Shown: positions 1-53,591, numbered from the stretch's first letter. The stretch: DNA of 53,591 bases from a virus (IMGVR_UViG_3300020477_000033:1-53591), one strand, 5' to 3'. Translations and numbers: made by a program. Notes: a model not told the origin generated them from the sequence alone.

Positions 1-2
1 GA

Positions 3-530
3 CATATATTAGAATTTGGCTTTGGTATGGGTATTAGTGCTGGTTTAATACAAGAAAAAGATATTGAATCGCATACTATTATTGAGATTAATGATACTAT
101 ATATAATTCATTAGTCGAGTGGGCTAAAGATAAGCCTAATGTAATAGCAGTAAAAGGTGATTGGTATGATGATATACCTACAGATAAAAAGTATGATGGT
201 GTCTTTTATGATGGATTTGGTGATATGTTAAATAAAAGATATTTTCCTACAAGAATTATGCAGCATTGCAAAGAAGGAACTATACTTACTTGGTATAACA
301 ATCTTTTAAAAGAAGAAAGCCAATATGATGGTTCTGTAAAAACAATGAATAGGACTGAGAAAGGTGTTCCATTAGGAGATTTAGAACAGTTTAAAAATCC
401 AGAAAGAATTACTTACGAAACAGTAAGTTTAACAATACCAGATGAAGCTAGAATAAAATGGTATTTAGAGGGGAGTGGTAATACTTACTATGCCCCTAAA
501 TTAATAGTGGATAATAATGATTTAAATTAA
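3..530 (+). CDS. GAMT/Rmt2-like class I SAM methyltransferase, 5'-truncated copy
   Basis: Frame open from position 3 (HILEFGFGMG); near-identical to 51883..52554. Confidence 0.85.
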   Translation, partial: HILEFGFGMGISAGLIQEKDIESHTIIEINDTIYNSLVEWAKDKPNVIAVKGDWYDDIPTDKKYDGVFYDGFGDMLNKRYFPTRIMQHCKEGTILTWYNNLLKEESQYDGSVKTMNRTEKGVPLGDLEQFKNPERITYETVSLTIPDEARIKWYLEGSGNTYYAPKLIVDNNDLN

Positions 531-565
531 TAAATTATATGCACTTAAAATAATAGGAGAAATAA

Positions 566-835
566 ATGAAAAGAAAGAAACCATATAGACCTTTAAAAGA
601 AGCTAGAAAGACTGCAAGGAAAGTAGGTAAAAAAGGATTTGGAACATCTGGAAAAGGCGGAGTTAAAGGTGCTAAAATTGCAAAAAAGGCAGCTAAGAAA
701 CAGGGTAAAGCTGCTCTAAAAGCTGCTAGAAAGAATGTAAGAGCTATGAGAAAAAGTAAAAGAAGACTTAAAAGACTTACTAGAAAACATGGTAGAGCAC
801 TTTTAAAGAAAGGCTCAATTTCAAGAAAACAATAA
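566..835 (+). CDS. Very basic K/R-rich small protein
   Basis: AGGAG RBS; 89 aa dominated by K, R, A, G. Confidence 0.75.
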   Translation: MKRKKPYRPLKEARKTARKVGKKGFGTSGKGGVKGAKIAKKAAKKQGKAALKAARKNVRAMRKSKRRLKRLTRKHGRALLKKGSISRKQ

Positions 836-851
836 GAAATAAGGAGAAAAA

Positions 852-1019
852 ATGGCTAAAGAACAAGATAAAGCAAAAGAAGTAGTTCAAGAACCTATCA
901 ATTTAGAAGAACAATTGAAGGTAATTGAGGCTCAAATTGCTGAATTGCGTGGAACACACAACTACATAAATAGTCTTTTACAACAAGGCTTTAAAGTTGT
1001 GCCTCCAGCTGAAAAATAG
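852..1019 (+). CDS. Small coiled-coil protein (55 aa, not in ORF track)
   Basis: AAGGAG RBS at 841; MAKEQDKAKEVVQEPINLEEQLKVIEAQIAELRG...PPAEK*. Confidence 0.75.
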   Translation: MAKEQDKAKEVVQEPINLEEQLKVIEAQIAELRGTHNYINSLLQQGFKVVPPAEK

Positions 1020-1025
1020 AAATGA

Positions 1026-1046
1026 GGGGGGAGTAATACTCTCCCC
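1026..1046 (+). terminator. GC-rich hairpin, possible terminator or stabiliser
   Basis: GGGGGGAGT-AAT-ACTCTCCCC; no clear U-tract. Confidence 0.45.
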
Positions 1047-1076
1047 AACATTAACACTTTAGATTACGGAGATAAC

Positions 1077-1367
1077 ATGGAAGTAGGAAAAGACACTAAG
1101 TTTAGTCTTACAATTGAAACAGCAATTAGTATTGTTGTTACCTTAGGTATGGTTATTGGTATGTGGTTTACTCTTAAAGCCGACATAGAAGAAGCAAAAG
1201 AATTACCAGTACCAGAAGTGGGTCGTACAGAATATGATTTAAAAGACCAAATGATACGAAACACAATCATCGAAACGCAAAAAGACGTTACAGAAATGAA
1301 GGAAGAGCAAAAAGAAATGCGTGATGATGTTAAAAATATCGAACGTATGATGATGCAACAAAACTAA
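1077..1367 (+). CDS. Membrane-anchored coiled-coil protein
   Basis: One N-terminal TM segment then heptad-like C-terminus; paralog at 52556. Confidence 0.7.
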   Translation: MEVGKDTKFSLTIETAISIVVTLGMVIGMWFTLKADIEEAKELPVPEVGRTEYDLKDQMIRNTIIETQKDVTEMKEEQKEMRDDVKNIERMMMQQN

Positions 1368-1379
1368 TGAGGAAACATT

Positions 1380-1787
1380 ATGATAAAGACATTCTTATTA
1401 CGATGCTTATTGCTGGGTGGCTTTTTTTGGCATTCATCCTTGCTATATGGGCAATCAACTCTTAAAAATTTACAAGAAGTACAATTCTTAAGTCAAAACC
1501 AATGTGTAGTTATACAGGTTAATGCAGATTGGAATGCAAGAGCTGCTATTGATTTAGGTAAAATGAAAAACTGTGTTTGGTTTAATGCTAGTATAGACAA
1601 TAAAGAATATGGTGTTATAATAGCAAACGAATGGAAGATTGCTTCAGTTCCTACAATACTTATGTTTGAAAAGGGTAAAGAGATTAAAAGATGGGAAGCA
1701 GGATTATCATTTGCATTAAATGCAGACGATATTAAAAAAGAAATCAAAAAAGAAATTGATGAAATAATGTTAAGAAGATTTCAATAA
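1380..1787 (+). CDS. Secreted thioredoxin-fold protein lacking CxxC
   Basis: Signal-peptide-like N-terminus; NADWN at the WCxxC position; SVPT cis-Pro motif; GKEIKR. Confidence 0.7.
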   Translation: MIKTFLLRCLLLGGFFWHSSLLYGQSTLKNLQEVQFLSQNQCVVIQVNADWNARAAIDLGKMKNCVWFNASIDNKEYGVIIANEWKIASVPTILMFEKGKEIKRWEAGLSFALNADDIKKEIKKEIDEIMLRRFQ

Positions 1788-1796
1788 GGAGAAAAT

Positions 1797-2870
1797 ATGA
1801 AGAAATTATTAGCAGGATTAATGTTAATGTGCTCATTGAGTGCTCAGGACTTTTTTAAGTTTAGTACTATTTATGGAGCATACAATTTAACAAGTCCTTT
1901 AACAAAAGACCAAACCTATCAAGTAAGTAATGGTGCTTTACAAGAGATACAAGAAGAGTTAGAAGACCACGGTTCTTTAACTTTAGGTATTAGAAAATTA
2001 GCACGATTTGATTATGAGAATAAACCTGAAGTATGGTATACAGGAAAAGAAGCTCCTATCAATGAAAGTGTTATGATTGGTAATGGTATGGCACAAGGTT
2101 GGGAATATGTATTAGAATACTCTCAACACAAGCAATTTGGTGAAGAGTTTGATAATCATGAATATATGTTAAGATATTTAGCTCCTAAGTTTATCTTTAA
2201 AGCTAACTACGATGCTAAAGGATTAGAAGATTTAGAGTTTGCTGCAGTTGATATGCGATTAAGAAAAAATCTAGGTAATCTAGATTTATCTGTCGGTCTT
2301 GCAGGAAGATCACATCCAGCATATTTAGACTTCCTACCTATTGATTTATGGTGGGATGAACAAGGTATAGATACAAGTGAGTATATTCCTTTTTGGTTAT
2401 TTGCTTATGATAAAGGATATACAGATGAATGGACACAACAATATACTCAATATGGTTATGAGTTTTACGATTGGTTGTGGTGGGATGAAGAAGGAAATCT
2501 TGTAGCAACTACTGATGAAGAGTTTTATACTTTAGTATATGGTGATTTAGTAGATGATTATAATGAAGATTATGCTCGTGATCTAGGCTATCAGTATGAA
2601 TTATCTTTATCTTTAGGATTAGATTATTATAAGTATTTAGATGATAGTTGGATTCACATGTGGAGCACTATATATCCTTATAATAAAGGAATGTCAGATT
2701 ATTCATTTAATTATGAAATAGCAGACAATAAAATAGACTACGATATGGGAATAGTATTAGGATGGAAACTATCTCCTAAATTCGGAGTATTTGTTCAAGG
2801 TCGTTATCTTTCTATGTATGACGTACAAAGTTATGAAGCAATGACTGGTATTAATTGGTTAATATATTAA
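1797..2870 (+). CDS. Putative outer-membrane beta-barrel protein
   Basis: Signal peptide MKKLLAGLMLMCSLSA; alternating beta-strand pattern; C-terminal aromatic (GINWLIY). Confidence 0.6.
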   Translation: MKKLLAGLMLMCSLSAQDFFKFSTIYGAYNLTSPLTKDQTYQVSNGALQEIQEELEDHGSLTLGIRKLARFDYENKPEVWYTGKEAPINESVMIGNGMAQGWEYVLEYSQHKQFGEEFDNHEYMLRYLAPKFIFKANYDAKGLEDLEFAAVDMRLRKNLGNLDLSVGLAGRSHPAYLDFLPIDLWWDEQGIDTSEYIPFWLFAYDKGYTDEWTQQYTQYGYEFYDWLWWDEEGNLVATTDEEFYTLVYGDLVDDYNEDYARDLGYQYELSLSLGLDYYKYLDDSWIHMWSTIYPYNKGMSDYSFNYEIADNKIDYDMGIVLGWKLSPKFGVFVQGRYLSMYDVQSYEAMTGINWLIY

Positions 2871-2879
2871 GGAGAAAAT

Positions 2880-3251
2880 ATGCCTAAATTAAATGTTGTA
2901 GCAGGAATTATAGATAAAGTAGCAGGTCATGTTGATAAGTTTACTTTAGATAAACAAGAAAAAGCTGAATTAATTGCTGAAATTAATAAAGCTCAACTTG
3001 AGGTTAATAAAGTAGAAGCAGGACATACTTCTAAGTTTGTAAGTGGCTGGAGGCCGTTTACAGGCTGGATTTGTGCAACTGCACTTGGATATCATTATAT
3101 TTTACAACCATTACTTACTTTTGTCTTATATTCATTTGGTAATGAAATAACTTTACCAACATTTGACATGACTACATTAACTACAGTCTTACTTGGGATG
3201 CTCGGGCTTGGGGGAATGCGTAGTCTAGAAAAGGTAAAGAGGTCAGCTTGA
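2880..3251 (+). CDS. Holin, GTA 3TM-like family
   Basis: SGWRPFTGW motif, hydrophobic segments, LLGMLGLGGMRS.EK terminus. Confidence 0.8.
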   Translation: MPKLNVVAGIIDKVAGHVDKFTLDKQEKAELIAEINKAQLEVNKVEAGHTSKFVSGWRPFTGWICATALGYHYILQPLLTFVLYSFGNEITLPTFDMTTLTTVLLGMLGLGGMRSLEKVKRSA

Positions 3252-3382
3252 GAAGATCTTTATTTAAAAGTCAAAGAATAGTAAAAAAGAAAAAGAAGAA
3301 AACACGACAAGGAAATAGTAATAATACTAAGTATGGCACTAAAATTAGTAAGAAATACTACAAAAAAAGGAAAAAAAATTAA
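3248..3382 (+). CDS. Small basic peptide (44 aa, TTG start)
   Basis: Start overlaps holin stop; MRRSLFKSQRIVKKKKKKTRQGNS...KKRKKN*. Confidence 0.55.
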   Translation: MRRSLFKSQRIVKKKKKKTRQGNSNNTKYGTKISKKYYKKRKKN

Positions 3383-3399
3383 TTATGTCAAGTAAAATC

Positions 3400-3428
3400 T
3401 TGACATAAAGTAAAAAAACTATTATATT
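3400..3428 (+). promoter_or_regulatory. Sigma70-type promoter
   Basis: TTGACA-17 bp-TATATT; the -35 is one arm of the inverted repeat ATGTCAAG-N6-CTTGACAT. Confidence 0.75.
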
Positions 3429-3440
3429 AGAGGTAAAATT

Positions 3441-3995
3441 ATGGCGACACCACAAGACAAAAAAACTGGTTTATATCCTGATTATTCTGATAGTACATAT
3501 GCTCATTTAGATATTACTACTGAAAATAACATATTAGGTTATGAACAATATGGATCAGGTTGGCAACCTGGAGATGGCTTGATTAACTTCTTTCTTGGAG
3601 AAGACAATTTTGCAAGAGGAGGAAGAAAAGATCTCTTATTACGTCCAAAAGATGGAGATAATGTATATAATCAAATAGTAGACTGGGCTAAGGAGAAATC
3701 CTTTATATCTGATGCAGCTAAAGACAATCTATTAAGACTTTCAGAACCAATAGAAAGTAGAAGAGAATTTGATGCATTTAAAGATGAATATGGATGGGGA
3801 ATGACGACTGGAAATGTAGCTCAAGCTGCTCTTACAAATTGGGCTGCTCCTGGTAAAGCAATAACCGCAGGTGTTGGTGCTTTGGCCAGAAAATTTCCAA
3901 AATTAGCCAAAGGAACTAAATGGACTGGTGGCTTAGGTTTAGGTGGATATGGTAGTTTTAGATTACTTGATTGGTATAATGAAGGAGGAGAGTAG
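3441..3995 (+). CDS. Hypothetical protein
   Basis: 184-aa ORF, GAGG RBS. Confidence 0.7.
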   Translation: MATPQDKKTGLYPDYSDSTYAHLDITTENNILGYEQYGSGWQPGDGLINFFLGEDNFARGGRKDLLLRPKDGDNVYNQIVDWAKEKSFISDAAKDNLLRLSEPIESRREFDAFKDEYGWGMTTGNVAQAALTNWAAPGKAITAGVGALARKFPKLAKGTKWTGGLGLGGYGSFRLLDWYNEGGE

Positions 3996-3997
3996 AT

Positions 3998-5431
3998 ATG
4001 GGACAACAAGAAAGAAAGTTATTAAAAGATCAGCTAAAAGATTATGCAAAAACGAAAGATCAGTTTACAGAACATGTTGATAGTGAGAAAGCTGGTAAAG
4101 ATATTTGGCAAGCTGCTCAAGGCCCATTAGCAGTAGGAACTGGAATAGGTATTTATTTAGCAGGAAAAGGAATACACAGAGGATATAAATCTATTAAAGA
4201 AAAAAGTGGAGTCATAGGAAAAGGTATTAAAAAAATACAAAGACTTGGTGCAAAGATTTCTGAAACATCTAAAGAAAGACAAACAAGAAAAGCAAATAAA
4301 AGATTAAGATTACCTGCACCAAGTGCAGAGTGGTTAGCAAAGTCTGAATTAGAAAAACAAGATGAAATAGATAGAAAAAATAGAAGAATTAGCGATAGAG
4401 ATAAGCCTAAGAAAGCTAGAAAACCTAAAGTAATAAAATTTGGTGAAATAACATATATGCCTGGAGGTAGTAGTAAAAATATTAAACCATTAACTACTCC
4501 AACTAAAGCAGAAAGATCTAAAAAGAAATATGGAGGTAAAAAAACATCTCTTGGATTTATTAAAACAGGTCAAAAGTTTGATCCAGGCAAAAAAGCTAAA
4601 GATAATATTGGCTTAAGAGTTACTAGAACTGAAATGGGAACTCCCACTAAACATAGTTATTATCCTCAAACAAAAGGAAAAAGTAAGCAAGTAAAATCTA
4701 CTCTATATACCGATGCTACAAAGCAAGAGTATTTATATAAACCTACAGGTAAAAAAGGTAAAGCTGGTAAGCAAGTTTTTGATGTAACAACATCTAAAAG
4801 CAAACTTATTCGTCAAGCTTCTGCTCAGCAAAAGATAATTGACCAAGGTGGAAGAAGTCGTGGTGGAAAGATTTTTAAATCACCATCAGCTGTAAAGAGA
4901 GCTGAAAGCAAATTAGCTTCTATTCAACAGCAAGCACATTCACGTTTGTTAACTGGTGGTAAGTCAGGCGGTTTTGGATCAAGTGGAAGACATGCTAAAT
5001 CTACTATATATGATGCAAAATATGGTGGTAAACCTAGAATTGAGTCAATGCCTCAATCTAAAAAGGTAAGACCTCACACTTCTAATTTACCTGCAGTTAC
5101 TAGATATTCACAAGATGCATTAACTAGTCCAATGGTAAGAGCAAAACATGGTAAAAGCACTGTTTTAGTTCCACAAGGACGACAACAAGCCCAAATTGAT
5201 CAAGCAGCAAGAAGTAGATCAGCAAAATTTAGTAGGCTGGCACCAAGAATAACAAAAAGGTTAGAGAGACAAGGAAAAATACCTGGTGAGGCAACTCGTA
5301 CAGCATTAGCTAGAGCTACATCTCCAAGAAAAATTGGAGGAGTTCCAGCATATCAATCTAATGCAGCTAGACAAGCAGCGTTTTCTTTATTAGGTAAAAA
5401 AGGAAAATTCATTAAAAAATTAATTAAATAA
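3998..5431 (+). CDS. Large, very basic low-complexity protein
   Basis: 477 aa, K/R-rich throughout; AGGAGG RBS. Confidence 0.75.
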   Translation: MGQQERKLLKDQLKDYAKTKDQFTEHVDSEKAGKDIWQAAQGPLAVGTGIGIYLAGKGIHRGYKSIKEKSGVIGKGIKKIQRLGAKISETSKERQTRKANKRLRLPAPSAEWLAKSELEKQDEIDRKNRRISDRDKPKKARKPKVIKFGEITYMPGGSSKNIKPLTTPTKAERSKKKYGGKKTSLGFIKTGQKFDPGKKAKDNIGLRVTRTEMGTPTKHSYYPQTKGKSKQVKSTLYTDATKQEYLYKPTGKKGKAGKQVFDVTTSKSKLIRQASAQQKIIDQGGRSRGGKIFKSPSAVKRAESKLASIQQQAHSRLLTGGKSGGFGSSGRHAKSTIYDAKYGGKPRIESMPQSKKVRPHTSNLPAVTRYSQDALTSPMVRAKHGKSTVLVPQGRQQAQIDQAARSRSAKFSRLAPRITKRLERQGKIPGEATRTALARATSPRKIGGVPAYQSNAARQAAFSLLGKKGKFIKKLIK

Positions 5432-5449
5432 AACAGGAGAACCTAGATA

Positions 5450-5656
5450 ATGTCAAATAAAAAAGAAAAAGTTAGTTTAAAAGATACAGCTATGGAAGAG
5501 ATGCAAAAATTAATTGAATCTCATAATCAGCTTATTCAACAAATTAATGATGCTAATGCACAATTAGCAGATCTTAAATCAGCAATCGTAGAAAAACAAG
5601 GATACTTAAAAGGCCTTGAAGACTGCGATGCACAATGCGACAAGGAGAAAAAATAA
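5450..5656 (+). CDS. Small coiled-coil protein
   Basis: AGGAG RBS; heptad pattern. Confidence 0.7.
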   Translation: MSNKKEKVSLKDTAMEEMQKLIESHNQLIQQINDANAQLADLKSAIVEKQGYLKGLEDCDAQCDKEKK

Positions 5657-5657
5657 C

Positions 5658-5750
5658 ATGGCTAAGGCAAAGAAAAAAATGATTGTGAAACTATGGTGGA
5701 TCAATTTAAAGAAAAAAGTAAAGCTTTGGTGGAAAAAGCTCTCTAAATAA
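5658..5750 (+). CDS. Cationic Trp-rich 30-aa peptide
   Basis: AAGGAG RBS; MAKAKKKMIVKLWWINLKKKVKLWWKKLSK*; fills the gap between two genes. Confidence 0.6.
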   Translation: MAKAKKKMIVKLWWINLKKKVKLWWKKLSK

Positions 5751-5761
5751 TAGGAGGTCCT

Positions 5762-6529
5762 TTGAAAGTAAAAAAGCGTGGTATTATAATACCAGATACG
5801 CATTATCCATTACAAGATAATGCAGCAATTAATTGCGTAGTTAAAGCAATTAAAAAAGTCAAACCAGATGTATTTGTTAATCTGGGTGACGTAGGAGAAT
5901 GGGAATCGGTATCAGCATGGAGATATAAAGATAAAAAATTACCTCCATTAGAATACCAAATTCCTATAATTGATGAAGATATTAGGTTAGTAAATGAAGG
6001 GTTAGATGTTTGGGACAAAGTACTTAAACAAGTCGGATGTAAAGAAAAATATTTACTCCAAGGCAACCATGATCTCTGGTTGGATAATTTTGTTACTAAA
6101 TATCCCTATATGGTTGACTATTCTTTTAAGAAAGCATGTAAAATCAAAGAAAGAGGATACAAGTACACAGAATACAACCTCCCAATCCAAATAGGAAAAT
6201 TAACTTTTTTCCATGGAGCGTTTGCTACTACATATCATGCAAAGAAGCATTTAGAGACATATGGTGAAAATGTAATTTATGGACATACTCATGATTTACA
6301 AAGACACACTCAAACTAAACTAGGTGGAACTATAGGAGCCTGGTCCTTAGGCTGTTTAAAAGATATGTCTCATGAAAATAATAAATGGTTAAAGGGTAGG
6401 CTTCATAATTGGGTTCATGCTTTTGCTATTGTTGACTGGTTTTCAAACGGTCATTTTAAGGTAGAAATTGTAGAAATCCATAATGGAGTTACCAGTGTTT
6501 GGGGGGATATTATAGATGGCAATATATAG
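5762..6529 (+). CDS. Calcineurin-like metallophosphoesterase
   Basis: Motifs DTH, GD, GNHD, HG, GHTH. Confidence 0.9.
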   Translation: MKVKKRGIIIPDTHYPLQDNAAINCVVKAIKKVKPDVFVNLGDVGEWESVSAWRYKDKKLPPLEYQIPIIDEDIRLVNEGLDVWDKVLKQVGCKEKYLLQGNHDLWLDNFVTKYPYMVDYSFKKACKIKERGYKYTEYNLPIQIGKLTFFHGAFATTYHAKKHLETYGENVIYGHTHDLQRHTQTKLGGTIGAWSLGCLKDMSHENNKWLKGRLHNWVHAFAIVDWFSNGHFKVEIVEIHNGVTSVWGDIIDGNI

Positions 6530-6644
6530 CAATAATATAGGAAATGAATTTAGGCAATCTGGTCTTACTGAAAGAAGAATGCATAATATGGCTTCCTATA
6601 CTACACCTAAAAAGAAAAAGAAGAAAAAGAAAAAGAAGAAATGA
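6516..6644 (+). CDS. 42-aa peptide with 11-Lys C-terminal tail
   Basis: Overlaps both neighbours (ATGA coupling to 6641); mixed AAA/AAG codons. Confidence 0.5.
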   Translation: MAIYSNNIGNEFRQSGLTERRMHNMASYTTPKKKKKKKKKKK

Positions 6645-9109
6645 AGAATGCTATAAATATTTCTAATTTTTCTGGAGGATTTAATAACTCTACTAATGTA
6701 AGAGATTTATCTGATATTGAATTTGCAGAAATGCTAAATTTAAACAACGAAATACCAGGTAAATTACAACCTTATGGTAAACACGTTAATGACTCCAAAT
6801 GTGATGCTGCCATTTCTATAGATAATGTTATTTATGGAAGTGGTGCGTATCATTTTAATCTTGATAGAACTCTTGATGGTCCAGGAACTATAAGTAATAC
6901 TGAATATATTGCAGTAAATGATCCTACAAATAAAACTGTTAAGTTTATAAACTATACAGGAACTAGTAGTGGTTCTAACAGTATCTCAGCTAAAACAGCA
7001 GTATATGGAGGATCATCTACTACTCAAAAAGTATGTGTTTATGCTCAAGACGGAGATATAAGAGTAGTTCCACATCCTGGGAGTACTGGAACACCTAAAG
7101 TTATGCATTATTTACAAGGAATTAGAGATTTTGGAAATACTGGAACAACTAATTTAGCTATATCACTTAATGCTTATAATTCTGATGATTTATTTATTGC
7201 AGGATTAACAGGTAAAGTTGGAAGTGCAGCTACTACCAATAATTTAGATCCAGAAAGATTATATAAAAAAGGAGAAGTATTTAAACCTAATTATAAATCT
7301 GAATTATTTATGGAATCTAATTTAACTAGTGCCAATATTTTTGATGAATCAGGTAATACAGTTGATGATTCATATGATAGATCAAGAGCTGATCATCATA
7401 GTTTATTTGGAGCAAATACAGATTATGGTGCTGGACTATCAGATGATAAAGGTTCCATGGCTGTAATAGCTTATTGGGGAAAGAAAGGGAATGCTACAGA
7501 TCAAGATGATACATCTGAAGCTGTTATATATCCAGCATCACAGAAAAAAGTTTATGGACTATGGGCATCATGTCTATATAAAAATTCAGAATCTCCTGCT
7601 TTATTTTTAGGAGATATAGCACAGCAAGATGTTACTGGAAATAATGAAAGAAAAAGATTTTTATATTTTGGATTATATGGAAGAGTTCCTAGCACAAATC
7701 AAAGAATTACAGGTTATAAGTTTTATTGGGGATTAATAGAAAATTATGATACTAGTGCTAATGATTATGCATCTGGTTCTGTTACTAGTAAATTCTTATT
7801 GGCAGAAGTTGACTTTATTCAAGGTATTAGATGGGCAGGAAAAGATACTTATGATAACTTTACTGAAGAATTAACATCTTCAAGCGGGGGAAATTTTTAT
7901 AATTATATATATCCTGTAGGGGCTTATGCTAATGCAAGTTATTTTGTAGGTAAACAAATAGGTAAATTATCTTTAGAGGAACCTTATTTAGTTGATAAGA
8001 GATCATTAATAGGGCCTGCAAATACGGGATTTAAGACCGTTGCAATAGCTAACCGAAGGGCATATATAGGTAATGTTAAGTATTACGATTCTCAGGGCAA
8101 TCTCGTTGAAAAAAACGATAGAATTTTAAAGAGCAAGATCAATGAATTTGATTACTTTGAAGAAGATGGGTTTATTGATGTAGAGGTTGAAGATGGAGAT
8201 GATATTATTTCTCTTCAGACTGTTGGTCCAAAATTATTAGAATTTAAAACACAAAAATTATATATTATTAATACTTCTAGAAGATTAGAGTTTTTAGAAG
8301 GAGTGTTTGAATATAAGGGTGCAAACTTTGAAAATCATATTACCAAAGGAGAAGGATTTGTAACATGGTTTAATGAACACGGTCTTTACGTATATGATGG
8401 ACAAAGAATTCATGATTTAGTTATTGGAAAAAATGGACAGCCATTAATAGATGATTTTAAAACTACTATATATAACGATGATTCAGTTATAGGCTATATG
8501 CCTAAAACTAAAGAAATAATTATACTTGCTAAAGATAATGTTGTTTTAAAATATGATTTAAAATCAGAATCTTTTACAAGAAGCACTACTCAAATGCAAA
8601 CAGTAGATATAACTAATACAATTAATACTAACGATGGTACATTGTCTTATTTTTATCAAGAATCTGGTAGTCCTGATGTAATGAAAATGCAAAATTGGAG
8701 TAACACTCCACAAAGTATTACATATGGAAGTAAAACAACATTATTAAAAACAAAAGAATGGGATTTTACTAATCCTGCAGCAAGAAAAAATATATATACT
8801 ATTTATATTAACTATAAAGCTGGAGATAATGTTTTTGTTGGTGGCTATGCTACTAAGTATAATGCATCTCCTGTAGAAGGTAGTTTAACTGATGTTAATC
8901 AAACATTAGCAAGCCCTGGTGCTAATTGGGCTGGAACAGAATTGACTAATACATCAAATGAATTTAAAACAGAGAAAATTAAAGTATCTAGCAGTAATTT
9001 TAAAAATGTTTTATCGTTTGGTTTAATTTTTTATGGAAATGGTGCAGTTAGTAATAATTTCGTATTAAATGATATTCAAATAGTATTTAGAGGAAAGGTT
9101 CTAAAATGA
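6641..9109 (+). CDS. Tail tubular/nozzle (stabilisation) protein
   Basis: N-terminal NFSGG motif; 822-aa beta-rich protein; lies before ejection genes as in podoviruses. Confidence 0.65.
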   Translation: MKNAINISNFSGGFNNSTNVRDLSDIEFAEMLNLNNEIPGKLQPYGKHVNDSKCDAAISIDNVIYGSGAYHFNLDRTLDGPGTISNTEYIAVNDPTNKTVKFINYTGTSSGSNSISAKTAVYGGSSTTQKVCVYAQDGDIRVVPHPGSTGTPKVMHYLQGIRDFGNTGTTNLAISLNAYNSDDLFIAGLTGKVGSAATTNNLDPERLYKKGEVFKPNYKSELFMESNLTSANIFDESGNTVDDSYDRSRADHHSLFGANTDYGAGLSDDKGSMAVIAYWGKKGNATDQDDTSEAVIYPASQKKVYGLWASCLYKNSESPALFLGDIAQQDVTGNNERKRFLYFGLYGRVPSTNQRITGYKFYWGLIENYDTSANDYASGSVTSKFLLAEVDFIQGIRWAGKDTYDNFTEELTSSSGGNFYNYIYPVGAYANASYFVGKQIGKLSLEEPYLVDKRSLIGPANTGFKTVAIANRRAYIGNVKYYDSQGNLVEKNDRILKSKINEFDYFEEDGFIDVEVEDGDDIISLQTVGPKLLEFKTQKLYIINTSRRLEFLEGVFEYKGANFENHITKGEGFVTWFNEHGLYVYDGQRIHDLVIGKNGQPLIDDFKTTIYNDDSVIGYMPKTKEIIILAKDNVVLKYDLKSESFTRSTTQMQTVDITNTINTNDGTLSYFYQESGSPDVMKMQNWSNTPQSITYGSKTTLLKTKEWDFTNPAARKNIYTIYINYKAGDNVFVGGYATKYNASPVEGSLTDVNQTLASPGANWAGTELTNTSNEFKTEKIKVSSSNFKNVLSFGLIFYGNGAVSNNFVLNDIQIVFRGKVLK

Positions 9110-9354
9110 ATATTGGAAAAAAAATTAGAGATAAACCATTATTAAATCTTATACAAGAAAAAGAAAATAATATTGAGTTTGATAAACAGCAAGCACAATA
9201 TGAAACTCCTATAGATGTTGTTTCATCTAGAATACCAGTGAAAACTGAAGGAAATGTAGGAGATCGTATGGTTGTAAAATTAGGTCATGATGCCTATTTG
9301 TATGTTAAGGTTGAAAAAAATAAATGGATGAAGGTACAATTGGAGGAATTGTAA
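9106..9354 (+). CDS. Hypothetical virion-associated protein
   Basis: Translationally coupled 82-aa ORF. Confidence 0.65.
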   Translation: MNIGKKIRDKPLLNLIQEKENNIEFDKQQAQYETPIDVVSSRIPVKTEGNVGDRMVVKLGHDAYLYVKVEKNKWMKVQLEEL

Positions 9355-10577
9355 TGGCAATTAAAGGTGATTATAAAAAAGATAAAAGTTTAGACTGGGG
9401 AGAATATAAGTCCCCTTCAATGATTGCTTCAGAGTTTGAAGGCAAGAAAGGGATGTTAGACTTCCAGGATGATTGGGATGTAGCACATAGCGATTTGATT
9501 GCAGGTGTTCAGATGCTTGATGCTGGAATGACAGGAGCAATGGGAGCTGGTGATCTCTTGTGGGGCTTAACACCAGATGAGGGTAAGGAAGCTTATGAAC
9601 AAGCTATGAAAGAAAAAGCTAGTGCTAGAAAATCAGGAGTAGAATACAAATCTATTTTAGATAAATGGAGAGAAGCTCCTGCTCTTGAAGCACAAAAAAC
9701 CTATAAAGAAGAAACTATGTCTATGGCTGAAGATATGCTAGTTCAATCAGTAGGTGATAATATTATAAGACATAGCATGAACCCTGATGGAACTTATATG
9801 GATGCATCAACATGGAAACTTCCAGACGAATATCAACGTCTTAGTGAACGTGAAAGAAGAGCTATAAGAGAAGGAGTTTCTGTTCATGCACAAGAGTATT
9901 TAAGAGCACAAGGTATTCCAGAAAAAGATTGGAAAGATTATTATGATACTGCTTATATGACTGGAGACGGTCGAGTAATTCTTGAGGGTGGAGAAATTTC
10001 ACAAACACGTGGTCCATTTAAGCTTTTTAGAAGACAGGACGAATTTGAAGGAAGAAGAACAACTATAGAAGATCCTCGTTCAGCTGGAATACATCAATAT
10101 TATGAAGATGAGAGGCAAAGGGATTATCCTGGTAAACAAATGTTTGGAATTTGGGGAGATAGAATACAAAAATTTGGAGAGTCTATTGAAGGGCCAGATT
10201 TTTCAGATTTCAAAAATGATATGAAGAAATGGGGAAAAGATATGGACAAGAAAAGACAAGATTTAATGGATAGATTCGGTAAATGGGCAACTCCTCCAGA
10301 AAGTAGCACTCCTTATGGAGATACTAAGCCAGGTTCAGAGGCTGCAAAAAATATAGGAGAACAAGTTGGTCAATCGGGTACAGAAAACGCAAACGTAGAA
10401 ACATGGGAAATGCCAGAGTTTGAGGCTCTTCCTGATGACGCTCCTCTAAAGAGTGACGATCCTTATATCATACTGGCTAACAAGTTGCTTAAAGAAGGAA
10501 GAGATCCACGATGGGTAGAGGATTTTGTAAATCATCAGATGCAGTTAGATGAAGAGTCAGAAGCAAGAGGTTATTAA
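9354..10577 (+). CDS. Hypothetical protein, possible internal virion protein
   Basis: Start likely 9354 (TAATG overlap, GGAGG RBS); acidic. Confidence 0.65.
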   Translation: MAIKGDYKKDKSLDWGEYKSPSMIASEFEGKKGMLDFQDDWDVAHSDLIAGVQMLDAGMTGAMGAGDLLWGLTPDEGKEAYEQAMKEKASARKSGVEYKSILDKWREAPALEAQKTYKEETMSMAEDMLVQSVGDNIIRHSMNPDGTYMDASTWKLPDEYQRLSERERRAIREGVSVHAQEYLRAQGIPEKDWKDYYDTAYMTGDGRVILEGGEISQTRGPFKLFRRQDEFEGRRTTIEDPRSAGIHQYYEDERQRDYPGKQMFGIWGDRIQKFGESIEGPDFSDFKNDMKKWGKDMDKKRQDLMDRFGKWATPPESSTPYGDTKPGSEAAKNIGEQVGQSGTENANVETWEMPEFEALPDDAPLKSDDPYIILANKLLKEGRDPRWVEDFVNHQMQLDEESEARGY

Positions 10578-11077
10578 TGTTAATTCCTGAACCAATGTTT
10601 GGATTTTCTTTTAGAAAAAAACTTTATAAACATATGAAGTTAAGAGAGGGTTATAAAGAAGAAGTATATTTAGATACTTTAGACAAACCAACTTGTGGTA
10701 TTGGACATTTATTAACTAAAGAGGAACAAGAGAAATATAAAGTTGGCGATGTAGTTGATGAAAAAATTATTAATAAATGGTTTGAAGAAGATATTGAAGA
10801 AGCATTAGTTGCTTGTAATGAACAATGTGTAAAACTAGAAGTATTTGATAAAGATTTTAAGATAGCTTTAACATCAGTTAATTTTCAATTAGGAAGTAAA
10901 TGGTATAAAAAATTTCCTAAAACATGGAAAGCTTTGTGTGAAAAAAGATATGATGATGCTATAGCAGAAATAACATATAAAAAGCCTGGAGAACCAGAAT
11001 ATTCTGATTGGTATAAACAAACACCAGTTAGAGTGTTAGATTTTTCTAAGGCAATAGAACAAATTATGGAGGAATAA
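10577..11077 (+). CDS. Lysozyme, GH24/T4-like
   Basis: LREG..EVYLDTLDKPTCGIGHLL carries the catalytic E-D-T arrangement; FQLG; WYKQTP.R. Confidence 0.9.
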   Translation: MLIPEPMFGFSFRKKLYKHMKLREGYKEEVYLDTLDKPTCGIGHLLTKEEQEKYKVGDVVDEKIINKWFEEDIEEALVACNEQCVKLEVFDKDFKIALTSVNFQLGSKWYKKFPKTWKALCEKRYDDAIAEITYKKPGEPEYSDWYKQTPVRVLDFSKAIEQIMEE

Positions 11078-11313
11078 TGGCTACTAAAGAAAAATCAGAA
11101 TTAAATTTAGATCCTATAACTAGCCCAATAGAAGAAACGGTGGAGACTGTGGTTCCCTTTGAACCTAAAATGCCATCAGAAAGCACTGACGCAGAAGAAC
11201 GTCATAGACGTTATAATAGAATACGTCAATATGTATCTTTTCAATTTGCTAAAGATTGGGATATGAATGCTACAATGGGTAGATTAGGCTTTGGATGGAA
11301 GGAGGATAGATAA
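11077..11313 (+). CDS. Hypothetical protein
   Basis: Coupled 78-aa ORF with RBS. Confidence 0.65.
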   Translation: MATKEKSELNLDPITSPIEETVETVVPFEPKMPSESTDAEERHRRYNRIRQYVSFQFAKDWDMNATMGRLGFGWKEDR

Positions 11314-11882
11314 TGGGTTGGTTTGGAAGAATTGCTAAAAAACTTACTGGTATTTTAGGTCCAGATAGTCCAGCTGGAGGACTTCTTGAAGCTGCTATGC
11401 CTTGGGGTAAAGCAATAGGATTTATAGGCGGCATGGGTATGCAATATGATGCAATTCAGCAAGAAAGAGATAGATTAAAAAAATTAAGAAAATATGGTCG
11501 AGAAGGACAACAGAAAGCTATTGATAATGAGAAATATGCAGTAGAAGATTATCAAATAGATAAAGGTCTTTTAGGTAGAAAATTTGATTTACAAGCAGAT
11601 CTAAAAGTTGATCAACTAGGAACTGCTGTAGATAGAATTGATTATGCTGGAGGTGCTACGAATTTAGTATCTGGTGAAGTCAACGCAATGAAAGACGATG
11701 CTATGAAGATGTATGGACATCAGACAGATGCTTTAGCATTACAGTATGATGTTTCCAATAGAGCTTTACAAAAAGATTTAAGAAAAGAATTAGGAAGATA
11801 TCAAACGCAATATGATATGTTAGGACAATATACAAATGATATGTCATATAATTTTATGGAAGCCTATAAAAATATAGTTTAA
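11313..11882 (+). CDS. Putative internal virion/ejection protein
   Basis: Gly-rich amphipathic N-terminus, helical body; position before giant gene. Confidence 0.5.
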   Translation: MGWFGRIAKKLTGILGPDSPAGGLLEAAMPWGKAIGFIGGMGMQYDAIQQERDRLKKLRKYGREGQQKAIDNEKYAVEDYQIDKGLLGRKFDLQADLKVDQLGTAVDRIDYAGGATNLVSGEVNAMKDDAMKMYGHQTDALALQYDVSNRALQKDLRKELGRYQTQYDMLGQYTNDMSYNFMEAYKNIV

Positions 11883-11891
11883 GGAGGAATA

Positions 11892-12506
11892 ATGGGTTAC
11901 GCAGCAGAAACGCTATTAGCTTTTAAAGGATTTACTGAAACACTAGATCAATTTACTGGTGCTTCAGCAAGAAGAGCTGAACAAGCAGAAATAAGAAAGG
12001 AAGAAAGAACTATCGTTAATAATATGGCAACTATGGCTATGCAGTCAATGAGTAAAATGCCAATGCAAGATCAAATTAATTTTGAACAATCAGGTTTACT
12101 TGGATATGGTATGTCTACTTTAGGTGGTTTTATTGATATGCCCTTTCAACAATCTCTTGCACAAAGAACATATGGTAATTATTTAGATTCTTATGAAACA
12201 AATACAGTACCATATTTGCAGGATTTGGCTTCTACTAGAGCTTTATTAAATTATTATTCTCCAGATAATCCAATGGTTAATGTAATAGATGGTAAAATTA
12301 ATTCTGAAATGGGTAAATTTCAGAATACTACAATGAATTACATGGATCAAAGTATTAGATTTTCTAGGGTTGCTACAGAAGAATCTCAAAGATTCATGCC
12401 AGCTATATCTTTCCAAGCTAAATCTGATTGGGAACAAACAAAAAAGCTTGCAGATATAAATGATAATTTATTAGCTACATTAACTATAGATCCACACGGG
12501 GAATAA
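11892..12506 (+). CDS. Putative internal virion/ejection protein
   Basis: AGGAGG RBS; helical; position. Confidence 0.5.
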   Translation: MGYAAETLLAFKGFTETLDQFTGASARRAEQAEIRKEERTIVNNMATMAMQSMSKMPMQDQINFEQSGLLGYGMSTLGGFIDMPFQQSLAQRTYGNYLDSYETNTVPYLQDLASTRALLNYYSPDNPMVNVIDGKINSEMGKFQNTTMNYMDQSIRFSRVATEESQRFMPAISFQAKSDWEQTKKLADINDNLLATLTIDPHGE

Positions 12507-12509
12507 TAA

Positions 12510-15500
12510 GTGGCAACACCGTATAATACTCAAATAGATTATTTGACTAATCTAAGAGACGTTGGTATCATTAATCCACAAGAATATTTAAAAAGATTAG
12601 ATACATCTTATAGAATGAAACCAAATCTTTTCAGTGAAGAAGATTTAGACTATATAGAAAAAGAGCATAAAAAATACGATATAAAATGGAATCGTGATTT
12701 ACAAGAATCTGGTGCTTCATTATTATCTGTTGTTAATCAATTTACATCTGGATTAGTAGAAGGTTTTACTACAATAGGTTGGGCAGATGAACCAGATACA
12801 GCAGTTGAAAGAATTGCTGGATCATTTGGACACTTGCTTGGATTTGCTCCAGATGTTATTGCTAGTGTTTTAAGTGGTGGTAGATATATTCCTATAGCTG
12901 CTGCTAAACAAGCTTCAAAGAAAAGTCAAAAAGCTGTAAGAGAAGGTATATCAAAAGTTGCTTCTAAGTCTCCTTCTTTATTAAGAAAAGAAATTTCTCC
13001 TAATACATTTGCTTTAAGATCAATTCCTATGTTAGTAGCTGATAAAGTGTTAGAGCATTCAAAGGCTGCATTAGGATCTACTAATCTAACTTCTCTTGGG
13101 TTTTTATCTAGAGGATTACTTGGAAAAGCATCTGTAAGAAATGCAGCACATCAAGCTGTTCACCTAGGTGTAGCATTAGGTGTATCATCATGGAAAGATG
13201 GCCCTAAAGCTATGATAGATGCTACTATGCACGGTGCAGCTGCTGGTGCTATATTTGGTAGTATTGGTAATTATGTTCGTATTGGAGACATGTTAAGATC
13301 TAAGGATACTGCACAAATGGGTAGAGAAGCTGTTAAATTAGCTTCTAGACAATTATATCAAGACCCTAATAAATATGAAGCTATTGAAATGCTTATGAAA
13401 GGTAGTTTAGGGGCATCATTTCAAGGTGGGTTAACCACATTACAAGGAGCACCATTACCAGATCAAATATATGAATATTTATTAGGTTTCTTCTTCGGTG
13501 CTTCAGCTAAATCTGCTGGATTTATGAATAGAACTAAATTTATTAATCAAAGATTTTTCCCTAGTAATGAAAATATATCAAGAGTAAAAGAGAAATGGCA
13601 AGCAGATCCAGAGTATCAAGCATTACCAAAGGTTGATAGACAATATATAGATAGCTATTTAGATTCAATTAGAAGACAGCAATTAAATATTATTAATAGT
13701 GATAGACCTTCCTGGGCTCAAGGTTTATCTCAAACCATTAAAGATATAGCTAAAGAAAAAAATATTGATTTAACCGAACCTATAACTATTGAAAAGAAAA
13801 TAATTTTAGATAATGAACAAAAGAAAATAGAAAAAATAAAAACTCCTAAAAAAGATACTGTTGATAATGAAGGAATTAATGTTCAAATGCCTGAAATACC
13901 TAAGAATAAAGAAGAAACTTTTAAAATGGCTTACAGGAAAGAAACAGGAACAGAAACTAAAAATAATTTAGTTGCTTCTATTAATTCTGGAATGCAATCT
14001 GGTGCAGATTATGGAGGTTTAAAGGGTGGTAAAAGAAGAGGTGCAAAAACAGGTGGTTGGATTACAAGTGATTTTAAAACTAAAATTAGTGGTTCTAAAA
14101 AACAAAAAGATCAATTAATAAAAGATTATGGATTAAAATTAGTTACTGAACCTATTACTGTTGAAGTAGAACGAGGGAAAAAAAGAACATTTCCACCAGA
14201 ATCTTATCCTAATAGAACTATTAGAAATGTCAATGATAATGATGCTACTGTTATATTTGCCCTACCTGAACATATTGATAAAAGTGTTGGAACTAATAAA
14301 ACTATAGGATATGCGTCAGAAGGTAAATGGGTTAGAGGATCTAGTAAAAAACAATTAAAAAGTGCATCATATTTATCAGGATATAGGCCTCATATTATTA
14401 TTACTGGAGGGTATAAAAGCAAAAAGATGGCTGATATAGAGGCACAAAATTTAACAGACTTTATACTTAATGTAACTAAAAAAAATAATGGAAAAATTCC
14501 AAATATTAATATTGCTGGACATGGAAATGATAGAGTCCCAGGTAATAAAACCTGGAAAAGTTTTGAAGACTATGTGGACTATATAGTTGATAAATCGTTA
14601 GAAGGAAAGGTAGAAACATCTCCTATTCCACCAAATGTAGATAATGGTGGTGTTGAAATTACAGCTTCAAACCCAAGGCCTCCTAAAACTGTAAAAGATT
14701 ATGCTAAAGAAAGAATGGGGGATTATAAGCATGAAATATCAAAAGGTATTGAAGAAATAGAGAATGCTTCTTCAGACCATTCTTCAAAGACTATTCTTTC
14801 AAGACCTACAAATATAGCTGCTGAATATATAGTAAGTCAAAATAAAAAATTAAGACTTGATACAGTAAAATTGGAAATGAATGATTTGATTGAAAAATCA
14901 ACAAGTGATATAAAGTTTTTTGAAAAACTTGATATAAAATTTGGAGTAAGTATTCCAGAAAATATTAGAAAAGAACTTGGTAGAGCTTATTTAATAAAAA
15001 GAAATCTTAAAGAACAAACTGATCATGGAATTCAAAATTTAAAATCTTTTAAAAAAGAGCCATATAAAGAAGAATTTAATCATGAACAATTTCCTAGTGA
15101 AGATATAGATGGTACAATACTTGTTAAATATCGAACAGAAAATAAACATGATAGACATGTAAAAGGAACAGTAGAAGACGTATCTTATATTCTTTCTTCT
15201 GTTCAGATAGATCAAAAACAAGGTCGTGCATTTAAAACAATTGACAATGTTCAAGGGCCTATATTATATAAAATGGAATATAAGCCTATTTTAACTCATC
15301 AAGTTCCTAAAGGTAAAAAAGAACCTATCACAGGTAAAAAAGCATGGGAATATACCTTAACTAAAGAAGGATTAGATGCAATAAATCAAAAATTAGAAAA
15401 AGATGGATACTATGTTTCAAGAGCTTATAAAGATAAAGGAGTTTTAGAAGTAACTCCATATGCAATTTCAGAAAAAAATCCATATAAAGATAATTATTTA

Positions 15501-18500
15501 AGTAAAGATGATCAGGTATCAGTATTAAAAGAATTATGGCAATCAGACAGAAAGCCTAAAACAGACGTAGAAAGAAAAACTCTAATATCAAATCTTTATT
15601 ATCTTTTAAGAGAACATAGTTTAAAAGGAATAAAGGGGCATGGTAAAATTACAGCTGATAGCCTTATTAAAGGTATTAGAGAAGTTAGAGCTAATGATAA
15701 TCAAAAATTAAATTATAAAGATGTTGTAGAATACAATAAGTATGCATCTTTAGATTGGGCTACAAATATTCCTCTTAATAGAAAAGATTATAATATTTAT
15801 GATGCTGGAAGTAAAACAAAAGCTGTTTATGTTCCAGATTTACCAGCAGAAGTTCATAAAGTTATTATGCTAGGCAATACTGATTCTGTTCACTTAAGAA
15901 GACAGGATGTATTTGATGCTGTTGCTAAAAGACATTATATAGATGCTAAAGATGATAAAATAAAATTAACAGCTTTTAGAGGAGCTAGAAATGATGTAAA
16001 TCTTATTAAAAATAAAATAGGTACTGAAAGAGTTAGTGATGCTTTAGACAAACTAATGCATAAGTTTAATATTCATGATATTTTTTATGAAAGTGGAGGA
16101 AAAACAAATAAAGGCAATTTTAATTTAGCGAGATTAAGATTTAATGAAAAAACAAAAGAGTATTTCTTTGAAGGTGGTATTAATGATAAAAATATTGTTG
16201 ATTATAATTGGAATGAATGGTATATAGATTTAGGTGTAAGGCAAAATTCTTCTCATATGAACAGAGGAGCTAGCGTAGGTAAGCAGTTGTATGATTCAAT
16301 ATCTATGTCTAGAATTAGAGGTGAAAGCATTGAAAGGGGAGATCGATTAGATAAAGCAGTATCAGATTGGATAGACCTTAGTAATGCAGGAGATCCAGTT
16401 TTAGGTACTGAAATTATTAATAATTTTAGAGCAGGAAAAGAATTAACTCGTGATTTTGATATTCATATGGTTCCAGAAGATGTTATCATAGAAATGAAAA
16501 ATGATGTAACCAGAGGAGGTATAGACAATCCTGTTTTTAAACAAGTTTTAAAGAAAATAGTTGAATCAAATGAATTAGATATATCTTCACAAGTTTGGGA
16601 CCCTCAAAAGTCTGCAGATTTAAAAAAAGATATTATGGAACAATACCAAGTATCTGAAATTCTTAATATGCATGACTATGATCCATTAGTGTTTACAACT
16701 CATCCATATAAAGATTTTATTAATAAAGCATTATTTAGGCATCTTGTAAACAAGAAACGACAACCGAGAGATCCAGATGCATTTCAAACAACATTAAATG
16801 GTTTAAATGCAGAAGAATTAGTTCTACATAAACCTAGAAAAAATCAAGGTCCTAACAAAATTAGAACAGGAGTCGGTGATGGTTTATTTATGATGGGTAG
16901 AGACGTTAGAGATAAACCTGTTAGAATACCACAAATAAAAGCTATTAAAACTATGGGACAAGCATGGGATATGCTTAGAAATACAAAGTTAGATAAAACA
17001 GAAGCTATAGCTATACAAGAAGTTTTAGATGGACAGGTATTACTTCGTGTTCCTAATAGTGCTGTTAGTGGTGCTAGAGTTCCAAGGTTTGGTGGTTTTG
17101 TAAATAGAGATGGAATTGGATTATATGTAGGTCCTAAAGATAAATATTATATGGATGGTGCAGATAATGATTTTGATGAAGCTTTTGTATTTAGAAATAT
17201 CCCAAAAGAATTAAGAGAAGAATTTGCTAGAAATCAAGAGTTTTTAAAAGACGAAAAAGGTGAATTAATTAATTTAGAAACTCCACCTGATTGGTTGATT
17301 AAAGATGGATATTTTACTCCTTATGAAGCTAAAACTTCTAATGACGTCTTAATAGATATGGTAACACCATGGCCTAGGCTTGAAGCTGGTAGAAGTGCTG
17401 CTGTAGGTAAAGAATCTATGGGTGGTGCTATTAATTCATTAGATAGACAATTATCTGTAATGGATGCGGTTATTAATACTAAAATTACAGAACCTTCTAG
17501 AGAAATTCCTTATATGTTAGTCAATGTTACTAAAACTGACAATAAACAGAATGCATATTTTGATAATAGTTTTGATCATAGAATAGTTTTATTAGATGGT
17601 AAAGGAAAACCTATGACATCTACTAATTTAAAAGATTATGATGTGCTTCTTAAACAGTTTGAAGTAGATGCTTTAAAAATAAAAAATGGATATGCAGATA
17701 GTCCTAAATATTTAAATATTCCTAGTAATTTTCAAATAGCTGAAATGACTTGGAATAAATATTTTAGAGTTCAAAGATTAAGCCAAGGTGTATGGAAAGA
17801 TTTAGGTAAACATAGTAGTATAAGTTGGCTTAATACTACTAGCACACAAGCTAAATATAAAAATAAAGCAGGTAAATGGATTCCTGTTAGAAAAATTCAA
17901 GAAATTCAAAACTTAGCAGATACTTATAAATTAATACATGGTATGCCTTCAATGAAAGAAATTAACGAATCTCCAAGGGTTTTTAACGAATTTATTAGCA
18001 ATCCAAACTATAGATATGATTTACAAGTATATAATACAGCTAAAAAGCTAGCCGATAGAACTGATTGGACTATAGATTCTTTTGAATATTTACAATCTTA
18101 TAGAGGATTTGAACACCTATATGATAACTCTATAGAACCTTATGATTTTGTATTAAGAATGACTACTGAGTTACAAAAAAGATTAATAAATAGTAAATAT
18201 TTTGATAAATATGGTTTAATACCTAATTACAGACATGAAACTCAAGCTATATTCTCTTTAAAAAGAAGTGGTAATTTTATGTTTAAAAACTTAAAAGATA
18301 TTGCTAACAAAAATTATAAAACTTTAGCAATGACACCTACAAGAGAAATTGAAAATCATTTTGATAATGCTCTTAATTTAAATGTTGCTGATTATGTTTC
18401 TGATATGTTTATTACCAAGGTTGCTAAAAGCAGATTAACTGAAATGAATGTCCATGAAGCATTTAATTTAATTAAAGATATTCAAACAAGAGTTAATCAG

Positions 18501-21500
18501 ATAAAAGAAACATGGTATTATGGATCAAATAATTTTAGAGACAATACTGGTTATACAGTACCTAGAGAAAGATTAGATTATAAATGGATTAATCAAGAAT
18601 TAGCAAAATTAAAAGTTAGATATAATAAAATTCCATCTTATAAACCTTTTATTAAAGACATAGAATTAGTAATTGATGCATATTTAAAGGCTAATCCTAG
18701 ATTTAGGTTTAAAGAATTAGCTAATAAAACTACTGAAGATTTAATGAAACTTGTTAACAATCATAGTAGATATATTGCAAACAAATTAACTCAAAAAACA
18801 GTAGATGGTAAAAGAAAGTTTACCCCAGAACAACTCTCTGCACTTACTCCTGAAACTTATGATAAATTTTCAAAGGATAATAATTTATTAAAATTAGAAC
18901 AAGCTATTAGATTTAGAGAAGATGCTTTAAATGTTTTATTTCAAAGAATTTCTCACTTTGATAGAACTAAAATGGTTAAACCTGAAAATAGAATAGCTTT
19001 ACTTAAATTAAAAAAAGAGATTTTGAGTAAAGGTTTAGAATCTGTTAATAAAAATGTTAAACTACCTAAAGAAACAAGTGATTTTATTAGAACACTTTAT
19101 CAGACTAATTCTGCTGATCAAATTTTAGATATCAATACTGTTAATAATAAAAAGATTGTTAAAACTAAACAAGAAGAAGTAGATACAGATATTAAGAAGT
19201 TTAAAAAAGAGCAAAAAAAATTAAAAGTTAGTAAGACAAAAAAGATTTACGGAACAGATCCAGAAGGAAAGAAAAAAGTTATTGGAGAAGAACTAGGAGA
19301 TGTTGATAATATCTTTGGAACACTAACATCTCAAAAGGAAGTATTAAAAGGTTTAGCAAGAAAGTTTAGAGATAAAAAACAAGATCCAGATGTAGTTAAA
19401 CAACGAACTGTATCAACTATTAAAAGAGCTTTTAAGAAACCATTTAGCTTTTTAGAACGTTTAGATAGTAATATTCTTGAGCCAATAACTCCAGAAAATC
19501 AAAAAGTTTTAGATGCTTTTAGAGGTTTAATAGAAAAACATCCTCAAGTATTAGAGAATTTAGATTGGTATTTTGGAAAATTTACAAAAGATAGTGAAGG
19601 AATTGTAAGAGATTTAGCTTCTATGAATAGTAAAGAGGCTCTTTTATTTGTAAAGCAATTAGAACGTTCTTTTAAACCTATGACAGGATTGGTTGGTAGA
19701 GATGGTAAGTTTAAAGAAAAACCAAGGAAGAGTGATCATGTATGGTTTTATGATTATGCTGGAGAAAGATTAGGATTTATGGAAAGTGATTTAGAATTAA
19801 AACCTATGCTTGAAAATAAAATGATGGTAAATGGAGATATTAAATCTGAATATATGGAGCAACCAATGTCTTCATTGCAGTTAATAAAAGAGCATATAGA
19901 TTTTACAGATACAATTACTAAAGCAGCTAGAGATAATATTGAGAAAACTCATGTTGGTCACTTTGGAGAAATTTTAACATCAGACAGTAAAGAACTTGCT
20001 AGACATCGTAAATTACTTGAAGAACATGCTATTAATAGTATTGAATATCTTGAAATAGGTAAAAATGAAAAGGCACGCAATAGCTTTCACAGTAATAACT
20101 ATTTAAAGAAAAAATATAAAGATTCTAAAAAGTTAATTGATCAATTACAAAATGAAGGAGTTAAAATACCTTATTTAGGTAATAATTTACCTCCTCATAT
20201 TTTTGTTCAAGAATTAATTAAGAAACATAAATCATTTACAAAATGGGTGGCAGATAGTTATATAGAATCTAGGCATAAAAATATTAAAGAAACTTTTCTA
20301 CATATTAGTTCATGGAATCCAAAATTCAAAATGTGGTTTCCTAAAGATGAATTTTCTAGAAAAGAAAAGTATACAGAAAAAGATGGATATAAGTATCAAA
20401 TTCAAGAACTAGAAAAGATGTTTTATGATAAAGAAACTGGTCTTTTTAAGCAAGATAGATATATAGCATATTATTATTCCCTTATGAACTATCAAGGAGC
20501 ATATATAAAAAGAGATGGAAGTACTAAAAAATCTGATATTACTGGACAGTTTAATAATAGAGAAATATCTCAACACTTACTACCAAGTTTTAATGATATG
20601 ATATTTATAAAAAATGCAATGAAAATAAAAGATAGAGCACAAGATAAATTTACAAAATGGGATTTAAGTAGACCTGAAAAATTAACACAAAAACAAAAAG
20701 ATAAAGTTAAAGAATGGGTTATGAGAGAAATTTCAGTAAATAGTGATTATATGAAAATGTTTGATAACTCTATAATTGAATCTGGTTATCACCCTAGAGT
20801 TGGTCATACAGAAATACAAAAAAATGCAGAAAAAATTCAAGAACTAATGTTAGAAATTGCTGATAAAGAAATGGCTACTATAACCACTCCAGATAAGTTA
20901 GATCCAGAAATTAGAAATCAAATGATTCTTGTTAATCCCGAAAGAGGAAGACCTCTTACTTTTACAGAAGCTAAACAATTACAAAAAGCAAAGATGTTAT
21001 CTTTAACTCAAGCAGAGTTTACTAATTCTGCACTTGAAGGACAGATGGGAAATGAGTTAGCAATTAGTGATTTAATGACTAGAGATAGATCTGGAAACAA
21101 TAGATACATAGGTGATTATACTCCTGCTAATATGCATAAAAGAGGACGTTGGATTATGCCTTTTTATCGATTAGATGTAGAAGCTTTAAGAAAATACGGT
21201 AATATACTCACTAAATCCCATTTAACTAATGTTACTGGTCTTAATCTTGAAATGATTGTTAAAAAATTTGATAGAGTTAATAATGTTGAAAATGATATAA
21301 ATGCTTTAGGTTGGTCTGGGTATTTAAGAGATGCTGCATTAAATATGATGGGAATGAGTCATCATAAGCCTATAGATATACATGGTATACAAGAAAAACA
21401 TAAACCGTTGTATCAAAGTTTTATCGATAATAATTTTTCAACAAAAGGTTTAAAGCTTTCAAAGGCAGAGCATGATTTAATATATGACTTTAAAAGATCT

Positions 21501-23111
21501 ATTGATATATCTCCTGATAGAAAAGCTAATTTAATAATGATGCATAAAGCCAATATCGAAAAAGCTGACAGTGCGTATTACAGAGAACTAAAAGCCAATG
21601 CAAGCCGTGTATTGAAACGTCCTAATTTAACAAATAAATACGGAAGTTTATACCACATGACTAGTGATGATGCTGTAGGTCGTAGAATGCAAGGAATTAA
21701 TGATGCTCTTGGAGGTAGATTATTTGGTCCACTATCTAGTGATCCTGCTCAAGCACGTTCTCAAGTAAATGAGGGAATTAGATATCTTAGTAATTTAGAA
21801 GGTAAGTATGAACTTGTTTCTTTATTGTCTGCTCCTAAAACTCCTATTACTAACTTTATAGGTGGTTTTGGTAATCTTATTACAGATGTTGGTTTAGGTC
21901 CTGTGAGAAAATCTTTTAATACTGAGTGGATGTTGAAGAATCTTTTTGTAGAGTATAATTATGAAACTGCACAAATGGAGCGTGCTACTTATGAATATGT
22001 TGATCCAGTAACTTCAAAAGTTGAACAAAAACCAATGACTAATAGAGAAGATATATTTAACTGGATGGATGGTAGTATTGGTGTATTTGACACTACACAA
22101 TTGCAATTAGTTGCTGTAGAAAAACATTTTGGTAGAAATAATGCAGCTACTGTAGTTAGAGAGTTTGCAAATAGATTAGCAGACGCTAGAGCATCTGGTT
22201 ATGATATGGTAACACCAGCAAGTAGAAACAGATTAAGAGAAGCTACTATGTGGGAGTTAGCAAGAGAATATAAAGTAACTGAATCTATTACTGATATGGG
22301 TGCTTTCTTCATGAGAGAATCTGAAAGAATACTTAGAGGACAAGCTTTCTTATCTGGTATGATATTCCATAAAACTAATACATTATCTACTCCTGATGGT
22401 TATGCTACTCGTAATATTTCATTTAACAATCCTGGGTTAATTAAACTATCTTTAGATACAGTTAAAGCTTCTCAGTTCCTTTATCAAGCTACTGAAAGAT
22501 CTAACTTCTCAAATACTGCACTAGGTCGTGTTATGACAAGATTCCAGCCTTATGCTTGGAATAGTATTAGAAGAAGACTTGATATATACAGAAATGCTAG
22601 ATCAGTAGGTTTTGACTATAAAAAGATAGCAAGTAAAAGATTTCAAAGACAAGTATCTTTTGATATGTTCTCTTTAGCACTAGCAAATGCATTTGTTGCA
22701 AGTATATTTGAATATTCACTATCACCACCAATGAATTGGATGCAAGATACAGCTCAATTACTATTAGGTGATGAAGAAGAAAGAGAACGTGCTTTCTTTA
22801 ATCAGTATCCATCTAAAGTGTTAGCACCATTGCAAGCAGTTACTCCACCAGCTGCAAGATTTATATTACCACCAATAACTGCAACTATAAATGGTAGTTA
22901 TGATAACTTCTTTAAGTTCCATGCAGCTACATATTTTCCATTTGGTAGATTAGGACGTGATCTATATAGAACATATCAGAGTCCTGCAATGGCTGTAGAT
23001 TTTATGACTGGGCTTCCTTTACATAGAATACATCAGTATAGACGTGATCAGATAGAAGCTAATAACGAAATTGAGAATATTGAGTCAGAAATTGACGATT
23101 CTGATGTTTAA
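12510..23111 (+). CDS. Giant multidomain virion protein with putative two-barrel RNA polymerase and SLOG domain
   Basis: LLRVP..(38 aa)..GADNDFD; DIFYESGGK; SGMQSGAD...RTIRNVNDNDATVIF...NIAG; Gly/Ala-rich N-terminus. Confidence 0.75.
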   Translation: MATPYNTQIDYLTNLRDVGIINPQEYLKRLDTSYRMKPNLFSEEDLDYIEKEHKKYDIKWNRDLQESGASLLSVVNQFTSGLVEGFTTIGWADEPDTAVERIAGSFGHLLGFAPDVIASVLSGGRYIPIAAAKQASKKSQKAVREGISKVASKSPSLLRKEISPNTFALRSIPMLVADKVLEHSKAALGSTNLTSLGFLSRGLLGKASVRNAAHQAVHLGVALGVSSWKDGPKAMIDATMHGAAAGAIFGSIGNYVRIGDMLRSKDTAQMGREAVKLASRQLYQDPNKYEAIEMLMKGSLGASFQGGLTTLQGAPLPDQIYEYLLGFFFGASAKSAGFMNRTKFINQRFFPSNENISRVKEKWQADPEYQALPKVDRQYIDSYLDSIRRQQLNIINSDRPSWAQGLSQTIKDIAKEKNIDLTEPITIEKKIILDNEQKKIEKIKTPKKDTVDNEGINVQMPEIPKNKEETFKMAYRKETGTETKNNLVASINSGMQSGADYGGLKGGKRRGAKTGGWITSDFKTKISGSKKQKDQLIKDYGLKLVTEPITVEVERGKKRTFPPESYPNRTIRNVNDNDATVIFALPEHIDKSVGTNKTIGYASEGKWVRGSSKKQLKSASYLSGYRPHIIITGGYKSKKMADIEAQNLTDFILNVTKKNNGKIPNINIAGHGNDRVPGNKTWKSFEDYVDYIVDKSLEGKVETSPIPPNVDNGGVEITASNPRPPKTVKDYAKERMGDYKHEISKGIEEIENASSDHSSKTILSRPTNIAAEYIVSQNKKLRLDTVKLEMNDLIEKSTSDIKFFEKLDIKFGVSIPENIRKELGRAYLIKRNLKEQTDHGIQNLKSFKKEPYKEEFNHEQFPSEDIDGTILVKYRTENKHDRHVKGTVEDVSYILSSVQIDQKQGRAFKTIDNVQGPILYKMEYKPILTHQVPKGKKEPITGKKAWEYTLTKEGLDAINQKLEKDGYYVSRAYKDKGVLEVTPYAISEKNPYKDNYLSKDDQVSVLKELWQSDRKPKTDVERKTLISNLYYLLREHSLKGIKGHGKITADSLIKGIREVRANDNQKLNYKDVVEYNKYASLDWATNIPLNRKDYNIYDAGSKTKAVYVPDLPAEVHKVIMLGNTDSVHLRRQDVFDAVAKRHYIDAKDDKIKLTAFRGARNDVNLIKNKIGTERVSDALDKLMHKFNIHDIFYESGGKTNKGNFNLARLRFNEKTKEYFFEGGINDKNIVDYNWNEWYIDLGVRQNSSHMNRGASVGKQLYDSISMSRIRGESIERGDRLDKAVSDWIDLSNAGDPVLGTEIINNFRAGKELTRDFDIHMVPEDVIIEMKNDVTRGGIDNPVFKQVLKKIVESNELDISSQVWDPQKSADLKKDIMEQYQVSEILNMHDYDPLVFTTHPYKDFINKALFRHLVNKKRQPRDPDAFQTTLNGLNAEELVLHKPRKNQGPNKIRTGVGDGLFMMGRDVRDKPVRIPQIKAIKTMGQAWDMLRNTKLDKTEAIAIQEVLDGQVLLRVPNSAVSGARVPRFGGFVNRDGIGLYVGPKDKYYMDGADNDFDEAFVFRNIPKELREEFARNQEFLKDEKGELINLETPPDWLIKDGYFTPYEAKTSNDVLIDMVTPWPRLEAGRSAAVGKESMGGAINSLDRQLSVMDAVINTKITEPSREIPYMLVNVTKTDNKQNAYFDNSFDHRIVLLDGKGKPMTSTNLKDYDVLLKQFEVDALKIKNGYADSPKYLNIPSNFQIAEMTWNKYFRVQRLSQGVWKDLGKHSSISWLNTTSTQAKYKNKAGKWIPVRKIQEIQNLADTYKLIHGMPSMKEINESPRVFNEFISNPNYRYDLQVYNTAKKLADRTDWTIDSFEYLQSYRGFEHLYDNSIEPYDFVLRMTTELQKRLINSKYFDKYGLIPNYRHETQAIFSLKRSGNFMFKNLKDIANKNYKTLAMTPTREIENHFDNALNLNVADYVSDMFITKVAKSRLTEMNVHEAFNLIKDIQTRVNQIKETWYYGSNNFRDNTGYTVPRERLDYKWINQELAKLKVRYNKIPSYKPFIKDIELVIDAYLKANPRFRFKELANKTTEDLMKLVNNHSRYIANKLTQKTVDGKRKFTPEQLSALTPETYDKFSKDNNLLKLEQAIRFREDALNVLFQRISHFDRTKMVKPENRIALLKLKKEILSKGLESVNKNVKLPKETSDFIRTLYQTNSADQILDINTVNNKKIVKTKQEEVDTDIKKFKKEQKKLKVSKTKKIYGTDPEGKKKVIGEELGDVDNIFGTLTSQKEVLKGLARKFRDKKQDPDVVKQRTVSTIKRAFKKPFSFLERLDSNILEPITPENQKVLDAFRGLIEKHPQVLENLDWYFGKFTKDSEGIVRDLASMNSKEALLFVKQLERSFKPMTGLVGRDGKFKEKPRKSDHVWFYDYAGERLGFMESDLELKPMLENKMMVNGDIKSEYMEQPMSSLQLIKEHIDFTDTITKAARDNIEKTHVGHFGEILTSDSKELARHRKLLEEHAINSIEYLEIGKNEKARNSFHSNNYLKKKYKDSKKLIDQLQNEGVKIPYLGNNLPPHIFVQELIKKHKSFTKWVADSYIESRHKNIKETFLHISSWNPKFKMWFPKDEFSRKEKYTEKDGYKYQIQELEKMFYDKETGLFKQDRYIAYYYSLMNYQGAYIKRDGSTKKSDITGQFNNREISQHLLPSFNDMIFIKNAMKIKDRAQDKFTKWDLSRPEKLTQKQKDKVKEWVMREISVNSDYMKMFDNSIIESGYHPRVGHTEIQKNAEKIQELMLEIADKEMATITTPDKLDPEIRNQMILVNPERGRPLTFTEAKQLQKAKMLSLTQAEFTNSALEGQMGNELAISDLMTRDRSGNNRYIGDYTPANMHKRGRWIMPFYRLDVEALRKYGNILTKSHLTNVTGLNLEMIVKKFDRVNNVENDINALGWSGYLRDAALNMMGMSHHKPIDIHGIQEKHKPLYQSFIDNNFSTKGLKLSKAEHDLIYDFKRSIDISPDRKANLIMMHKANIEKADSAYYRELKANASRVLKRPNLTNKYGSLYHMTSDDAVGRRMQGINDALGGRLFGPLSSDPAQARSQVNEGIRYLSNLEGKYELVSLLSAPKTPITNFIGGFGNLITDVGLGPVRKSFNTEWMLKNLFVEYNYETAQMERATYEYVDPVTSKVEQKPMTNREDIFNWMDGSIGVFDTTQLQLVAVEKHFGRNNAATVVREFANRLADARASGYDMVTPASRNRLREATMWELAREYKVTESITDMGAFFMRESERILRGQAFLSGMIFHKTNTLSTPDGYATRNISFNNPGLIKLSLDTVKASQFLYQATERSNFSNTALGRVMTRFQPYAWNSIRRRLDIYRNARSVGFDYKKIASKRFQRQVSFDMFSLALANAFVASIFEYSLSPPMNWMQDTAQLLLGDEEERERAFFNQYPSKVLAPLQAVTPPAARFILPPITATINGSYDNFFKFHAATYFPFGRLGRDLYRTYQSPAMAVDFMTGLPLHRIHQYRRDQIEANNEIENIESEIDDSDV

Positions 23112-23167
23112 GGCTCTATTTAATGCCTTAATGGTGATATAATTATTTACTGGGTACTTACTACTAA

Positions 23168-23213
23168 AAAAAAAGATTACAAGCTTCTAGGGCTATTCTC
23201 GTAATCTTTTTTT
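23168..23213. terminator. Inverted repeat at convergence of late and early blocks, possible bidirectional terminator
   Basis: AAAAAAAGATTAC-N20-GTAATCTTTTTTT. Confidence 0.5.
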
Positions 23214-23351
23214 CTTTAACTTGTTATTTTCTTCTGTTAATTCAGCTAAAAGTCGTTTTAGTGGAAAATCTTTCTTAAATATCATATTATTTTTATTTAA
23301 GTGGTATTCATGCTTTAATGACCAAGCTTTATTAATATCAACTTTCATCAT
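23193..23351 (-). CDS. Small hypothetical protein (52 aa)
   Basis: MMKVDINKAWSLKHEY...KKKRLRE*; overlaps end of GroES. Confidence 0.35.
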   Translation of the reverse strand: MMKVDINKAWSLKHEYHLNKNNMIFKKDFPLKRLLAELTEENNKLKKKRLRE

Positions 23352-23604
23352 ATTTAGCTAGTATTTGACTTTCTTCCATGAATACTAACTCCTTTCCATC
23401 TATATTTACTTTGTAACCACCAGCTTGAATTAAAACTTTATCATTGATCTTAAGAGACTTAACTGCATCTGCAACTTCTACTACCTTAGCTAGTATAGTT
23501 TTATCTCTAGATGTATGATAATCATCTGTTAATACAATACCTGATTCAGTTTTAGATTCTTTAGGTATTTCTTCTAGTATAACTTCATTTCTTAATGGTC
23601 TCAT
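23338..23604 (-). CDS. groES: Co-chaperonin GroES (Cpn10)
   Basis: MRPLRNEVIL...KTESGIVL mobile loop; DKVL; ESQILA; start at 23604 with AGGAG RBS. Confidence 0.88.
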   Translation of the reverse strand: MRPLRNEVILEEIPKESKTESGIVLTDDYHTSRDKTILAKVVEVADAVKSLKINDKVLIQAGGYKVNIDGKELVFMEESQILAKYDES

Positions 23605-23762
23605 ATTTCTCCTTAAAGTTTTGTAGGTACACGGTGCCAACCAATTGTTTATCAAAAGTCTAATTATTTACGTTACTAAAGGGGTAAATGGGATTGGATA
23701 CCCACCCGCTTCCTTTTAAAGCGTATTAATTGTTAATTTATTTAAACAGTGTACCTACAAAT

Positions 23763-23909
23763 TTATAACTCGTTTATCTCATCTAGTAATTTTTCTACTA
23801 GTTTGATCTCTTGCTTTGAAAGAAATGGTGCTTTCTTATAGTTAACTAATGCATTTTTCAGTATTACTAACTCAGCTACTGAATTTAGTTTTATATTAAA
23901 CTCCTTCAT
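23763..23909 (-). CDS. Small hypothetical protein (48 aa)
   Basis: AAGGAG RBS; MKEFNIKLNSVAELVILKNAL...EINEL*. Confidence 0.6.
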   Translation of the reverse strand: MKEFNIKLNSVAELVILKNALVNYKKAPFLSKQEIKLVEKLLDEINEL

Positions 23910-23918
23910 TTCATCTCC

Positions 23919-24293
23919 TTATACACCTTCTCCAGATAAAGACCTTAGTAGTTCAAGTTCTTTTTTATCTGATAGGGGCATATTCTTTTTTTCTGATATT
24001 ATTTCTATGAATTTCTCTAATGTCATAACAACTAATGGTTCTTTACGATCCATTCTTGTTACTACTAGATCAACATCATCTCCATGATAATCTGGATATA
24101 GCCATTGTGCTATCTTTTTCTTTCTTTTGGCTTGAATGCAAAAATCTTCAACGATTACGTCAACTACTTCAGATTTTCCTAAAGATCTACCATCTGAGGC
24201 ATAGGCCCTCTTTGCAGAGAGCCCAGCTTCTTTGGCGATATTGACGATTTCACGCTCTAAATTATTGCCACGTATTTTATTTCTATGCGTCAT
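23919..24293 (-). CDS. Holliday junction resolvase, Hjc-like PD-(D/E)xK nuclease
   Basis: RGNNLERE, VDVIV, IQAKR motifs. Confidence 0.8.
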   Translation of the reverse strand: MTHRNKIRGNNLEREIVNIAKEAGLSAKRAYASDGRSLGKSEVVDVIVEDFCIQAKRKKKIAQWLYPDYHGDDVDLVVTRMDRKEPLVVMTLEKFIEIISEKKNMPLSDKKELELLRSLSGEGV

Positions 24294-24534
24294 ACATTTT
24301 CATCCTAATTTCCTTTGGTTCTTTAGAAGCTTTCCAGAGCATAATTGCCCATTCAAATTCTAATTTATCAAAGATTCTTACGAAGAAAGTAACTTTGTTT
24401 GCAAAGTCTACTGGTATATAACTTGCACCCATAGCTATAAAAGTAAATAGTTTTATTACAAAGTGATTACCTGTATGATTCATCACTTCAGTATTATGCA
24501 TCTTTATATCAATTAAGTATTTTAGATATTTCAT
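24283..24534 (-). CDS. Hypothetical protein
   Basis: 83-aa ORF with RBS. Confidence 0.6.
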   Translation of the reverse strand: MKYLKYLIDIKMHNTEVMNHTGNHFVIKLFTFIAMGASYIPVDFANKVTFFVRIFDKLEFEWAIMLWKASKEPKEIRMKMYDA

Positions 24535-24549
24535 ATCCTTTTCTTCTCC

Positions 24550-26340
24550 TTATTGTATTTCTGTTTTATTAAATGTGAAAGTATTGTAGTCAAATTCTGC
24601 AATCATTTCAAATCTGCCTTCATCTCTAGATTTCTCAGAGTTGATGACTCTATGAATTTCGTTACGATTTCCCTTAACTACAAGAACTTTATCTGCTTTC
24701 TGTACAACATTGGTAGAACCTTTTAAAGAGTGTAATCCTACAACTCCTTGAGAAGCACTAACTTTATTGATATGATGTACTGCAATAACAATAGTATGAT
24801 TTCTTTGAGCTATGCCCTTTAAGCCATCTATAATATTGTTTTGCTTTTCTATGTCTGATGCTTTGTAATTAGATTGCAATTCATCAGTAGTATCTACAAC
24901 TAGAACATTTGGTTCATGTTGAGCTACTATCTTTTTAACAGCTTCGATATCTGGTGCTATAGTAACAATCTTAATATGTCCTAATTCATCTTGAAAAGAG
25001 ATCTCTGGATTATTTTTGTATTGATCAATAACCCATTGAGCATTCTTCTTTTTTGCAATTTGAACAAATCTTCTGAATGTTAATATTTCGTTCATTTCTA
25101 GTGATAGAAATAAAGTATCTTTTTTAGCTTTTGCTACAATGTTCTGAACAAAAGCTGATTTACCCATTCCTGTATCACCACTACAAATTACTAATTCACC
25201 TGGTTTAAATACAAAACTGTTACAGTTAAATATATCTTTCAGATCTATAGACTTCTTAGTCATATCATTTTCTATGTATGCTTTGAAGTAATCTTCAAGT
25301 GCCATAACATCTTTAATGTCCATCATGTAATCTTTTCTTTTAAAGTGAATACATTTTGGATCACAGTATTCTGCCATAATAACATCTTGACAACCATACA
25401 TATAGTTTTCTTCATATATATTGCTAACTGTTCTAGTTACTTCATCTGGATCGAGTTGTCCATTAGCCCAATTTATCATACCTTGTAAGGTTACAAGATA
25501 GGGAATACCTGCTCTCTTGTAAGAACTTGACATACGCATTATCTTTGTATTTCTGGAACCTTGTGTAGGTCCTTCATTAAAGATATGTTGTACGCAAGTA
25601 ACAACAGATGTAGTATCCCCTGTCTTGTTCGTATTGGATTGAACAACCGATGGTGAAGTAATTATGTACTTTTGTAAATAAGGTTCTACCTCTTTATTGG
25701 TATTTAAAGTATTGTAGAATCCTTCTTTTGATTTTGCAAAATTAGTATAACTTCTTTTAGAAGTTGCTATTTTACAAACATCACTATATGATAAGTCCCA
25801 TATGTATTGTATTGGTATGAATACTTTATACAACTTACTTTTTGGATTTAATGACCACTTGGATCTAATGATTCTAGTTTTGTCATATATATTATCTCCA
25901 AAAGTAAAGTATTCTTTCATTGTAGCTTTAACTTTAGTATGAAGATTTTTACTTGGTTGAAAACCAAATACATTTTGTAGTTCAATGTGATAACCATTTC
26001 CACTAAACCACAAATTAATATCTTCTTGCCTAACGTCAAAGTCAAACAACTCATTCAAGCAATATCTAACATATTCTTGGAACTTATCATCGTTGTGATC
26101 TGATTTGTCTATATCTATAGTAATAGTATCTACGTAAGCTAAACCGTCAAAACCTTTAACTGTTTTGTTAGTTAATACATAGTCACCAAAGGTTGAGTCA
26201 AATGAATAGTATGATCGGTACATTTCTTTACCAAAACTATTCTTTTCTTCAATCTTGTTATAGACATCTAATGTAGCTACTTTATTTCTATTTGATAGAC
26301 TACCTTGGATCACTTCGATTACAGTGTTTCTATTTTCCAT
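24550..26340 (-). CDS. AEP primase (prim-pol) fused to DnaB/RecA-type helicase
   Basis: DID, FSGNGYH, RIIR primase motifs; GSRN PriCT-like region; Walker A GDTGMGKS; SLEM; VVD; ADKVL. Confidence 0.88.
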   Translation of the reverse strand: MENRNTVIEVIQGSLSNRNKVATLDVYNKIEEKNSFGKEMYRSYYSFDSTFGDYVLTNKTVKGFDGLAYVDTITIDIDKSDHNDDKFQEYVRYCLNELFDFDVRQEDINLWFSGNGYHIELQNVFGFQPSKNLHTKVKATMKEYFTFGDNIYDKTRIIRSKWSLNPKSKLYKVFIPIQYIWDLSYSDVCKIATSKRSYTNFAKSKEGFYNTLNTNKEVEPYLQKYIITSPSVVQSNTNKTGDTTSVVTCVQHIFNEGPTQGSRNTKIMRMSSSYKRAGIPYLVTLQGMINWANGQLDPDEVTRTVSNIYEENYMYGCQDVIMAEYCDPKCIHFKRKDYMMDIKDVMALEDYFKAYIENDMTKKSIDLKDIFNCNSFVFKPGELVICSGDTGMGKSAFVQNIVAKAKKDTLFLSLEMNEILTFRRFVQIAKKKNAQWVIDQYKNNPEISFQDELGHIKIVTIAPDIEAVKKIVAQHEPNVLVVDTTDELQSNYKASDIEKQNNIIDGLKGIAQRNHTIVIAVHHINKVSASQGVVGLHSLKGSTNVVQKADKVLVVKGNRNEIHRVINSEKSRDEGRFEMIAEFDYNTFTFNKTEIQ

Positions 26341-26579
26341 CCTTTTACCTTACCATTCGTATTGTGTTGTATTTCAGTTAAACTAATACCATGTTTATCT
26401 AATACATTACTTTCACGTATCTTTCTAAATGTCCTAGAATAAGAACTTGCAGTATGTACCTTACCTGTTGTAAGTCTTCCATAAACTGGTATTGCTTCTT
26501 CAAATTCATAACTATAGAAGTTAGCATTGGATCTAACACGACTTTTGATCCAGTTAACTACTATTTCTTCCATAGTCAT
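26319..26579 (-). CDS. Hypothetical protein, possibly winged-helix DNA-binding
   Basis: 86 aa, coupled between SSB and primase. Confidence 0.55.
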   Translation of the reverse strand: MTMEEIVVNWIKSRVRSNANFYSYEFEEAIPVYGRLTTGKVHTASSYSRTFRKIRESNVLDKHGISLTEIQHNTNGKVKGWKIETL

Positions 26580-27130
26580 TAGAATGGTAAGTCATCAGAT
26601 TCAACTTTATCACCTGCATCATTATTGATTAATGTGTCCATGACATCTTGTTCCATCTGTGACGGTTTCTTATAGTCTTTTGGATAACCTTTCTCAACTT
26701 GTTTCATAAACAACTTTTCAAGATCATCTTTTTTGTTAAGACTAGATACAACACCCCATGTATTTCTCTTATATTTTCCTGTGGAACTATAAGTAATACA
26801 TGCTATTTCCTTATCAACTAAAGCTTCTAAAGATTTAGGTGATAAAGTACCATTGTCAGAAACATTTAAGTCTGCTCCTGCAGCTAGGTATAAGGTATTA
26901 AGATCTGCTGGAAATGCCATATCTACAACAACACCATTAGTATCTTTATCAAAGTTCTGATTAACAAAGCATGTATACGTATAGCTGTTATCTTTGTCTT
27001 CTAATGATAATTTAATACTAAGATCAGTGTATTGACTTTCCATTACTTCAGCGTCAGTAATTTTACACTCATTAACGAAATAGTTTCTAAGTGTTGTTCC
27101 TGATGCTACTTTTGTACCTGTAATTGCCAT
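26579..27130 (-). CDS. Single-stranded DNA-binding protein
   Basis: Acidic C-terminus ending DDLPF; replication context. Confidence 0.7.
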   Translation of the reverse strand: MAITGTKVASGTTLRNYFVNECKITDAEVMESQYTDLSIKLSLEDKDNSYTYTCFVNQNFDKDTNGVVVDMAFPADLNTLYLAAGADLNVSDNGTLSPKSLEALVDKEIACITYSSTGKYKRNTWGVVSSLNKKDDLEKLFMKQVEKGYPKDYKKPSQMEQDVMDTLINNDAGDKVESDDLPF

Positions 27131-27131
27131 A

Positions 27132-27410
27132 TTATTGTTCTCCTGTTAGTGGATCTTCACTATCAGCTGCTTCCATATTGTCCATAGCATGATCCAAATT
27201 ACGTTCTCTAGCAGCTTCTTCATATTGTGTATTCAATTTTTCTAAATACTGTTTGAAGTTTTGTAAACATTTTGACATGTCTATAGTTCCTTCTTCTAGT
27301 ATAGGTAAATTGTACAATATAAAGTGGCCTTGACTGTTTACAAAGTTTTCAATGTCTCCTGGCTCTGCAGTTACATTGTATCTTTCAACAGATTCTTTAT
27401 TTACTTCCAT
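27132..27410 (-). CDS. Hypothetical acidic protein
   Basis: GAGGAGG RBS before 27410. Confidence 0.6.
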   Translation of the reverse strand: MEVNKESVERYNVTAEPGDIENFVNSQGHFILYNLPILEEGTIDMSKCLQNFKQYLEKLNTQYEEAARERNLDHAMDNMEAADSEDPLTGEQ

Positions 27411-27975
27411 CTGCAACCTCCTCAACTGGTGCTGGGATAGACTTTGTAAAGAAATCCATAGTCTTATTGTATCTTACTTTAGTATCGTAAAATCCAGCAG
27501 ATCTTCTGTCTCTGTATGTTTTGAAATGTTCTTCACCGATATATGGCTTAACTTTCCTAGATAATGTATCTAACTTATCTAACATATCTACAGTTACAGC
27601 TGATTTCTTTTGTGCTGCTTTTGCATTTTCTACTTCTTCTTTAGAAGCAATTGCAAAGTCACCACCAAATCCTGCAAATGCAAGAGCTCTTCCAACTGCA
27701 GATGTTTCACAATTTTCTAGAGCTGATGTTTTGTTTACAAATCCAGTATTATCACGTTCGGCTGCATAGCCTGTGTAATAAATTTCTGGTTCTTGTAATG
27801 GGTTTGGGACCACCGTTGCTTTAACAACATATTCATTGCATTGTTCTCCGCTTGGTGTGTCTGTTATAGAACTTACTGAGACTAATTCAGTTTGAATTGT
27901 AGATCCTGGATAATCTGATAAGAATCCAGCTAATCTATCTTTTACTTCAGTATATTCTTTACCTTTAAACTTCAT
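27397..27975 (-). CDS. ssDNA annealing protein (Rad52/Sak-like)
   Basis: Y..V..RL N-terminus; SALENCETSAVGRALAFAG motif. Confidence 0.75.
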   Translation of the reverse strand: MKFKGKEYTEVKDRLAGFLSDYPGSTIQTELVSVSSITDTPSGEQCNEYVVKATVVPNPLQEPEIYYTGYAAERDNTGFVNKTSALENCETSAVGRALAFAGFGGDFAIASKEEVENAKAAQKKSAVTVDMLDKLDTLSRKVKPYIGEEHFKTYRDRRSAGFYDTKVRYNKTMDFFTKSIPAPVEEVADGSK

Positions 27976-28151
27976 ATTCTTGTCCTTTTATTTTAACTAT
28001 TAGTATTGATAATTAAAAGCACTTAACTGATCCTCTCAAACCTAGGTTAAAAGCTAGGCTATACTTGAATTTCAATTAAGTACTTCTAATTATATGCACT
28101 ATATTAACCAATATAGCTTAATATACAAAAGTAATACCAATAATGCAAATA

Positions 28152-28604
28152 TTATTTTTCTGCTTTAGAAAGCGGAACTAATTCCGTTTCTTCAAAATTA
28201 CAATATTCACATATTGCTATCATTTCGTAATCATTGTCTATGTATGTGCTGCCATCATTTGGATTTATAAACTGTTGTATATAAACTCCTGGAGATATGC
28301 AGTTACTACATACTAAGGTATCATCGTCATTCTCATAGAATAAGTCAGTATTTTTAATTAGTTTTATGTTATCAACTAATTTTTTTCTATCATCTTGTGA
28401 TAAGTCTAATTTCCTATCATCCAATATATTTGATAGTGTTCTAAGTATATCTACATATAAAGCTTCAACTTTATATGCTACAACAAGCTTAATAAGAACA
28501 TAAAACATGTGATCTTCCTCACCATTAAAGTGATTCTTTTCATCGTGCCACATGTAATCTAATATTTTATGTATTTGATTTGTGACTTCAGTAGTATATT
28601 TCAT
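28152..28604 (-). CDS. Hypothetical protein with C-terminal Zn ribbon
   Basis: CSNC...CEYC. Confidence 0.65.
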   Translation of the reverse strand: MKYTTEVTNQIHKILDYMWHDEKNHFNGEEDHMFYVLIKLVVAYKVEALYVDILRTLSNILDDRKLDLSQDDRKKLVDNIKLIKNTDLFYENDDDTLVCSNCISPGVYIQQFINPNDGSTYIDNDYEMIAICEYCNFEETELVPLSKAEK

Positions 28605-28605
28605 A

Positions 28606-28839
28606 TTAACCTGCTTCCTGTTGTAGCTTTTGAACTTTTAACTTATCACCTTCTTCCTTAGCTTTAAGTATCTCTGATCTCTTTTGGTGTTCAATTGCTA
28701 CAAATTCTACTACAATAGATAGTTTATTGATATCTAACTCACCTGAATAACTAACTTTTACTAAGAAACCTAAGTCTCTTAATTTATTAACTGATTCAGA
28801 TACTTCTTTTTGTAGTTCTAAGATTTTATTATCACTCAT
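28606..28839 (-). CDS. Hypothetical protein
   Basis: AGGAG RBS, 77 aa. Confidence 0.65.
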   Translation of the reverse strand: MSDNKILELQKEVSESVNKLRDLGFLVKVSYSGELDINKLSIVVEFVAIEHQKRSEILKAKEEGDKLKVQKLQQEAG

Positions 28840-28924
28840 TTGTTTCTCCTAAATGTGGGGCGGTAGTAGTAATGGATATAGTAGATCGTAGTGAAGAGTA
28901 TAAGCACTACCACCGCCACCTATA

Positions 28925-29596
28925 TTATTGATTATCCACAACTCCAGATCTTCTCATTGTAAGACTTGGAAAGTGAAATGATAACTCTTTATAGTAAACA
29001 CTATTAGTAAGTAATTTCTTTATAGTGTCTGAAATAAAGCTACCAGACATGTTACTGCAATAACTTGTTGCTTTTGCATTACATGGTTCTGGATCACCTT
29101 GTTCGTCACTATACCAGTGTTTAATATAAGCATTTAAAGTAGGACTTGCAAGAACTACTTGGTGATAATGCTCTGCTCCCATTCTACCATCTATTACAAA
29201 AGCTGGTCTATCTGAGTGCAATATTATCTCCATAGCTTCTTTTCTTGAAGCCATTGAGTCAAATCCTAATACAACTACATCGTTAGTAGCTGAGTTTCTA
29301 GGTCTCCAGTCATTTACATTAAATCTATTATTGAATGTATTTACTGCACAATCTGGATTTATCTTCTTTAGCTGCTCTCTTAAAGCTTCTACTTTTAACT
29401 TGTTAAGATCTTCACGAGTATATTGCGATACTCCTATATTCTCAGTGCCAACTGTATCCATATCATACAGAACAAGATTATTAGCACCCATTCTTACTAG
29501 CTGAGTAGCAGCAGCACTACCTATTGCTCCACATCCTAGTATATGGTAAGTATACTTATCATAGTTATTAACTAATCCTTCGTATCTTTCTCTCAT
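28925..29596 (-). CDS. ThiF/MoeB/E1-like adenylating enzyme
   Basis: ILGCGAIGS, YDMDTVG..N, KVEAL, GFD, DGRMG; candidate catalytic Cys in EPCNAK. Confidence 0.92.
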   Translation of the reverse strand: MRERYEGLVNNYDKYTYHILGCGAIGSAAATQLVRMGANNLVLYDMDTVGTENIGVSQYTREDLNKLKVEALREQLKKINPDCAVNTFNNRFNVNDWRPRNSATNDVVVLGFDSMASRKEAMEIILHSDRPAFVIDGRMGAEHYHQVVLASPTLNAYIKHWYSDEQGDPEPCNAKATSYCSNMSGSFISDTIKKLLTNSVYYKELSFHFPSLTMRRSGVVDNQ

Positions 29597-29832
29597 TTTT
29601 TGTTCCTCCTATACTTTAGAAACTGTTTGTATTCTTTGTGAAATTGCATTATCCAGGGTAATCTCCTGTAGACTCTAGGGTTCCATCCTTCAAAGTACCA
29701 CCATCCATTTCCTGTTTCTTTATGAATGGCCTTTCTAGCTTCAGCTTCTGCTTTCTTAGTCTTGAAAGGCCACTCTTTGGATTTGTACTTTTTGATAGGA
29801 TTACCATTATGGTCGTATGATTCTCCTTTCAT
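29593..29832 (-). CDS. Small basic aromatic-rich protein within Ubl cassette
   Basis: 79 aa, coupled between JAB and E1. Confidence 0.65.
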   Translation of the reverse strand: MKGESYDHNGNPIKKYKSKEWPFKTKKAEAEARKAIHKETGNGWWYFEGWNPRVYRRLPWIMQFHKEYKQFLKYRRNKK

Positions 29833-29834
29833 AG

Positions 29835-30689
29835 TTAATTACCCCACAAATTAAGTTGTTTTTTAACTACAGTAATTAAGGTAGCAGCATTAAATCCATC
29901 TTTATTTGTTGATGCTAATTTGTCTATCTCTCTTTTTGTAGTTTCTTTTACTCTTAATTCACTTCTGTTTCCTTCTAGTTCTTCATTTAATGCAGTAATT
30001 CTCTCATTAAACTCTTTATACTTGATAGTTTCACAGTAGTAATCAGTAAGCATGTCATCAAGAACAGATTCTAACTGTGTATATTCCTGATCCATTTCAT
30101 TCACTTGATTCCAGTAATTATTATTGCTATAATAATAGTTACTTGGAATTATTGGTTTATGCTTACTAGCTATTTTTACAGTAGGTATATCAGAACATAA
30201 TTTCTTATATTCTTTAACTATACTTTTAGGTATTTTCTTTTCTGGCCTTATAATATCTATAGTTAAGTCTTGGTGTGCCTCTATTGGTTGCCAAATATTA
30301 ACTCTAAATAGATATTCTTCTTTCAGGTTAACTACTAACGACATACTGACACTACCAGTTTTAGTAGTGTCAATAGTTGCTAGGTCGGTACCTGACCAGA
30401 AAGCTGCCATAGTATGATGACTATGCCACCATACAAATACTATATCTTTACCAGCATGCTTTATTGCTGTTTTAGAATAGTATTTTGCTAAGGCTTCTTT
30501 ATCAAGTATAGTGTTACTACCACTAACTTGTTGTTTAAGGATAACTGGTTCAGACAATACAAAGTCACCATCATTGTTCTTAGATGCTATTAACATACCA
30601 CCTATTTCTGACTGATCTTCTTCCCATGCCACTTTGGCATACATTATTATCTTGTCCCAGTCTTGACTATCCATTTTGAACTTACTCAT
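29835..30689 (-). CDS. JAB/MPN+ metallopeptidase
   Basis: EIGG...WWHSHHTMAAFWSGTD (E, HxH, S, D); start 30689 coupled to the upstream stop. Confidence 0.9.
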   Translation of the reverse strand: MSKFKMDSQDWDKIIMYAKVAWEEDQSEIGGMLIASKNNDGDFVLSEPVILKQQVSGSNTILDKEALAKYYSKTAIKHAGKDIVFVWWHSHHTMAAFWSGTDLATIDTTKTGSVSMSLVVNLKEEYLFRVNIWQPIEAHQDLTIDIIRPEKKIPKSIVKEYKKLCSDIPTVKIASKHKPIIPSNYYYSNNNYWNQVNEMDQEYTQLESVLDDMLTDYYCETIKYKEFNERITALNEELEGNRSELRVKETTKREIDKLASTNKDGFNAATLITVVKKQLNLWGN

Positions 30690-33193
30690 CGGTTGTTTCT
30701 CCTTCTTATGTGTGCAGACCATTCTGCTCTACCTTCTTCCGTGGTAAAGTCAAATGAACTGCTATTTGCTTCATCCTCAGCAACTCTTTCTGATATTATA
30801 TTATCAAGGAAATCAGCTACTGTTTCTTCTGTATCTACATGCACTTCCTCAGGTTCATGCACAGCTTCGTTAATTTCTTCTCTTTGCATTTGAGATATTA
30901 CTCTAGCACAAAGATCGTAAAGAAACATTTCAAGAGGGTATTCACCTTCTGACATACTTTCTTCATACTTAGTTACGAAGTGGTAGTTTTGAGGATCTTT
31001 GCTTGCTTTTATTTCAAGATATGTATCTGTAAATACTTTATACATATCTATTACTGACAATGTATAATCTGATTCATACCTATAAGCTGAATGGTAATTT
31101 CTAAGTATAGGCCTTGATTCTGGGTTAGCAGCCTCTCTTAGCATCTTTCCATATGTATTTTCTTCAGATTGTAGAATTGCAGTGTCTTCTAGCTCCTCGA
31201 TATCACGATTGACCTGGTATTGTGTATTTTTCCAGTTTTCAACTTTTTCTGATTGATATTCGAAACTTAATGTCTCCTGAATTACTTCTTTGATAAAGTA
31301 TTCATCAAAGTTTTCTGATCCTGTATGTATTACATTATCTAAATCAGGTGCATTACTATCTCTTCTACTTCTACCGTATCCTCTATATCTACTGCCCATG
31401 TGATCAGGCTTTTTAGATCTAAAGTATCTGAATGCTGCTTGTATTTTGTTGACATACTCACTTATATGTTGAAAATAGTATCTATCATCAGATTTAAGAA
31501 GTGCGATACTTGTTAAATCAAAGTTAACTGATCTACAATCTTCTACAAAGTCAAAGTATCCAAATGGTCTGCTAATCTTTTGACCTAGACCATTTCTTAG
31601 TAGTAACTGACCAGCAGCCCAGTCAGTACTTCCTCTCTTTTCTCCCATACCTTCAGAATCTGGAGGTAGTGTTAGTATACAGTTGTTTAGAGAGTTTAGT
31701 GGATTTGTTCTGTCATTGTAGTAGTCCATCCACTTTGTTAAGAGAATTCCTAAGCCAGTAAAGTTACCTTTTCTACCAGCCTGATAGATATCATTCTGAA
31801 GGTTACCAAAGCAACAAGCTTTTGGCATAGAGTGAGTAAACTGCCACTCTCTGTCATAATTTCTATCTCCATTTTGAGTGAAATGTTTCTTAAGTTCACC
31901 CTCTCTTATCATACCTTCTTTCTCTTTTCCAAACATGTCCTTAAACAATTTACTGAAGAATTTCTTCTGAGTAAGTACTCCCCAGCCAGATTGTCCAGTT
32001 CTACTTGTTCTGTTAATGAATGGAAAGAAGGTTCCGTCATTATGTCCGTGATATATTCCTGATACATCAAATCCTGACATACTGTGGTAGCTACCTTCTT
32101 CAAAGTCGTAATTGCTGTATCCAGGGTCTTCTAATTCACTTCGATACATTCTTTGTTGAGGGTCACCACCTAACCAAGTTATTGATCTATCTCCCAACAT
32201 AAGTGGTAGATTACTATGATGATCCTGTCTATTTAGCATTTCATGTAACCATTCTTTTCTACTTTCATATGGTTCTGGCTTATTATCTTCCATTGGACCA
32301 TATTTACAAAAGCTATTTTTAGAACTGTCATATTCTTGCCAAATACCATACCAGTCATCTATCCATCTTTGTACTAGTGATGTTAAGTGATATCTAAATA
32401 ATACTGTTACAGGTTCTGTATCTATATCACCTATATATTCACTATCATTTGTATGGTATTTTATTGTTGGATTATGAAAATGAACTGCTACAATAAACTC
32501 TTTATGTAAATTTCTATACATATCTAGTGCTTCTATGTAAGGTTCATCTATTTTGTATCTGTTTCCGTTGTAAGTCATTCTTGATTCTGATGTTGATTCA
32601 GATCTTTGTATTCCTTGCAAACTAACAAAGTATGGATGTATGCTAATATTTTCTGAATTTTTATACATTTCAATTCCAGAATCTACATTATTAAAGAACC
32701 ATTCTAGTGCTTCATCTAGAAAGTTTTCCATTCTTTTTCTTTCAGACTCATCTGTTAAGTTGTTTTTACCAACACTTTTAATTTGCTTTAATGACGTCTC
32801 TATTGAATCTAAGTCATTTTGTGCTCTCATCCATTGTCTTCTAGTTGACTTTGGTCTTCTAACAAACTTAAGTCCAATAGCACCACCTTTATTGAATTGT
32901 AGTAATCTATCAACAAACAATTGTTCTATTGTATTGACAGTTCCTCTTTGCCAATTAAGTTTATTAGTTAGTCCTATATCTTCTAAAGGACTAAGCACTG
33001 ATCTATTATTGTTAAGATATCTTGGTCGTATCCAGTCATTATTGAATTGTTCTATCTTTTCCATTAACATTTTAAGTGGACCATCTAGAACTACCTTAGA
33101 TATCATTGCACCTGACATGTGATCAGATGATTTGCTTGGTTTATATTCTTCTATATCCAAACTTCTTCTTCCATATGTGTGTTCTAAGTTCAT
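30686..33193 (-). CDS. Large protein with putative prokaryotic E2-like domain
   Basis: FPFI...CCFGN (C460/C461)...W..YYN pattern; lies between Ubl and JAB. Confidence 0.55.
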   Translation of the reverse strand: MNLEHTYGRRSLDIEEYKPSKSSDHMSGAMISKVVLDGPLKMLMEKIEQFNNDWIRPRYLNNNRSVLSPLEDIGLTNKLNWQRGTVNTIEQLFVDRLLQFNKGGAIGLKFVRRPKSTRRQWMRAQNDLDSIETSLKQIKSVGKNNLTDESERKRMENFLDEALEWFFNNVDSGIEMYKNSENISIHPYFVSLQGIQRSESTSESRMTYNGNRYKIDEPYIEALDMYRNLHKEFIVAVHFHNPTIKYHTNDSEYIGDIDTEPVTVLFRYHLTSLVQRWIDDWYGIWQEYDSSKNSFCKYGPMEDNKPEPYESRKEWLHEMLNRQDHHSNLPLMLGDRSITWLGGDPQQRMYRSELEDPGYSNYDFEEGSYHSMSGFDVSGIYHGHNDGTFFPFINRTSRTGQSGWGVLTQKKFFSKLFKDMFGKEKEGMIREGELKKHFTQNGDRNYDREWQFTHSMPKACCFGNLQNDIYQAGRKGNFTGLGILLTKWMDYYNDRTNPLNSLNNCILTLPPDSEGMGEKRGSTDWAAGQLLLRNGLGQKISRPFGYFDFVEDCRSVNFDLTSIALLKSDDRYYFQHISEYVNKIQAAFRYFRSKKPDHMGSRYRGYGRSRRDSNAPDLDNVIHTGSENFDEYFIKEVIQETLSFEYQSEKVENWKNTQYQVNRDIEELEDTAILQSEENTYGKMLREAANPESRPILRNYHSAYRYESDYTLSVIDMYKVFTDTYLEIKASKDPQNYHFVTKYEESMSEGEYPLEMFLYDLCARVISQMQREEINEAVHEPEEVHVDTEETVADFLDNIISERVAEDEANSSSFDFTTEEGRAEWSAHIRRRNNR

Positions 33194-33320
33194 ATGTTGT
33201 TACTCCTACATTAGTTTTTTATTGGTTAATATTAGAGACTACATAGTAGAAAGCAATGCCCCTATATGCTTCCTACTATAGTCTCTTTACTGATCTAGCG
33301 TGGCTGAAACCTAACCGCTA

Positions 33321-33614
33321 TTAAATTGACAACAGTTCCTGGTAGTATCTTACGAGTCCACCAGTTTTGTTCTCATTTACGAAAGTGATATACAATGTGC
33401 CATCAGCGTTTTCGTAGTCAGTAAAACTTTTTGCTTCGTCAAGAGCTTGTGTCTCTCCTACGTATGTTACAGCATCACTGACATTTGTGTGTCCTGCTTC
33501 TGATAAGTGACTTCTTAGAGTTCTAAGATTCACTACTTCAGAAGGAACATCTAATGATGTAAAGTGCTGAGCACCTGGCATCATTACCTTTAAAACAACA
33601 GAATTTTCACTCAT
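33321..33614 (-). CDS. Ubiquitin-like (beta-grasp) precursor
   Basis: Beta-beta-alpha pattern; YITFVNENKTGG (G85-G86) then an 11-aa tail; E1/JAB context. Confidence 0.75.
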   Translation of the reverse strand: MSENSVVLKVMMPGAQHFTSLDVPSEVVNLRTLRSHLSEAGHTNVSDAVTYVGETQALDEAKSFTDYENADGTLYITFVNENKTGGLVRYYQELLSI

Positions 33615-34134
33615 TGGTTGTTTCTCCTATAGTTAGTCGTTGTTGTTGAACTTTATAAGATACTGCAAGAGTAAAGGCACTAAATAACAACGAATTTAGT
33701 TCTCTTTTTAGCAAGTCTCTTATAACTATCTCCTTATCAGACAATATAGTTGCTGTTAAGTAGACTAACAAATCTAGTAGCTCATCTATTGCTTCTTCTA
33801 GATTGTCTCTTGAATGTTCTTCACATTCTTCTTTAGTAATTGGTACTTCTGCTAAATAGCTAGACTTACCAACTTCTAATCTTTTTTCAATTCTTTTTGA
33901 TATCCATCTAATCATATTATTTAAATTAGTAGGATAATCTTTCTCTTCTAGTTCAACTAGTAGAGTATTGTTTTCAAGGGTAAATATGTTTTTCCATATC
34001 TCTCTTGTATCATAATTATTACATAAACTAAACATTTTTCTGTTTAAGTGAAGTAATATTCTATCGTTATTCATTAGTTTCTCCTCTTTCATTTGAAATA
34101 TCTCATCTGCATAATCTTCCATGGTAAAGCTCAT
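33607..34134 (-). CDS. Possible all-alpha NTP pyrophosphatase-like (MazG-fold) protein
   Basis: R..VG..SY and LEEAIDELLDLLVY motifs. Confidence 0.45.
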   Translation of the reverse strand: MSFTMEDYADEIFQMKEEKLMNNDRILLHLNRKMFSLCNNYDTREIWKNIFTLENNTLLVELEEKDYPTNLNNMIRWISKRIEKRLEVGKSSYLAEVPITKEECEEHSRDNLEEAIDELLDLLVYLTATILSDKEIVIRDLLKRELNSLLFSAFTLAVSYKVQQQRLTIGETTNE

Positions 34135-34386
34135 TTGTTACTCCTTGGTTAATGCAATAGGTAGAACATTTCTGAACTACCTATTGCTTTGCTATCAGTG
34201 TAATAGAAGATAACAACTAACGATATCTTTCATAACTGTCTGTTACTCTATCTTCAAAAGATATTAATTCGTTTAACTCATTATTCTCTTTAGATAAGTC
34301 AGTCACTAGGCTGATTAGTGCTTTTTTAGACAATTTATGTATATTGTTAGTTTGCTTTCTTCTAAATAATAGTCAATTTAATGTTC

Positions 34387-34713
34387 TCATTTGACTATTC
34401 CTCCTTTGTCAGTCAACTCAAAATACTTTCTTCTTGGTATTAAGTAACATTTCTGATCCTTGTCAACTATTAACTTTACTAGAAAGTCATAGTTTGTTGT
34501 TACGTGAAGGTATCTGAGAAAACTACTGTCTAATTCAATCCAACACTTATCCATTCTATATCTCTCGTAATTAACATGGTAAAGGTATTTAATTAACTCT
34601 CTTGGTATTTCGTAGTCAACATCTACACCTTTTAAGTATTTTTTGAATGTGGTTAAACTACCTCGTAATCCAATAGTTGAATCGTAAGATAGTATTGCTT
34701 CTAATATGTTCAT
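34387..34713 (-). CDS. Hypothetical early protein
   Basis: AAGGAG RBS before 34713. Confidence 0.65.
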   Translation of the reverse strand: MNILEAILSYDSTIGLRGSLTTFKKYLKGVDVDYEIPRELIKYLYHVNYERYRMDKCWIELDSSFLRYLHVTTNYDFLVKLIVDKDQKCYLIPRRKYFELTDKGGIVK

Positions 34714-34840
34714 TGTTTTCTCCTTGATAGTATAGTAGAACAATAGTGACAATGATAGTATCACTCAACACTAACTTTAAACCTCACTATGTGAGGAAGG
34801 AAAGGCACTATTGTTAAACTATACTTTCTTTTCTTAATAC

Positions 34841-35580
34841 TAGCTCAGTAGCAAATTGTCGTCATAGATGACCTATCTCTACAGATACGTGCTATAGATG
34901 CATAGCTGAATACAAAACATGAAAAGAATTAAGGTATCTGTATTAACAATAGGGACTTGTATTGTTACTGAGCTAAAACTTTTTATTAAGTATAAGTGTT
35001 CAGTATTTTTACATACTAAACACTATACTTAATGTGTCCGTGTGAGATTTGAGTATACTCACAATGCTGTTGATTTAGTTGCCAGGAATCTGTCCTGGAT
35101 TAGCACATAGTCATACCATAACTGGCATACTCAAACAAGTTTGATAGTGTCTCCACTCTTGTCCATTGTATTAATCTTACGACACAGCAAGGCTCGACAT
35201 ACTTTGACCTTGTGTTCTGTGCATTTGCTAATGATAACCTACTCGTTATCTCTAGTGTGCAGCATTCGGTTGTTACTAACTCTCGTTAGCTTTCAACATG
35301 CTATTTGACATGTTGGTAGTCTATCGACAACTGTAACCAGCCTGATGTGGGTTAATTCACATTGTACAGGCTTACGAACTTAAGTAACAAGATAGCTAAT
35401 CTTATTACTTAATTCTTGTAATTATTTAAAATACATAGTAGTAAGTAAGTAGAAAATAGGGTAAACTGAATGATAACTCGAACTGTTTTGAAACTACTCA
35501 CCTACTACTTGTATTTGAGGTAAACAAATACAAAGTAGCCAAATGGGCTGTGATCTAGATGGCTACAATGTATTGATTAA
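34841..35580. ncRNA. Candidate large structured non-coding element
   Basis: No ORF of 60 aa or more; dense nested inverted repeats. Confidence 0.4.
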
Positions 35581-35584
35581 GCAA

Positions 35585-35797
35585 CTAACTAATAATTTTG
35601 TTTACTTGCTTGATTAGTAGAATTCTATGAACTCTACCATTTTTAGTGCTTGCTTTTAGTATTTTGTGAAGTTGAGATGGTAATAAACTCTCTAACTTAT
35701 TTACATCACAACAAAAGGTAGCACTTCTCCCTGCATAGTATTGTTGGTTAACAATCTCATCTATTACAGTGAGTAAATCTGATCTATTTAATAGCAT
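35585..35797 (-). CDS. Hypothetical early protein
   Basis: GGAGGT RBS, 70 aa. Confidence 0.65.
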   Translation of the reverse strand: MLLNRSDLLTVIDEIVNQQYYAGRSATFCCDVNKLESLLPSQLHKILKASTKNGRVHRILLIKQVNKIIS

Positions 35798-35889
35798 AAT
35801 CTTACCTCCGTAAGTTTGTACAACAAGTAGTGACTTGTTGGGTATTAGTTAAACTGCGGTGTTTTGATACTCTATCTGAACTGCTTAAA

Positions 35890-35922
35890 GTAGAAAAGGT
35901 AGCAAAATGCTACCCTTTCTAC
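35890..35922 (-). terminator. Hairpin downstream of 35941..36303
   Basis: GTAGAAAAGGTAGC-AAAAT-GCTACCCTTTCTAC; the mismatch is G-U on the minus strand. Confidence 0.5.
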
Positions 35923-35940
35923 CAAAGTAACTGTTAGTTA

Positions 35941-36303
35941 CTAGCCGCCGAAAGTAGGACCAGATGGCAACTTCTCTGACTTCTTGTAGTAGACGGCTAC
36001 ACACTCGTGTGTGCCGCTACCAAAGAACTTGTCAGTGAGTTTCTCCATATGCACACTACCTTGGTATTGTGCTTGGAGAGACTGCTTGGCTGTGTCCCTA
36101 TCTTTGTCTGTTAGGACCGAAGATGGATCGTAAGCCATTACGACAACTCGCCAATCATTACTTCTGATTTCTTCAGGAGTAAGGTTGATGATGTCATCAT
36201 CTGGCAACTCGACTTCATCTAAATTGAAGTCGAAAACTTTCAAAACGACTTTCACTGATAAGTCGTTTAGCGATTTGCTAAACTTTTTATCTGGTTCACT
36301 CAT
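35941..36303 (-). CDS. First early gene, hypothetical
   Basis: AAGGAG RBS; 120 aa; visibly more GC-rich than neighbours. Confidence 0.75.
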   Translation of the reverse strand: MSEPDKKFSKSLNDLSVKVVLKVFDFNLDEVELPDDDIINLTPEEIRSNDWRVVVMAYDPSSVLTDKDRDTAKQSLQAQYQGSVHMEKLTDKFFGSGTHECVAVYYKKSEKLPSGPTFGG

Positions 36304-36480
36304 TTTTCAGTCTCCTTAATTGGTTAAAATAGTCAGGCTACAAAGCCTAAACCAAAGGTTTACTGACTATTTTCTTATTTAAGTATCTACTAACGTTTTA
36401 GGAAGTTTCAACTGAAAGTTGAATACAAACCTAAAACAAAGGGTAGTAGATACTTCATAAAAGACGTGCATACATTCTAC

Positions 36481-36509
36481 TTGCATTTTTGAAAAAGGGG
36501 CATTATATT
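36481..36509 (+). promoter_or_regulatory. Sigma70-type promoter, likely leaderless transcript
   Basis: TTGCAT-17 bp-TATATT; ATG at 36515 with no SD. Confidence 0.6.
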
Positions 36510-36514
36510 ATAAC

Positions 36515-36781
36515 ATGTCTATTAAAAAACTAAAAAAATTTTTTGATATAAAATTAACATTGGATCAAGTTGTTAGAGAGGCTAGACGTTCTATAGACTA
36601 TTCAACCCCCTTGACGAAGTTTAATAGGGAAAATGGATCGTGGGAGACTATAAAGATGGATTTTAACGATGAAGAGATGTTAACTGTAAAAGATCTGCAT
36701 ATAGCAGAAATGGAAGTATATTTAGTTATAGAAGCAATGAAAGAAAATTTATTAGATTTGAAAAGAAGTAATTTAGATTAA
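36515..36781 (+). CDS. Hypothetical protein
   Basis: 88-aa ORF at the start of the late strand. Confidence 0.65.
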   Translation: MSIKKLKKFFDIKLTLDQVVREARRSIDYSTPLTKFNRENGSWETIKMDFNDEEMLTVKDLHIAEMEVYLVIEAMKENLLDLKRSNLD

Positions 36782-36835
36782 CATACTTAAAGTATATAAG
36801 ACACAAATATAAGATTTGTTAAGTATTATGCTTTA

Positions 36836-36864
36836 AGTATACAACATTAAAATGAGGATGTCAA
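36836..36864 (-). promoter_or_regulatory. Near-consensus leftward sigma70 promoter
   Basis: Minus strand TTGACA (36864..36859)-17 bp-TATACT (36841..36836). Confidence 0.7.
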
Positions 36865-36871
36865 GTAAAAT

Positions 36872-37114
36872 ATGATAAAAAAGAAAAATAAGCCAACATT
36901 GAAAGAACTAATCAAAGTATTAGGAATGGTCAGTATTCAGTTAGAACAGCTCCAACAGCACGTTTTTAAGGGAGATCAAGCTTTAGACGAATATATGAAG
37001 ATGCAAGGCACAAAAGATAAGTTTATAAAATACTTAGAGGACAATTTTAAAGAAAAAAATGATCAAGATAAGCAGGAAGCTGAAGATAAACAATTATCAG
37101 CCGAAGACGTATAA
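36872..37114 (+). CDS. Hypothetical protein
   Basis: 80-aa ORF. Confidence 0.65.
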   Translation: MIKKKNKPTLKELIKVLGMVSIQLEQLQQHVFKGDQALDEYMKMQGTKDKFIKYLEDNFKEKNDQDKQEAEDKQLSAEDV

Positions 37115-37853
37115 TATATATACGGAAGAAGAATTTAAGAATTTAAAGGTTAAATATGACCATTGGAGCAAATGTAGCCCAGGAGAATGGGGTGTAAGTG
37201 ACGATGGTTATGTTTCAGAGTGTATATCACGTAATTTGTATGGAAAAAACATAGAAATGGTATTTCCTTATGGAAAACAGTTTTTATCTGAAACATCTAA
37301 ATTATTGTTTGAACCACACTATGAAACAAAGAATTATGCTAGCATTTCAACTAAAACATATAATGAGATGGAAGCACAAAGAGATAGAGCTGAATTAGCA
37401 GTAGATACTTTTGTTAACTACAAATTAGCTGGAGAAGTTCCCGATTTTTATAAAATAGGGAAAATATATCGTCCAGATCAAGAGAATCCTGAAATTGCAG
37501 CTAAAAGGTTATTTAAGACAAAGGAAATAAAACAAATGGTTAGTGATAAGTTAAAAGATGTTTTAATAGAAAAAGACATAGATGAAGGCTATGTATTAGA
37601 TGTGATCAAAGATGCTATCACTATTGCTACAGGAAAGGAAGATAGTAGTAATATGATAAAAGCAGCAGATAAGTTGTCAGAGTTCTTAGAAATGAAACCT
37701 AAGTCTAAAACACAGACAGATACACTAGAACTAGATATATCGCATCAAATAGCAGATTCATATGAAAAACAAACAAAGAAATTGAAGGCAACCAAAGTAA
37801 AGGAGCTTGAATCTGATGAAGAAGAAGTCAATCACAGTGCAATCAAAGAGTGA
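37059..37853 (+). CDS. Putative terminase small subunit
   Basis: Immediately upstream of TerL; helical C-terminal half. Confidence 0.45.
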   Translation: MIKISRKLKINNYQPKTYNIYTEEEFKNLKVKYDHWSKCSPGEWGVSDDGYVSECISRNLYGKNIEMVFPYGKQFLSETSKLLFEPHYETKNYASISTKTYNEMEAQRDRAELAVDTFVNYKLAGEVPDFYKIGKIYRPDQENPEIAAKRLFKTKEIKQMVSDKLKDVLIEKDIDEGYVLDVIKDAITIATGKEDSSNMIKAADKLSEFLEMKPKSKTQTDTLELDISHQIADSYEKQTKKLKATKVKELESDEEEVNHSAIKE

Positions 37854-37924
37854 GAAGATCTTATTACTTTTTATAGCTACCTTGAAAGATGTAGCAAAAG
37901 ATATGGGCTTAAAGGTGAAAATAA

Positions 37925-39409
37925 GTGAATAAACAAAAAATGTTATTAGAGATGCAACAGGATATGTTGTTGTTTGGTAGAATGGTAATGCCAAACATGT
38001 TTAGTGAGAATTCTCCACCCTTTCACTATGAAATTACTAAATACCTACAGGATGACGATATAAAACAATTAAATGTAATTGCTCCTCGTGGTCATGCTAA
38101 GAGTTCAGTAGTTGCTGGTGTTTACCCTTTATTCCATTTAATGTTTGATCAAGGTGTAAAAGTAATTGTATTAGTATCTAGAACACAACAACATGCTGTA
38201 AAGCTTTTAGGTACAATAAAAGATGTATTAGACTATTCACAAGAGTTTAGATACTTTTTTGGATATTGGGGGGCAAACTCTGCAAGAAAATGGACCAATA
38301 CAGAAATAGAGCTAAAAGACGGTTCTGTTATTATTTGTAAGGGTACAGGTCAGCAGATAAGAGGAATCAAACACGGAAACCAACGTCCTACTCTGTTGAT
38401 CCTTGATGACCCTGAAGATGAAAATAATACCAAAACTGCAGAAGCTATGGAATATAATCTCAGATGGTTATTGCAGAGTGGTGTCCCTTCTCTAGATCCT
38501 AAACGTGGAAAGATATGTGTTATTGGTACTCCCCAACACGAACGGTGTATGGTAGAAACACTAAAAGATATGAAGGGTTGGAAAAACTTTACATTTAAAC
38601 CAGACCTGGAAAATAATTTTGCTTTATGGCCTGAGGTATGGCCAGTCGATAAATTAAAACAAAAGAAAGAAGAATTAGATAGTATTAATCGTCTTTCTGT
38701 GTTTTATAGGGAATATTTATGTGAAATCGTTGGAGATGAAGATGCTTTGTTCAGACAAGAGTTTATTCAGACATACGATGGATTTATAGAAAGAACAGAG
38801 GAAGGGTTGTCGAACCTTGTCCTGACGAAGCTTAATGGTGAGGAAGTAGACATTGTTCGACCTGTAAATGTGTTTACAGGCATCGACCCTGCTTCTAGCA
38901 CTAAAAGTACTGCTGACTATTCAGTTATATTTAACTTGGCAGTAGATGAAGATAATAACAGATTTTGCTTACCATACTATAGAAAAAGAGCAACACCATT
39001 AGATTTAGCAGATGCTATTATACATAATTTTAAACAGTATAAAAGTCAAAGAACAAGGATTGAGGCTGTTGGATATCAGGAAATGTTAAGACAATATATT
39101 AAAGAACAATCTGAGCAACTGGGATTATTTATACCTGGATTAGAAATAAAAGAAAATCCTAGAACTAGAAAGTCTTTTAGATTAGAAAGTTTACAGCCAT
39201 TGTTTGCAAATTATAAAGTTTTCATAAAAGAAGATCAACAAGCCTTGTTAGATGAGCTATTATTATACCCTAGAGGTAAACATGATGACTTGTTAGATGG
39301 GTTCTTTTATGCTAATAAAAATTGCTATAGACCCCATCATGAAGCTAAAAAAGTATATGAAGAGCCAGAATATATGCAATTTACTAAAAAAAGTTGGAAA
39401 ACTCTGTAG
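37925..39409 (+). CDS. terL: Terminase large subunit
   Basis: APRGHAKS Walker A; LILDD Walker B; IGTP; GIDPA; HDDLLD. Confidence 0.95.
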   Translation: MNKQKMLLEMQQDMLLFGRMVMPNMFSENSPPFHYEITKYLQDDDIKQLNVIAPRGHAKSSVVAGVYPLFHLMFDQGVKVIVLVSRTQQHAVKLLGTIKDVLDYSQEFRYFFGYWGANSARKWTNTEIELKDGSVIICKGTGQQIRGIKHGNQRPTLLILDDPEDENNTKTAEAMEYNLRWLLQSGVPSLDPKRGKICVIGTPQHERCMVETLKDMKGWKNFTFKPDLENNFALWPEVWPVDKLKQKKEELDSINRLSVFYREYLCEIVGDEDALFRQEFIQTYDGFIERTEEGLSNLVLTKLNGEEVDIVRPVNVFTGIDPASSTKSTADYSVIFNLAVDEDNNRFCLPYYRKRATPLDLADAIIHNFKQYKSQRTRIEAVGYQEMLRQYIKEQSEQLGLFIPGLEIKENPRTRKSFRLESLQPLFANYKVFIKEDQQALLDELLLYPRGKHDDLLDGFFYANKNCYRPHHEAKKVYEEPEYMQFTKKSWKTL

Positions 39410-39416
39410 AAAAGAC

Positions 39417-39445
39417 TTGACAAGTCGATTATTTTTTAATAATTT
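39417..39445 (+). promoter_or_regulatory. Sigma70-type promoter upstream of portal
   Basis: TTGACA-17 bp-TAATTT; the -35 lies inside the palindrome GACTTG-A-CAAGTC. Confidence 0.55.
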
Positions 39446-39572
39446 ATCAGTAAAATTCTAATGTTAGAAAAAGAAGTTAAAAAAAAATATAAGTTCACAA
39501 TCAAAGATTTATTAAAAACTCTTGATGATTACGGAATTATACCTGAGGACTATATTGAGATAAAAAAAGATA

Positions 39573-41897
39573 ATGCCGAAAAAACCGAAGAACATAGCAG
39601 AAAACAGATTTCAGAATCCACTAGATAAAGATTTTACTTTTGGATATAAAAGAGGTTCAATACAGGACGAAACAATGACTCCTGAGGTTAAAGAAAGCAT
39701 TGAATTATTTGATGAATATAAAAGTTCTAGACAAATATGGGCTCAAGGATTTCAGGAAGCATTAGAATTTAGAGCTGGAGCACAGTGGTCTCACGAAGAA
39801 AAAGATATATTAGAATCACGTGGACAAGCACCAATAGTAGTAAATAGAATTCATCCTATTGTAGAAACTGCCAAATCTTTACTAACATATAACTCACCTC
39901 AATTTAGAGCTACTGCAAAAGAAGACTCTGATTCAAAAACAGCTAAAGTCTTTTCTGACTTATTTCAGCATATATGGCACTTTTCATCAGGTGATGAAGA
40001 ATTGAAAAAAACTATTGATGATTACTATGTAGGAGGAATGGGAGTATTTCAAGTTTATCAAGATCCAGGAGTGGATAATGGTAAAGGAGAAGTTATGATA
40101 AAATCTATTAATCCTTTAGATGTTTATATTGATCCTAATTCAAAAGACCCATACGCTAGAGATGCTTCAAATATTATAGTTTGTAAGCATATGACAGATG
40201 AAGTTGCTTCAAATATTTATCCATCATTTATGGATATTATTGAAAATTCATCTCCAGCTGTAATGGACGATGATGACTATCCTGCTACTGACTTAGCTGC
40301 TACAGAAGGTCAGATGTTTTATTCAGATGATCAATCAAAAAAACATACAAAACGTAAATATATGGAAAGATATTCTAGGGTATCACATCCGTATTATCAT
40401 GTTTATGAACCTTTTGCAAATGAAGAATTTATCTTTAATGAAGAAGAATACGGTGGTTATTTACAAAATTATTACTTTATTGTAAGAAAAGTAACTGGAG
40501 AAGAAGAGATAGTACATGATGATGCAGGTATAGCAATCCTTGCTCAACACATAGTAGATGTTGGACATGTATTTCACTTTAGATTACCAGATCCTAAATT
40601 TGATGAAATGGGAGCACCTATTCAGCAACAACCTGAAATAGTTCCAGGAGTAGAAAATTCAGATGGAATACCAGGATCTACTGTTCAATTAATTCCTATG
40701 TCTAAAGAAGAATTAATAGGAACAGGAAGAATTAAAGTAAACAATATATTAAAACCTTGCATAGAGCAAACAGTATCAGTTGGTCAATCACTTTTATACA
40801 CAAGAGTGCTTCCAACAGATGATTATCCTATTATACCTATGATGAATGTTCACCATAGAAATCCTTATCCTGATTCAGACGTTAGGCTTTATAGACCTTT
40901 ACAAGAATATATTAATAAGATACGTTCATTGATTATAGCTCATGCAAGTACAAGCACAAATGTAAAATTATTAATACCTAGAGGCTCAGCCGATCTTCGA
41001 CAAATAGAGTCGGAGTGGAGTAAAGCTGGAACCAGTGTTATCGAGTTTGATGCTGAGCTAGGTGCACCGATCGTTGCTGGTCCAGTTCCTCTGCCTAATG
41101 AACTATATAAAAATGAAGCTGATGCTAAATATGATTTAGAATACGGCTTTGGTATTTTTGAACTAATGCAAGGAAGCACATCAAGTGCTCCTTCTACCTA
41201 TAGAGGAACATTAGTTATTGATGAGTTTGGGCAGAGAAGAATTAAATCTCGTAGAGATGATATAGAAAACTTTTTAACTCAAGTTGCAAAAGTTGCAGTT
41301 CCATTAATGCAGCAATTATATACTGAAGAAAAAGTAATAAGATTATTACAGCCTAATGGCGAATTAGATGAACAAAGAATTAATTTTTATTCTGAAATGG
41401 AAGATGGAACAGTTAAAAGATTTCACGATGTTGGAGTAGGTAAATATGACATTCATATTGTATCAGGCTCTACATTACCAACAAATAGAATGGCATTATT
41501 ACAAACTTATCAAGAAATGTATCAAGCTGGATTAATAGACCAAGTTGAAGTATTGAAGAAATCAGAACTTGTAGATGTTGAAGGAGTATTAAATAGAGCA
41601 GGACATATTCAAAGATTAGAACAAATGGTGCAAGGATTACAAGAAGAATTAAAGAAGGTCAAGGGAGATCTTCAAACTGCTGAACGTGAAGAAATACATG
41701 CTAAGAAACGTTTAGAAGTAGAAAAATTCAGTGGCGACTTAGATAAAATATCGAATCGTGCTGACGCAAGTGCTAGCTTAATGAAGGCTAGGCTTAATGA
41801 TGCAAAAACAAATCTAATGAACTCTGTTACCCCTGAGGATACAACAAATGAAAACGACAATATGTTTAATGCGTTGACTGAGGATATGGAGAGTTAG
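39573..41897 (+). CDS. Portal protein (P22-like)
   Basis: F..GAQW, RGQAPIVVNRIHP, PLQEYINK motifs; follows TerL. Confidence 0.9.
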   Translation: MPKKPKNIAENRFQNPLDKDFTFGYKRGSIQDETMTPEVKESIELFDEYKSSRQIWAQGFQEALEFRAGAQWSHEEKDILESRGQAPIVVNRIHPIVETAKSLLTYNSPQFRATAKEDSDSKTAKVFSDLFQHIWHFSSGDEELKKTIDDYYVGGMGVFQVYQDPGVDNGKGEVMIKSINPLDVYIDPNSKDPYARDASNIIVCKHMTDEVASNIYPSFMDIIENSSPAVMDDDDYPATDLAATEGQMFYSDDQSKKHTKRKYMERYSRVSHPYYHVYEPFANEEFIFNEEEYGGYLQNYYFIVRKVTGEEEIVHDDAGIAILAQHIVDVGHVFHFRLPDPKFDEMGAPIQQQPEIVPGVENSDGIPGSTVQLIPMSKEELIGTGRIKVNNILKPCIEQTVSVGQSLLYTRVLPTDDYPIIPMMNVHHRNPYPDSDVRLYRPLQEYINKIRSLIIAHASTSTNVKLLIPRGSADLRQIESEWSKAGTSVIEFDAELGAPIVAGPVPLPNELYKNEADAKYDLEYGFGIFELMQGSTSSAPSTYRGTLVIDEFGQRRIKSRRDDIENFLTQVAKVAVPLMQQLYTEEKVIRLLQPNGELDEQRINFYSEMEDGTVKRFHDVGVGKYDIHIVSGSTLPTNRMALLQTYQEMYQAGLIDQVEVLKKSELVDVEGVLNRAGHIQRLEQMVQGLQEELKKVKGDLQTAEREEIHAKKRLEVEKFSGDLDKISNRADASASLMKARLNDAKTNLMNSVTPEDTTNENDNMFNALTEDMES

Positions 41898-41911
41898 AAA
41901 AGGAGAATAAA

Positions 41912-42820
41912 ATGGCACAAGACAGAAACGAAATATTGGACGAAACACAGGGACAACAACCAGAACAATCGACTGCAAACGAGTCTGGCATACAAGAAGA
42001 CATCTTTACTGAGATATTTGGAGGTCCTGCAGTAGAAGAGTTTGTTGCAACAGACACTTCTCAACAGCAGCCAGATAATCAGGAGGTGGCACCTTCGGAT
42101 TCAGTTCCAGTGAATGAAGATCCAAGGAGTGACGATAGCCAATTTCAATATTGGCAAAGTCAAGCAGATAAAAGGCAAGCGGAAGTAGATCTTTTAAAAG
42201 AGCAAGTAGCTCAATTATCAGAACAAAAAATACAACCAGAAGCTCAAGTTCAAAAGGAAACAGAAGTATCAAAACCTGTTAAACCTAGAAAACCTGCTGG
42301 ATTTAGTCATTCTGAAGCTCTAGATGATCCTGAGAGTGATTCTGCAAAGTATCTCTCTCAAAAAGATCAATACGTGGATGATTTAGCAGACTATATGGAA
42401 CATACAGAAAATCAAAGACAACAGTCTGCAGTGATGCAAGAAAAAGAAAGGCAAGTAGCTCTTCGTAACCAACAAGTTATGAGTGATTTACAAACTAGAC
42501 ATTCTTACAGTGCTGCTGAAGCTGCTGATTTCATAGAAGTCATGAATGATCCAAGTTCTATGTCTTTAGACAATTTAGTGCAATTACATAAGATACGAAG
42601 AGGTGCAAGAACACAAGCTGGCGTAAGTCAAGCCCAAGTTCAAAGGCAAGCTCAAGTTCAACAAAAAGTTGCAGAAATGGATAATAGACAAAAAAACTTA
42701 ACTGTTCCCCAGCCATTAGGGGTGCAATCTGGAGCTAGTGTGCAGTCATCAACAAAAGTGGAAGACCAAATGATGGATTCTATGATTCAAAATCATAAGA
42801 AAAGAAACCCATTTGGTTAA
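41912..42820 (+). CDS. Scaffolding protein
   Basis: Acidic Q/E-rich coiled coil with YWQSQADK; between portal and capsid. Confidence 0.75.
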   Translation: MAQDRNEILDETQGQQPEQSTANESGIQEDIFTEIFGGPAVEEFVATDTSQQQPDNQEVAPSDSVPVNEDPRSDDSQFQYWQSQADKRQAEVDLLKEQVAQLSEQKIQPEAQVQKETEVSKPVKPRKPAGFSHSEALDDPESDSAKYLSQKDQYVDDLADYMEHTENQRQQSAVMQEKERQVALRNQQVMSDLQTRHSYSAAEAADFIEVMNDPSSMSLDNLVQLHKIRRGARTQAGVSQAQVQRQAQVQQKVAEMDNRQKNLTVPQPLGVQSGASVQSSTKVEDQMMDSMIQNHKKRNPFG

Positions 42821-42850
42821 TTTAATATAAACTAAAAAAGGGGAAATAAC

Positions 42851-44311
42851 ATGAGTAATGTTTATACCAGTACTATTACAGGTGTTAACAATGCTTCTAA
42901 CGTCCAAGGTACATCTATCAATAATGATAGACGAATTTTTAACTTTGGCGATAGAGTTGCTGAATTAGCACCTGCTCAGTCTCCTTTCTTCACTTATTTG
43001 TCAATGGTTGCTAAAATACCTACAGACGATCCAGTGTTTAAGTTCTTAGAACAAAGACACCAGTGGCAACGTAGAAACTTCCAAATTGAAACAGCGGTTA
43101 CTTCAGATGCCGCAGGAGCCGATCATACTGGCTTAGATATTGCTTCAGGGAAGAATCTATACGTTGATTGTAAATATGACAAATTCGGAAGAAGTGTGAC
43201 AACACCAGTTGCTCCTGAGTTCTTACTTGCAGATCAAATCTTAGCTATCGAATGTGATTATGACGCAAACGCTAGTGGAGGAAATGATGCAGCAGAACCA
43301 GACGCAATTGCATATTATAAAGTAGGAGAGATCGAAAAAACAAGTTCAGCTAAAGTGAAAATCAAAACTGCAACTTTCTTAAAGTTAATGCTTAAACCAA
43401 CTCGTACAGCAGATGGTGAAGAAGCAGCAACTAAAGGAGAGCAAGATCCAGCAGATGCATCTAAATTAATTTTTAGAGAAAATGCAGATGGTCAAGTAAT
43501 TGGTTCAGCTTTTGCTGAGGGAACAAAAGACCCAGAGGGTTGGCACGATCAATTCTATAACAGAGAAGGATACTGTCAGATCTTTAAGACTGCAGTACCT
43601 CTATTCTCTGGAACTGCACTCGCTACTAGATATCGTGGTGTTTCAAATGAATACATGAGAGTGTATCAAGAAAAACTTATGGAACATAAGATGGATCTTG
43701 AACACGCTATGTTATTCGGTGTTGGAACAGACGACCTAGATACTGATGGCGGAGGCCCAATTCGTAGAACACATGGAATCGTACCTTACACTGAAATGAA
43801 TGGTAAAGTGAAAACTTTTGCATATGGTTCAGCTAATTACGATCACTTCATTGACGCTATGGAAGATGTCTTTGCACCAGAATCTGGAAACAGTGGTGAA
43901 AAGCTAGTATTAGCTTCAAGAAAAGTACTATCTTGGTTGAATAAACTAGGTGGTTCTTCATTCTTAGGTAATACAATGAGTGCTAACAGTATGACAGGAA
44001 GTGGAATTGACATGCAGAACGTAGATGGCCAATTTGGTCACCTTGTGACACGTGTATCAACTCTATATGGTAATCTAAACTTTGTTTTAGAACCACTATT
44101 TAGAGGATTCCATGAAGATACAGCTATCATGATCGATTTAAATAATGTAGCATACCGTCCTTTAATGGGTAACGGTGTATCACGTGATACTCAGATCATT
44201 ACTAACGTTCAAGACAGAGATGTTGACGGTAGAAAAGACATGATTCTTACAGAAGCAGGTCTTGAAATTCAATTACCAGAAACTCACACTGTATTGAAAT
44301 TTAACGAGTAG
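42851..44311 (+). CDS. Major capsid protein
   Basis: SPFFTYL, YCQIFK, EHKMDLEHAMLFG, TEAGLE (DUF5309-like pattern); codon bias of a highly expressed gene. Confidence 0.9.
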   Translation: MSNVYTSTITGVNNASNVQGTSINNDRRIFNFGDRVAELAPAQSPFFTYLSMVAKIPTDDPVFKFLEQRHQWQRRNFQIETAVTSDAAGADHTGLDIASGKNLYVDCKYDKFGRSVTTPVAPEFLLADQILAIECDYDANASGGNDAAEPDAIAYYKVGEIEKTSSAKVKIKTATFLKLMLKPTRTADGEEAATKGEQDPADASKLIFRENADGQVIGSAFAEGTKDPEGWHDQFYNREGYCQIFKTAVPLFSGTALATRYRGVSNEYMRVYQEKLMEHKMDLEHAMLFGVGTDDLDTDGGGPIRRTHGIVPYTEMNGKVKTFAYGSANYDHFIDAMEDVFAPESGNSGEKLVLASRKVLSWLNKLGGSSFLGNTMSANSMTGSGIDMQNVDGQFGHLVTRVSTLYGNLNFVLEPLFRGFHEDTAIMIDLNNVAYRPLMGNGVSRDTQIITNVQDRDVDGRKDMILTEAGLEIQLPETHTVLKFNE

Positions 44312-44330
44312 TATTCGTTAACATATAACT

Positions 44331-44353
44331 GGGGGGAGACCTAGTTTCCCCCC
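44331..44353 (+). terminator. Hairpin after capsid gene
   Basis: GGGGGGAGAC-CTA-GTTTCCCCCC. Confidence 0.6.
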
Positions 44354-44372
44354 TATATTAAAGGAGACAACG

Positions 44373-44951
44373 ATGAGTTGGAAGAGAAAAATAGGACAAA
44401 CAATTTTTGGGGCACCTAGACGTCCAGCTAGAGGAGTAAGATATACAAGCCCAAGAAGTTCATTAGATGAATTACAAAGTCAATCTGAAAAAATTAGAAT
44501 GGCAAGAAGATCAGGGCAACCTATGGATAGTGCATGGTCTGAATTAGCACGTAGAAGACCTTCACGTAAATTTTCAGATTCAATGAGACCAGTTTATGGT
44601 CCAGGACTTGGAAAAGAAGCTAGAAATCCAGATATGGGTAAAAGAATTGGCGATCTTACAAGAGGTTCTAGAACAAAAACAAAAGAACTAGAATACTATC
44701 CTGCAGCAAAAACTGATTTGGTAAAAGCATATAGATCAGGAAGAAGTGCTAAAAGAGGTGAACCAGGATATATTGATGAAGTATTTGGCTTTAGTGACGA
44801 TCCATATAAAGCTGGATATAAAGGCGATTGGAGTAATGACCCTCAATTAAAAGCTGTCACTGCTTATGAGAGGAACAAGACACTAGGAAATAGATTATAT
44901 GATCCTAGAGTTGATTTTATTCCAAGCAAACGAAAAGGACGTAAGGTATAA
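44373..44951 (+). CDS. Basic Arg-rich protein
   Basis: AAGGAG RBS, 192 aa. Confidence 0.7.
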   Translation: MSWKRKIGQTIFGAPRRPARGVRYTSPRSSLDELQSQSEKIRMARRSGQPMDSAWSELARRRPSRKFSDSMRPVYGPGLGKEARNPDMGKRIGDLTRGSRTKTKELEYYPAAKTDLVKAYRSGRSAKRGEPGYIDEVFGFSDDPYKAGYKGDWSNDPQLKAVTAYERNKTLGNRLYDPRVDFIPSKRKGRKV

Positions 44952-45796
44952 TGAGTTTTCTTACTGAAGTAGAAAGCATTACAGGAGCTTTAACTTCTGC
45001 TGAAAAAGATAATTTAAATCTTTATCTACCAGAAGGAGTTAGGTTTATTACTAGAGCATTATCTCAAAATGGTTCATTGGTGCATCAGTTTACTCAAGAG
45101 TCTGATGTAAATAATGGAAATGGATTTAGTTTAGACAATGTTATAAATATAACAGAAGTTGTTAGAAAAGACAATGATGGGACTAATTCTAAAAAACGAG
45201 AATGTCAAAGAGTAGCTAATAATAGAATATATGACTTAAGTGATGAGAATAGTATATATTATTCTAATAAATATGATCCTAAGTTTTATATTAAAAATGG
45301 TAAACTATATATATTTCCAGCACCAAATGCTAATGAATTTGGAGAAATACAATATATTTCATGTGATAGCAGTGTTACACATGCACAAAATTCTGGTGAT
45401 ATAGATAATTTTCCAAAAGAATACGAAAGAGGAGTTATTCTTTATGCTGCTATTCAATGTGTAAGAAAAAAAATGCATGATATTGGAGAACCTGATATTC
45501 AGGGAGGTTCAACTTTAACTGGTATAGAAGCAGGAGACGTAGAAACAGCTTCACACAGATTAGATTATCCTAAATGGTGGGATATGGTTGGTGATTATTT
45601 AGCAGATGAAGATGTTGAATTGGCGACTACTATGTTAAATAATATATCTTCATATTTAGGTGCATATCAAACTGAATTAGGGTCATCTACTTCTCAATAC
45701 CAGTGGCATGAATCTCAATATGTTAAATTACAACAAGAATTAATTCAATGGTTAGGAAATTATTTACCATTAGGATTACAAGGAGGAGAAGAATGA
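44951..45796 (+). CDS. Head-tail adaptor/tail tubular protein A-like
   Basis: P.FYIKNGKLYIFPAP and FP.EY...VILYAA motifs. Confidence 0.6.
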   Translation: MSFLTEVESITGALTSAEKDNLNLYLPEGVRFITRALSQNGSLVHQFTQESDVNNGNGFSLDNVINITEVVRKDNDGTNSKKRECQRVANNRIYDLSDENSIYYSNKYDPKFYIKNGKLYIFPAPNANEFGEIQYISCDSSVTHAQNSGDIDNFPKEYERGVILYAAIQCVRKKMHDIGEPDIQGGSTLTGIEAGDVETASHRLDYPKWWDMVGDYLADEDVELATTMLNNISSYLGAYQTELGSSTSQYQWHESQYVKLQQELIQWLGNYLPLGLQGGEE

Positions 45797-46071
45797 AACT
45801 ACAAAAAATGATAGAATTAGTTCAAAAACATCATCCAGATCTTGGAGTAAATGAAGTTATAACATTATTAAACCAAGCACAAGATGAATTTTGTGCAAGA
45901 ACTTTAATATTAGATGGTGCAACTAAATTTAATACAGCAGATGGAACAAGATACTATGGATTAAAAGATGAAATACTAGAGATTAAATCTGTAGATATGA
46001 AAAATTCAGATGGAGATACTTTTAACATTAAGAGGTTAGTAGGAAGGCCTCATTATAGGGATATTGACTAA
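45793..46071 (+). CDS. Head-tail adaptor-like protein
   Basis: LLNQAQDEFC..T motif; ATGA coupling at 45793. Confidence 0.55.
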   Translation: MKLQKMIELVQKHHPDLGVNEVITLLNQAQDEFCARTLILDGATKFNTADGTRYYGLKDEILEIKSVDMKNSDGDTFNIKRLVGRPHYRDID

Positions 46072-46484
46072 TGGCAACTACAAATTATAGCAGAATTTAT
46101 ACCAGAATTTCTAAACAGTATGTTTGGTGGATAGAACGTGATTCAATAGGGATAGCATTATACGATCCTTTAACAAGTGAAAAAAATAGGTTTAAGTCCC
46201 CTGATGCTGTTTATGAAATAACATTATTTTATTATAAAAAACCAACTGCACTTAAAACTTTAGATGTAGCTGGAGCTGACTTAACTGATGATCCTGATAT
46301 ACCAACTCAATTTCATCAATATTTAGTAGATAGAGCTATTCAATTAGGATATGAACAAGATGCAGATCCAAGAATGGCTCAATACTTTGAAATGAAATTT
46401 GAAAAAGGTGTTAAAGAAGGAAAAACTTTTGCTAATAGAGGAAGAGTAAGTGGGTCGTTTCAAATAAAACAACATGATATGTAA
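46071..46484 (+). CDS. Head-tail adaptor-like protein
   Basis: YYKKP...PDIPTQFHQYLVD.A motif. Confidence 0.55.
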   Translation: MATTNYSRIYTRISKQYVWWIERDSIGIALYDPLTSEKNRFKSPDAVYEITLFYYKKPTALKTLDVAGADLTDDPDIPTQFHQYLVDRAIQLGYEQDADPRMAQYFEMKFEKGVKEGKTFANRGRVSGSFQIKQHDM

Positions 46485-46780
46485 TGGCAAATAATTGGAA
46501 AAACGGAGAACTGGGATTACAGTATTTAAGTGCTGTTAATTCAACTTTTAATGAAACAATTGATTCATTTAATGATGATGTTAATTCTGAGTATACAAAT
46601 TTAAGTATTCCATCTAATCCAACATTTGCTAATGAATCATATGCATCAAGCAGTATTTATACAGATATTACTAATCCTGGTAATCCAACTTTTAGTTCAG
46701 TCGGAGGAAGTTCTGCTTCATTTTCGGATGTAAGCAATCCTTCTGAGCCAACATATGACAACGTAGGAGTAAATTATTAA
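46484..46780 (+). CDS. Ser/Asn-rich virion protein
   Basis: Repeated (N/E)PT(F/Y) units. Confidence 0.6.
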   Translation: MANNWKNGELGLQYLSAVNSTFNETIDSFNDDVNSEYTNLSIPSNPTFANESYASSSIYTDITNPGNPTFSSVGGSSASFSDVSNPSEPTYDNVGVNY

Positions 46781-47046
46781 TGGGTGGAAGCTTAACAAAA
46801 CCAAATAGAATTAAAGACGTTTATACTAAACTAGTATTTTATGATAATGGAAGTTTTAAAGTAGATAACGGATCAGCAGATGTAACTATTACTTCTGCAA
46901 CAAGTTTTAGTGGAGACACTAATTTACATGAGTTAGATGATATAAATCTAACAAGTCCAGCAGATGGAGCTGTATTAAGATATGATACAAGCAGTTCCAA
47001 GTGGATTGACGATAACACATTAGATGGCGGTAGCTATCAACCATAA
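46780..47046 (+). CDS. Tail-fibre-associated protein
   Basis: L..LDD...DGAVLRYD....KW fibre repeat. Confidence 0.6.
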   Translation: MGGSLTKPNRIKDVYTKLVFYDNGSFKVDNGSADVTITSATSFSGDTNLHELDDINLTSPADGAVLRYDTSSSKWIDDNTLDGGSYQP

Positions 47047-47060
47047 TGGGAGAATAAACT

Positions 47061-47876
47061 ATGGCGACAACAATACAAATTAAAAAAAGTGTATATGGTG
47101 CCAGTGCAGGTGCTCCAAGCTCACTTTTATATGGTGAATTAGCTTGGGATAACGCTGCTGGTAAACTATACATAGGTAAACAAACAGCAAGTGATACAGT
47201 AACAGTAACTGATTTAGAAGTTTCAGTTCCTGATGCAACATCAAGTGTTAAAGGTAAAGCATCTTTTTCTACAAATAATTTTACAGTTAGTAGTGGTGCA
47301 GTACAAATTAAAGATCTTGGAGTAGCAACAGCTGAATTAGCAGCTGATGCAGTTACTGGAGCAAAACTAGCAGATGATGCAGTAAACAGTGAACATATAA
47401 CTGATGGTTCCGTTGATTTAGCACACATGTCAGCTAATTCAGTAGATAGTGATCAATATGTAGACGGATCTATTGATACAGCACATATTGCAGATAATGC
47501 AGTTACTGGTGATAAATTAGCAGATAGTATTACAATTGCATCTGCTTTAACAGTTACTGGAGATTTAACAGTAAATGGTACAACTACTACAGTAAATAGC
47601 ACTAACACTACTTTAGATGATCCATTAATGGAACTAAATAGTGGAGCAGGAAGTAATGCAAATGATTGTGGTATTATTATAGAACGTGGTTCTACAGGAG
47701 ATAATGCTACATTATTTTGGGATGAAAGTGCAGATAAATGGACTTTAGGAACTACAACAGCAACAGCTTCTAGCACTGGTAATATGAGTGGATTTACTAA
47801 AGGAACATTAGTAGCTAATCTAGATACTACAACTATTACAAATGCTACAATTGACTGCGGTACATACGCTAACTAA
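47061..47876 (+). CDS. Tail fibre protein
   Basis: IQIKK...GELAWD N-terminus; 10-aa DAVT.AKLA-type repeats; GDLTVNGTTTTVN. Confidence 0.8.
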   Translation: MATTIQIKKSVYGASAGAPSSLLYGELAWDNAAGKLYIGKQTASDTVTVTDLEVSVPDATSSVKGKASFSTNNFTVSSGAVQIKDLGVATAELAADAVTGAKLADDAVNSEHITDGSVDLAHMSANSVDSDQYVDGSIDTAHIADNAVTGDKLADSITIASALTVTGDLTVNGTTTTVNSTNTTLDDPLMELNSGAGSNANDCGIIIERGSTGDNATLFWDESADKWTLGTTTATASSTGNMSGFTKGTLVANLDTTTITNATIDCGTYAN

Positions 47877-47888
47877 TAGGAGTAATTA

Positions 47889-50800
47889 ATGCCTTCTGGA
47901 GTTAAAATAAAAAGAGGTGATGGTGCACCTGCAGCTGGAGCTGATGGATCAGGCGGTGTTTGGCCTTACGAACTAGCTTGGGATTACACGAATAATAAGT
48001 TATATATTAACGATAACGGAACTATGCGTGAAATTGGTGGTGACACTTATTCAGCAGGAACAAATATATCCTTATCAGGCACTACTTTTAATGTAGATGA
48101 TGCCTTTCTAAAGAATGATGCAAGTGATACTATGAGTGGCTCTTTAACAGTTACTGGAGTTGTACATGTTCAAAGTGGAGATGATTTTGCATTAGGAGAA
48201 ATAACTAATACCTTAAGAATGAAAGGTAATAGCACAAATTCATTTAATTTCTTAAATAATGGTAATGGTTGGGCACATTTAAATTGTGGTAATGTAGTAG
48301 CAGCAGGGTCAGTATCAATAGGTGGACACGCAGTTGACGATATTGATGTTGGTTCTGAGTTCGTTGATGCTGACGACCACTTAATGACTTCTGGAGCTAT
48401 TAAAGAAAAAATTGAGAGTTATGGATATGTTACAAGTGCAGGAATATCTCACGATGGTTCTACTAATAATGGTGTATTAACCTATAAAGATGCAGATGAA
48501 GCAACAGTAGAATCTAATCTTACTTTTAATGGAAGCACTTTAACTCTTGACGGTTCAAACGATGGTAATAGAAATATTGAAATTGGTTCAGGTGGTTCTG
48601 GAACAGCCTTTGTAGATTTAATTGCAAGTGATACTTATTCAGATTATAGTTTAAGACTTATTAGATGGTCTGGAGATAATGCTACATCAGATTTAACTCA
48701 TAGAGGAACTGGAGATTTGAGATTTATCACTTCAGATGCTGCTAATATTTTATGGCTTACTGGTGGTGCTGAAAAAATGCGAATGGTTCATAGCACAGGA
48801 AATCTTGGAATAGGCACTAACTCGCCAACACAAAAATTAGATGTTGCAGGACATGCTCACATAGAAGGTAATATATATTTTGGAGATGATAGTGTTTGGC
48901 AATTAGATGATACTTCTTGGACAGGTGGGAGTGCTAATCAAGCAAATATTATGCTTACAGGTTCAAGTGGTTGGTTTGGATTTCACGGAGATAGTAGTAA
49001 TACTGTTAGCATACTTGCCGACGGAGATATAAGAGCATTAGGACATATGAGAGTTGGCAATAATGAGGGTTATACTCAATATGATGCAGCAGGAAATATT
49101 GCAACAGTAATGAACCAAGATGGTTCTGATATTTTATTTATAGGAGATACAACCCATACTGAACAAATAAAAATTCGTTCTGCTAATAAGACAGGTAATG
49201 GATATATACATTGTCAAACAGATGGCAATATAGGATTTAATGGTAATGCTACTTTTAGTTCTCCAATGACTTGTAATTATGGAGCAGTATTTAATGAGGG
49301 TAGTCATGATTCAGATTTTAGAGTAGAAAGCAATGGGTATGCAAATGCTTTTAAAGTAGATGCAGGGTCAGACAGGGTAGATATTGGAGTATCTCATAAA
49401 GCCGAATATGGTATGAGATTAGATGGTTTAAATAGGACAGGCGGTAATGCGTCAAGTCATCACTTAACATCTTGGCACAATATTCTAACTTATAGTGATA
49501 ATACTAATATGGCAGGCTCAATAATTATTAATACTGATATTACAAGGGCGTCTGCTAGAATGTGTAGTATACATGTTGTAGGTTATGCTTATGGAGCGTC
49601 AAAGGCAATAGATTTTACAATATCATTTTATACTTATTCAGGGGTAAATGGACAAGATGGGGTAGCAGGTTATCCATATGCAGCGTCCTTAGTTGATAGA
49701 GGAACAGATGGTTTCAATAAATATGTAGGAGTTAATTCAAGCGGTAATATTGCTATCGCTATTGGCGACCACGATAGTGGAAATAAATATTATTATGGAT
49801 TTAAAGTAACGAGGGATAACCACTTAAATTCAACAGGACATAGTGCTTATAGCAGTTGGACAACTGGTTCATCAACTACTGATGGATTTGGTTGGCTAGA
49901 CAAAAGAACTCCAACCCATTATCTTAATAGGGGAATGACTTATGACCAAACTTATACAAAGATTATAGACCCATCAGGAAATACAAAAGCGTGGTTTGGA
50001 GATAGTGGAGATGAAAACAATTATTACAATGGCGGACAACATATTTTTAGAGCAGCGAATAGTACAGAATATTTAAGAATAACAAGTGGTCATATATCTA
50101 ATACTTCAGGTGGAGATTTCCATTTAAGACGAGATACTTCAAATGATGACATGATTGAAATTAATGCATCTGATACAAGAATTTATGGAGATGCAAACGA
50201 ACGAATGAGAATTGGTAGCATTGTTCGTTGTTATAAACCTTTTTATGTAAAAACAACTTCAAGTTCAGCAGAAATGAGATTTTATCACGAAGATGGAACT
50301 GGTAATATAGCAGATACTTTTGCTGACACAACAACTGATAAATCTTATATTAATTTTCAAGCAGGAGATAGTAGCAATGACCCTGGGTATATTATGCACG
50401 AAACATCTGATAGTGAAACTAATGAAGGTGTTATTCACATTTGTCCATCAGATGATAATGCTGATGCTGATTATGTTTCTATTCACGGAACAAATGATGC
50501 TGATAGTTTAAAACTTTCTACATCAGGAAAAATTGAAGGAGTTAGCACTATAAGTGCAGATGACGGTAGTGCAGGTTCTCCAAGTTATACAAATAATGGA
50601 GACAATAATACAGGTATGTATTTCCCTGCTGCAGACAATATAGGATTTAGTGTTAATGGTGGAGAAGTGGTTAGAATAGATGGTTCTGGACTTGGAGTAG
50701 GAATAACTCCAGCAGAAACATTAGATTTAAAAACTTCTTCTGGGGATTGTAGAATTAGAATGGATGCTCCTGATGGAAGTGATTGTGAAATTAAATTTTA

Positions 50801-51308
50801 TAATGATGGAACAGTTCAATATACTATGGGATATGACGATGGTGCTGATGAATTTAGAATTGGAACAAGTAATGTTGATAGTGGAGTAAGATTTAAATTA
50901 ACTGACAATGGTGTTAACATTGCAGATGGTGGTTTAGGAGTAGATGTTGCTCCAAGCACTACTGATGGAAGAATAGATGCTGCTAATGATGTAGTTGCTT
51001 ATTCAACATCAGATAAAAGATTGAAAGAAAATATTAAACCATTAGATAATGCATTAGATAAAGTAATGCAGATTAGTGGTGTAGAATTTGACTGGAAAAA
51101 ACTAACTGAAAAAGAGAAAGAAACTATTCATGGTAATGAAGGACACGATGTTGGTGTTATTGCACAAGAAGTTGAAGAAGTATTACCAGAAGTAGTTACT
51201 CAAAGAGATAGTGGATATAAAGCAGTTAAATATGAGAAAATAGTGCCTTTACTAATAGAGGCAATTAAGGAACTTAAACAAGAGATACAGGAGTTAAAAA
51301 ATGGCTAA
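47889..51308 (+). CDS. Long tail fibre with C-terminal intramolecular chaperone (peptidase S74)
   Basis: GNLGIGTNSP..KLDV repeats; SDKRLKENI...GVIAQEV...LLIEAIKEL. Confidence 0.92.
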   Translation: MPSGVKIKRGDGAPAAGADGSGGVWPYELAWDYTNNKLYINDNGTMREIGGDTYSAGTNISLSGTTFNVDDAFLKNDASDTMSGSLTVTGVVHVQSGDDFALGEITNTLRMKGNSTNSFNFLNNGNGWAHLNCGNVVAAGSVSIGGHAVDDIDVGSEFVDADDHLMTSGAIKEKIESYGYVTSAGISHDGSTNNGVLTYKDADEATVESNLTFNGSTLTLDGSNDGNRNIEIGSGGSGTAFVDLIASDTYSDYSLRLIRWSGDNATSDLTHRGTGDLRFITSDAANILWLTGGAEKMRMVHSTGNLGIGTNSPTQKLDVAGHAHIEGNIYFGDDSVWQLDDTSWTGGSANQANIMLTGSSGWFGFHGDSSNTVSILADGDIRALGHMRVGNNEGYTQYDAAGNIATVMNQDGSDILFIGDTTHTEQIKIRSANKTGNGYIHCQTDGNIGFNGNATFSSPMTCNYGAVFNEGSHDSDFRVESNGYANAFKVDAGSDRVDIGVSHKAEYGMRLDGLNRTGGNASSHHLTSWHNILTYSDNTNMAGSIIINTDITRASARMCSIHVVGYAYGASKAIDFTISFYTYSGVNGQDGVAGYPYAASLVDRGTDGFNKYVGVNSSGNIAIAIGDHDSGNKYYYGFKVTRDNHLNSTGHSAYSSWTTGSSTTDGFGWLDKRTPTHYLNRGMTYDQTYTKIIDPSGNTKAWFGDSGDENNYYNGGQHIFRAANSTEYLRITSGHISNTSGGDFHLRRDTSNDDMIEINASDTRIYGDANERMRIGSIVRCYKPFYVKTTSSSAEMRFYHEDGTGNIADTFADTTTDKSYINFQAGDSSNDPGYIMHETSDSETNEGVIHICPSDDNADADYVSIHGTNDADSLKLSTSGKIEGVSTISADDGSAGSPSYTNNGDNNTGMYFPAADNIGFSVNGGEVVRIDGSGLGVGITPAETLDLKTSSGDCRIRMDAPDGSDCEIKFYNDGTVQYTMGYDDGADEFRIGTSNVDSGVRFKLTDNGVNIADGGLGVDVAPSTTDGRIDAANDVVAYSTSDKRLKENIKPLDNALDKVMQISGVEFDWKKLTEKEKETIHGNEGHDVGVIAQEVEEVLPEVVTQRDSGYKAVKYEKIVPLLIEAIKELKQEIQELKNG

Positions 51309-51540
51309 GAAAATAGCAGAAAAATCGCAAGACATAGCAGACGCAATTAAGTATGTTGAAATTAAACATCTTCGCACAATGAAAAATGAAGAAGGTAAAG
51401 ATGTTACAGTTGTGGATAAAGTTCAAGAAAAACCAGTGGACGAAGCAATCGCACAAGCAGAAAAGAGATTGGCAGTGGTAGAGGCGGAAGCAACTGAACT
51501 TAAAGCAGACATTGCTGAATATAAAAAGATAAAGGGATAG
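51301..51540 (+). CDS. Small coiled-coil protein
   Basis: 79 aa, RBS. Confidence 0.7.
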   Translation: MAKKIAEKSQDIADAIKYVEIKHLRTMKNEEGKDVTVVDKVQEKPVDEAIAQAEKRLAVVEAEATELKADIAEYKKIKG

Positions 51541-51541
51541 T

Positions 51542-51886
51542 ATGGCAGGTCCAGCAGTAGGAACAAGTAATGTGGGACTTAGAGCAATAGGTAGTGCTAT
51601 TGGTGAAGCTACGCAAGTATCTCAAACTAGTAATTTAAGTTTGGCAAGTATATTAAGTGGCGATAGTCATGATGGAATACAAAATACATTTCCAAACAAT
51701 GACGATAGTGGTCCAGCAGATACTTTTAATAGAATAGGTGGAACTAATAATCCTATACAAAGCACATCATTAGATAATCCTGGTGCAAGTATTATGAATA
51801 ATTTGTCTTCAGCTCCATTTCATATGAGCCATACATTTGGTGGACAACACGCTGATTTAGGTGGCGGAGGAGGTCCAGGTCGATGA
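51542..51886 (+). CDS. Gly/Ser-rich hypothetical protein
   Basis: 114 aa, coupled to the methyltransferase. Confidence 0.65.
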   Translation: MAGPAVGTSNVGLRAIGSAIGEATQVSQTSNLSLASILSGDSHDGIQNTFPNNDDSGPADTFNRIGGTNNPIQSTSLDNPGASIMNNLSSAPFHMSHTFGGQHADLGGGGGPGR

Positions 51887-52554
51887 AAGGTTATGCATAT
51901 GGTGCAACTTATACTGTAACAGAAGATGCAATAATAGATGAAGCAACAGGTTGGGATGTAATGTCTACTTGGGAAACTCCTATTATGCAAAAACATGCTG
52001 ATATAGTATGTGCTAATGGTGGACATATATTAGAATTTGGTTTTGGTATGGGTATTAGTGCTGGTTTAATACAAGAAAAAGATATTGAATCGCATACGAT
52101 CATTGAGATCAATGATGGAATATATGCTAATTTAGTAGAATGGGCTAAAGATAAGCCTAATGTTATAGCAGTTAAAGGAGACTGGTATAATGATATACCT
52201 AAAGATAAGAAATATGATGGTATTTTTTATGATGGGTTTGGAGATATGATGAATAAAAGATATTTTCCTACAAGAATTATGGAACATTGTAAGGTTGGGA
52301 CTATCCTTACTTGGTATAATAATCTCTTAAAAGAAGAAAGCCAATATGATGGTGATGTAAAAACAATGAACAGATTACATAATGGTAAAGCATTGGGAGA
52401 TTTAGAACAGTTTAAAAGTCCAGAAAGAATTACTTACGAAGCAGTAAGTTTAACAATACCAGATGAAGCTAGAGTAAAATGGTATTTAGAGGGTGATGGT
52501 AATGTTTACTATGCACCAAAATTAACAGTAGATAACACCGATATAGGGGGATAA
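51883..52554 (+). CDS. GAMT/Rmt2-like class I SAM methyltransferase
   Basis: VMSTWETPIMQKHA...GGHILEFGFGMGISA...HTIIE...YDGIFYD. Confidence 0.88.
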   Translation: MKGYAYGATYTVTEDAIIDEATGWDVMSTWETPIMQKHADIVCANGGHILEFGFGMGISAGLIQEKDIESHTIIEINDGIYANLVEWAKDKPNVIAVKGDWYNDIPKDKKYDGIFYDGFGDMMNKRYFPTRIMEHCKVGTILTWYNNLLKEESQYDGDVKTMNRLHNGKALGDLEQFKSPERITYEAVSLTIPDEARVKWYLEGDGNVYYAPKLTVDNTDIGG

Positions 52555-52555
52555 A

Positions 52556-52849
52556 GTGGCAAACGAAGTAAGTAAAGATAGCAAATTTACACTTAGTATA
52601 GAAACACTAGCTGGAATAGCTACAAGTATTTTTCTTGTAGTTGGTATGTGGTTTACGCTTCAAGCTGATATTGAAGAAGCAAAAGAATTACCAAAACCAG
52701 AAGTAGGTCGAACAGAGTATGATTTGAAAGATCAAATGATTAGAAATACAATCATCGAGACACAAAAAGATGTGGGTGAGATGAAAGAAGAACAAAAAGA
52801 AATGCGTGAAGATGTTAAGAATATTGAACGTATGATGATGCAGAAGTGA
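52556..52849 (+). CDS. Membrane-anchored coiled-coil protein (variant of 1077..1367)
   Basis: Shared MWFTL.ADIEEAKELP; divergent N-terminus. Confidence 0.7.
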   Translation: MANEVSKDSKFTLSIETLAGIATSIFLVVGMWFTLQADIEEAKELPKPEVGRTEYDLKDQMIRNTIIETQKDVGEMKEEQKEMREDVKNIERMMMQK

Positions 52850-52858
52850 GGAAACATT

Positions 52859-53266
52859 ATGATGAAAAAATACTTAAAACAATGCTTATTAGTCTTTGGA
52901 TTGTTTTTATCCTCGTCCTTATTGTATGGGCAAAGTAAGCTTAAAAATTTACAAGAAGTACAATTCTTAAGTCAAAACCAATGTGTGGTTATACAGGTTA
53001 ATGCAGACTGGAATGCAAGAGCTGGTATTGATTTAGGAAAAATGAAGAACTGTGTTTGGTTTAATGCCAGTATAGACAATAAAGAATATGGTGCTATAAT
53101 AGCAACTGAATGGAAGATTGCTTCAGTTCCTACAATAATTATGTTTGAAAAAGGAAAAGAGATTAAAAGATGGGAAGCAGGATTATCATTTGCATTAAAT
53201 GCAGACGATATTAAAAAAGAAATAAAGAATGAAATTGATGAAATTATGTTAAGGAGGTTTCAGTAA
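52859..53266 (+). CDS. Secreted thioredoxin-fold protein (variant of 1380..1787)
   Basis: Near-identical mature region, divergent signal peptide. Confidence 0.7.
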   Translation: MMKKYLKQCLLVFGLFLSSSLLYGQSKLKNLQEVQFLSQNQCVVIQVNADWNARAGIDLGKMKNCVWFNASIDNKEYGAIIATEWKIASVPTIIMFEKGKEIKRWEAGLSFALNADDIKKEIKNEIDEIMLRRFQ

Positions 53267-53591
53267 TGAAAAAACTATTAGTAGGATTAATGTTAATGTG
53301 CTCTTTAAGTGCTCAAGACTTCTTTAAGTTTAGCACTATTTATGGAGCATACAACTTAACAAGTCCTTTAACAAAAGACCAGACTTATCAAGTTAGTAAT
53401 GGTGCTTTACAAGAAATACAAGAAGAGCTAGAAGACCACGGTTCTTTAACTCTAGGTATTAGAAAGTTAGCAAGATTTGATTATGAGAATAAACCTGAAG
53501 TATGGTATACAGGGAAAGAAGCTCCTATCAATGAAAGTGTTATGATTGGTAATGGTATGGCACAAGGTTGGGAATATGTATTAGAATACTC
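53266..53591 (+). CDS. Outer-membrane beta-barrel protein, 3'-truncated copy
   Basis: MKKLLVGLMLMCSLSAQDFFKF matches the 1797 gene; runs off the window. Confidence 0.75.
   Translation, partial: MKKLLVGLMLMCSLSAQDFFKFSTIYGAYNLTSPLTKDQTYQVSNGALQEIQEELEDHGSLTLGIRKLARFDYENKPEVWYTGKEAPINESVMIGNGMAQGWEYVLEY

What the first reader, a model, noticed from the sequence alone, without database searches (positions are those of the whole stretch)
30686..33193. Unusually large (835 aa) E2-like protein with unexplained domains
Seen: the candidate catalytic CCFGN (31802..31816) sits mid-protein, about 70 aa after FFPFI, flanked by several hundred residues with no recognisable motif, an N-terminal coiled coil and an acidic tail. 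Inference: the extra domains may provide E3-like substrate selection, since no RING or HECT gene is visible. This is the weakest assignment in the cassette.
Basis: inference. Interest (0 to 1): 0.7.

Follow-up and report, generated by a model that had tools for sequence, protein, structure and literature searches.

The report
Phage ubiquitin-like cassette, novel cysteine protein
The 835-residue protein belongs to a phage-only family of unknown fold with one invariant cysteine, and it sits where the E2 enzyme sits in bacterial ubiquitin-like operons, between a ubiquitin-like gene and JAB and E1 genes, so this phage probably carries its own protein-tagging machinery.

Summary
The ORF is real: minus strand, 30686..33193, 835 aa, with FFPFI at aa 389 and CCFGN at aa 460. 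It matches no Pfam, PHROG, PADLOC, NCBIfam or PDB entry.

It belongs to a phage-only family (28 hits among 1.84 billion representatives; 41 distinct sequences after adding loci). Only 10 alignment columns are invariant. One is C461, the second Cys of CCFGN. The His-like position of the "HPN-like" motif is not conserved (H in 30 of 41).

A confident AF2 model of the core of a compact homologue (pLDDT 89.9) has no PDB neighbour at E<=1e-3. The best E2 hit is Ubc12 at E 1.5. Membership of the E2/UBC superfamily is therefore not shown.

The context is strong. A 97-aa ThiS-like Ubl ending ...KTGG plus 11 residues lies directly upstream. JAB (ATGA stop/start overlap) and a minimal ThiF-type E1 lie directly downstream. 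This is the Ubl-E2-DUB-E1 order of bacterial BilABCD. In related marine phages the order holds: JAB 16/16, E1 14/14, Ubl 26/28. An analogous four-gene block occurs in crAss001, cr111_1 and FpV4. No Pfam E2, HECT or RING_2 match exists in the complete 53.6-kb genome.

Best reading (about 0.4): a non-canonical, Cys-dependent Ubl acceptor and transfer protein. Rivals are a conjugation target, a sulfur-carrier partner, or an unrelated function.

The parts
33321..33614 (-). Ubiquitin-like (ThiS-like beta-grasp) protein, 97 aa. It ends ...NENKTGG (GG = aa 85-86, 33357..33362), followed by an 11-residue tail, LVRYYQELLSI.
   Evidence: Translation. Alignment A7 of 14 homologues has the GG invariant, and 5 of the 14 end exactly at GG. 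A7 against the 69-aa protein of L011 gives hhalign prob 68.7%, E 4.5e-5. That protein matches Pfam ThiS PF02597 at 22.8 bits against a cut-off of 22.5. The window protein itself has no Pfam hit.
30686..33193 (-). X, the 835-aa protein of the finding (P0001), the longest member of a phage-only family.
32654..33112 (-). X aa 28-180: the best-conserved part, a helical N-terminal domain with invariant G38, P39, N51, T76 and W81.
   Evidence: Alignments. AF2 block pLDDT is mostly 80-93 over aa 41-190, with 71-76 for aa 11-40 and one block of 60 at aa 141-150. No PDB neighbour.
31589..32653 (-). X aa 181-535: the core alpha/beta domain carrying the three conserved motifs. In P0001 it is interrupted by two lineage-specific, low-confidence insertions (aa 285-372 = 32078..32341; aa 398-449 = 31847..32002).
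   Evidence: Model of the homologous core of L004: pLDDT 89.9, pTM 0.86. Insertions seen. Foldseek PDB gave 0 hits at E<=1e-3; BFVD gave 6 unnamed viral hits at E 3e-9 to 4e-6.
32015..32029 (-). FFPFI, motif 1 = [HFY]-P-[FY]-[IMVFL]. Only P391 is invariant.
   Evidence: position 390 is H in 30, F in 6, Y in 5 of 41; P391 is P in 41 of 41.
31802..31816 (-). CCFGN, motif 2 = C-[FLYWVA]-G-[NDST]. C461 (31811..31813) and G463 are invariant. In the homologue model the Cys follows a beta-strand and precedes a helix.
31694..31732 (-). Motif 3: W488 ... P498-L499-N500 (W and P invariant).
30689..30943 (-). X aa 751-835: an acidic linker and a conserved C-terminal amphipathic, basic end (..EW....RRRNNR). 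In 11 of 41 homologues this end reads W-x(3-6)-GG.
29835..30722 (-). JAB/JAMM metallopeptidase with an intact JAMM motif, HSHHTMAAFWSGTD (30384..30425). The likely true start is the ATG at 30689, which overlaps the TGA stop of X (ATGA) and is preceded by AAGGAG.
   Evidence: Pfam Prok-JAB 8.4e-6, 26.1 bits against a cut-off of 25. PADLOC JAB models. Motif. Junction sequence.
28925..29596 (-). Minimal E1-like adenylyltransferase (ThiF family, 223 aa) with GCGAIGS and two invariant Cys in ..EPCNAKATSYCSNMSGSF..
   Evidence: Pfam ThiF 4.8e-23. PADLOC Cap2 'E1-E2' models match through the E1 part only, best 4.4e-16. NCBIfam ThiF/MoeB-type hits are all below their cut-offs. Alignment A6.
28152..28604 (-). 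Accessory 150-aa protein with a C-terminal CxxC...CxxC zinc-ribbon. It is an optional neighbour of the cassette.
   Evidence: Alignment with small ORFs that follow the E1 gene in 7 related loci; absent in L004, L015 and L026.

Best explanation
The 835-aa protein (X) is the second gene of a phage-encoded four-gene ubiquitin-like modification cassette: Ubl (33321..33614), X, JAB peptidase, minimal E1. The proposed mechanism has five steps.

1. JAB trims the 11 residues after the Ubl's GG. This is inferred from the intact JAMM motif and from Ubl relatives that end exactly at GG.
2. The ThiF-type E1 adenylates the exposed Gly. This is inferred from family membership.
3. The activated Ubl passes to the single invariant cysteine of X (C461), which sits at a strand-to-helix junction in a domain of unknown fold. 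This is the hypothesis.
4. X then delivers the Ubl to target lysines. The conserved N-terminal helical domain would dock the conserved partners. The fast-evolving insertions and acidic tail would select targets, which may be host or phage proteins made early in infection. This is inferred.
5. JAB may also reverse the conjugation.

In this reading X works like a combined E2/E3. It is not a detectable member of the UBC/E2 superfamily and is best described as a new, phage-specific family.
For: Cassette anatomy. The Ubl with KTGG plus a tail lies directly upstream. X's stop overlaps the JAB start as ATGA, with AAGGAG upstream. ThiF follows. The order Ubl-X-JAB-E1 equals the Ubl-E2-DUB-E1 order stated for BilABCD (PMC10557695, passages read).

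Conservation of the arrangement. 37 fetched loci hold 29 distinct X homologues. JAB lies directly downstream in 16 of 16 with at least 400 nt of room. ThiF is present in 14 of 14 with at least 1700 nt of room. A small K.GG-ending ORF lies within 1.3 kb upstream in 26 of 28.

Distant phages. The same four-gene layout occurs where the E1 is only 26-29% identical: cr111_1, FpV4 and crAss001 (Gp79-Gp76).

The cysteine. C461 is invariant in 41 of 41. Only 10 columns are invariant, and no His, Asp or Glu is among them, which fits a thioester carrier better than a hydrolase.

No alternative E2 or E3. No UQ_con, Prok-E2_A to E, HECT or zf-RING_2 is found in six frames of the complete genome (CheckV 100%). 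None of UQ_con or Prok-E2_A, B, D is found in 5 related or analogous phage records.

JAB retention. 5 of 14 Ubls end exactly at GG, yet their phages keep JAB. This suggests a role beyond tail trimming.

Evolutionary rate. The Ubl and X evolve fastest: window against 7 relatives is 22% and 25% identity, compared with JAB 37%, E1 53% and primase-helicase 62%.

Parallel with BilB. BilB too has a hypervariable loop between beta4 and its Cys, proposed to choose targets.
Against: No sequence or fold similarity to any E2 was found. Pfam gave nothing at E<=1 for P0001 and nothing at E<=0.01 for any of 27 members. Foldseek of a pLDDT-89.9 model against the PDB gave 0 hits at E<=1e-3. The weak UBC/RWD-like rows (RWD 2dmf E 1.1; CENP-P 8ow1_P E 0.75; Ubc12 E 1.5, TM 0.13/0.18) are at chance level.

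E2-independent conjugation is known from my own knowledge of archaeal SAMP/UbaA and Thermus TtuB/TtuC, so a cassette need not contain an E2.

The E1 is a minimal ThiF of the kind used by sulfur-carrier pathways. Its best NCBIfam hits are ThiS/MoaD adenylyltransferases, all below cut-off.

The marine loci are close kin (primase-helicase 59-88% identical). Their shared gene order is therefore largely inherited and is not independent evidence.

Homology between X and the crAss-type protein in the same slot is not established. hhalign gave E 0.16-0.17, and Foldseek BFVD rows for crAss-like proteins gave E 0.2-0.4 with TMq 0.36-0.39.

No biochemical evidence exists.
Confidence: 0.4

Rival explanations
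1. X is not an enzyme of the pathway but its main substrate, scaffold or adaptor. The minimal E1 alone conjugates the Ubl, as in E2-independent SAMPylation or TtuB conjugation, and X is what gets modified or what brings targets.
For: No E2 fold or profile was detected. E2-less conjugation by ThiF-type E1s is known (own knowledge). X has a conserved C-terminal docking-like motif after an acidic linker, and 11 of 41 members carry W..GG there, resembling a Ubl tail. The tight linkage with Ubl, JAB and E1 fits this reading equally well.
Against: A passive target would not be expected to keep a single invariant Cys within a conserved CxG motif across sequences about 22% identical. The N-terminal domain is conserved like an interaction or catalytic module.
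Confidence: 0.2
2. The cassette is a sulfur-carrier pathway of the ThiS/MoaD/CysO/QbsE type. The E1 makes a Ubl-thiocarboxylate. JAB trims the Ubl or releases a product. X is a new sulfur-relay or sulfur-inserting enzyme using C461 as a persulfide, perhaps to thiolate a nucleotide, tRNA or phage DNA.
For: The Ubl family links to Pfam ThiS. The E1 is a 223-aa single-domain ThiF whose best curated hits are ThiS and MoaD adenylyltransferases. JAB peptidases accompany sulfur-carrier Ubls in known operons (Iyer et al. 2006, PMC1779556, passages read). The cassette lies in the replication and nucleotide-metabolism module.
Against: X has no PP-loop, rhodanese, PLP or radical-SAM signature in Pfam or NCBIfam. 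I did not search the genome specifically for sulfur-donor genes. The rapid divergence of the Ubl and X is unusual for a metabolic enzyme pair. The gene order matches conjugation operons.
Confidence: 0.2
3. X is a true but extremely derived member of the UBC/E2 (or RWD/UBC-like) superfold, with large insertions that hide the similarity.
For: The secondary-structure order helix, four-strand meander, helices, then [H]P[FY], Cys, helices loosely recalls alpha1-beta1-4-HPN-Cys-alpha2. Among the non-significant Foldseek rows are an RWD domain, the kinetochore chain 8ow1_P/8ovw_P (CENP-P, an RWD protein by my recall; the table does not name the chain) and Ubc12. Ubc12 is also named as the closest structural homologue of BilB. 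In the ESM Atlas, the only Pfam-bearing cluster among the 4 rows printed of 30 neighbours of P0008 aa 150-420 is a viral cluster with Prok-E2_D on 11% of members (score 0.79, a lead only).
Against: All these signals are at chance level (E about 1, TM 0.13-0.22, Atlas score below 0.8). The model has 9 strands, and the Cys directly follows a strand and starts a helix, which is not the UBC arrangement. His is not conserved and Asn never present in the 'HPN' place. No Pfam E2 profile hit.
Confidence: 0.1
4. X has a function unrelated to the Ubl, JAB and E1 genes, for example a replication or anti-defence protein, and is merely inherited next to them.
For: No interaction was shown. The marine loci are related phages, so the synteny could be inherited. 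X is far less conserved than JAB and E1.
Against: The overlap with or abutment to JAB spans -22 to +2 nt in the relatives, and is ATGA in the window. Co-occurrence was complete wherever it could be tested. The arrangement persists in the divergent short-form lineage, where other genes have been inserted between the Ubl and X. The same slot is filled in crAss-like and FpV4 phages.
Confidence: 0.1

Closest known systems
BilABCD (bacterial ISG15-like) anti-phage operons: BilA Ubl, BilB E2, BilC JAB DUB, BilD E1
   Same: Identical gene order, Ubl-[slot 2]-JAB-E1. The Ubl has a C-terminal Gly that may need JAB trimming. There is no E3. The slot-2 protein has a Cys and a hypervariable region proposed to select targets (PMC10557695, passages; window).
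   Different: The cassette is encoded by a phage, not a host defence island. The slot-2 protein is 489-835 aa with an unknown fold rather than a ~150-200-aa UBC-fold BilB (BilB's size is recalled, from no call). The E1 is a single 223-aa ThiF domain without the IAD/AAD/CYS architecture or the Zn site described for BilD. No PADLOC or Pfam E2 hit.
CBASS type II Cap2 (E1-E2 fusion) / Cap3 (JAB)
   Same: The E1's strongest defence-library hits are the E1 part of Cap2 models (best 4.4e-16), and the JAB hits the CBASS JAB models.
   Different: There is no E2 domain fused to the E1 and no CD-NTase. A free Ubl is present. X is unrelated to Cap2's E2 part, since the hits cover the E1 region only.
ThiS/MoaD-ThiF/MoeB sulfur-carrier systems with JAB (CysO/Mec+, QbsE/QbsD)
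   Same: A small ThiS-like GG protein, a minimal ThiF-type E1, and a JAB able to trim residues after GG (PMC1779556 passages).
   Different: No known sulfur-using partner (ThiG, MoaE, CysM, TtuA) was seen in the cassette. Instead there is a large, fast-evolving protein with one invariant Cys. The E1 is below every curated equivalog cut-off.
crAss-like and FpV4 block: crAss001 Gp79-Gp78-Gp77-Gp76, cr111_1 gp_23289-23286, FpV4 gp53-gp50
   Same: The same layout: a protein whose first ~85-90 residues end in K.[IV][KR]SG[GA] (read by eye), then a ~420-aa unknown protein with an invariant Cys-x-Gly, then a JAB-domain protein, then ThiF. FpV4's JAB-domain protein, and the ThiF proteins of cr111_1 and FpV4, are detectably homologous to the window's. 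The window's JAB did not match cr111_1's metalloprotease-domain protein at E<=1e-3.
   Different: The slot-2 proteins are not demonstrably homologous to X (hhalign E 0.16-0.17; Foldseek TMq 0.36-0.39 at E 0.2-0.4). They have an invariant HSH 16 residues before the Cys. The Ubl-like domain carries a 120-200-aa C-terminal extension, and its Ubl nature is unconfirmed.

Membership tests
UBC/E2 superfamily (Pfam UQ_con, Prok-E2_A to E) | Significant match to an E2 sequence profile | tested here: not met
   Pfam hmmscan: P0001 has no E2 hit at E<=1, and 0 of 27 family members has one at E<=0.01. Six-frame searches of the whole genome with UQ_con and Prok-E2_A to E gave 0 matches at E<=1.
UBC/E2 superfamily | UBC fold: alpha1, four-strand antiparallel sheet, active-site loop, alpha2-alpha4 | tested here: not met
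UBC/E2 superfamily | Conserved catalytic cysteine | tested here: met
   C461 is Cys in 41 of 41 distinct homologues, while C460 is Cys in 2 of 41.
UBC/E2 superfamily | HPN motif about 8-10 residues before the Cys | tested here: not met
   The motif is [HFY]-P-[FY]: His in 30 of 41, Asn in 0 of 41. The distance from P391 to C461 is 19-70 residues.
UBC/E2 superfamily | Forms a thioester with an E1-activated Ubl | not testable with these tools
   Needs biochemistry.
BilABCD-type Ubl conjugation operon | Gene order Ubl-E2-JAB DUB-E1, with a Gly-ended Ubl | tested here: met
   The order is met, with X in the E2 position, and the order for Bil is stated in PMC10557695. GG is invariant in 14 of 14 Ubls.
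BilABCD-type Ubl conjugation operon | Multidomain E1 (inactive plus active adenylation domains, CYS domain, structural Zn) and a BilB-type E2 | tested here: not met
   The E1 is 216-232 aa, one ThiF domain, with no CxxC pairs. X is not BilB-like (whose PDB copy postdates the paper that announces 8TZ0/8TYZ).
BilABCD-type Ubl conjugation operon | Encoded in bacterial defence islands and protects against phage | tested here: not met
   The record is a complete 53.6-kb phage genome with terminase, portal, capsid and tail-fibre genes. No X homologue was found in the genome-contig scan (a single pattern was used, so sensitivity is limited).
ThiS/MoaD sulfur-carrier system | ThiS/MoaD-family GG protein plus a ThiF/MoeB adenylyltransferase | tested here: inconclusive
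   The Ubl links to PF02597 only through the L011 relative. The E1 hits ThiF and MoeB models but all below their cut-offs (78.8 bits against 159).
ThiS/MoaD sulfur-carrier system | A known sulfur-accepting enzyme (ThiG, MoaE, CysM, TtuA/PP-loop) or a sulfur donor (rhodanese, IscS) in the system | not tested
   None was seen among the cassette proteins and neighbours scanned. The rest of the genome was not searched for these families.

The most novel reading that the evidence does not exclude
Lytic phages of at least three distant groups carry their own ubiquitin-like conjugation machinery. The groups are a marine clade with an N4-sized 3533-aa protein, the gut Crassvirales including crAss001, and FpV4-like Flavobacterium phages. 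In this machinery the E2/E3 step is done by a new-fold enzyme dependent on a single cysteine (X). The phage uses it early in infection to tag host proteins, for instance defence or replication factors, or its own proteins. It would be a viral mirror image of the bacterial Bil system.
Probability: 0.3. Interest if true: 0.9.

Novelty: new variant of a known kind. Interest (0 to 1): 0.74.

Why it matters
Ubiquitin-like conjugation in bacteria has so far been described as a host weapon against phages (Bil, CBASS Cap2/Cap3, Bub). A complete Ubl/JAB/E1 cassette carried by phages themselves would show that the viral side uses the same chemistry. The cassette occurs in cultivated crAss-like phages, which belong to a very abundant group of human gut viruses.

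The slot where an E2 is expected holds a protein family with no known relative and a confidently predicted but unmatched fold. Either it is a new kind of Ubl-transfer enzyme, or the pathway does something other than protein tagging. Both outcomes would be informative.

Because crAss001 with B. intestinalis, DAC15 with B. thetaiotaomicron, and FpV4 are culturable systems with the analogous block, the question is directly testable.

Tried and rejected
- Sequence searches with no useful result. These were the phages collection by tblastn with P0001, the word-indexed protein search with P0001 and with alignment A1 (only the 98% twin), and PDB sequence searches with P0001, A5, A4, A3 and A7.
I used P0001 and the sub-alignment A2 instead.
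- hhalign of the X family against the crAss slot-2 family was not significant. The top local alignment did pair CFGN..W with CLG.GP..W.
- hhalign of the Ubl family against the crAss and FpV4 upstream proteins was not significant.
- ESM Atlas gave no lead above 0.83.
- Complex prediction on E1 + Ubl + X(1-420) of locus L004 returned 'no answer' (scores 0.00, 0.52, 0.00). It counts neither for nor against binding.
- Rejected: a papain-like, transglutaminase or GATase-type hydrolase. The CxG-at-helix-start motif recalls a nucleophile elbow, but no His, Asp or Glu is invariant and no such fold was found.
- Rejected: the 79-aa and 77-aa ORFs between the cassette genes as Ubls. They have no GG-ended beta-grasp pattern, no Pfam hit, and are not syntenic in relatives.
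- Rejected as the cassette's Ubl: the 120-aa ORF 35941..36303, which ends in GG but was found only in L001.
- One literature query timed out.
- 'Relatives' cannot be drawn for a virus record.
- Literature searches found no description of a phage Ubl-X-JAB-E1 cassette in the held library. Supplementary tables could list such genes and were not seen, for example the Bil operon lists of PMC10557695 and crAss gene-family tables.


Full report
**The observation**

The finding's coordinates delimit a real ORF, but on the minus strand: 30686..33193, 835 aa, ATG start with a TAGGAGT ribosome-binding-like site. FFPFI is aa 389-393 (32015..32029) and CCFGN is aa 460-464 (31802..31816). The tail is acidic (aa 751-800: 14 D/E against 2 K/R). 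The N-terminal 180 residues are predicted as long helices.

No curated library recognises the protein:
- Pfam gave only NuiA at E 0.15, below its cut-off.
- PHROGs gave 0 families and PADLOC gave 0.
- NCBIfam gave one chance-level hit.
- PDB sequences gave one hit at E 0.49.

**The genome**

The window is a whole virus record of 53,591 b, with CheckV completeness 100 and GC 32%. It encodes a large terminase, portal, major head protein and tail fibre, a primase-helicase and a 3533-aa ORF. The terminase is only about 25% identical to those of cultivated phages, among them N4-like ones.

**The family**

An exhaustive HMMER search of 1.84 billion representative proteins found 28 proteins at E<=1e-3 (13 at <=1e-10, 2 at <=1e-30). 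Most are 590-720 aa and none has a name. I dropped two apparent fragments (P0004, 457 aa; P0024, 124 aa) and aligned the other 26 with P0001 (A1). Pattern scans of IMG/VR and of marine metagenomes added 37 loci with 29 distinct homologues, including a divergent 'short form' of 489-514 aa. None of 27 members hits any PHROG, and none hits a relevant Pfam family. One pattern scan of 185,579 prokaryote genomes found none (limited sensitivity).

In the combined set of 41 distinct sequences only ten columns are invariant: G38, P39, N51, T76, W81, P391, C461, G463, W488 and P498. C461, the second Cys of CCFGN, is therefore conserved in 41 of 41. C460 is Cys in only 2 of 41.

The 'HPN-like' FFPFI is [HFY]-P-[FY]: His in 30, Phe in 6, Tyr in 5 of 41, and never Asn. 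It lies 19-70 residues before the Cys, and P0001 has the longest spacer. No His, Asp or Glu is invariant.

P0001 is the longest member. Its extra length comes from two insertions (aa 285-372 and 398-449) that are absent in most relatives and predicted with low confidence.

**Fold**

The full-length model of P0001 is poor overall (pLDDT 58.8) though good in the N-terminal domain. Foldseek found nothing in the PDB (best E 0.92).

I then modelled the core (aa 150-420 of the 602-aa homologue in L004) with a 39-row alignment. The result was pLDDT 89.9 and pTM 0.86. Its order of elements is:
- strand, helix, a four-strand meander, three helices;
- a strand, then the [H]P[FY] motif;
- a three-strand meander whose last strand runs directly into the invariant Cys, which starts a helix;
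- a second helix ending in the invariant Trp, a short strand, then P-L-N and further helices.

Against the PDB (which postdates the paper announcing the BilB entries 8TZ0/8TYZ) there is no match at E<=1e-3. The best row has E 0.41. An RWD domain (E 1.1), the kinetochore chain 8ow1_P (E 0.75; CENP-P, an RWD protein, by my recall) and Ubc12 (E 1.5, TM 0.13/0.18) appear only at chance level.

Against predicted viral structures there are six clear matches (E 3e-9 to 4e-6), all unnamed viral proteins of 423-592 aa. Weak rows also appear for crAss-like phage proteins of 373-435 aa (E 0.2-0.4, TMq 0.36-0.39 over about 250-280 columns).

Membership of the UBC/E2 superfamily is therefore not shown. The fold has no solved counterpart detectable with Foldseek.

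**Context**

This is where the finding gains its weight.
- Upstream. Directly upstream (33321..33614) lies a 97-aa protein with a beta-grasp-like pattern, ending ...ITFVNENKTGG followed by 11 residues. Related phages have a 95-116-aa protein in the same place. In the 14 aligned, the GG is invariant: five end exactly at GG and the others carry 1-11 more residues.
- Link to ThiS. In the short-form lineage the corresponding 69-71-aa protein (...NDKTGG plus 2) matches Pfam ThiS at 22.8 bits against a cut-off of 22.5. It aligns with the long-form family at hhalign E 4.5e-5, probability 68.7%.
- Downstream, JAB. X's TGA overlaps an ATG (ATGA) preceded by AAGGAG. This begins a JAB peptidase (Pfam Prok-JAB 26.1 bits against a cut-off of 25) with an intact H-x-H-x7-S-x2-D motif.
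- Downstream, E1. Next comes a 223-aa ThiF-family E1 (4.8e-23) with the nucleotide-binding GCGAIGS and two invariant cysteines. In the window a non-conserved 79-aa ORF lies between JAB and E1.

The order Ubl-X-JAB-E1 is the order Ubl-E2-DUB-E1 that Chambers et al. state for BilABCD operons (PMC10557695, passages read).

Among the 29 distinct homologues:
- JAB follows directly in 16 of 16 with at least 400 nt of room.
- The E1 is present in 14 of 14 with at least 1700 nt of room.
- A K.GG-ended small ORF lies within 1.3 kb upstream in 26 of 28. The misses are L031, and L032 with only 411 nt of sequence.

These phages are kin (primase-helicase 59-88% identical), so this is largely one inherited arrangement. 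Two things argue for function. First, the arrangement persists in the short-form lineage, where two other genes separate the Ubl from X. Second, the same layout occurs in very distant phages.

**Distant phages**

The window's E1 finds 78 phage records by tblastn, at 26-41% identity in the rows printed (the highest values only over partial matches). Almost all are crAss-like phages (crAss001, DAC15, the PhiCrAssBcn series, cr111_1 and others) and Flavobacterium FpV4-like phages.

In the three records I opened the E1 gene is preceded by a JAB/metalloprotease-domain protein (cr111_1's is so annotated in the record but was not matched by the window's JAB), a ~420-444-aa hypothetical protein, and a 211-289-aa protein. 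By eye, the first ~85-90 residues of that last protein look like a Ubl ending K.[IV][KR]SG[GA].

The ~420-aa proteins form their own family: 63 hits, crAss001 Gp78 included at E 2.3e-80, with invariant Y-x-HSH, C-x-G and E-S-x-x-G-x-P. They are not significantly similar to X by profile comparison (E 0.16-0.17), and have no relevant Pfam match. Their Ubl-like neighbours are unconfirmed. I therefore call this block analogous, possibly homologous.

**Is there another E2 or E3?**

Six-frame searches of the complete genome with UQ_con, Prok-E2_A to E, HECT and zf-RING_2 gave no match at E<=1. UQ_con and Prok-E2_A, B and D gave none in three related marine records (91-100% complete), cr111_1 and FpV4. 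X is thus the only cassette-linked protein with a conserved cysteine apart from the E1.

**Rates**

Between the window and seven relatives the Ubl and X are 22% and 25% identical. JAB is 37%, E1 53%, and the neighbouring replication proteins 60-63%. The recognition-type components evolve fastest.

**Interpretation**

Shown:
- The ORF, its motifs, the invariant Cys and the phage-only family.
- The confident but unmatched fold.
- The Ubl/JAB/E1 neighbours, their conservation, and the absence of a recognisable E2 or E3.

Inferred: JAB trims the Ubl tail, the E1 adenylates it, and X takes part.

My best reading (0.4) is that X is the Ubl acceptor and transfer component through C461, functionally an E2/E3, with its variable parts choosing targets. 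BilB likewise carries a hypervariable loop before its Cys.

The rivals:
- X is the target or adaptor of E2-independent conjugation (0.2).
- The cassette is a sulfur-carrier pathway and X its Cys-dependent partner (0.2). This is favoured by the ThiS-like Ubl and the minimal ThiF, whose best curated hits are ThiS/MoaD adenylyltransferases below cut-off.
- X is a hidden true UBC fold (0.1).
- X is functionally unrelated (0.1).

Retention of JAB in phages whose Ubl already ends at GG argues mildly for deconjugation, and so for protein tagging. A CysO/Mec+-type product release would also explain it.

**What led nowhere**

See Tried and rejected. In particular, the complex prediction gave no answer and is not used as evidence.

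**Literature**

I read passages of PMC10557695 and PMC1779556, and the abstract and outline of PMC11601596. Eight full-text searches returned no paper describing this phage cassette, or ThiF in Crassvirales. Subscription papers and supplementary tables were not visible, so prior mention cannot be excluded.

**Verdict**

The object is a new, phage-specific family with a single invariant cysteine in the E2 slot of a phage-borne Ubl-JAB-E1 cassette. That makes it a new variant of a known kind of system, and experimentally approachable.

Noticed in passing
window 12510..23111 (+): A single 3533-aa ORF, the size of the virion RNA polymerases of N4-like phages. The terminase (37925..39409) is about 25% identical to those of N4-like and other phages. 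The ORF itself was not analysed.
   Followed up: no
window 28152..28604 (-): A 150-aa protein whose C-terminal ~50 residues form a CxxC...CxxC zinc-ribbon. Small ORFs with the same motif follow the E1 gene in 7 related loci but are absent in L004, L015 and L026. It could be an accessory of the cassette.
   Followed up: partly
window 30689..30760 (-), C-terminus of X: After the acidic linker, X ends in a conserved amphipathic, basic motif. In 11 of 41 homologues, including all four short forms, it reads W-x(3-6)-GG followed by 1-13 residues, resembling a Ubl tail. P0001 has RRR instead.
   Followed up: partly
window 35941..36303 (-): A 120-aa ORF ending exactly in ...PTFGG. A homologue was found only in L001 and there was no Pfam hit. 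It is probably unrelated to the cassette.
   Followed up: partly
window 29593..29832 (-): A 79-aa ORF sits between JAB and E1 only in this phage. Its homologues lie upstream of the cassette in L003, L004, L005 and L008, so a small gene has moved.
   Followed up: partly
window 24550..27975 (-): A strongly conserved block (192-aa phrog_11717 protein, 183-aa and 86-aa proteins, 596-aa primase-helicase) follows the cassette in all long-form relatives. By eye, the 192-aa protein has a Rad52/Sak-like look. This was not tested.
   Followed up: no
L040 741..5151 (crAss001 Gp79-Gp76); L013 3761..7636; L014 3610..7621: Cultivated crAss-like and FpV4 phages have a four-gene block: a possible Ubl with a long extension, a 420-444-aa Cys-x-Gly protein, a JAB-domain protein and ThiF. 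It is annotated only as hypothetical / metalloprotease / 'thiamine biosynthesis protein'.
   Followed up: partly
L011 9248..10011; L033 3260..4029; L031 1905..2135: In the short-form lineage a 173-193-aa protein ending ...CEESGGFII[SC] and a 76-77-aa zinc-ribbon protein are inserted between the Ubl and X.
   Followed up: no
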